From: Acaryochloris marina S15
Lineage (GTDB): Bacteria; Cyanobacteriota; Cyanobacteriia; Thermosynechococcales; Thermosynechococcaceae
Direction: 5' to 3'
Length of the DNA: 32,000 nt
Assembly (NCBI RefSeq): GCF_018336915.1
Contig: NZ_CP064921.1
Location: 30,001 to 62,000 of the forward strand
Shown: positions 1 through 32,000 of the stretch, piece by piece
Layout: every line of letters begins with the position of its first letter
How positions within the stretch are numbered: the first letter of the stretch is position 1
Position numbers and translations under genes: made by a program
The notes under the pieces: generated by a model
Databases searched by the model: none
The model's input: only the letters and a program-made list of their open reading frames with translations
Told to the model about the DNA's origin: nothing

Positions 1-506
1 AGGGGGCCACATCGGCTGGAATCGATGTAACGGTTTTGGACCTCATTGATTATCCGATGCCCTTGTTTAATGAGGATTTAGAAGCCAAAGATGGTCTCCC
101 CGATTCAGTACTTCGGTTTAAAGCCCTCCTGAAAAGTCATCAGGGCTTCCTGATCGCCTGTCCCGAGTACAACGGTTCTATTACACCACTGCTCAAAAAT
201 GCCATCGATTGGGCCTCTCGGCCTGAACCAGGGGAAGCACCGATGGCCCTCAGTTGCTTCAAAGGCAAAGTTGCGGCCCTTCTCGCCACCTCTCCTGGCG
301 GACTAGGAGGACTGCGGGGACTGGTCCATGTGCGCGCCATTTTAGAAGGAATTGGTGTTTTCGTTATTCCTGATCAAAAGGCAATTTCGGGGGCTTATCA
401 AGCCTTTGATGATCAGGGCCATCTTATTAATGAGAAACAGGTTAAGGCGGTCCAAGCGATCGCGCTCAAGCTTGCTGATGTAACGACAAAGTTATCGCAG
501 TCATAA
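1..506 (+). CDS. NADPH-dependent FMN reductase family oxidoreductase (5' end outside the window)
   Basis: Frame 3 is open from base 3 (GATSAGIDVTVLDLIDYPMPLF...), so the ORF-track start at 36 is an internal TTG. LIACPEYNGSITPLLKNAIDWASRP matches the flavin-binding core of the FMN_red family. Confidence 0.8.
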   Translation, partial: GATSAGIDVTVLDLIDYPMPLFNEDLEAKDGLPDSVLRFKALLKSHQGFLIACPEYNGSITPLLKNAIDWASRPEPGEAPMALSCFKGKVAALLATSPGGLGGLRGLVHVRAILEGIGVFVIPDQKAISGAYQAFDDQGHLINEKQVKAVQAIALKLADVTTKLSQS

Positions 507-579
507 GCGCATATCAAAAAAACGATAGAGCTATCTACCTCTCCGCAAACAAGCTGATTAACCTTTAGAGCAATTCTCT

Positions 580-1167
580 ATGAACTATTCAGATAAACTA
601 ACCCGAGATAATTGTGTCTTCGTCCTCGTTGATTTTTTGGATGGCTTTTTCCCAGGTATTAAAACCATCAACCATGATTTACTGCGTAAGAATGCAGAAG
701 CCTTTACGCGCTTATCGAAGATCTTTGATCTCCCCACCATTATGCTGGGGGAAGAGGGGGGCTTTCGTGGCAACTTCTTTCCTCAAGTTGTGGCTCATGC
801 CGACCATGCCATTCGGGTCGAACGCCATACCCCCAGCGCTTGGGATGAACCGGAGTTTCAAGACCAGCTTGCGGCGATGGGTCGCAAAAAAATAGTTCTG
901 GGGGGCATCTCCCTTGATATTTGTACGTTACAGCTCACGATTGATTTGATCGGGGCTGGGTATGAACCCTATGTCGTCGTTGATGTGTCAGGGTCCGATA
1001 CGGCTCTCAACGAAACAGCAGCCATGATGCGCATGACCCAAGCCGGAGCGGTGATGGTTTCCTGGGCCTCGATTGCCTCAGAAATCATGAAGGATTGGCA
1101 GACACCAGAAGGGCCATTGGTAGGGCAGCTTTATCAAGACTTTAGCTATTGGGGTAATCGGATCTAG
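580..1167 (+). CDS. isochorismatase-family (cysteine) hydrolase
   Basis: 195-aa ORF. VFVLVDFLDGF near the N-terminus and GGISLDICTLQLTIDLIGAGYEPYVVVDVSG fit the isochorismatase-like fold pattern. Confidence 0.75.
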   Translation: MNYSDKLTRDNCVFVLVDFLDGFFPGIKTINHDLLRKNAEAFTRLSKIFDLPTIMLGEEGGFRGNFFPQVVAHADHAIRVERHTPSAWDEPEFQDQLAAMGRKKIVLGGISLDICTLQLTIDLIGAGYEPYVVVDVSGSDTALNETAAMMRMTQAGAVMVSWASIASEIMKDWQTPEGPLVGQLYQDFSYWGNRI

Positions 1168-1219
1168 CCCCACTGAGAAATAAGAGTATTGCTCCAACCC
1201 AATCGAATACATCATTCCC

Positions 1220-1843
1220 ATGTCTTCAATGGACGAGCACGAAGTTGAATTGATTATCTTGCAGACGAGAAAAATAGATATGCTACCAATCAAACGATGG
1301 ATGTTCGCTGTTGCGATCTCAATCATCGCATCCCCGACTTTCATCACCTCTACCCTAACTGTTGTAACGGCTCAAGAGGCCGACAACAAGGCATACATCA
1401 CGGCTGAGAATAAGCTAGTCGTTGCCGATGAAATGGCCATTCGTCAAGTTATTGCCCGTCTCAACCATGCCCTAGATGCCTCTGATTATCCCCTTTACGC
1501 CAGTTTCTTTGCAGAGGAAGCTGTATTTACCTCGGATTTTGGCAATGCCAATGGCTCTGAGAAAATTGTCCTTGCCCTAGAAGCATCGCGGCCACTGATC
1601 ACCAATAAGCGACACGTTGCCGCCAACCTGGTGATCAGTGGCGTAGGAGATCAAGCCAAAGTCACAAGCTATTTAGTGGTGTTTGAGCGGGCAGAGTCCC
1701 TCACCTATGTCGGGTCAGCTATCAACATCGACACCCTGGAGAAGCGCGATGGGCAATGGGTGGTCGTGCGCCATGAAAGCGAATTAGATCCGGCAACCCT
1801 GAAGGCAATCCAATCCGCCATGAAAGCGGAGAAAGCCCAGTAA
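1220..1843 (+). CDS. secreted SnoaL-like / NTF2-fold protein
   Basis: The more likely start is ATG 1280 (MLPIKRWMFAVAISIIASPTFITSTLTVVTAQEA, signal-peptide-like). The mature part (IRQVIARLNHALDASDY...KRHVAANLVISG...DGQWVVVRHES) resembles SnoaL_4/NTF2-like proteins. Confidence 0.65.
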   Translation: MSSMDEHEVELIILQTRKIDMLPIKRWMFAVAISIIASPTFITSTLTVVTAQEADNKAYITAENKLVVADEMAIRQVIARLNHALDASDYPLYASFFAEEAVFTSDFGNANGSEKIVLALEASRPLITNKRHVAANLVISGVGDQAKVTSYLVVFERAESLTYVGSAINIDTLEKRDGQWVVVRHESELDPATLKAIQSAMKAEKAQ

Positions 1844-1865
1844 TTCCTTACAACCCATAATCACG

Positions 1866-2735
1866 ATGCTGACCTACGATCAATTTGAACCGAAATACGC
1901 CACTGTTAATGGTGGCGTTAAGCTGCACTACCGCCGTGGTGGTCAAGGAGACATTCCTATCCTGCTGCTCCATGGCTGGATGGGAACATCACACACCTGG
2001 CGCAAGCTCGCTCCCCTATTAGCAAAAACTCATACCGTCATTGTGCCGGACATGCGTGGCTATGGAGCCAGTGACATTACCATCGACGGCTACGATGCCG
2101 TTAACTCAGCTAAAGATATGTTGGGGATTTTAGAAGCAGAAGGGTTTGCCAACGTTCATGTGATTGGACACGACATGGGCGCTTTAGTTGCCATGGCCTT
2201 TGCCGGAACATTCCCAAATATAGCCCTGACCCTGACCTATTTAGATGAGCCACTAGTGGGTTACAACCTAGATAGATTTACCACCTTTACCGAAGAATGG
2301 CACGGTGGGTTGTGGCATTTCGGCCTCCATTATGCCCCTGGCTTGGCCGAAATTCTCTACAAGGACCACGAACAAGAATTGGTTGATTATTTGATGCCGC
2401 TGATGACGGCCAACCCCGATGCAGTGACATCAGAAGATCGGAAAATCTATGCTGCTAGCATGCTTCGTGAAAACGGAATCACAGGGAATGTGGGGTGGTA
2501 TCGTGCCGCGTTTGAAACAGGTCGGCAATTAAGAGCCATCGGAGAACGAAAGCTACCAATGCCTGTTCTGGCCTACGGTGGTCAGTATGGTCTACCCAGC
2601 ACATTTGAGCAGATGAAGATTGTCAGTGATAACGTTACAGGCGGCATTGTTAAAGGCTGTGGTCACCTCTTGCCGGAAGAAGCCCCCGACTTTTTGGCAG
2701 AACACATGACGGCCTTTTTCCAGTCCAACGCATAA
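1866..2735 (+). CDS. alpha/beta hydrolase, epoxide hydrolase / haloacetate dehalogenase-like (Asp nucleophile)
   Basis: LLHGWMGTSHTW oxyanion region, IGHDMGA nucleophile elbow with Asp, and a C-terminal GCGHLLPEE histidine. Confidence 0.85.
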   Translation: MLTYDQFEPKYATVNGGVKLHYRRGGQGDIPILLLHGWMGTSHTWRKLAPLLAKTHTVIVPDMRGYGASDITIDGYDAVNSAKDMLGILEAEGFANVHVIGHDMGALVAMAFAGTFPNIALTLTYLDEPLVGYNLDRFTTFTEEWHGGLWHFGLHYAPGLAEILYKDHEQELVDYLMPLMTANPDAVTSEDRKIYAASMLRENGITGNVGWYRAAFETGRQLRAIGERKLPMPVLAYGGQYGLPSTFEQMKIVSDNVTGGIVKGCGHLLPEEAPDFLAEHMTAFFQSNA

Positions 2736-2766
2736 ACCGGCTTATCGCATCTAAGGAATTTGGTCA

Positions 2767-3636
2767 ATGACACAGATATATTCACAATTCAAACATCAAC
2801 GGGTGACGGTTAACGGTAATATTCAAATTCACTATCGCATTGGCGGTTCAGGGGAACCTCTCTTTTTACTGCATGGCTGGCCCCAACACTCGCTCATGTG
2901 GCATATGATTGCCCCCATTCTGGCAGAACATTTTACGGTAATTGCCCCAGATTTACGCGGTGCGGGTGGTTCGTCAATTCCGACATCGGGATATGACAAG
3001 AAGACAATGGCTGAAGATATCTACCAATTGATTCAGCAGTTGGGGTATCAACAAGCATCCCTATGTGGCTACGATCTCGGTTCGGGCGTGGCCTATAGCT
3101 TAAGTGCAGCTCACCCAGAGCTGTTTAAAAAGGTAGCCTTTATGGAGTTTGGGTTGCCTGGGTTTGGCTATGAACAGGTCATGCAGGCTTCCCCCGATTG
3201 GGATGCAGGCAGTAACTGGCATCTCTCTTTTTTCACCGTGCCTCAGGTAGCTGAGTTTGCCTTTCAAGGGAAAGAGCGACAATTATTAAGCTGGTTTTTC
3301 TGGCACATTTCCAACGACGAAGCGGCAGTGAGTCCGGCTCACTTTGAAGAATATGTTCGCCAAATCTCAAAACCTGGCGCACTCCGAGCCGGGATTGAAT
3401 ATTACGCGGCGGTTTGGCAAGACTTAGAGGACAACAAGAAACTGGCAGAAAACCCACTGCCCATGCCAGTGCTTGCGGTGGGAGGAGAAAGCAGTAGTGG
3501 TCTTTATGTCGCGGAATTATTTAAACCAGTTGCCACCCATGTTCAAGCCGTTGTCGTTCCAGAAGCCGGTCATTGGCTAGGTGATGAAAATCCCACTGCA
3601 TTAGCCTCAATTCTGACAGAGTTCTTCTTAGATTGA
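2767..3636 (+). CDS. alpha/beta hydrolase, epoxide hydrolase-like paralogue (Asp nucleophile)
   Basis: LLHGWPQHSLMW, CGYDLGSGVA elbow and C-terminal EAGHWLGDE. Same length (289 aa) and architecture as the upstream gene. Confidence 0.85.
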   Translation: MTQIYSQFKHQRVTVNGNIQIHYRIGGSGEPLFLLHGWPQHSLMWHMIAPILAEHFTVIAPDLRGAGGSSIPTSGYDKKTMAEDIYQLIQQLGYQQASLCGYDLGSGVAYSLSAAHPELFKKVAFMEFGLPGFGYEQVMQASPDWDAGSNWHLSFFTVPQVAEFAFQGKERQLLSWFFWHISNDEAAVSPAHFEEYVRQISKPGALRAGIEYYAAVWQDLEDNKKLAENPLPMPVLAVGGESSSGLYVAELFKPVATHVQAVVVPEAGHWLGDENPTALASILTEFFLD

Positions 3637-3832
3637 GTCTATCTTCCCCCATCTAGGCTCTGCCTTCGTGAATTCCTAGTGCAGCACTTCATACCAATAA
3701 GCATCAAAAAGTGTAATTTTGATCCGCTATTAAACTCTGCCAGCAAAGGGTTTTACGAATTTTATGATTATGCTTTTAGGCTCAAATTGGTATCATTCAT
3801 TCTTATTCATTAAATGGAGTTCCGTGAACTTA

Positions 3833-4096
3833 ATGATTACGTTCGTGAATGTCTTTACTGTTCATTCTGGTCAACAAGAGGTTGCCTTTGAACGGATCCA
3901 TCAAATTTATACCGAGGTGGTGCAAGACCAAGTGGGTTTTGTCGATGCAACGCTCCTCAAAAGTGATGATGGCACGACGGTTACCGCAGTTGCCCATTGG
4001 GATCGAGCAGACAGAATGGCGGCCCTATGGGGTATTCCTCGGTTTCAAGACCTGCATGATCAGGTCTATAGGGCTACGGTGTACACACAAGTCTGA
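3833..4096 (+). pseudogene. ABM (antibiotic-biosynthesis-monooxygenase-like) domain protein, 3' end displaced by an IS insertion
   Basis: ABM pattern MITFVNVFTVHSGQQ...TAVAHWDRADRMAAL. The probable start is ATG 3833, not 3764. Native sequence ends at 4073 where the IS begins, and the ORF stops on an IS-borne codon (4094..4096). The original tail VYRDAISKVDPHVYGTTVVVTANS* resumes in frame at 5574..5638. Confidence 0.75.
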
Positions 4097-5563
4097 ATTA
4101 GACTGTAGTGAAGTCGTATAGAGCATCCTCATAGATATGGAAAATCCTATTTTGGTGCACGAAGAACTGATTAATGGAACTACCTTTGGCGACCTTCGTT
4201 TGCTCAAAAGGGGGCTTCATTATTCGATGCCATTCATCACCATCAGAGCGTAAGCATCCGTCAAATCAGCCAAGGTCGCGCAGAGCAAGTGGGCTTCTAT
4301 CGCTTCTTAGAGAATGAAAACGTGTCCATATCTGAGTTGGTCAAAAGCCTCTGTGACCACTGCCAGCAACAAGTCAAAGGACGACACGTTTTAGCCGTCA
4401 GTGATACAAGTGAGGTCAACTTACAATCTCATTCAGGACGCTTAAAGCTAGAAGAGTTGGGTGTTGTCGGCAATGATCGCGATGTGGGCTTTTTTATTCA
4501 CCCGACCCTCGCCTTAGATGCAGGGACTGGTTTCCCGTTAGGATTGAGTGCACTTCAACTGTGGACTCGGGACCCGAATCGTCCAACCGTCAAAGATAGA
4601 GGAGGATATCAAAACCTGCCGATTGAGGAGAAAGAATCCTTCAAATGGTTAGCATCTGCTGAGCGAAGTCAACACTGTCTGAAGACAGGAGGGGCTAGCC
4701 TGGTCACTCATATCGGTGACCGAGAATCGGACTTATATGAAGAGTGGGCAACGGTTCCCGATGCATTCAATCATCTCCTAGTCAGGGTTCGTCAAGACCG
4801 TCGTCTGCTAGGTCAATCCAAATCACTCTATGGATATCTCAAATCACGGTGGGGGATTGGATTTACCACGATTACGATTGAGTACGAATCCCGTACTCAG
4901 CGGATGGCTAGAGATGCAAAGCTACTGATCCGCTGTGCTCCAGTCAAAATTCAACGACCTGAACATTTGAAGGAATTGGACTATCCACCGAGTATTCAAC
5001 TGTATGCCATCGAAGCGGTAGAACAGACAACGCCCAAAGGTCAGAACCCGATTCATTGGCGCTTATTGACCACTCACACGGTGGAATCCCTTGAGCAAGC
5101 GCTACAAATTCTGGAATGGTACAAATTCAGGTGGAGAATTGAGCGGCTTTTCGCGCAACTCAAGAAGACGGGGTTAGATCTTGAATCGACGCAACTCGAA
5201 TCGGGTGAAGCAATTCAGCGCCTCACCGTCTTAGCCTTATCGGTTGCGATTGCGACATTGCAAATGGTGGAAGGACGAGACGAGCCACAATGGCCTGCAT
5301 CTATCACTTTTACCGATGAACAGCAGCAATACCTGAAACAAATTGCCCCCACAGTCCAAGGTAAAACTACAAAGCTACAAAATCCTTATCCGATTAACTC
5401 CTTGGCCTGGGCAACTTGGATTGTTGCCCGCCTGGGTGGATGGAAGGGGTATCAGTCTCAAAGACCTCCAGGCACAGCAACGCTAACCCATGGCCTAAAA
5501 CGGTTTGAGACGATGTTCTTTGCATGGGAAATAGCTCAAAACCGACTTATGTGTACACCGTAG
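4074..5563 (+). mobile_element. IS4-family (Tn5-like) insertion sequence, 1490 bp
   Basis: Terminal inverted repeats: CTACGGTGTACACAcAAGTCtG at 4074..4095 against the complement of 5542..5563 (20/22). They are flanked by a perfect 10-bp direct repeat GTCTATAGGG (4064..4073 and 5564..5573). Confidence 0.88.
4137..5563 (+). CDS. IS4-family DDE transposase, frame-broken near the N-terminus
   Basis: ATG 4137 gives MENPILVHEELINGTTFGDLRLLKRG... The 424-aa ORF 4289..5563 (..RAEQVGFYRFLENENVS.., WYKFRWRIERLFAQLK) lies in the -1 frame. The two join as LLKRGASLFDAIHHHQSVSIRQ if the G5 run at 4210..4214 is read as G6. The stop codon lies in the right IR. Confidence 0.8.
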
Positions 5564-5722
5564 GTCTATAGGGATGCGATCTCAAAGGTAGATCCCCATG
5601 TCTATGGGACTACTGTTGTTGTTACAGCCAATTCATAAGACCTCACTGCTTTGTCGAGTGCACCCTTTAAAGGCATCTCTCTGACGGTCGGTTTAAGTCT
5701 CGTGAGCTTAATCCGTCAGTAA

Positions 5723-5995
5723 CTAACCTCTGTCACACCTTCCGCAAGTACCTCCACCATCAAGCGGCTTGGGAAGTCAATAGAATTTGCGATCGCAGGA
5801 ATTGCAGTCAGCGAACTGTTCATCGAGAACCTGAGCGGTAATGCAACACAGACCAACTTTGAAGCATTTTATAACATCCCAATCACTCCGAATATTCGCA
5901 TCACTCCCCTAATTTAAGTAATTACTAACCCTGGCAATCAAGCTGCAAACGGCACGATTATTACGGGCACTGTTCGAACGGTCTTTTCATTTTAA
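5723..5995 (+). pseudogene. remnant of an OprB-type (carbohydrate-selective) outer-membrane porin gene, C-terminal part only
   Basis: Translation gives ...TNFEAFYNIPITPNIRITPLI*VITNPGNQAANGTIITGTVRTVFSF*, the C-terminal strand signature of cyanobacterial OprB porins. There are in-frame stops at 5720..5722 and 5915..5917, and no N-terminal part is present. Confidence 0.6.
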
Positions 5996-6099
5996 GTCTC
6001 ATCTATTGCAAGTCTTTCAACTTATGAGAAGTCCGGCCTAGGAATGTATTTTCATCATCTCCAATCCTGGGTTGCCATCTTTTTAGTTGAGTTTTAGGC

Positions 6100-7585
6100 G
6101 GGCGTAAGCAAAGGATCGGGGATGCATGGCTCAAAGAAAAACGGGTCAAGGACAATAGATCCTGTACCCGAACCAAAAAACTATCATGACCCTACCATCG
6201 CAATTGCTAACCGTGCTAGCCCATGACGAATTTCTAGAACAAACTGAAGCACTCAAAGTATCAACCAGCCTGAGTCAGATGGTTTATATCGTTCTGCAAA
6301 TGGGCTTGTTTCTAGCTCGCTGTCTTCTGGAGGATGAACTCTCAAGGCGCGCGAAAGCAGTATTTGTATGGCCTGTATGTACTACCTGCGGAACCCGCTT
6401 ACATTCGAAGGGATGGGAATCTCGTCAGATGCAGACACTGGTAGGCACTATCTCTTGAAAGCGACGGGTGGGCCGTTGTCCCAAAGGATGTCCAGGCAGT
6501 CTGTTGACTCCCCTGGATCAAGCCATTGGGATTCCCCCCTATCAGCACAGCAGCGAAGAACTGGTGCGTCTGGGCTGCTTGTTGAGTCTGTTCATGCCCT
6601 ATGAACTGGCCAGTTGGATGCTGGGTCAGTGGAGTGGTCTATCCGTGAGTCCATCCAGTTTGTGGAACTGGGTGCAATCCGTGGGTAACAAAGCTCAGCA
6701 GGAATTAGAAGCTCAACTCAACGCTCAATCATCAGGGACTCAGGCCCCTTGTGAAGCGATTTCAGAGATGTTATCTGCTCTACCTTTGGCCATTGCCGCC
6801 GATGGTGTGATGGTCCCCTTTCGCCCCACCCCGAACTCACCCAAGGGAAAAATCCAGTGGCGAGAAGTCAAAGTCGCCATCTTAGCTCGCCTGGGAACAC
6901 GGGTTACCCGAGCTAAAAAGGAGGTCCCCCAATTACTGCGTCGAAGACTGGTGGCAGTATTGGGCGATATCGACCAGTTCATCCCTTTACTTCAACTCGA
7001 AGCTCACAAACAAGACTTTGAATCTGCTCCAAAAGTCATCTGGCTCAGTGATGGGGGACGAGGCTTCTGGCGAGTCTATCGCACCTTGTTCTCTCATTGT
7101 GCTGTGGCAGTCCTCGACTTTTTTCATTCAGCAGGCCATCTGGCACGAGCAACTAAAGCGATGTTTGGAGATGCCCGCTCTGCTCAAGCCCAAGCCTGGT
7201 TCCGGCACTGGCGACACCAATTGCGACACGGGCAACACCTACTTGTATTACGGTCCTTGACGATATTGATTCACTCACAACTGTTAACGGGAAAGTCTTT
7301 TTCAACGTTGCTCCAGGTGCAGGCTTATTTCCAACGCCATCATCACCACATCCGTTATCGGCACTTTGAACAGCAACAGATTCCTCTCGGGTCAGGAATG
7401 GTTGAAAGTGCATGCAAGTGGTTGATTCAGCAGCGCTTTAAGGGAGTTGGCATGCGCTGGAGTGAGGATGGTTTCAACCATTTACTGATCTTGAGAATTG
7501 CCTGGGTCAATGAACGGTTTGACTCCTTATTCCCAGAGGTGACCATTCCGAAAACTAAGGCATCCCCGATCCGCTAAATACGCCC
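6100..7585 (+). mobile_element. IS element copy 1 (tentatively ISKra4-like), 1486 bp
   Basis: 26-bp imperfect IRs: GGGCGTAAGCAAAGGATCGGGGATGC at 6100..6125 against GGGCGTATTTAGCGGATCGGGGATGC, the complement of 7560..7585. Perfect 9-bp target duplication GTTTTAGGC (6091..6099 and 7586..7594). The second copy at 22328..23813 differs at the single base I could find (6189 A vs 22417 C). Confidence 0.9.
6186..7577 (+). CDS. DDE transposase (ISKra4-like, tentative) interrupted by an in-frame TGA
   Basis: ORFs 6186..6458 and 6468..7577 share one frame and are separated only by TGA 6456..6458 (..QTLVGTIS*KRRVGRCPKGCPGS..). Family call rests on Cys pairs CTTCGTRLHSKG / CPKGC, on DGGRGFW, and on C-terminal GSGMVESACKWLIQQRFKGVGMRWSEDGFNHLLILR. 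It is made from memory and was not searched. Confidence 0.75.
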
Positions 7586-7639
7586 GTTTTAGGCGTGATA
7601 TTCATTGGGCTTTATGGCCATTCATAACGCCTAAAACTC
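7586..7639. repeat. hairpin-forming inverted repeat at the IS copy-1 target, about 50 bp upstream of the MFS gene
   Basis: GTTTTAGGCGT (7586..7596) pairs with ACGCCTAAAAC (7627..7637). Before insertion the left arm was GAGTTTTAGGCGT (6089..6099 plus GT), a perfect 13-bp complement of ACGCCTAAAACTC (7627..7639). Confidence 0.6.
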
Positions 7640-7687
7640 TCTGATGACAACAGAATTATTTGCTCACTCTATTTCGCTTGTGCCCTA

Positions 7688-8890
7688 ATGACAAAAAATT
7701 CAGATTCCTGGTCTATCAAAATCACGCTGCTCCTTACCAGCACCTTAACCATTATGGCAGGGGCCACCATTGCCCCCTCGCTCCCCGCGATGCAGGCCCA
7801 TTTTGCAGAGGTCGAGAATGCCCAACTATGGGTCCGGCTATTGCTGACAACCCCAGCTCTCTTTATTGCGCTGGGTGCGCCCGTAGCAGGACAACTGGTT
7901 GATACTATCGGACGCAAATCTCTATTAATTGGCTCAGCAATGCTGTATGGTCTGGCGGGTAGTTCGGGTTTCACCCTTGATTCAATTTTTTTGATGCTTA
8001 TTGGTCGGGCCCTGCTAGGGTTGGCAGTTGCCGGAGTGATGGTGAGCGCAACCACCTTGATTGCAGATTATTATCAGGGAGATCGCCGCTCTAATTTCAT
8101 GGGATTACAGGCTGCATTCATGTCTCTCGGTGGGGTGATATTTTTGTCCTTGGGGGGAGCGATCTCTGATATTAATTGGCGATTTCCGTTTCTAATCTAT
8201 CTGTTCTCATGGGTGCTGCTTCCCAGCATTGCTATAGCGCTATATGAGCCAGATCGCCTTCAAGCCAAAACTCCTAAAACTTTAAAAGCAGAGACTGAGC
8301 AAGTTAATACGCCCTTCAAGTTACTGGGATTAATTTATGGCTCAGCCTTTGTTACACAAGTTGTTTTTTACATGATTCCTGTCCAGCTTCCCTTTTATCT
8401 TGAGAAGCTATCAGGAGCCAGCGCATCTCAAAGTGGTATTGCCATTGCCTTCGTCACTTTATTTGCTGCCATTGCCTCCATCAACTATGGCAAGATTAAA
8501 CAACACGTGAGCTATTTGAATATAGTTGCTATCGCATTTTTACTCATGGGAGTCGGTTACGTTGGCATCGGCTTAGTCGGCAACTACTACTCAGTCCTGT
8601 TGGTTTTAATCCCAACAGGCATGGGACTGGGGTTGCTGACGCCCAATTTAAACGTGTGGACCACCACCACTGTCCCGGCAGCATTGAGAGGTCGGGCATT
8701 GGGGGGACTCACCACTTGTCTCTTTTTAGGACAGTTCCTCTCTCCCATTGTGACCCAGCCCTTGAGCCAAGCTTTTGAATTAAGCGCAACCTATGGCTTA
8801 GTAGGTGTATGTCTGGTTGTGATGGGTGCCAATCTATGGATTTTCGATCGACAAATCAAAAACCTCGTGACTCGTCCACTTAGCAAATAA
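7688..8890 (+). CDS. MFS transporter
   Basis: 400-aa protein that is highly hydrophobic throughout, with about 12 helices by eye. An MFS motif-A-like GQLVDTIGRKSLL lies after the second helix. Confidence 0.85.
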   Translation: MTKNSDSWSIKITLLLTSTLTIMAGATIAPSLPAMQAHFAEVENAQLWVRLLLTTPALFIALGAPVAGQLVDTIGRKSLLIGSAMLYGLAGSSGFTLDSIFLMLIGRALLGLAVAGVMVSATTLIADYYQGDRRSNFMGLQAAFMSLGGVIFLSLGGAISDINWRFPFLIYLFSWVLLPSIAIALYEPDRLQAKTPKTLKAETEQVNTPFKLLGLIYGSAFVTQVVFYMIPVQLPFYLEKLSGASASQSGIAIAFVTLFAAIASINYGKIKQHVSYLNIVAIAFLLMGVGYVGIGLVGNYYSVLLVLIPTGMGLGLLTPNLNVWTTTTVPAALRGRALGGLTTCLFLGQFLSPIVTQPLSQAFELSATYGLVGVCLVVMGANLWIFDRQIKNLVTRPLSK

Positions 8891-8965
8891 GGAGAATCCG
8901 TCAGAAGTGGTTAGCCAAATCCCTGAAAACAGCGATCACTACCCTCAATTTTCTTATTTTTATTG

Positions 8966-9727
8966 TTAAGCAGCCTGGAATATTTCTTCGAGTTCACTAA
9001 TTCCTTGCATGAACTTCTTTCTTCGATCAGATAGTGACACGAATTCTGCCATTCGACTGCGAGGCCTCAAAAAGTTACTCACTTCATCCACCGCTTTGCA
9101 GAATCGGTGAGCAGCATTAAATTCACCAAATCCAAGGGTTGGGTGATACCTATGTTTGACGGGTCTGTGACTCTGTTCGACTGGATTCTCAGTGCAAGCT
9201 CTCACTTCATGTTCTACCTCCTCACCCAACTCTTCGGTGATCGCCCGAGGGTATGATGCTAAGCCATCTGTCGCGACTTTATCGGGTGGATCATCATGAA
9301 GCTCAATCGCCTGAGCAAAAAAGGCTTTGGTGCCTGCCATGTCTCGGGTTTCACTCAGGCGCACATCGACCAAATTGCCAGCATTATCAATGCCACGATA
9401 GAGGTAGCACCACTTGCCCTTGATTCGGATAAAAGTTTCATCCACAAGCCATACCTTGCCTACTTTTCCCTTCCGTTTAGTCCGAATCTGTTCCGTAAAG
9501 TGAGGCAAGAATTTCTCCTCCCAATCTCGCACGGTTTCATGGGTAAAAACAAAGCCTCGGATCATGAAGTACTCGGCCACATCTCGATAGCTAAGTTTGT
9601 AGCGTACTCGGAGTAGGAGTACCTGAAATACTATGTCTGTAGGGACCTCAATAAAGTTGAAGGGAGTGCCTGTACGTTCGTTGTAAGTCCGTCGGCATTG
9701 TTTGCAGCGGAACATGGGGTCCGACAA
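8966..9727 (-). CDS. IS6-family transposase
   Basis: N-terminal zinc finger CKQCRRTYNERTGTPF, then LSYRDVAEYFMIRGF, then the DDE core WLVDETFIRIKGKWCYLYRGIDNAGNLVDVRLSETRD. I could not locate the element termini. Confidence 0.9.
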   Translation of the reverse strand: MSDPMFRCKQCRRTYNERTGTPFNFIEVPTDIVFQVLLLRVRYKLSYRDVAEYFMIRGFVFTHETVRDWEEKFLPHFTEQIRTKRKGKVGKVWLVDETFIRIKGKWCYLYRGIDNAGNLVDVRLSETRDMAGTKAFFAQAIELHDDPPDKVATDGLASYPRAITEELGEEVEHEVRACTENPVEQSHRPVKHRYHPTLGFGEFNAAHRFCKAVDEVSNFLRPRSRMAEFVSLSDRRKKFMQGISELEEIFQAA

Positions 9728-10106
9728 CGATTCGTGTAAAAACTGATCATAGGGCTGAAAGGTAATAGCAGTAGATATCCTGGCCTATGCTTATACCAAA
9801 CTCAGAATATTGCGAGGTCAAAATAATATAAAAATGAGGTCTGATGAGGGCAAATCTTTCATTTTTGGGTTTTTAGAAAATTTTGGCCTTATCGTCATCC
9901 CTGTTGCTTTTGTAAATGCTCAGAAAGCCCCAAATCACTAGCTGGCCTACCTTTCAGTAAATCTAATATGTGCTTTATATTGATTAGGCTTACCTTGACC
10001 TAAAGTTCCAAAATGCAAATATTAGAGCAATTATGACTTCTCATGTGTGATCCCAAGAAAATTCTCTTTACTACAACGATTGCCTAGTAAAGATTTAAGG
10101 TCTTAT

Positions 10107-10139
10107 GACTACTTTTTACACGAATCGTTGCCATACCCC
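10107..10139. repeat. inverted duplicate of the IS6 transposase 5' leader/start region
   Basis: TTTTTACACGAATCGTTG (10113..10130) is the exact reverse complement of 9725..9742, immediately upstream of the IS6 start codon. Similarity extends imperfectly to about 33 bp (9716..9748 vs 10107..10139) and is then lost. Confidence 0.7.
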
Positions 10140-10931
10140 TAATAGACTTCCTGAAGTCTATTATCTAAGCACTTCTACACGAAAAAGGTGTCACATCCTC
10201 TCGTGTGCAGAACTTAAATATGTTGATGTTCTTGTACAGTGAGAAGTTTCTCAAGACAAGTCATTCCTATCCATGAGAGACAAAGCTAATAACGTAGAAT
10301 AATCCTTAGAACCTTTTACCTAAAGCTTATACAGCGTCTGGCTCTTGACAGTATCACCTGCTGAGCAGATGGTGAGTAGTGTTGATACCTAGCTTTCTGG
10401 GTACTGATGAGGTAGCTTATTTGGTCGAAGAATATCTTTGCTGTCATAGCACTATAGGTCGATTCTGTACTTAAAATATGTGACCCAAGAGATTGTAAAA
10501 ATATACCTTGATAATGTTGCTTACTAAGACGCTATCTATAGCGAAGAAAGTCGGAACTTCTATGAATCACCATTTGAATCCCCTACAGAGAGGTTAGCTG
10601 CATTTTAGATAAAAGATGGGAATCGTATGTCTGAAAATCAATGATTGCAAGGCTTTCAGGTATATTCAGGTTAAAAACCAAAACTTGTAAAACCTTGAAA
10701 TACTTATGTGGGAACGGTTCTGGCGATTCTTGTCTTAGAAGAAACACAACTTTTAGGAGCTGTAAGCCTTGCTGTAAATGTATTTCAGCCTTAGAGTTGT
10801 TTTCTGTCCAAATAGACCCTCAACCCCGATCTCAACGCATTGAGCAGTTCCTCATCCTGAAAAATTTACAGGTGGCCCGAGGTTCATTGCCTTGGTTTAA
10901 AGGGATCAAGAAGGGGGCAGTTCATTCACAT

Positions 10932-12725
10932 TTACGGGGAAACCGAATTTTGAGATGATGTCGCGATTAGTTTTTGAGTGTCGGCAATGAGTCGATCGCC
11001 CCATCCATTTTTACGTTGATAGTCAGCTTGAGCCAATTTAGGGTCGATGCGAAGTGCAGCTTTAGCAAGTTGAGTGGCTTGAGCTTGATTCCCCTGCTTG
11101 GCATAAGCTGTGGCTAATGCAAGCTGTGGTTCTGCCAAAGTGCTGTCGAGACTGATGGCTTGCTTCAATTGGGTGATGGCCGCCTCAATATTATTCTGTT
11201 CATAGTACAGTAGCCCCAGATTGTTGAGGACCGGTATAACCTTGGGATTAACGTTAATGACTTTTCGGTAGTCGGCGATTGCCCGGGGATATTGCTTCAA
11301 CAGATGGTAAGACATCCCTCGATAGACGTAGGCTGACGTGAACTTAGAATCGATGGCAATGGCTTTGTTATAATCTGCGATCGCCGAATCATACTGCGTC
11401 AAAGAATGATTAGCGATTCCCCGATACACGTAAACTTGTGCTAAATCAGCTTCAATCCGACGGACTTTATGGAAATTCTTGAGTTCTTTGTCGAGAGCTT
11501 GTCTACCATCAGGATCATCAATATTGAGCCACTTACGTCCGGCCTCAAGGAGCAACTTAGCTGCATCCGCCGATTTTCCGGTTTGGATAGCTTCTGTAAT
11601 ATTAGGAGCATATTCTGCTACCCGTTCTTGACTGGCTTTAGTGCTTGCTTTCTTGACCTTGTTTCCTTCTTCAAGGGCTTTTTGGTACCGCACGATTGCC
11701 TGATCATAGTCCGCGATTGCTTGAGGAAACTGTTGTGCTGCTAGGTGTGAAGTCCCTCGACTATTGTAGGCATAGGTATAATCAGGGTTGAGTGCAATGG
11801 CTCGATCAAAATCTGAGATCGCCTGGGGATACTGCTTTAGCGCAGCGTAGGCATTCCCCCGATTAAAATAGGCTTCTGCATAATCAGGATTAAGTGCAAT
11901 GGCTTGATCAAAATCCGAGATCGCAGCTTGATAATTACCTTTTTGAATTTTGTCGCCTGCTTGTAAAAACCAATCATCTGCCGTCAATGCCGTACTTGTC
12001 GGCTCCACCTTCTCCCCAGTGAACCCTAACTCAGGACTCACGGTAGCCGCCAATCCCAAGAAGGTATGAATCGGAATCCCCAAATTGAAGCCCGTCTTCA
12101 CGTAGACCGTTTCAGTTTTTTGCTCCTGTTGTTGAGCATCGGCACGGCCATGGATGCCAATGAGCTTCCCCTCACTATTGAGTACTGCGCCGCCACTCAT
12201 TCCTGGCAAGGTATTGTTGCTGTAGACCAACGCATAGCCATCAGCTAACGGGCGTTTTGAATTGGCCGTAATCTCACCTTTAGAAAATGTCCAGATTGAT
12301 TCGGTAATTGCGGCAGTAGGCAGAGGGAAGCCAGACACATAGATCGAAGCCCCGACTTTTGCAGAGTTAGAGTCCCCTAATTTCGCGACGGGATATTTTT
12401 TTGAGCTGGTAAACTCCACGAGGGCTAAATCCACATTCGGCAATTTCTTCACATCGCTGTAGTTCAATGGATGCTGCTGCTGGTCAGCGGTGATGATGCC
12501 ATATTCATCTGGAGTTGCCACCACATGAGCCGCAGTCAACACAGTGTAAATGTTCCCTCGCTGCTTGATAATCACCCCAGACCCTGAATTTTGGCCCTCG
12601 ATCTGAACAGTGACGGCTTCCGCGATCTCGCTCACTTCAGTAGAGTTCAAAGCTTGAGCTGTTTGAAATGGTGCTGCCACAATTGCGGCTACACCTAATG
12701 GAAGCAAATACGAGGGAGTTATCAT
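10932..12725 (-). CDS. secreted trypsin-like (chymotrypsin-fold) serine protease fused to TPR repeats
   Basis: Signal peptide MITPSYLLPLGVAAIVAAPFQTAQA. Triad contexts are TAAHVV (His), NVDLALVEF (Asp) and LPGMSGGAVL (Ser). The C-terminal half has repeated 34-aa TPR units (AISDFDQAIALNPDYAEAYFNRGNAY...) with a Lys/Glu-rich insert of about 75 aa. Confidence 0.85.
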   Translation of the reverse strand: MITPSYLLPLGVAAIVAAPFQTAQALNSTEVSEIAEAVTVQIEGQNSGSGVIIKQRGNIYTVLTAAHVVATPDEYGIITADQQQHPLNYSDVKKLPNVDLALVEFTSSKKYPVAKLGDSNSAKVGASIYVSGFPLPTAAITESIWTFSKGEITANSKRPLADGYALVYSNNTLPGMSGGAVLNSEGKLIGIHGRADAQQQEQKTETVYVKTGFNLGIPIHTFLGLAATVSPELGFTGEKVEPTSTALTADDWFLQAGDKIQKGNYQAAISDFDQAIALNPDYAEAYFNRGNAYAALKQYPQAISDFDRAIALNPDYTYAYNSRGTSHLAAQQFPQAIADYDQAIVRYQKALEEGNKVKKASTKASQERVAEYAPNITEAIQTGKSADAAKLLLEAGRKWLNIDDPDGRQALDKELKNFHKVRRIEADLAQVYVYRGIANHSLTQYDSAIADYNKAIAIDSKFTSAYVYRGMSYHLLKQYPRAIADYRKVINVNPKVIPVLNNLGLLYYEQNNIEAAITQLKQAISLDSTLAEPQLALATAYAKQGNQAQATQLAKAALRIDPKLAQADYQRKNGWGDRLIADTQKLIATSSQNSVSP

Positions 12726-12790
12726 GAGCGTTTATACCTATATTAATTATTAATTGTGATTTAGAGCAAAGAGATAGATCTATTGCAGTA

Positions 12791-13281
12791 GGGGTTGAGC
12801 CGAGGTACGAGTAAAAAGATGCAATATGCTTCCAGAACCTAGATATAGCAGTACTTTCAGCTATTCTCAACAACAGTAGAATAGTGGATACTTATCTACA
12901 TAGATAGCGCTTGGATTCTATGTGTAACATGGCTTTCATCAACTTTTTTAATGAACTGTACTCGTTGTTGATGCGATCCCAAGATAGCTTTTGATTGCCT
13001 CTATTATCGTTAACGTGCTCAGATTGAATCTTATAAGTGGTAGGATGTCACCTACATCAAAATCGCTGAAGTTCCCTCAAAGTAAATCTTTCACTAATTC
13101 CAGTAGTGATCAGGGTGTACGAGTTTTGATGATTTACCTACACGAAATGCTGTATATCTATTTCGTCTGAAAACCCTGTAACTACGTTGCGATTGTCCTG
13201 GTTGAGAATAGATGAACATATTTGAATATATAGGTTCTGGAACCATTTTTCATCTTTTTACTCGTACCTCGGCTCAACCCC
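12791..13281. mobile_element. non-autonomous MITE-like element, 491 bp, long terminal inverted repeats
   Basis: GGGGTTGAGCCGAGGTACGAGTAAAAAGATG (12791..12821) is the perfect reverse complement of 13251..13281 (31 bp). The IR continues imperfectly to about 50 bp and includes TTCCAGAACCT (12830..12840) against 13232..13242. There is no credible ORF inside and no clear target duplication. Confidence 0.8.
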
Positions 13282-13467
13282 TTCAGGGTTAATTTGAAAA
13301 GCCATACATTGTAGATAAAAATCTACGGCATAGAGGGCTAATTTTTTCCGAAATTCTTGCTGAGTATGTTCTGTATCCAATTGCGGATGGATATGTTTTT
13401 GAACGCTTACCCAAGTTTTAGAGGTCAAGGGCACTGGGAAACTAAAGGTGGGAATTGTAGATTTCAT
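13258..13467 (-). pseudogene. DUF1822-family protein, N-terminal about 62 codons only (truncated at the MITE)
   Basis: From ATG 13467, MKSTIPTFSFPVPLTSKTW...QQEFRKKLALYAVDFYLQCMAFQINPE resembles the conserved N-terminus of cyanobacterial DUF1822 proteins (recalled, not searched). Native sequence ends at 13282, and the frame stops 8 codons into the MITE. Only 65 bp lie between the MITE and the protease gene, so the gene body is missing. Confidence 0.6.
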
Positions 13468-13517
13468 AGGATACAGAGGGAATAAATTACAAGTAGGTTG
13501 AGAGAAGATGAGTGACT

Positions 13518-14258
13518 CTAAAGATATCGTCTGAAATAGGGTAATAATTTTCTTAATTTCAGTTGAAAGAAACAGGAAAGATTTCGAATTGTGATCCCTG
13601 TTTGAGTTGATAATTCTGTCCAAGTTTTACCCTGAATATGGTGAGCAATCGCTAGGTATTGAAAGGTGATTTCGGGGTAGTTATTTATAGAATAGGTAGA
13701 GAGTAATTGCTCAGGGTCGTTCTCTAGAAACAACCGCAGATTTTCATAATCTTCAGTCTGTGAAGTTTCAATACCTATATTAGGAGCTATATATTCTAAA
13801 ACTTGTGGGTCATAGTAGAGTGTGAGCTGCAAATTTTGCTCATTGATCACTTCTAGAAATTTAAAGCGAAGTATAGAATTTGCCCAAGCCATCACTGTTC
13901 TATTAGGTCGATACAATTCAAGCTTTTTACAGATATAAATCCAGGTTTTCTGTTTGACTTCGTTGTATAAGTCTTCAAACATAGGAGGTGAATAGTAGTG
14001 AGCATATCTCCTCAAGCGAGAAAATCGCTCTGATTGCTCGATTAGCATGATTAACCGAGTCAGTCTCTCCTGTTTAGCTACTGATTTTGAAGGATGTGTA
14101 CGAGCCTTCAAGACTAGTTCTAGTAACTGCCGTTCTAGGACATCTTCATGACTTCGCCCTGTTAATTGTAAAAGTTGGGCGAAGGCTTGCTGTTGAGGTA
14201 TCGATCCTTGCAAATGGCTGTGAGCTTGCAACAGTAATTCCAGCAGTGCTTGATCCAT
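13518..14258 (-). CDS. sigma-70-like protein (cyanobacterial family usually paired with DUF1822)
   Basis: Region-2-like FEDLYNEVKQKTWIYICKKLELYRPNRTVMAWANSILRFKFLEVINE. Region-4-like HTH YLAIAHHIQGKTWTELSTQTGITIRNLSCFFQLKLRKLLPYFRRYL. Confidence 0.7.
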   Translation of the reverse strand: MDQALLELLLQAHSHLQGSIPQQQAFAQLLQLTGRSHEDVLERQLLELVLKARTHPSKSVAKQERLTRLIMLIEQSERFSRLRRYAHYYSPPMFEDLYNEVKQKTWIYICKKLELYRPNRTVMAWANSILRFKFLEVINEQNLQLTLYYDPQVLEYIAPNIGIETSQTEDYENLRLFLENDPEQLLSTYSINNYPEITFQYLAIAHHIQGKTWTELSTQTGITIRNLSCFFQLKLRKLLPYFRRYL

Positions 14259-14365
14259 TGGGATAGTGGTTTTCAGATTTTAATTAGAGGCTTGAGCACG
14301 ATACTTATGCAATGGGGCTGAGCTAGATTTCATCTGCATATAGATTCTGTCCAAATGCTGTTCAC

Positions 14366-14907
14366 TTAGGCTGCAACAATTGGTATTAAAGGGATTAGAG
14401 GCATCACCTTCTTTCTTGATTTCTGTCTAGGTTTCATCTTTTTAGAGGGGTACTTTGAACGCTGTTTCTTCACAACTCGTGGATAATATCGGTTGGCTCT
14501 TTCCGGTAACTCTTCATCAAGTAGTTCACTCATCAGCCATGCAACTTCATGTTCAAACTGCTCATTCAACAGTCCCTGAAACTTGCGGACAGCTCTACAA
14601 ATCACTTTGACACTGGCTGTGAATCCTATCTTCAAAGGTGAAATTTCAGCTTCAGCTGCTGCCTGTGACATTAATTGACGCACAACCCAATGCCCGATCA
14701 GTAAACCGTAGACTTCCTGGATCACATCTCGGGGATTTTCAGAACGCACTTCGACTTTTCGTTCTACCAGATGAGTTTTGAATTCATCGATGTTCACCTC
14801 TTCTTCCCAACGCTGATGAACATCCCTAGCTAACAAGGTTGCAGGAAATGACACATCATCAAATAGGTCAGTGATCAGCCGATAATTTTTGGGCTTCTTC
14901 GTCGAAA
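14366..14907 (-). pseudogene. IS4-family (DDE_Tnp_1) transposase, C-terminal fragment
   Basis: The frame stays open upstream of the ORF-track start to 14907 (FSTKKPKNYRLITDLFDDVSFPATLLARDVHQRWEEEVNIDEFKTHL...). The N-terminal two-thirds of the transposase is absent, and homology ends at the 138-bp IR element. Confidence 0.8.
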
Positions 14908-15045
14908 ATGTCAGTACTGAGTATCCAAGATGTTAATTGAGAATTTTAGGAAAATTAAGTTCTTGAAATAGTCAATTTCTCAGAAAAATCTTATTCAATA
15001 GTCAATAATACTAAGAATATCGATCTTAGATACTCAGTCCTGACA
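14908..15045. repeat. 138-bp element bounded by 23-bp inverted repeats (mini-MITE or internally deleted IS)
   Basis: TGTCAGTACTGAGTATCCAAGAT (14908..14930) matches the reverse complement of 15023..15045 (TGTCAGGACTGAGTATCTAAGAT) at 21/23. The AT-rich interior has no ORF. Confidence 0.7.
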
Positions 15046-15064
15046 CGTTTCATCATCTAATTGA

Positions 15065-16360
15065 TCATGAGATGCCCCCTTGAGGATATGACTCTGATTC
15101 AATTTCAGACAACAGAGATTCAGAGGGAGATTCGAGGGAAGTCATTGTTGCCAGCATCTGTTGTATGTCCATGCCAGTAGATTGCTGAAATTGTTCTAGA
15201 AAAGCGGCCAGTTTAGTAGCAGTGGCACCTCTCTGGGCATCAATCACAGTAATATTCTGGACATTAACCTCTGGCACACTCTCCGCCATCAGCTTAGTCA
15301 AAATATGGAGCTGCTGAAACATGAAAATGTCTTGTGCCGCCGCTCCTGCTGCTTGCCAAGATTGCCCTAATTGGCGAGTGCCAATCGCTTGGGCTTTGCC
15401 TTCTTCAATAATCTGAGCTGCTTTACCTTTAGCAGTTGCGATCGCAACCTCACAATCCGCCTCTGCTGGCGCAATTACATCGGCCTGGAGCTGCTGTTTT
15501 ACTTGGTGAATTCGCTCCGTTTCTACCGCTGCCTCTGCTTCGACGCGGGCCACCTGGATGCCTACCACAGACTCAACCTCCTCAATCGCTGCCACCCGCT
15601 TGCTTAAAGCATCACGCACTCGCTTTTGGGCATCAGCTTTAGCAATTTCTTCATCTCGTTGCAGCTGCCGTAAGGCAGTACGGCGCAGATTTGCAGAATC
15701 AAGAACTTGAGACTCTGCCGTGGCCTTTGCTTCGGCAATCCGCGCATCTCGAATCAGTTCTGCCTGTTGCTGGCGGCCTAAAGAATCTAGATAGCTGACC
15801 TCATCGGCAATGGTTTGGATCTGTAAACTATCGAGTAATAATCCCAACTTTTCTAGATCCGCTTCAGCTTCTTCTAATAGGCTCTTTGCAAAGGCAATCT
15901 GGTCAGAGTTTGCCTGCTCAGGGGTTAGGCTCGCTACGACTCCACGTAAATTCCCTTCCAGGGTTTCTTTGGCAAGCTGCTCAATCTCTTGGCGTTTTTT
16001 GCCCAAAAGGCGCTCAATAGCGTTATGAATGGTGGGTTCTGTTCCAGCAATTTTAATATTGGCGACTCCAGTCACAGTCAATGGAATGCCGCCCTTAGAA
16101 TAAGCCCCGGTCACCTGGAGGTCGATGATCATATTAGTTAGGTCCATGCGGAAACTCTGCTCTAACAGAGGCATCTGCAAACTGCTGCCCCCTTTCACTA
16201 AGCGATAGCCCTTTCTTTGACCATTGGCGAGCTGAGTATGAGGCCCCGCAAAGATTAACACTTCGCTGGGTTGACAAATGCAGTAGAAATTCTTGGTGAC
16301 ACTCCAGCCTGCAGCCAAGCTAAGGCTGCTCAGACCAAGCAAGAAGGTGATCAGTTCCAT
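15065..16360 (-). CDS. flotillin-like SPFH (band 7) domain protein, paralogue 2
   Basis: N-terminal membrane hairpin, SPFH core (YSKGGIPLTVTGVANIKI...NAIERLLGKKRQEIEQLAKETLEGNLRGVVASLTPEQ), and a long Ala/Glu/Gln-rich coiled-coil tail. The start ATG lies 2 nt after the upstream gene's TAA. Confidence 0.9.
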   Translation of the reverse strand: MELITFLLGLSSLSLAAGWSVTKNFYCICQPSEVLIFAGPHTQLANGQRKGYRLVKGGSSLQMPLLEQSFRMDLTNMIIDLQVTGAYSKGGIPLTVTGVANIKIAGTEPTIHNAIERLLGKKRQEIEQLAKETLEGNLRGVVASLTPEQANSDQIAFAKSLLEEAEADLEKLGLLLDSLQIQTIADEVSYLDSLGRQQQAELIRDARIAEAKATAESQVLDSANLRRTALRQLQRDEEIAKADAQKRVRDALSKRVAAIEEVESVVGIQVARVEAEAAVETERIHQVKQQLQADVIAPAEADCEVAIATAKGKAAQIIEEGKAQAIGTRQLGQSWQAAGAAAQDIFMFQQLHILTKLMAESVPEVNVQNITVIDAQRGATATKLAAFLEQFQQSTGMDIQQMLATMTSLESPSESLLSEIESESYPQGGIS

Positions 16361-16362
16361 AA

Positions 16363-17769
16363 TTATGCTCCTTGTTGAGGCAAAGGGTGGGTAAGAGACT
16401 GCGGCCCATGGGTCTGGGTCAAGGTACCTACGATGTCAATGCCCAAAGTCTGGTGTAGGCTATCAAGAAATTGGTGGACCACTTGGGGGTAAACCCTCAG
16501 CAAGCTAGCCACGGCCTCACCATCGCCGTTATCCACCACCTTGACCTGGTGCAGATGAAGTCGTTCAGGAATTTGGACTGCTTCCCGCAACACAGTTTCA
16601 ATTTGCTGGATCAAAAACACTTGAGAGGCATCGGTACCAATGTCTTGCCACACTTCAGCAAGCATGTCATTGACCCGGGCTGCCGCTCGGGCATTTTCTG
16701 CCAAAATCGCTGCATCACCTTGTTCCCGTAGTTCGGCTGCTTGCTGCTGGGCTTGAGCCGGTAGGACTTGGTCAGCCTGCAACCGCAGCCGCTCTACGTC
16801 AGCCCGCAGTTTCTGCAAAATTTGCTCTACTTTAGCCCGCCGCTCATTGGTTGCGGCCACAGTAATTTCTTCTTCAGATCGGGCCTGGCGCTCCAATTTA
16901 GCTTTAATTTTGCGGAGTTGATTTTCTTGCTCTAAAACTACGGTTCGATCTTGGGTTTGGGCAACTGCCGCCTGTTCTTGGCATTCCGCCTCTATCTGTT
17001 CTGCGGTCGTGAGTGCATCGGATTCTGCCACCTCAGCATCCCGCAAGATCATGGCAATCCGCTGTCGCCCCAGCGAACTGAGATAGTCCACATCATCGGC
17101 CACGCTTTGAATTTTGAGAATATCGAGATGTAGACCCAACGTTCTCAGTTCTCGACTGACATCCGAGGCGATGCGTTCAGCAAACTGGAGGCGATCCTCA
17201 TTCACCTGTTCAGGGGTCAAGGTTGCCACCACGCCCCGCAGATATCCGGCTAGGGTTTCCTGAGCCACCCTAATAATTTCAGTGCGTTTGTGACCTAGAA
17301 AGCGTTCAATGGCGTTGCCAACCACCCGCGAATCGCTCGAAATTTTGATATTGGCGATCGCTTGAATATGCAGGGGAATACCGCCCTTAGAATAGGCGTT
17401 ATGGACTTCCACCGGTACTGCCATCGTCGTTACATCCATCCGCTTAACAGTTTCTACAATCGGAATTCGAATGGCTCGGCCCCCTGTCAATACCCGATAC
17501 CCTAGCTTTTGACCATTGGGGGTCTTCCACTTGCGTCCTGAGAGAATAACCACTTCATTCGGTTTGCAAATGACCAAAAAAGCTTTTAAGAACCAGATGC
17601 CGACCAAGCTGCCTAAGACAGTTACGGTCAGGGGCAAGCCAACACTCCATAGGTTAGGAGACGAAGGTCCTTTAACAGAGGACTCAATCTCTTGGGAGGA
17701 AGTCGTCTTTTCTGTTGACTGGGCCAAGATGGCATCCAATCTTTGGGACAAGATGAGTTGCTGATTCAT
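16363..17769 (-). CDS. flotillin-like SPFH (band 7) domain protein, paralogue 1
   Basis: Same architecture as paralogue 2 (YSKGGIPLHIQAIANIKI...NAIERFLGHKRTEIIRVAQETLAGYLRGVVATLTPEQ) with a coiled-coil tail. The two are collinear and clearly paralogous across the SPFH core. Confidence 0.9.
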   Translation of the reverse strand: MNQQLILSQRLDAILAQSTEKTTSSQEIESSVKGPSSPNLWSVGLPLTVTVLGSLVGIWFLKAFLVICKPNEVVILSGRKWKTPNGQKLGYRVLTGGRAIRIPIVETVKRMDVTTMAVPVEVHNAYSKGGIPLHIQAIANIKISSDSRVVGNAIERFLGHKRTEIIRVAQETLAGYLRGVVATLTPEQVNEDRLQFAERIASDVSRELRTLGLHLDILKIQSVADDVDYLSSLGRQRIAMILRDAEVAESDALTTAEQIEAECQEQAAVAQTQDRTVVLEQENQLRKIKAKLERQARSEEEITVAATNERRAKVEQILQKLRADVERLRLQADQVLPAQAQQQAAELREQGDAAILAENARAAARVNDMLAEVWQDIGTDASQVFLIQQIETVLREAVQIPERLHLHQVKVVDNGDGEAVASLLRVYPQVVHQFLDSLHQTLGIDIVGTLTQTHGPQSLTHPLPQQGA

Positions 17770-17824
17770 CGCAAAATACCTCTATCGAAAATGCTGATTG
17801 CTGTAGAAATGAGTGGGGAGCGTA

Positions 17825-18211
17825 CTATATGTAATCTCTTAGAAGCGGGTCAATACCAAGACCCATACATTCTTGTTGGGCCAAGATATACAAACTATCC
17901 TCAGAGATGACCAGGACATAATTGTCTTCAACAGCTACAACGAGAACCGAATTGCCCCGTTCAAAATCCTCCGAATCGTAGGCAAAGGCCCGCAGATTGA
18001 GGACAGAATCACCGATATTGATTCGTACCTTTCCTGGGTGGCCATGTCCAAACGGAATGTTAACCACTCCGTACAAGCCGATTAGCTGCTCCGATGGCAT
18101 GAAACTGTCAACAGCTTGATTGCCTCGATGACACCAAATCAAGCCGATAATCCCTCCCCCGCAACTAATACCAATCGCAATCGCAAGACAGATCATTACA
18201 AACATGCGCAT
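17825..18211 (-). CDS. NfeD-like membrane protein (SPFH operon partner)
   Basis: N-terminal TM segment (FVMICLAIAIGISCGGGIIGLIW). The C-terminal OB-like segment LIGLYGVVNIPFGHGHPGKVRINIGDSVLNLRAFAYDSEDFERGNSVLVVAVEDNYVLV fits the NfeD C-terminal pattern. It lies directly upstream of the flotillin genes. Confidence 0.6.
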   Translation of the reverse strand: MRMFVMICLAIAIGISCGGGIIGLIWCHRGNQAVDSFMPSEQLIGLYGVVNIPFGHGHPGKVRINIGDSVLNLRAFAYDSEDFERGNSVLVVAVEDNYVLVISEDSLYILAQQECMGLGIDPLLRDYI

Positions 18212-18240
18212 TTACCTTGAATTCTAGGAAAGAAGGGTAT

Positions 18241-18465
18241 TCAAAAATATCCATGGGATAGTTGATTTTGCCCAGGTCGAGCTAAATCCTCTAGATGTTC
18301 AGGACCTCCTCCGCTACGAGACCTTTGAGGTTCTACCTTTAATCGTTTAGATTCAGATTGATAGGCATCAACTGTGTTGACTTGAGGCTGGCCTTTAAGT
18401 GGTGAAAAGAGTGCAATGCAACTCATACCAAGAAGTAACAAGCATGGGAAATATAGATGCCTCAC
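18241..18465 (-). CDS. small hypothetical protein with a signal-peptide-like N-terminus
   Basis: GTG start preceded by GAGG 7 nt upstream. MRHLYFPCLLLLGMSCIALFSPL is hydrophobic and the rest is polar. Same strand as the NfeD gene and 29 bp upstream of it. No family recognised. Confidence 0.35.
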   Translation of the reverse strand: MRHLYFPCLLLLGMSCIALFSPLKGQPQVNTVDAYQSESKRLKVEPQRSRSGGGPEHLEDLARPGQNQLSHGYF

Positions 18466-18640
18466 AGTTAAACCTCAGGTCATTTTCTATAAACTTGCCA
18501 GAGCATTCAGAAAGCTGTGATTTCAATTGATCTCTGCTGGTAGTATCACAGGTGAAGAAGTAAGCCATCTGGATTAATTTGAAACAAAAAGGTATCGGGT
18601 AGATAGCTAGGATGCTTGATAATTTTGGGATGTGTTTCAT
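18395..18640 (-). CDS. small hypothetical ORF with a strong Shine-Dalgarno sequence
   Basis: ATG 18640 is preceded by TAGGAGGTAGCTC, placing GGAGG 6 nt upstream. It overlaps the next small ORF by 71 nt in another frame. No family recognised. Confidence 0.3.
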   Translation of the reverse strand: MKHIPKLSSILAIYPIPFCFKLIQMAYFFTCDTTSRDQLKSQLSECSGKFIENDLRFNCEASIFPMLVTSWYELHCTLFTT

Positions 18641-18884
18641 GAGCTACCTCCTAAAATTTTTCCTGTTTTGAAAGCAGCGACACATGTTTCAGGGTCAGTT
18701 GCCTTGCTATGAGAGCAAATTAAGACCATCACTCTCAGAAGTAGTAGATTGAGTAGATCACTTCTGCGATGAACGTCAGGGCAAACACCGAAATCGCCTG
18801 TGGTTCAGTAAGATAGAAGTCAGCCTACAGATGTCATCAATAAATCGACATAATACGATTCATAATGCTTATTATTTGTATTCT

Positions 18885-18957
18885 TGATGATATTATTTGC
18901 GTAACTTCTTCATAAAATCATCATAATATCCACAAGTCAAGCCTAAAATATCATCAT
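18885..18957. promoter_or_regulatory. candidate operator: inverted and direct TCATCA-type repeats overlapping the NACHT gene start
   Basis: TGATGATAT (18885..18893) is the reverse complement of ATATCATCA (18948..18956). ATCATCAT recurs at 18917..18924 and 18950..18957. The region is AT-rich, so significance is modest. Confidence 0.3.
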
Positions 18958-21298
18958 GGCATCATCCAATCGAGGCAAACCCGCTCTGCAAGCATCTGCA
19001 AAAGGAGTAGAGCAAGCCCAGCAAATCTTCAAACGGAAGGGCTTGACCCGACAGGGTATGGCCCAAACCTTGGGAATTGATCGCTCTGTGGTCGGCAAAT
19101 TTTTGAGGGGGGAAAAGATCTGGTCCCAGAAGTTTGAAGAGATCTGTGATTTTTTAGAGATTCCTTGGCAAGATATTGCTGAGGGTATGGCTCCTACACC
19201 TCAGTTTTCTCAGGGGTCACCGGAAGTACGAAAAGCCCGCCAACAACTACGAGATTATATTGAGCAACGCTGTGGTGCTATACGCATTCTCGGCATGGAT
19301 AAGGCTCAGCCTGTAGAAGCAATCTATACCCAATTGCGGGTTTTACAGGGAGATAGTATCTATCCCTCGGCGGGGAATGATACCCAAACCATCACAAAGT
19401 TGACAGAAAGTCTTAATGGCAAAGAGGCCATTGAAAAATACTCCCATCTTCATATTTTAGGACTGCCTGGATCGGGTAAAACTACATTTCTGAAATACCT
19501 GGCTCTGCAATGCGTTCAGGGAAAACTGATGCCAGAAGTAGTGCCTATTTTTGTGGCTTTGCGAGACATTGCCCAACCCTTGAAACAGCAGGATCTTTTG
19601 ACTTGTATCAGTGAGGTTTATGGGAAAACTTGTGGCCTAGATCCGGCTCTGCTCCGGCAGCTTTTTGATCAGGGGGCCGTTTTATTGTTACTGGATGGCG
19701 AAGACGAAATTCCTGTGGCTCAGGCTCAGACCCTGGCTTTAACCGAGTTTGACCTGTTTTACAAAAATCGAGTTGTGATTACCTGTCGAACAGCAGCTAG
19801 TCGTCAGGTTTATGAACAATTTACCCAAGCCACGATTCAGCAATTTACGGACAACCAGATTGAAGAATTTGCCCAGCATTGGTTTCGGGCTACTCCTGAT
19901 CAGGCGACCTCTTTCATGGCTTGGCTAAACACAAACAAGGCTGACTTCAGAGATAGCTTCGATTTAGCCAGTACCCCCTTGTTATTGACCCTTCTATGTA
20001 TTGCTTTTGAATCCGCTCGCGAAAAACCGCAAAAGCGGCATCAAATTTACGAGATGGCGTTTGAACATATTCTTGGAGATTTGAACTATGGCCATATGCT
20101 GCCTGCAGCCACGGTCATCCCTGCCCAGACCTATCAAGAGAAAATGACGTTATTGAAGACTATAGCTAGAGCAGCCTTTGACTATGATGACAAAGTTTTT
20201 CCGGCTTCGCGAGCATTTCTAAGCCATGCGAGTATCGATCTTGAGATACAGGGCGGTTTATCACCCACTGAGTTTTTGCGGGAGTTGGAGGCGAGCTACG
20301 GCATCATCACTCAGGATTCATGGAATCACTATCGATTTTCGCATCTGTCGTTTCATGAATATTTTGTGGCTTTAGCCCTCCTTGATGAAATCAACACAGA
20401 TACCGAGGCTGCATTCTCAGTCCTTTTCAATGAAACCCATCTGTTTAATTCTGCTTGGTATGAAGTGTTTTGGTTTATTGCTCAAATGCTTCCCCTTCAA
20501 AAAGCAGAAGGTTTTTTGGAGACGTTCAAAACTAGACTTAGCGACTATTTACAGGGTCAGGATCCACAAGCCTTGGAGCAGGTTCAGGAGGGAGGTGAGA
20601 TCGCAACCCGTATCATCCATCTTTTCAAAACTCACAGGTCCAGCCCAACCTCAGCCCGCCAAAGTTTAGATACCCATCCTATTCAATCTGCCATCACCAT
20701 CCGTGCCTTTTGCTCAGACTATTATTATCGATTTGACCCGGCACGTCGGATCAGTCGAGTCTTTGATGTGGGCTATCAATTCAGCCATGACTTAGTGTTA
20801 GCTCACTGCTTCAAGTGCAATCTTGGGCCAGTGCCAAAACGCAGTCTCAAGGCTGGCAAAAATTTTGATTTTGCCGATGCTCTAGTACATGTCTGGCATC
20901 AACAAGAACTGCAACAACAAAATCAGACGCTTGAGACCATCGATGAGGTCCGAGCCTTATTCTTTGACTATGTGCTCCAACATCCAGACCAATTTTCTCC
21001 AGTCTGTAGGCAGTACTTTTCAGGGGAGGTCCGTCGACTTGAAGAGCTGGCAAAACTCTCTAAGCGCCAAGAAATTATTGAAAAAAGCAAATTAGTGGCT
21101 GATATTTCTAACCCGGATCAAGAAGAACATCCCTTTCTCGGATCTAAAAAATTTCGGTTTCCTACCCTCGCCTACGATCATCCTGAAGCCGTCATCACCC
21201 TGAGTAACTATTACTACGGTTGTACCTTATTGTGTGATTGTTTTTCTGCTGAGCAAGCCTTGCCTCTTCAGCAGAAAATCTTACAAGGGTTGTTCTGA
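18956..21298 (+). CDS. STAND NTPase: N-terminal HTH + NACHT domain + unassigned C-terminal region
   Basis: XRE-like HTH GLTRQGMAQTLGIDRSVVGKFLRGEK (aa 29-54). Pre-NACHT RILGMDKAQPVEAIYTQLRVL. Walker A GLPGSGKT (aa 169-176). Walker B LLLLDGEDE (aa 243-251). Also VVITCRTAA, STPLLLTLLC and FSHLSFHEYFVALAL. From about aa 490 to 780 I see no WD40, TPR or LRR periodicity. Confidence 0.9.
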   Translation: MASSNRGKPALQASAKGVEQAQQIFKRKGLTRQGMAQTLGIDRSVVGKFLRGEKIWSQKFEEICDFLEIPWQDIAEGMAPTPQFSQGSPEVRKARQQLRDYIEQRCGAIRILGMDKAQPVEAIYTQLRVLQGDSIYPSAGNDTQTITKLTESLNGKEAIEKYSHLHILGLPGSGKTTFLKYLALQCVQGKLMPEVVPIFVALRDIAQPLKQQDLLTCISEVYGKTCGLDPALLRQLFDQGAVLLLLDGEDEIPVAQAQTLALTEFDLFYKNRVVITCRTAASRQVYEQFTQATIQQFTDNQIEEFAQHWFRATPDQATSFMAWLNTNKADFRDSFDLASTPLLLTLLCIAFESAREKPQKRHQIYEMAFEHILGDLNYGHMLPAATVIPAQTYQEKMTLLKTIARAAFDYDDKVFPASRAFLSHASIDLEIQGGLSPTEFLRELEASYGIITQDSWNHYRFSHLSFHEYFVALALLDEINTDTEAAFSVLFNETHLFNSAWYEVFWFIAQMLPLQKAEGFLETFKTRLSDYLQGQDPQALEQVQEGGEIATRIIHLFKTHRSSPTSARQSLDTHPIQSAITIRAFCSDYYYRFDPARRISRVFDVGYQFSHDLVLAHCFKCNLGPVPKRSLKAGKNFDFADALVHVWHQQELQQQNQTLETIDEVRALFFDYVLQHPDQFSPVCRQYFSGEVRRLEELAKLSKRQEIIEKSKLVADISNPDQEEHPFLGSKKFRFPTLAYDHPEAVITLSNYYYGCTLLCDCFSAEQALPLQQKILQGLF

Positions 21299-21477
21299 TG
21301 GTGATGTTTCGTAGTCACCATACGTTGTAAGACATAGACTAGAGAAGATCCAAAGATGCGCACAGGAAGCGTAATATATTTACAATAAATCTCACAAAAC
21401 ACTAATGGTTTCTAGAATCAGTGATTTTAAAGGCTAAATCGTTCGCAATTTAGTTCAGTCAAGGACATACAGCATTA

Positions 21478-21876
21478 ATGGCTAAAAAAACAGCAGCCGC
21501 AAAGAAAAAGACAGCCGCAAAGAAACAAGATATTCAACCCTTGGTCGGGAAAGAACTACTCAGTAAGCTCAAGGACTTATCTCACCTATCAAAGCGGGAA
21601 AAAGCGAAAGAGTGTGGCTATGTAGTCGGCAAGCAAGTTAACCTGAGTGGTTTTATGAATGCCATTTTGGAAGCCAAGGGCATTTCACTAGATGGTGATG
21701 CCAATAGCGACGGTAGAGGTCGAGAGGCAACCTATCGGATCAAAGTTCATCAGAATGGGCAGATGGTTATCGGGTCTACCTACACCGAAAGGATGGGTTT
21801 ACAGACTGGCGATGAGTTTGAAATCAAGCTCGGTTATAAGCACATTCATTTAACTCAATTAACGGATGATGAGTAG
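21478..21876 (+). CDS. cyAbrB-type transcriptional regulator (C-terminal AbrB/SpoVT domain)
   Basis: GRGREATYRIKVHQNGQMVIGSTYTERMGLQTGDEFEIKLGYKHIHL is the C-terminal swapped-hairpin domain typical of cyanobacterial AbrB-like regulators. The N-terminus is MAKKTAAAKKKTAAKK. Confidence 0.85.
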   Translation: MAKKTAAAKKKTAAKKQDIQPLVGKELLSKLKDLSHLSKREKAKECGYVVGKQVNLSGFMNAILEAKGISLDGDANSDGRGREATYRIKVHQNGQMVIGSTYTERMGLQTGDEFEIKLGYKHIHLTQLTDDE

Positions 21877-22327
21877 AACAGTATTGCTAAAAACCGTGAC
21901 TCAATTTCACTATAGGCACTAATTTTTCATATTAAGATTTGGATGTTTCAGAACAGTGGAACGAATTAGCTACGTGTAGATAAGGACCATTGACGTACCC
22001 TTAAATCACTCTTGCCTCATTCTCAATAAGCCCGATCTCCATGCCCCCTCCACCCAAATTCCACGAGTTTCCAGTACTTTCACCCCTTTAAGGGGTTAAG
22101 CCGACATACGCCTAATTTTTCTCACAGGATCGCCGAAAGCCAATATTGAAGAGAGTTTTAAGACTTCAAGCTATCAAGTATTTACACTCTTCAAACTAGG
22201 GTAACACTTTTGCTGAAAAGAAAAAGATTAGAAGTACTACTATGCAAGGGGCTTATGGATTTTTGAATTATACAAGAGCGTTATCCTGGCATACTAGAAC
22301 TTGAACCATACCCACTCTAATTACATC

Positions 22328-23813
22328 GGGCGTAAGCAAAGGATCGGGGATGCATGGCTCAAAGAAAAACGGGTCAAGGACAATAGATCCTGTACCCGAA
22401 CCAAAAAACTATCATGCCCCTACCATCGCAATTGCTAACCGTGCTAGCCCATGACGAATTTCTAGAACAAACTGAAGCACTCAAAGTATCAACCAGCCTG
22501 AGTCAGATGGTTTATATCGTTCTGCAAATGGGCTTGTTTCTAGCTCGCTGTCTTCTGGAGGATGAACTCTCAAGGCGCGCGAAAGCAGTATTTGTATGGC
22601 CTGTATGTACTACCTGCGGAACCCGCTTACATTCGAAGGGATGGGAATCTCGTCAGATGCAGACACTGGTAGGCACTATCTCTTGAAAGCGACGGGTGGG
22701 CCGTTGTCCCAAAGGATGTCCAGGCAGTCTGTTGACTCCCCTGGATCAAGCCATTGGGATTCCCCCCTATCAGCACAGCAGCGAAGAACTGGTGCGTCTG
22801 GGCTGCTTGTTGAGTCTGTTCATGCCCTATGAACTGGCCAGTTGGATGCTGGGTCAGTGGAGTGGTCTATCCGTGAGTCCATCCAGTTTGTGGAACTGGG
22901 TGCAATCCGTGGGTAACAAAGCTCAGCAGGAATTAGAAGCTCAACTCAACGCTCAATCATCAGGGACTCAGGCCCCTTGTGAAGCGATTTCAGAGATGTT
23001 ATCTGCTCTACCTTTGGCCATTGCCGCCGATGGTGTGATGGTCCCCTTTCGCCCCACCCCGAACTCACCCAAGGGAAAAATCCAGTGGCGAGAAGTCAAA
23101 GTCGCCATCTTAGCTCGCCTGGGAACACGGGTTACCCGAGCTAAAAAGGAGGTCCCCCAATTACTGCGTCGAAGACTGGTGGCAGTATTGGGCGATATCG
23201 ACCAGTTCATCCCTTTACTTCAACTCGAAGCTCACAAACAAGACTTTGAATCTGCTCCAAAAGTCATCTGGCTCAGTGATGGGGGACGAGGCTTCTGGCG
23301 AGTCTATCGCACCTTGTTCTCTCATTGTGCTGTGGCAGTCCTCGACTTTTTTCATTCAGCAGGCCATCTGGCACGAGCAACTAAAGCGATGTTTGGAGAT
23401 GCCCGCTCTGCTCAAGCCCAAGCCTGGTTCCGGCACTGGCGACACCAATTGCGACACGGGCAACACCTACTTGTATTACGGTCCTTGACGATATTGATTC
23501 ACTCACAACTGTTAACGGGAAAGTCTTTTTCAACGTTGCTCCAGGTGCAGGCTTATTTCCAACGCCATCATCACCACATCCGTTATCGGCACTTTGAACA
23601 GCAACAGATTCCTCTCGGGTCAGGAATGGTTGAAAGTGCATGCAAGTGGTTGATTCAGCAGCGCTTTAAGGGAGTTGGCATGCGCTGGAGTGAGGATGGT
23701 TTCAACCATTTACTGATCTTGAGAATTGCCTGGGTCAATGAACGGTTTGACTCCTTATTCCCAGAGGTGACCATTCCGAAAACTAAGGCATCCCCGATCC
23801 GCTAAATACGCCC
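22328..23813 (+). mobile_element. IS element copy 2 (tentatively ISKra4-like), 1486 bp
   Basis: Same sequence and orientation as 6100..7585. Its own perfect 9-bp target duplication is AATTACATC (22319..22327 and 23814..23822). Confidence 0.9.
22414..23805 (+). CDS. DDE transposase (ISKra4-like, tentative) with the same in-frame TGA
   Basis: ORFs 22414..22686 and 22696..23805 share one frame, separated by TGA 22684..22686. The protein is identical to copy 1 except T2P. Confidence 0.75.
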
Positions 23814-23996
23814 AATTACATCCTTTCTCTTTTGAGTGTTGTGTGAATTGTGTTGGGTTATAAACAGCATGGATATTGCAAAATGCATCTCAGCTTTTAT
23901 TCTTCTATGGGTATTTGTTCTACTATGCAAAAACTTAAAAAAGTTTGTTGAAGGATATGATTTGGGCGAATCTGCATTGCAGGATAGCTTTCTGAC

Positions 23997-25306
23997 CTTA
24001 GGCGATTTCTGGGAAAGAACTCACGGGATTTTCGGTCACTTGATGCGATAGTAATGCATTGAATCTAACTCTGAGTATGCGTGAACAATTAACGTGGAAT
24101 CAAATTAAAGATCTGAAATTTGCCTCTTCAAAAATGACAGGAATCCGCCGTCGTGCTTTCCAGGCAGACATCGCCCTCAAATACTGTAACGGGAACCCCA
24201 ATCTCACAGAACTGATATTTGGTTGGGGTCGCAATACGGTGGCAACAGGTTTAGGCGAGAAGCGAACAGGGATGATTTGTGCGGGTGCTCAGTCCGGTTT
24301 CTGTGGTAAGAAACGTTGGGAAGACCTTCACCCAGAGGTCGCAACAGCCTTACGGGAACTCGCAGAAGCCCATAGCCAACAAGACCCTACCTTTTCCAGC
24401 TCCACTGCCTATACTCGCTTAACAGCAGCTGCCGCTATCGAACACCTGAGTGGACAAGGGTTTCCTCCCAAGTCTATCCCTGCAAAGAGTACGATGGCCG
24501 TCGTCTTGAATCGGTTAGGCTATCGACTCCGCCCCGTCCTCAAAGCTAAACCCCAAAAAAACTGCCGGAAACTGATGCCATCTTTGACAACCTCAAACAC
24601 AAAGACCAATACGACTCTGACAGCACGGTCAAACGGTTGAGTATTGATTGCAAAGCCACCGTTGAACTGGGGGAGTCTTCGCGTCGGGGCAAGACTCGAA
24701 CCCAAACGCAAGCTTGTGACCACGATATGGGGAGTGGGCCAAAATATATTCCCTGCGGCATCCTAGATGAGGACACCAATACGTTACACATCACCTTTGG
24801 TAATTCCCACAAAACGAGCGATTTTATGGTCGATAATCTCCAGGATTGGTGGAACACCCTTGCCCTCAACGAACAGCAAACCCTTCAGCTCATCCAGATC
24901 AAGTTGGATAACGGTCCTGAGAATAGTGGGGTACGCACTCAGTTCCTCAATCGACTTGTGACCTTTAGCGATCACATCGGCACCGCTATTCACTTGCTGT
25001 ACTATCCGCCCTATCACAGCAAGTACAACCCCATTGAACGATGTTGGGGGATTTTGGAGCAACACTGGAACGGAACTTTGTTAACCGATGTTGATACCCT
25101 GTTGGGATGGGCTAGAACCATGACTTGGAAGGGTAAGCATCCCGTTATAACTTTGACACAGAAGATTTATGAAACAGGGATTTCGTTGACTAAAAAAGCA
25201 ATGAAAGGGATTGAGAAACGATTGGAAAGAAATCCTCAATTACCCAAGTGGGACATCCTCATTAAGCCAATTTAGTCCGTGAGTTCTTTCCCAGAAATCG
25301 CCTTAG
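23997..25306 (+). mobile_element. ISAzo13-family insertion sequence (ends approximate)
   Basis: Perfect 27-bp IR: AGGCGATTTCTGGGAAAGAACTCACGG (24000..24026) against the reverse complement of 25277..25303, with 2-3 further partly matching bases outward. No target duplication recognised. Confidence 0.8.
24059..25275 (+). CDS. ISAzo13-family transposase, two frames joined by a -1 shift at A_AAA_AAC
   Basis: ORF 24059..24640 ends as ..VLKAKPQKNCRKL. Shifting -1 at the A7 run (24555..24561) gives KAKPQKKLPETDAIFDNLKHKDQYDSDSTVKRLSIDCKATVELGESSRRGKTR, which runs into ORF 24637..25275. KK(I/L)PETDAIF is a conserved ISAzo13 transposase motif (recalled). Confidence 0.85.
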
Positions 25307-25651
25307 TACAAATATTATTTGTTGTAAGCCTAAGTCAGGCTCTCTGGGAATTAGCGTGATAGCCGCTAGATATAGTGTTTAGGTCAAGGCAAAAGTCTGA
25401 TACCCATTGAGGTCAAGCGAAATCCTTTGGAAGAGCCTTTCAATATCGAAAATACCGTAGCATCGTCTTTTTAGGACCTTAACTCGGTTGTTAAATCCTT
25501 CGACAAAGCCACTGGTCCATCCCTCCAGAAAATAGTTGGTCATCTCATCCATCCAATTGTTGACAGTGGTCAGGAAACTCTCAAAATCCTTGATGTCACT
25601 TTTGAGGACTCGTTTACACCAAGCCCGGATGGCACATTTAGCTCCGTTTTT

Positions 25652-27026
25652 GTTAGTGTCCCTATTTATTCGCCACGGTTTTTGAGGCGATCATGCTTGG
25701 CATGATCCCTACGAGAGACGAGAAAGAAAATCGCTAAACAGCTCTCCTCATTTGGGAAAGCACCAATTTCGTCAGCCTTGGTTCGGAATTTCCGGAACAG
25801 CCTTTCTAGCGCATTGGAAGTACGAATCAGCGAATGAAGGGATTCATCAAAATCATAGAAACTCAAGGTCAGGGCAAAATCTTTGATGAAGGTTCTAACA
25901 GCATCGGGTTCAAGGTCTGTCCATTTCTGTGCAAACACGAGCAACGTCACAATCGCTTCTTCCCAGTCTGGCGCTTTATAGATAGCATAGGCATCGTGTT
26001 TAATTTGTGAATATCGCAGCTTCTTTGCTTCAGAGTGGGAGAGTTCTTGTCCTTGAGCATCCAGGTGTGGCAATTGCTCATAGCCCAAATGCCGGAGCAT
26101 CGCTCGAACCTTGTGGGTAATGCATCGTTGATGTTGTGCGAGGGGAAACAGAGCGCGAATTACCTTAGGTAGTCCAGTGGTGCCATCACTGACAATCAGC
26201 TTCACCAAATGGGTTTGCAATCCTCGGTGCCGCAGGTGCTCAAAGAACAGTAGCCAGGCTGCCTCAGATTCTTGGACAGCCATTTCGTAATGAAGAACGG
26301 TTTGTGTCCCATCTGGCCATATCGCCATGGCCACTAAGATGACTCGGTCTTCCGCACGACGTAGCTTCCGGATATGTCCAGCTTGGTCTTCCCAAAAGTC
26401 TTCGGAGGCGCATTGAACACTCGCCCACACTCCATCAACAATCAGAATAAAAGGGGTTTTCTCAAGACGAGTTTGACGACTTTGGAGCATTTGCTTCTGA
26501 GCTTTGAGAGTAATCCGGTTAATGGCATTCACGGATAAAACTGCTCCCAGGATCTCATAGAGAGCTTCTTGCAAGTCTCGAAGCGATAAACCCATGACAT
26601 ACAAGCCCAGGCAAAACTCTAGAAGGCTACCGAGGGCTCGTTGGTAACGCTCTAGAATCTTCCACTCTCGGTCTGCATTCCCTTTCCGTAGTTTCGGGAC
26701 AGATAGTTGAGCAATCCTGCCGTACTGGGTATCAAGAACCCGCTGATAATAGCCTGAACGTCGAGGGCGAGTCCCTTGAAGCTCTGATAGATAAGCTTGG
26801 ACTTCTTCGTCTAGTGCTGACTCTACTGCTATCTGGGTAACTCGGTTAGCCTCAAGGCGCAGGGTTGCTTCTAAAGCTTTGTTAATAGAGGCATATGAAC
26901 TTTGAGACTGGATACGGATAATCTGCTGCTCACGTTGGGAAATGTTCATCAAGGAGTGCTCCGAATTCTCTATTATCAGAGCATTTCAGCTATTCCAGCT
27001 CATGGCGAATAAATCAAGACACTAAC
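25652..27026 (-). mobile_element. IS256-family insertion sequence, 1375 bp, nested in the ISL3 transposase gene
   Basis: IRs: GTTAGTGTCCCTATTTATTCGCCACGG (25652..25678) against GTTAGTGTCTTGATTTATTCGCCATGG, the complement of 27000..27026 (23/27). Perfect 8-bp target duplication CCGTTTTT (25644..25651 and 27027..27034). Confidence 0.9.
25666..26952 (-). CDS. IS256-family (Mutator-type) transposase
   Basis: 428-aa intact ORF. RPRRSGYYQRVLDTQYGRIAQLSVPKLRKG, LIVDGVWASV and ITHKVRAMLRH fit IS256-type transposases. Confidence 0.9.
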   Translation of the reverse strand: MMNISQREQQIIRIQSQSSYASINKALEATLRLEANRVTQIAVESALDEEVQAYLSELQGTRPRRSGYYQRVLDTQYGRIAQLSVPKLRKGNADREWKILERYQRALGSLLEFCLGLYVMGLSLRDLQEALYEILGAVLSVNAINRITLKAQKQMLQSRQTRLEKTPFILIVDGVWASVQCASEDFWEDQAGHIRKLRRAEDRVILVAMAIWPDGTQTVLHYEMAVQESEAAWLLFFEHLRHRGLQTHLVKLIVSDGTTGLPKVIRALFPLAQHQRCITHKVRAMLRHLGYEQLPHLDAQGQELSHSEAKKLRYSQIKHDAYAIYKAPDWEEAIVTLLVFAQKWTDLEPDAVRTFIKDFALTLSFYDFDESLHSLIRTSNALERLFRKFRTKADEIGAFPNEESCLAIFFLVSRRDHAKHDRLKNRGE

Positions 27027-28232
27027 CCGTTTTTGGTGTACCTACCCTCAAATATCTGTGTCAATTCCTCTCGGAGTTTGTAGGCCTGCTTCATCTCAGG
27101 AGAATAAGCAAACACTCGCTCAAGCAACTGTTGTTCTGACTCCTGGAGATTCTCAGGCCGTTTTCGAAAGGCCCACATCGCACCTTTGATACTGTCATAG
27201 TCTTGCTTAGGGAGTTCTTGGCGTAGACGTTTGACCTCCCGTTTACGAACTGTATCGGCACAATTACGATAGGCTTTGGCCACATGAAAGCGGTCAATGA
27301 CAATTTTTGTTTGAGGGAGTTGTTCACGGATTGCACTGACAAATCCTTGATACATATCAGTACAAACCCGCTCAATGGTTTGGCGTAAATGAAGGGGAAT
27401 CGATTGAAGAAAATTTGCAACGGTCTGTTGTTTGCGGTCGGCCAGAACTGCCAATATGTCGACTCCGCCTGTGGTAGGAATCGTGATCAAAACTACAAAA
27501 TCACGGTGGCCTCTTTTCAGAGAAATCTCGTCAATCCCGATAACCTTGAGATCTAAATATTCGCTCCAGTCAACTTGACAGGCAATCCAGCGATCAATGG
27601 TGCCACTGACGACATCCTCACTAACGCCTAGTTTTCTAGCAACATCTGAGACCGTTGAGTTGATCAGGATACGCAGAAGCCAATGCTCATAAGCTTTTGT
27701 ATTGGGACTGCGAGGTTCATGCCATTCTAAGCGTTGAGTTGTTGTGGGATGGTCATCGCAATACCCGCATCGATAGCGCTTGGGCCGAATTTCTAAATAC
27801 ACTGGTACTTCGAACAATGGCAAGTGACGAATTCGAAGAGCCTGATCATGGCAATGAAGGTCAGTAATCTCATGTCCACATTTGTGGCAGGTTGTTCCTT
27901 GCAGAGTACTCTCAATTTTGATCAGCCAATCCCCTCGTTCCGTCTTCGATAGCTCTAGAACTTGAACATCGGGAAGGTTGAGGGGAATGCGAATTGAGTT
28001 ATCCATGACACTCTCGTTCTGAAGTACCTCCTCAGATCATTCCATAGGGATGACTAAGGAATAAACACTATATGTAGGGTGTCACCACGCTAATTACCGG
28101 AGAGCCAAAAAACTACGACCATCTTGATCGAAGAATCCAAAGCTGAAAATTGGCTTTGAAGCAAAGTGAGGGGCTAAATTTAATCGTTTGAGTATTTGCG
28201 TGGGTAATATATCCAATCTAATCGCGCTTAAC

Positions 28233-28694
28233 TCAACATGGGTTCAGGTAAATTGGAGCCTTACGAGATGGATAAGTAAGGGCAGCAATCAGTAATATCG
28301 ACAGGTCAAATAGCACTTGTAGGGAAAAAGCTACCAGATTCTTCAGCATCACAAAGAAACCCATCAACAATATTTTCAGTAGATGGCACCCCGCTTGTGC
28401 TGCTAATGGAGACTTAAACCGAATCAGCTTCCCTGGTAAGAACAAAAACAATGATAACGCCATCGCATTGACCAGCAATAAGCCTAACAGTAAGTAACCC
28501 CCAATACCCGCTAGCAATGATCCTTTTTGGATAGAGGGTAGCAACTTGATAAATGCAGCCAACAGACCCAACATACTTAAAGGGGCCAACCAATTGGGAA
28601 GTTCAATCCCCAAAACGAAGTGCTCTAGCATCTGAAAGGCTTTGTTCAAGACTGCCTGAAACAGTTCCTCTTTGCGATCAAACATGGCCCACAC
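28233..28694 (-). CDS. hypothetical integral membrane protein
   Basis: 153-aa ORF with about 4 hydrophobic helices (LAPLSMLGLLAAFIKLL, GGYLLLGLLLVNAMALSLFLFL, LLKILLMGFFVML, VLFDLSILLIAAL). No family recognised. Confidence 0.5.
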   Translation of the reverse strand: MWAMFDRKEELFQAVLNKAFQMLEHFVLGIELPNWLAPLSMLGLLAAFIKLLPSIQKGSLLAGIGGYLLLGLLLVNAMALSLFLFLPGKLIRFKSPLAAQAGCHLLKILLMGFFVMLKNLVAFSLQVLFDLSILLIAALTYPSRKAPIYLNPC

Positions 28695-28839
28695 CTGATG
28701 ACGTTGCAGCCATGATAGTCACACTTTTAGTTTTGTCAATTGTTTTGCTGTATCTACCTAATAGACCTCTGACACCATGAGTAAGAGAGGGTAGGTACGT
28801 TCAGGCTTTTGGGTTAGTGAACAATCCCTGAAATGAACA

Positions 28840-28867
28840 CATTTGCAACTATTTCTAGTTGCAAATG
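28840..28867. promoter_or_regulatory. perfect 12-bp-arm palindrome upstream of hicA (candidate HicB operator)
   Basis: CATTTGCAACTA (28840..28851), TTTC spacer, then TAGTTGCAAATG (28856..28867). It ends 18 bp before the first possible hicA start. Confidence 0.5.
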
Positions 28868-28885
28868 TTGAGAAACCTTTAGATA

Positions 28886-29164
28886 ATGAGAATAGCGCTG
28901 GTACTGAGCATGACCCGGAAAGAAAAGCTCATCAAACGTTTCCTCACACGCCCTAAAGACTTTACCTGGGATGAGTTGGTTGTTCTATTGTCCATCTTTC
29001 AATTTTCTGAAGTCTCCACCGGTAAAACTGGCGGGTCTAGGAGACGTTTCATTAATTCAGATGGCCTTGTCATCAGTCTTCATAAACCTCATCCGCGCAA
29101 CCTATTGAAGAAATATCAAATTGAACAAGTCATCGACATTTTAGAGGAGGAAAGGCTGATATGA
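28886..29164 (+). CDS. hicA: HicA-family toxin (mRNA interferase), long-N-terminus subtype
   Basis: MTRKEKLIKRFLTRPKDFTWDELVVLLSIFQFSEVSTGKTGGSRRRFINSDGLVISLHKPHPRNLLKKYQ matches the HicA subtype with the LHKPHP motif. The likely start is ATG 28910. The stop overlaps the hicB ATG (ATGA at 29161..29164). Confidence 0.8.
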   Translation: MRIALVLSMTRKEKLIKRFLTRPKDFTWDELVVLLSIFQFSEVSTGKTGGSRRRFINSDGLVISLHKPHPRNLLKKYQIEQVIDILEEERLI

Positions 29165-29311
29165 AAAATATGATCGAATATCAAGGTTATTTTGGATCTG
29201 TCCATTTCAGCAACGAAGATGAAGTGTTTTATGGCAAGGTTGAGTTCATCCGCAGCCTAATTAGCTATGAAGGGACTGATGTTCAATCACTCAAAGCAGC
29301 TTTTCAAGAAG

Positions 29312-30818
29312 CTGACTTTTCCTGCTAAGTCTCCTGGGTAGCTAACAGCCAGCCTTCAATCAGGTCATTGAGCTTCGCCCACCCTTTCCACAGAACTTGA
29401 ATTCCAATCGGTGTGTTTCGACGATGCTCCAGATATCCCCCGAGTCGTGCAACTGCTTGAACAGCCCATGCCACCGTTAATGTTTTAGGTACCTTCGGGG
29501 TCTTGGCAATGAGAACTTTGATCTGTAAAGGCGTGAGGACATCTTGTGCAGGTAATTGAGGTTGTGTTCGTTCTAAATAAGTCACACGCAACAGCTCTAC
29601 AGCAGTGATACACAGGAATCCCAATAAGGTTTTCATTCCCTCAGATGCCAACCGATATCGCTCCACCTGAGTGCCCGATTTTAGAACTTTGTGATACTCC
29701 TCAACTCGCCAACGGTAGGTGTACCAACGCAAAATGGTTTGGGCCATTTCTACTGTTGTCACGACTTCACTAGTGAGCAACATCCATGACACTGCTTCTT
29801 CCCCTTCAGGTGGGGCTACTTCTGTTGCATAGACAGCGTAAACCTGAAGGGGGTGACTGGCAGCTAGTCGGGCTGGTCTTTGAAGTTCAACAAGACAACA
29901 TCTCACAGCTAACTTAGCCGTGCGCGCACTCCGGCCTTTCGTTTTAGGTAAGTCAATCTCATACTCGAACTGAACACTCTGGGCTTCCAGCTTTTCCCAC
30001 AGGCGATTAGGATCGTGTTCTAGACAACGATTATGAGAGGCTCTAACCACGAGTCCCGTATTGTCTAGGGTATTGAGTCGTTCAAAGACTTCAGCAATGT
30101 CTCCTTCTCGGTCAAAGACATGAATGATACGAGTTGAAGGACCCACAGCTTTCTCCACTGCGTGCAGTGCTTCCACCCAACGATAGGATTCTTTTTCCTC
30201 AAATAGACGCTCCCGAGCAGTTTTACGCGCTTTGGTCTGACGTTTCTTCTTTTGTCGGGACGTTTCATTCTTCGGGGGCTTGGGGCGATGCTGACGATTC
30301 CACACTTTTTGCCATAACAAACCCAAGGGTTGGCCCTGCTCAGGGTCAACGGCTAAGGCACTATGGAGTAATAATCCATTCCCCCCTCTGCCTTGGGGAC
30401 CATAGCCTTGGCGCTTCTGCTTGATACCTTCATAGTCGAGGAAGGTGGTGTCGCCAACACTCAAGGTCATCTCTTGCGACGATACGCTACAAGCGGTCAT
30501 AGAACAATGAGGAGAAATAATCTTAGCGAAGCTGGTTTTCACATTTGCGAAAACTCGTAAGACCGTTTGAGGGCTTTCCCAGTCTCAAATACGGTCGATA
30601 GGGCTTGACCAAATTTCTCACTCAGAGAACGACCGATACTGAATGCACGGTGATTCAATCGTTGATCACCCAACTCACAGGTTCCAAAATTTTGCTCATA
30701 ACGCTCTGGACTCATTAGATGCTCCCTGGGTATCACTGCACTTACTTTAACCAAGGCTGAGACTAAGGGCTACAAATACCACCCACTAAGCACTGGAAGA
30801 CTTAGCAGGAAAAGTCAG
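29312..30818 (-). mobile_element. IS4-family (Tn5-like) insertion sequence, 1507 bp, inside hicB
   Basis: Perfect 21-bp IRs: CTGACTTTTCCTGCTAAGTCT (29312..29332) against the reverse complement of 30798..30818. Perfect 10-bp target duplication TTTCAAGAAG (29302..29311 and 30819..30828). Confidence 0.92.
29325..30754 (-). CDS. IS4-family DDE transposase, frame-broken near the N-terminus
   Basis: ORF 30754..30539 (..ELGDQRLNHR..KALKRSYEFSQM*) and ORF 30542..29325 (VKTSFAKIISPH...WYTYRWRVEEYHKVLK) overlap at ATGTGA. One extra A in the run complementary to 30544..30546 would give a continuous ..SYEFSQNVKTSFAKIISPH.. Confidence 0.85.
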
Positions 30819-31263
30819 TTTCAAGAAGCCATTGATGAGTATCTAACCGATTGTGCTGAAAACGCAATAGAGCCTGAGCACTCCTTCAAGGGGAGCTTCA
30901 ATATCCGACCTGGAACTCAGCTCCATAGACAAGCTGCGATCGCAGCTCAGCAGCGGGGAATCAATCTCAATGCTCTTGTAACTGAAGCGCTAGAGAACTA
31001 TCTACAGCCATCGAAGTAGCTCCCACCGATCACCCCCAACACTTCGCCACCCGCTCCCGATCCAACCACACTCCGACCATTTCCTCAATCCACTCAATTG
31101 CTTCATTTAGCTGCAGCTCAACCACCTGTAAGATATTAAGCGTGTCTTCCAGCTCTGGACTTTTAAACGAAATTTTGATGAGCGACTTTTTTCCCTCAAC
31201 TGTGATCCAGAATTGCCTAATACATTAGTCTACTATCAGAGCCTTTGAAACAATTGCACTCTC

Positions 31264-31848
31264 ATGCCCATAACCTACACCAACCGGAAGCAGAAAACGT
31301 TTTATTTGCATCAGGGCAAGACTAAAACAGGTAAACCCAAATGCCACTTCTCAATGAAGGCTGAGGGAGTATTAGCCGAGGCCATCCCAGAAGGATTTGA
31401 AATCTATGAAAATCCTAATGCCCAAGTTTTCTTGAGGAAGATTCCGCCAAAGCTGATCACCGATCAGGAATTATGCCTTGTTAAGGATGGAATGGAGAAA
31501 TATTCCCATGCAGATAAATACATAGTTGATGTTAAGAAAGAGGCTATAAGTATTTTTACTCCAACTCAGAATGTTTCTGCCCTTTCAGAGTTTCTCGTTC
31601 CAACAGCTCAGGCTCTAGGAAAAACTCAAGAGGACTTACAAAAACTCCTCCAACAGGTGCTGTCTTATTCCTGTGGTTTTAGGTTCATTTTGGTGGACAA
31701 ACAGCAGCGACTCTTTCAAGCCCAGAGATATTGCTATCTAGGTTCCATTGACGATTGGATAGAGATTGGTTCCACCGACCAACTCGAAATTCTGGTAAAA
31801 AATTATGCAAAACATATTGACCAGGACTCCATGTATGAATTGCTATGA
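31264..31848 (+). CDS. hypothetical protein
   Basis: 194-aa ORF with an ATG start (MPITYTNRKQKTFYLHQGKTKTGKPKCHF...). It resembles a conserved cyanobacterial hypothetical family as far as I can recall. No functional motif recognised. Confidence 0.55.
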   Translation: MPITYTNRKQKTFYLHQGKTKTGKPKCHFSMKAEGVLAEAIPEGFEIYENPNAQVFLRKIPPKLITDQELCLVKDGMEKYSHADKYIVDVKKEAISIFTPTQNVSALSEFLVPTAQALGKTQEDLQKLLQQVLSYSCGFRFILVDKQQRLFQAQRYCYLGSIDDWIEIGSTDQLEILVKNYAKHIDQDSMYELL

Positions 31849-32000
31849 GAGTAAATTTATACTAAGAAAATATAATCTTTTCCGGGTGACTTTGCAGTAA
31901 GACAGGAATGATAGTAGTTTCACGGTAGCCTCTCAGATATACAATTCTGTTGGAGTTAAAATGTTCAAAGTTAAGTCATATGTTTCTAGGCTTCTGCTAA

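Follow-up and report, generated by a model that had tools for sequence, protein, structure and literature searches.

The gene at positions 18956..21298 of the window, by which we mean the whole 32,000-nt stretch of Acaryochloris marina S15 DNA that was analysed, encodes a protein that is probably best explained as an XssQ-type STAND transcription regulator with an XRE-like HTH, a functional NACHT NTPase and an all-alpha input module ending in an NCH2-like tail. We established the architecture of this protein, its full-length homology to XssQ, the presence of intact NTPase motifs, a conserved cis-element and a set of recurrent neighbours. XssQ (Slr5058 of Synechocystis 6803) is a STAND-type transcriptional activator of the synechan (xss) cluster that acts via AAGTTxxAC boxes, as evidenced by knock-out, over-expression, RNA-seq and EMSA (Maeda et al. 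2021, eLife; PMC8205485). Its 783 aa include a NACHT domain (aa 197-349) and an NCH2 domain (aa 686-775), and BLASTP aligned it to our query with 28% identity over 569 aa (E 6e-50).

Architecture of the HTH–NACHT protein

The ORF is a real gene, whose product joins an XRE-type HTH to an intact NACHT NTPase and ends in an all-alpha C-terminus free of repeats. The reading frame is interrupted by a stop codon 9 nt 5' of it, the start MASSNRGKP is kept in orthologues, and a copy with 99.7% identity is found on the Acaryochloris plasmid pMB01. RefSeq names the product 'helix-turn-helix domain-containing protein'. Orthologue loci were obtained by an alignment-based scan of genome contigs; a single-sequence scan gave no matches. 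The following features were assigned to the gene:

18956..21298, plus strand: HTH–NACHT–NCH2-like STAND NTPase gene, 780 aa and stop
18998..19180, plus strand: XRE/Cro-C1-type helix-turn-helix domain, aa ~15-75 (Pfam HTH_3, family profile and AF2)
19451..19891, plus strand: NACHT nucleotide-binding domain (Pfam NACHT, aa 166-312, E 6.6e-15)
19460-19483, plus strand: Walker A GLPGSGKT, aa 169-176
19682-19708, plus strand: Walker B LLLLDGEDE, aa 243-251
19892..20395, plus strand: helical domain 1 and winged-helix domain of the NACHT module, including STPLLLTLLC and FSHLSFHEYF (structural alignment and conserved motifs)
20396..21295, plus strand: C-terminal all-alpha module, aa 481-780, the family C-terminal module in divergent form
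20708-20824, plus strand: module core FCSDYYYRFDPARRIS / DLVLAHCFKCNL, the most conserved part of the whole protein
21161-21295, plus strand: tail YYYGCTLLCDC…ILQGLF, resembling NCH2

An earlier note, made from the sequence alone, had described an XRE-like HTH at the N-terminus. On the single query this signal was weak (HTH_3 E 7e-4 to 1.2e-3, under the Pfam cut-off), but it was clear at the family level, where 17 of 26 members matched HTH_3 and a PDB search with the family profile returned 3tyr (an XRE-type regulator), HipB and the repressor of phage 434. The AF2 model showed helices at aa 15-27, 32-39, 43-50 and 57-66 in this region (pLDDT ~90), with a putative recognition helix around RSVVGKFLRG (aa 43-52), and the region aligned with XssQ aa 2-71. 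A transcriptional output, which had been deduced from the presence of an HTH on a NACHT protein, is supported by analogy with the homologue XssQ as an experimentally shown activator (PMC8205485). Within this family an HTH is not atypical for the N-terminal position as had been thought: more than 1,600 cyanobacterial proteins have the HTH–NACHT architecture of the query, and HTH and NCH domains were catalogued for bacterial NACHT proteins by Kibby et al. (2022/2023).

The assignment as a clear NACHT NTPase was confirmed. PF05729 scored 55.8 bits against a curated Pfam cut-off of 26.7 bits, and all motifs quoted before were found in place, among them STPLLLTLLC at aa 339-348 and FSHLSFHEYFVALAL at aa 461-475. 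Residues G169, P171, G172, G174, K175, D247, D250 and E251 were invariant among orthologues. The best Foldseek matches of the AF2 model (pLDDT 82.7) were NLRC4, NOD2 and NLRP3 (E 1e-11 to 1e-9, ~550 columns), and the model predicts an NBD–HD1–WHD(–HD2) fold as in animal NLRs.

For the C-terminus, no significant domain was found in a Pfam search and AF2 predicted a compact all-alpha module (pLDDT 90.4, pTM 0.89), in agreement with the previously reported lack of WD40/TPR/LRR periodicity. The same region had been called unassigned, and the earlier note had itself named a known domain at this position as evidence against its reading. Profile comparison now places the region in a large NCH2-bearing family, as a known family module: hhalign gave 97.6% (E 3e-12) against the C-termini of NCH2-bearing relatives and 99.1% (E 9e-19) against that of XssQ. 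Pfam NCH2 (PF22727) matched directly only with E 0.1, aa 748-775 falling on profile positions 60-89, which is the expected place. From these alignments we read the query C-terminus as homologous to the family module, but divergent. The family C-terminal module was present in 1,729 representative clusters; the HTH–NACHT–NCH2 family is very large and has many paralogues in filamentous cyanobacteria. In the PDB, no solved structural relative of the module was found by fold (best E 0.5, TM <=0.22) and no match by sequence profile. Mid-module, the Cys/His-rich motifs FCxDYxYxFD and DLVLAHCFKCNL were invariant. In a per-domain comparison, identity to the deepest orthologues was 0.55 for the C-terminal core and 0.52 for the NTPase domain, and such conservation of the core is more in keeping with a fixed cellular signal than with an arms race.

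A conserved leader upstream of the gene

Upstream of the gene we found the following elements:

18884..18958, plus strand: conserved leader and candidate operator, nearly invariant among orthologues
18912-18940, plus strand: 29-nt motif ATAAAATCATCATAATATCCACAAGTCAA, within the leader
18934-18942, plus strand: core AAGTCAAGC, within the leader
18885, plus strand: leader box TGATGATATT
18914, plus strand: leader box AAAATCATCA
18925, plus strand: leader box AATATCCACA
18947, plus strand: leader box AATATCATCA, overlapping the ATG
18802..18826, plus strand: second conserved upstream block GGTTCAGTAAGATAGAAGTCAGCC, with an AAGTCA box at about -139

The ~50 nt 5' of the ATG, which hold the AAGTCAAG core and phased ATCATCA boxes, were nearly invariant in orthologues of 45-97% protein identity. 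A single copy of the 29-nt motif was present at each of 14 orthologue loci, and none at the paralogue loci. Exact TGATGATWTT had three matches in the 32 kb, all in the leader, and no further 28-nt leader copies or strong boxes were found in the window beyond it, save chance-level sequence inside two IS copies. Box positions were conserved among orthologues, with a spacing of ~11 bp or multiples thereof within each cluster. AGTCAAG was present upstream in 18 of 21 orthologue loci versus ~0.03 expected per locus, and Pseudanabaenaceae orthologues as well as locus L035 had AAGTnAAG repeat arrays of their own.

We read the leader array, judging from these patterns, as a candidate operator; its ATCATCA boxes may just as well belong to a promoter or to the translation start. 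The consensus of the candidate box, AAGTCAAGC, is unlike the XssQ consensus AAGTTxxAC. An RNA element in the leader was considered and rejected: Rfam yielded nothing with an E of 1 or lower and folding was no better than that of shuffles (z -1.06), and a DNA-level or linear element is therefore preferred. In a second conserved non-coding block (18406-18488) no compensatory changes were seen. A scan for the sigma-70 promoter consensus returned one weak minus-strand match, fewer than in shuffles.

Recurrent neighbours and a possible pathway

The genes beside the locus in this window were the following:

21478..21876, plus strand: AbrB-like regulator gene, downstream of the HTH–NACHT gene (PF14250 E 8e-33)
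17825..18211, minus strand: NfeD2-like small membrane protein, the first clear gene of the divergent operon (Pfam NfeD E 4.6e-4, under the cut-off)
16363-17769, minus strand: flotillin-like SPFH2 gene (NCBIfam FloT-like; Band_7, E 1e-16 and 1e-21 for the pair)
15065-16360, minus strand: flotillin-like SPFH2 gene, in tandem with the former (NCBIfam FloT-like; Band_7, E values of the pair as above)
13518..14258, minus strand: divergent ECF-type sigma-70 factor gene, orf246 (TIGR02989 E 8e-7; RefSeq 'sigma-70 family RNA polymerase sigma factor')

The divergent NfeD/tandem-flotillin genes and the downstream AbrB-like gene described before were thus recovered (Pfam). NfeD2 with two SPFH2 genes is a standard cyanobacterial operon (PMC2636767), and the window genes are of this type, with a small NfeD-like membrane protein gene ahead of two Band_7 genes on one strand. 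The NfeD-like protein has one N-terminal TM segment and is conserved in L001, L002 and L024. PADLOC gave no match for the flotillin, NfeD and AbrB proteins. The sigma gene orf246 lies beyond the flotillin operon and is distantly related to small divergent ORFs of L003-L006 (small-ORF profile match E 4e-5); a PDB search with it gave nothing useful. Those small ORFs beside the NACHT gene were rejected as NfeD candidates (BLASTP E >0.02; related to orf246).

The AbrB gene was also found downstream on pMB01, but it was absent in L001, a 97%-identical relative, and at every other orthologue locus. The cyAbrB neighbour of the earlier note is not conserved but limited to near-identical strains and probably represents a strain-specific neighbour that is not part of the system. 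The 315-bp intergenic region rested on an 81-aa ORF (18395-18640) that is mostly missing in L002 and whose protein conservation (88%) is lower than that of the surrounding DNA (92%); the gap to NfeD is 744 bp, or ~530 bp if a RefSeq 61-aa hypothetical is real. The divergent regulator–target geometry stood in part. It has a parallel in XssQ, where an AAGTTxxAC-type box at -48 lies in the intergenic region common with the divergent target xssP, but the strong boxes of our locus clustered at the HTH–NACHT gene's own start, and no high-scoring boxes were found near the NfeD start or upstream of AbrB.

Across orthologue loci, NfeD and two flotillins flanked the gene in Acaryochloris relatives with 82% identity or more (window, L001, L002, L024 and pMB01) and nowhere else. 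SPFH genes occupied the same slot in three deeply separated lineages (window/L001/L002/L024, L004-L006 and L035), those of the Pseudanabaenaceae orthologues and of the sister-subfamily locus being unrelated to the window flotillins. Of the proposed flotillin/NfeD linkage, the recurrence of SPFH genes in the divergent slot was thus retained, but within the Acaryochloris-type orthologue set flotillin and NfeD were missing beside members of 79% identity or less. The most persistent neighbour was a membrane Ser/Thr kinase together with a PF27765 protein; this pair was present at L002, L021, L025, L026, L027 and L005. Neither an SPFH gene nor the kinase pair was found beside the gene in L022, L023, L029, L030, L003 and L032. 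The HTH–NACHT locus lies within an IS-rich plasmid region, so part of the present gene order is accidental. A trypsin–TPR protein is encoded near the gene.

For the regulator we infer binding to the boxes, a signal and a regulon from a mechanism modelled on XssQ and on STAND switches such as MalT and AfsR. The resting, ADP-bound protein would be kept closed by its C-terminal module; an input signal would open it, leading to nucleotide exchange and oligomerisation, and the oligomer would bring several HTH domains together to occupy an array of short boxes on one DNA face. The best candidate site would be the array 5' of the gene's own start, which has the AAGTCAAG core twice, at -22 and near -139, besides phased AAwATCAyCA boxes. 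Occupancy of this site would make the gene autoregulated and, through the shared control region, would also control the divergent operon. Ancestrally, this operon may have encoded a membrane-anchored Ser/Thr kinase and a PF27765 protein, often with an SPFH scaffold gene ahead, whereas in the Acaryochloris lineage studied here NfeD and two flotillins fill the slot. The input that XssQ receives from the XssS/XssR phosphorelay would come from the kinase instead.

As a tentative extension, the HTH–NACHT protein, a membrane-anchored Hanks-type Ser/Thr kinase, the PF27765 protein and an SPFH scaffold might form a conserved cyanobacterial membrane-signal-to-transcription pathway. The kinase, possibly organised in SPFH microdomains, would there replace XssS/XssR as the input of an XssQ-like activator, which would bind the phased AAGT-core array and govern its own gene as well as the divergent membrane operon. 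The Cys/His-rich core that is invariant in the C-terminal module, a fold without solved relative, might serve as a surface for redox or metal sensing or for binding a partner.

It is doubtful to a similar degree that the neighbours are meaningless, the gene encoding an autoregulated XssQ-like regulator with targets elsewhere and the SPFH/kinase adjacency reflecting inherited order and chance. Such a reading would fit that most of the synteny falls within a single clade of family rank, in which common descent can preserve gene order, that several lineages are without all of these partners, that the strong boxes of the window are only at the gene's own start, and that the kinase–PF27765 pair also occurs without any NACHT gene (L036, L037). 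However, three SPFH subfamilies (flotillin-like, HflK-like and the short Band_7 of L035) were found in the same slot, beside HTH–NACHT proteins that are only 29-42% identical, one of these cases having been reached independently, starting from the PF27765 protein. SPFH or kinase–PF27765 neighbours were seen at 0 of 14 paralogue loci. Chance adjacency in three lineages also seems unlikely for a family of few copies per genome, an argument that is rough and post hoc and uses an estimated copy number.

Rather unlikely, in our view, is the model of the earlier note, in which the protein serves the NfeD–flotillin operon as its dedicated regulator, cyAbrB acts as co-regulator and all form one membrane-remodelling unit. 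The divergent NfeD–flotillin genes of the five Acaryochloris loci, the non-orthologous SPFH genes in the same slot in Pseudanabaenaceae and L035, and the control of a divergent neighbour by XssQ are in line with it, as is one inverted AAGTCAAC that each of the four NfeD-linked loci carries ~164 nt from the start of NfeD. The DNA around this inverted copy is conserved in general, and the copy falls within a small ORF called by RefSeq. Orthologues of 59-79% identity, however, lack flotillin/NfeD and directly face the kinase operon, the flotillin cassette of L002 separates the NACHT gene from the kinase pair as an insertion would, AbrB is missing as described, and the intergenic region was enlarged by lineage-specific insertions. 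The NfeD operon with two SPFH2 genes is moreover widespread in cyanobacteria (PMC2636767) versus ~13 known members of the NACHT orthogroup, and so would not generally depend on such a regulator.

That the protein is an anti-phage bacterial NLR (bNACHT-type), with a C-terminus sensing a phage component and the HTH as adaptor or effector, e.g. shutting down or rewiring transcription, is improbable. Bacterial NACHT proteins do protect against phage, with 'adaptor' effectors that include transcription-regulatory domains (Kibby et al.), and the plasmid-borne IS-rich region with its trypsin–TPR protein, the CHAT and TPR–CHAT neighbours in L003 and the extra STAND-plus-kinase pair in L004/L005 would suit such a role, but the weak partial matches to NCBIfam DS8_antiphage (25 vs a 790-bit cut-off) and EruA (18 vs 1000 bits) covered the NACHT core only and that to PADLOC PDC-S60 was limited to aa 149-319. 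The protein has no toxic effector domain, its sole extra domain being the HTH, and its sensor-like C-terminus is conserved and not hypervariable, unlike the SNaCT of bNACHT01 (Kibby et al.). Synteny and promoter region of the orthogroup are conserved, as expected for a vertically inherited regulator, and XssQ, so far the one member of the family to have been characterised, activates polysaccharide genes as a housekeeping-type regulator (PMC8205485).

Comparison with known systems

Bacterial NLR-like proteins are now discussed almost solely as anti-phage sensors. XssQ revealed one cyanobacterial branch to be a transcription activator, with one regulon (synechan) known for a family of well over a thousand. 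The locus described here adds a second well-defined case, with a slow-evolving orthogroup, an unusually conserved candidate operator and recurrent membrane-associated neighbours. The protein type is thus already described (XssQ class) and only part of the novelty claimed for the combination holds: the regulon is possibly new, and no published link of an HTH–NACHT regulator to SPFH or kinase genes was found in the literature. The recurring neighbours and the conserved upstream DNA motif point to an unstudied target gene set. If the link to these neighbours is true, STAND switches would be tied to membrane-microdomain biology and bacterial flotillin operons would gain a regulator, which they largely lack; if it is false, the gene is one more XssQ paralogue on an IS-rich plasmid.

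The switch logic proposed for the query is that of MalT of E. coli and the AfsR/SARP-type proteins of Streptomyces, in which a nucleotide-driven oligomerisation switch is joined to a DNA-binding domain and multimers assemble on arrays of repeated sites. These proteins belong to other STAND clades (MalT-type and NB-ARC, not NACHT), and they bind DNA through other domains (a C-terminal LuxR-type or an N-terminal SARP/OmpR-type domain) and have TPR or Sup-type sensor repeats. With bNACHT01-type proteins (Kibby et al.) the query shares a NACHT core and, behind it, a short C-terminal domain without repeats, but those proteins have no HTH, their SNaCT domain is fast-diversifying, and a defence phenotype was shown for them only.

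Domain order and full-length homology are shared with the cyanobacterial HTH–NACHT–NCH2 family (Kibby et al.; PF22727). Within this family the query orthogroup is small and slow-evolving, with ~13 known members and three 50%-identity representatives; its C-terminus is conserved and without low complexity, whereas typical members have variable LDLSRSL-type low-complexity linkers, and its conserved synteny and leader were not found at paralogue loci.

The closest parallel is XssQ. The query is just 28% identical to it, has an NCH2-like tail too divergent for Pfam (E 0.1) and its own invariant Cys/His-rich motifs in the middle of the C-terminus, and has the candidate box AAGTCAAG(C) instead of AAGTTxxAC. 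It neighbours SPFH/NfeD genes, and in relatives the Ser/Thr kinase and PF27765, in place of XssS/XssR or polysaccharide genes; no response-regulator, histidine-kinase, glycosyl-transferase or sulfotransferase genes adjoined it in the window or at any orthologue locus. We regard it as a paralogue and not an orthologue of XssQ, because the linkage to XssS/XssR and to sulfated-polysaccharide genes is absent. Nevertheless, the two proteins are of nearly the same length (783 vs 780 aa) and alignable end to end, with an HTH, a NACHT and a helical C-terminal module ending in NCH2 (XssQ) or an NCH2-like tail (query), and both are plasmid-borne, divergent from their neighbour and provided with a short AAGT-core box in the common intergenic region.

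Domain architecture of the HTH–NACHT protein

The gene of interest in the window is the following:

18956..21298, + strand: HTH–NACHT gene, ORF of 780 aa (the query)

Its start is secure, since relatives keep the N-terminus MASSNRGKP and an in-frame stop precedes the ATG by 9 nt. Residues 166-312 form a NACHT domain (Pfam, E 6.6e-15). Every NACHT motif quoted in the earlier note was found at its position, and the catalytic residues showed no variation across 13 orthologues. An AlphaFold2 model from 88 homologues (pLDDT 82.7, pTM 0.70) was closest in the PDB to the NACHT modules of NLRC4, NOD2 and NLRP3 (E 1e-11 to 1e-9, ~550 columns). Four to five short helices make up its first 75 residues. 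The linker at aa 76-150 is poorly conserved and modelled with low confidence, its pLDDT falling below 50 in places. The N-terminal XRE-like helix-turn-helix proposed earlier, sub-threshold for the query alone (HTH_3, E 7e-4 to 1.2e-3), was backed by the family profile, which matched XRE-type regulators, HipB and the phage 434 repressor in the PDB, and by the 17 of 26 family members that matched HTH_3 individually. The plasmid pMB01 (394 kb) of Acaryochloris sp. 'Moss Beach' encodes a 99.7% identical copy, annotated 'helix-turn-helix domain-containing protein', and has the same local gene order.

Residues 480-780 had no significant Pfam match and, as the sequence had suggested, no repeat periodicity. 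The query family has more than 1,600 matches in cyanobacteria, mostly 750-790 aa long, and its members combine HTH_3 and NACHT with Pfam NCH2 ('NACHT C-terminal helical domain 2') at the very end of the chain. A profile built from the last 310 residues of the orthogroup matched the profile of 84 NCH2-bearing relatives with 97.6% probability (E 3e-12, 261 columns), which places the region formerly called unassigned in this family module. By eye, both groups share the motifs W.EVF, RAF..D…D..R and L…A.CF and the terminal motif YY….LL..CL…R..I…L. An exhaustive profile search returned 1,729 representative clusters, only 3 of them from the query's own orthogroup, and the module formed the C-terminal end of every full-length protein found. 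Modelled alone it is compact and all-alpha (pLDDT 90.4, pTM 0.89), and the PDB held no relative by structure or by sequence. The most conserved stretch of the protein within the orthogroup lies here, at aa 576-680 (FCxDYxYxFDxxRRIS … DLVLAHCFKCNL), with an identity to the deepest orthologues of 0.55 versus 0.52 for the NTPase domain.

Genes around the NACHT gene

We compared 21 orthologue loci from about a dozen lineages and 14 paralogue loci.

Genes divergent upstream of the NACHT gene at orthologue loci (L numbers; percentages are protein identity to the query)
Window, L001 (97%), pMB01 (99.7%): NfeD – flotillin – flotillin – (IS fragment) – sigma-70-like gene
L002 (94%): NfeD – flotillin – flotillin – TM Ser/Thr kinase – PF27765 protein
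L024 (82%): NfeD – flotillin, then contig end
L025 (79%), L021/L026 (73%), L027/28/31 (59%): kinase – PF27765 directly
L022/23/29/30 (71-72%), L032 (42%): none of the listed genes
L003 (45%): small sigma-region-2-like ORF
L004/L006 (41-43%): small sigma-like ORF – HflK-like SPFH – STAND – kinase
L005 (42%): small sigma-like ORF – SPFH – kinase – PF27765 – STAND – kinase

NfeD with two SPFH2 genes is a standard cyanobacterial operon (PMC2636767). The flotillin link of the earlier note is lineage-restricted in its exact form; at the level of the SPFH superfamily, three deep lineages have such a gene in this position. Neither SPFH nor PF27765 genes occurred at the 14 paralogue loci, and our literature search found no paper linking SPFH or NfeD with NACHT. 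The kinase–PF27765 pair is a more persistent partner of the NACHT gene than the flotillins. Two TM helices follow the catalytic domain in the kinase, and its PF27765 partner is soluble. Among three loci sampled in a search started from PF27765, one (L035) had an HTH–NACHT–NCH2 gene of a sister subfamily divergent from Band_7 – x – kinase – PF27765, and the other two (L036, L037) had the pair without a NACHT gene. The tight pair is found in many cyanobacteria, with or without a NACHT gene. At L035 the HTH–NACHT–NCH2 gene (3534-5640) is broken by frameshifts into at least three frames, reflecting either a pseudogene or long-read frameshift errors, and the start of the adjoining Band_7 gene is apparently truncated.

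Features of the divergent neighbourhood
L002 3539-5523; L021 7822-9779; L005 6173-8312; also L035-L037: Ser/Thr kinase (two TM helices), then PF27765 ('UCP032817-like', glycine-rich-domain)
Window 13518-14258, − strand: orf246, divergent ECF-type sigma-70 factor (TIGR02989, E 8e-7; RefSeq agrees)
L003 9164-9547; L004 9384-9686; L005 9384-9776; L006 2810-3190: homologues of orf246 region 2, 100-130 aa
L003 4036-6819, 6980-7722 and 12618-14021: TPR–CHAT, XisH/XisI pair, second CHAT protease
L004 5700-8185; L005 3632-6132: small STAND NTPase and kinase, far end of the SPFH/kinase cluster

In the three deepest lineages of orthologues, a member of the 100-130-aa sigma-like family is the immediate divergent neighbour of the NACHT gene, and this partner may belong to the NACHT system. 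On the complete MAG chromosome carrying L003, the NACHT gene lies between the TPR–CHAT gene, the XisH/XisI pair and the second CHAT protease. In Pseudanabaenaceae the gene of a further Ser/Thr kinase is translationally coupled to that of the second STAND NTPase, which is smaller (~455 aa) and NB-ARC/NACHT-like.

On the 3' side an AbrB gene follows the NACHT gene in the window and pMB01. Named cyAbrB in the earlier note, it is missing from L001, whose homology to the window ends ~30 bp past the NACHT stop codon, and from all remaining orthologue loci. Because of this absence, and because the region is rich in mobile elements and bears insertions, the adjacency is most likely incidental. Transposase genes are abundant throughout the window.

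Further features of the window
6099-7585 and 22327-23813: two direct IS copies, 1,487 bp, 99.9% identical
10932-12725, − strand: trypsin-like peptidase fused to TPR repeats, 597 aa, two genes past the sigma-like gene
14313-14908: ~600-nt insertion relative to L001, with transposase fragment (ORF 14366-14854), between flotillin operon and sigma-like gene
18241-18465 (L039 11286-11471), − strand: RefSeq 61-aa hypothetical protein, shortly before NfeD and in the same orientation
18562-18775: ~214-nt insertion between NfeD and the NACHT gene, compared with L002
24059-25275: ISAZ013-family transposase, two overlapping ORFs (193 and 212 aa)
25666-26952: Mutator-family transposase, after the ISAZ013-family ORFs

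Each IS copy holds a 369-aa GTG-start ORF without Pfam match. Between them lie ~14.7 kb that encode an MFS transporter, an IS240 transposase, the trypsin–TPR protein and the sigma-like factor, as well as the flotillin operon and the NACHT and AbrB genes, an arrangement resembling a composite transposon. Trypsin–TPR fusions are common in 'conflict systems' of multicellular bacteria. The split of the ISAZ013-family ORFs reflects either programmed or degenerative frameshifting. The NfeD–NACHT spacer measures 744 bp and contains lineage-specific insertions. The RefSeq 61-aa protein may be a true first gene of the operon or spurious; an 81-aa ORF formerly taken for a gene shows no conservation as coding sequence.

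A candidate operator upstream of the gene

The ~50 nt before the query ATG (ATAAAATCATCATAATATCCACAAGTCAAGCCTAAAATATCATCATG) are nearly unchanged in orthologues of only 45-59% protein identity. A 29-nt degenerate leader motif occurred in exactly one copy, at the same place, at 14 orthologue loci and at no paralogue locus. Exact TGATGATWTT is found only three times in the 32-kb window, all within 72 bp in the leader (one forward, two reverse). Across orthologues, AAwATCAyCA-type boxes lie at -126, -115, -42, -31 and -9, and a further one, inverted, at -71; the spacing inside each cluster is ~11 bp or a multiple, so the boxes of one cluster share one helix face. AGTCAAG was present on the coding strand within 260 nt upstream at 18 of the 21 orthologue loci (expected ~0.03 per locus), and on the opposite strand at one of the seven paralogue loci with a start coordinate set.

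18934-18941 and 18818-18825: AAGTCAAG core, upstream of the query ATG

Pseudanabaenaceae orthologues, whose HTH recognition helix differs from that of the query, have their own array TCCTAAGTAAAGA / TCCTAAGTCAAGC / TCCTAATTAAAGA, 17-18 nt apart, and L035 has AAGTnAAG repeats similar to it. We regard the conserved leader array as the candidate binding site of the query's own HTH, which would imply autoregulation. An RNA element was not supported (no Rfam match; folding z -1.06).

An inverted AAGTCAAC box at 18376 faces the divergent gene, inside the RefSeq 61-aa ORF; strong boxes were absent near the NfeD and AbrB promoters. An 83-nt non-coding block (18406-18488) is 83% identical in L022/23/29/30, which are without flotillin genes, and is also present in L001, L002 and L024. 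In these relatives ~20 nt separate it from the leader block on its 3' side; in the window a ~310-nt insertion stands between the two. The 83-nt block had no Rfam match and no covariation.

Relation to XssQ and probable role

XssQ of Synechocystis 6803 was termed 'a new type of STAND protein' for its N-terminal HTH (Maeda et al. 2021, PMC8205485). Synechan production was lost on xssQ knock-out and boosted by over-expression, several xss genes were activated by XssQ (RNA-seq, qPCR), and it bound AAGTTxxAC boxes, single or tandem (EMSA; PMC8205485). By their titles and abstracts, later papers mentioning XssQ concern synechan or biofilm. In a tblastn search of plasmids, the query matched pSYSM at 57969-59657, within a gene for a 783-aa 'NACHT domain-containing NTPase' between a sugar transferase gene and two response-regulator genes, which we take to be slr5058 (xssQ) by its position within the sll5042-60 cluster. 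In XssQ, NACHT spans aa 197-349 and NCH2 spans aa 686-775. Its 28% identity to the query over 569 aa spanning HTH and NACHT (E 6e-50) and the match of its C-terminus to the query C-terminal profile (99.1%, E 9e-19) mark the query, by homology, as a full-length paralogue of this experimentally validated transcriptional activator. It is not the orthologue of XssQ, since phosphorelay and polysaccharide genes were absent beside the NACHT gene in the window, pMB01 and the orthologue loci examined.

On balance, we favour the query being a transcription regulator of XssQ type, driven by NTP, with the conserved array in front of its own gene as binding site and thus acting on its own promoter. It may also control the divergent operon, which carries flotillin/NfeD here and kinase–PF27765 in the ancestral state; the precedent of XssQ, the neighbours that recur and the inverted AAGTCAAC boxes facing the divergent gene make this plausible. 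A role in anti-phage defence, for which matches of defence models might speak, is less likely, because these matches are limited to the NACHT core, the query has no effector domain and its sensor is conserved. The strongly conserved C-terminal core is the opposite of the sensor of bNACHT01, described as hypervariable (Kibby et al.).

The earlier note had called the combination not known to be described; the protein class is known, and the HTH–NACHT–NCH2 architecture is common in cyanobacteria. New are four points: the query orthogroup belongs, by homology, to the XssQ family; its operator-like leader is strongly conserved; SPFH, TM-kinase, PF27765 and sigma-like genes recur in its neighbourhood; and its C-terminal module has a confidently predicted fold without solved relative. 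The AAGT core of the query leader recalls the XssQ box AAGTTxxAC, of which pSYSM has one at -48, in the 164-bp intergenic region between xssQ and its divergent target xssP.
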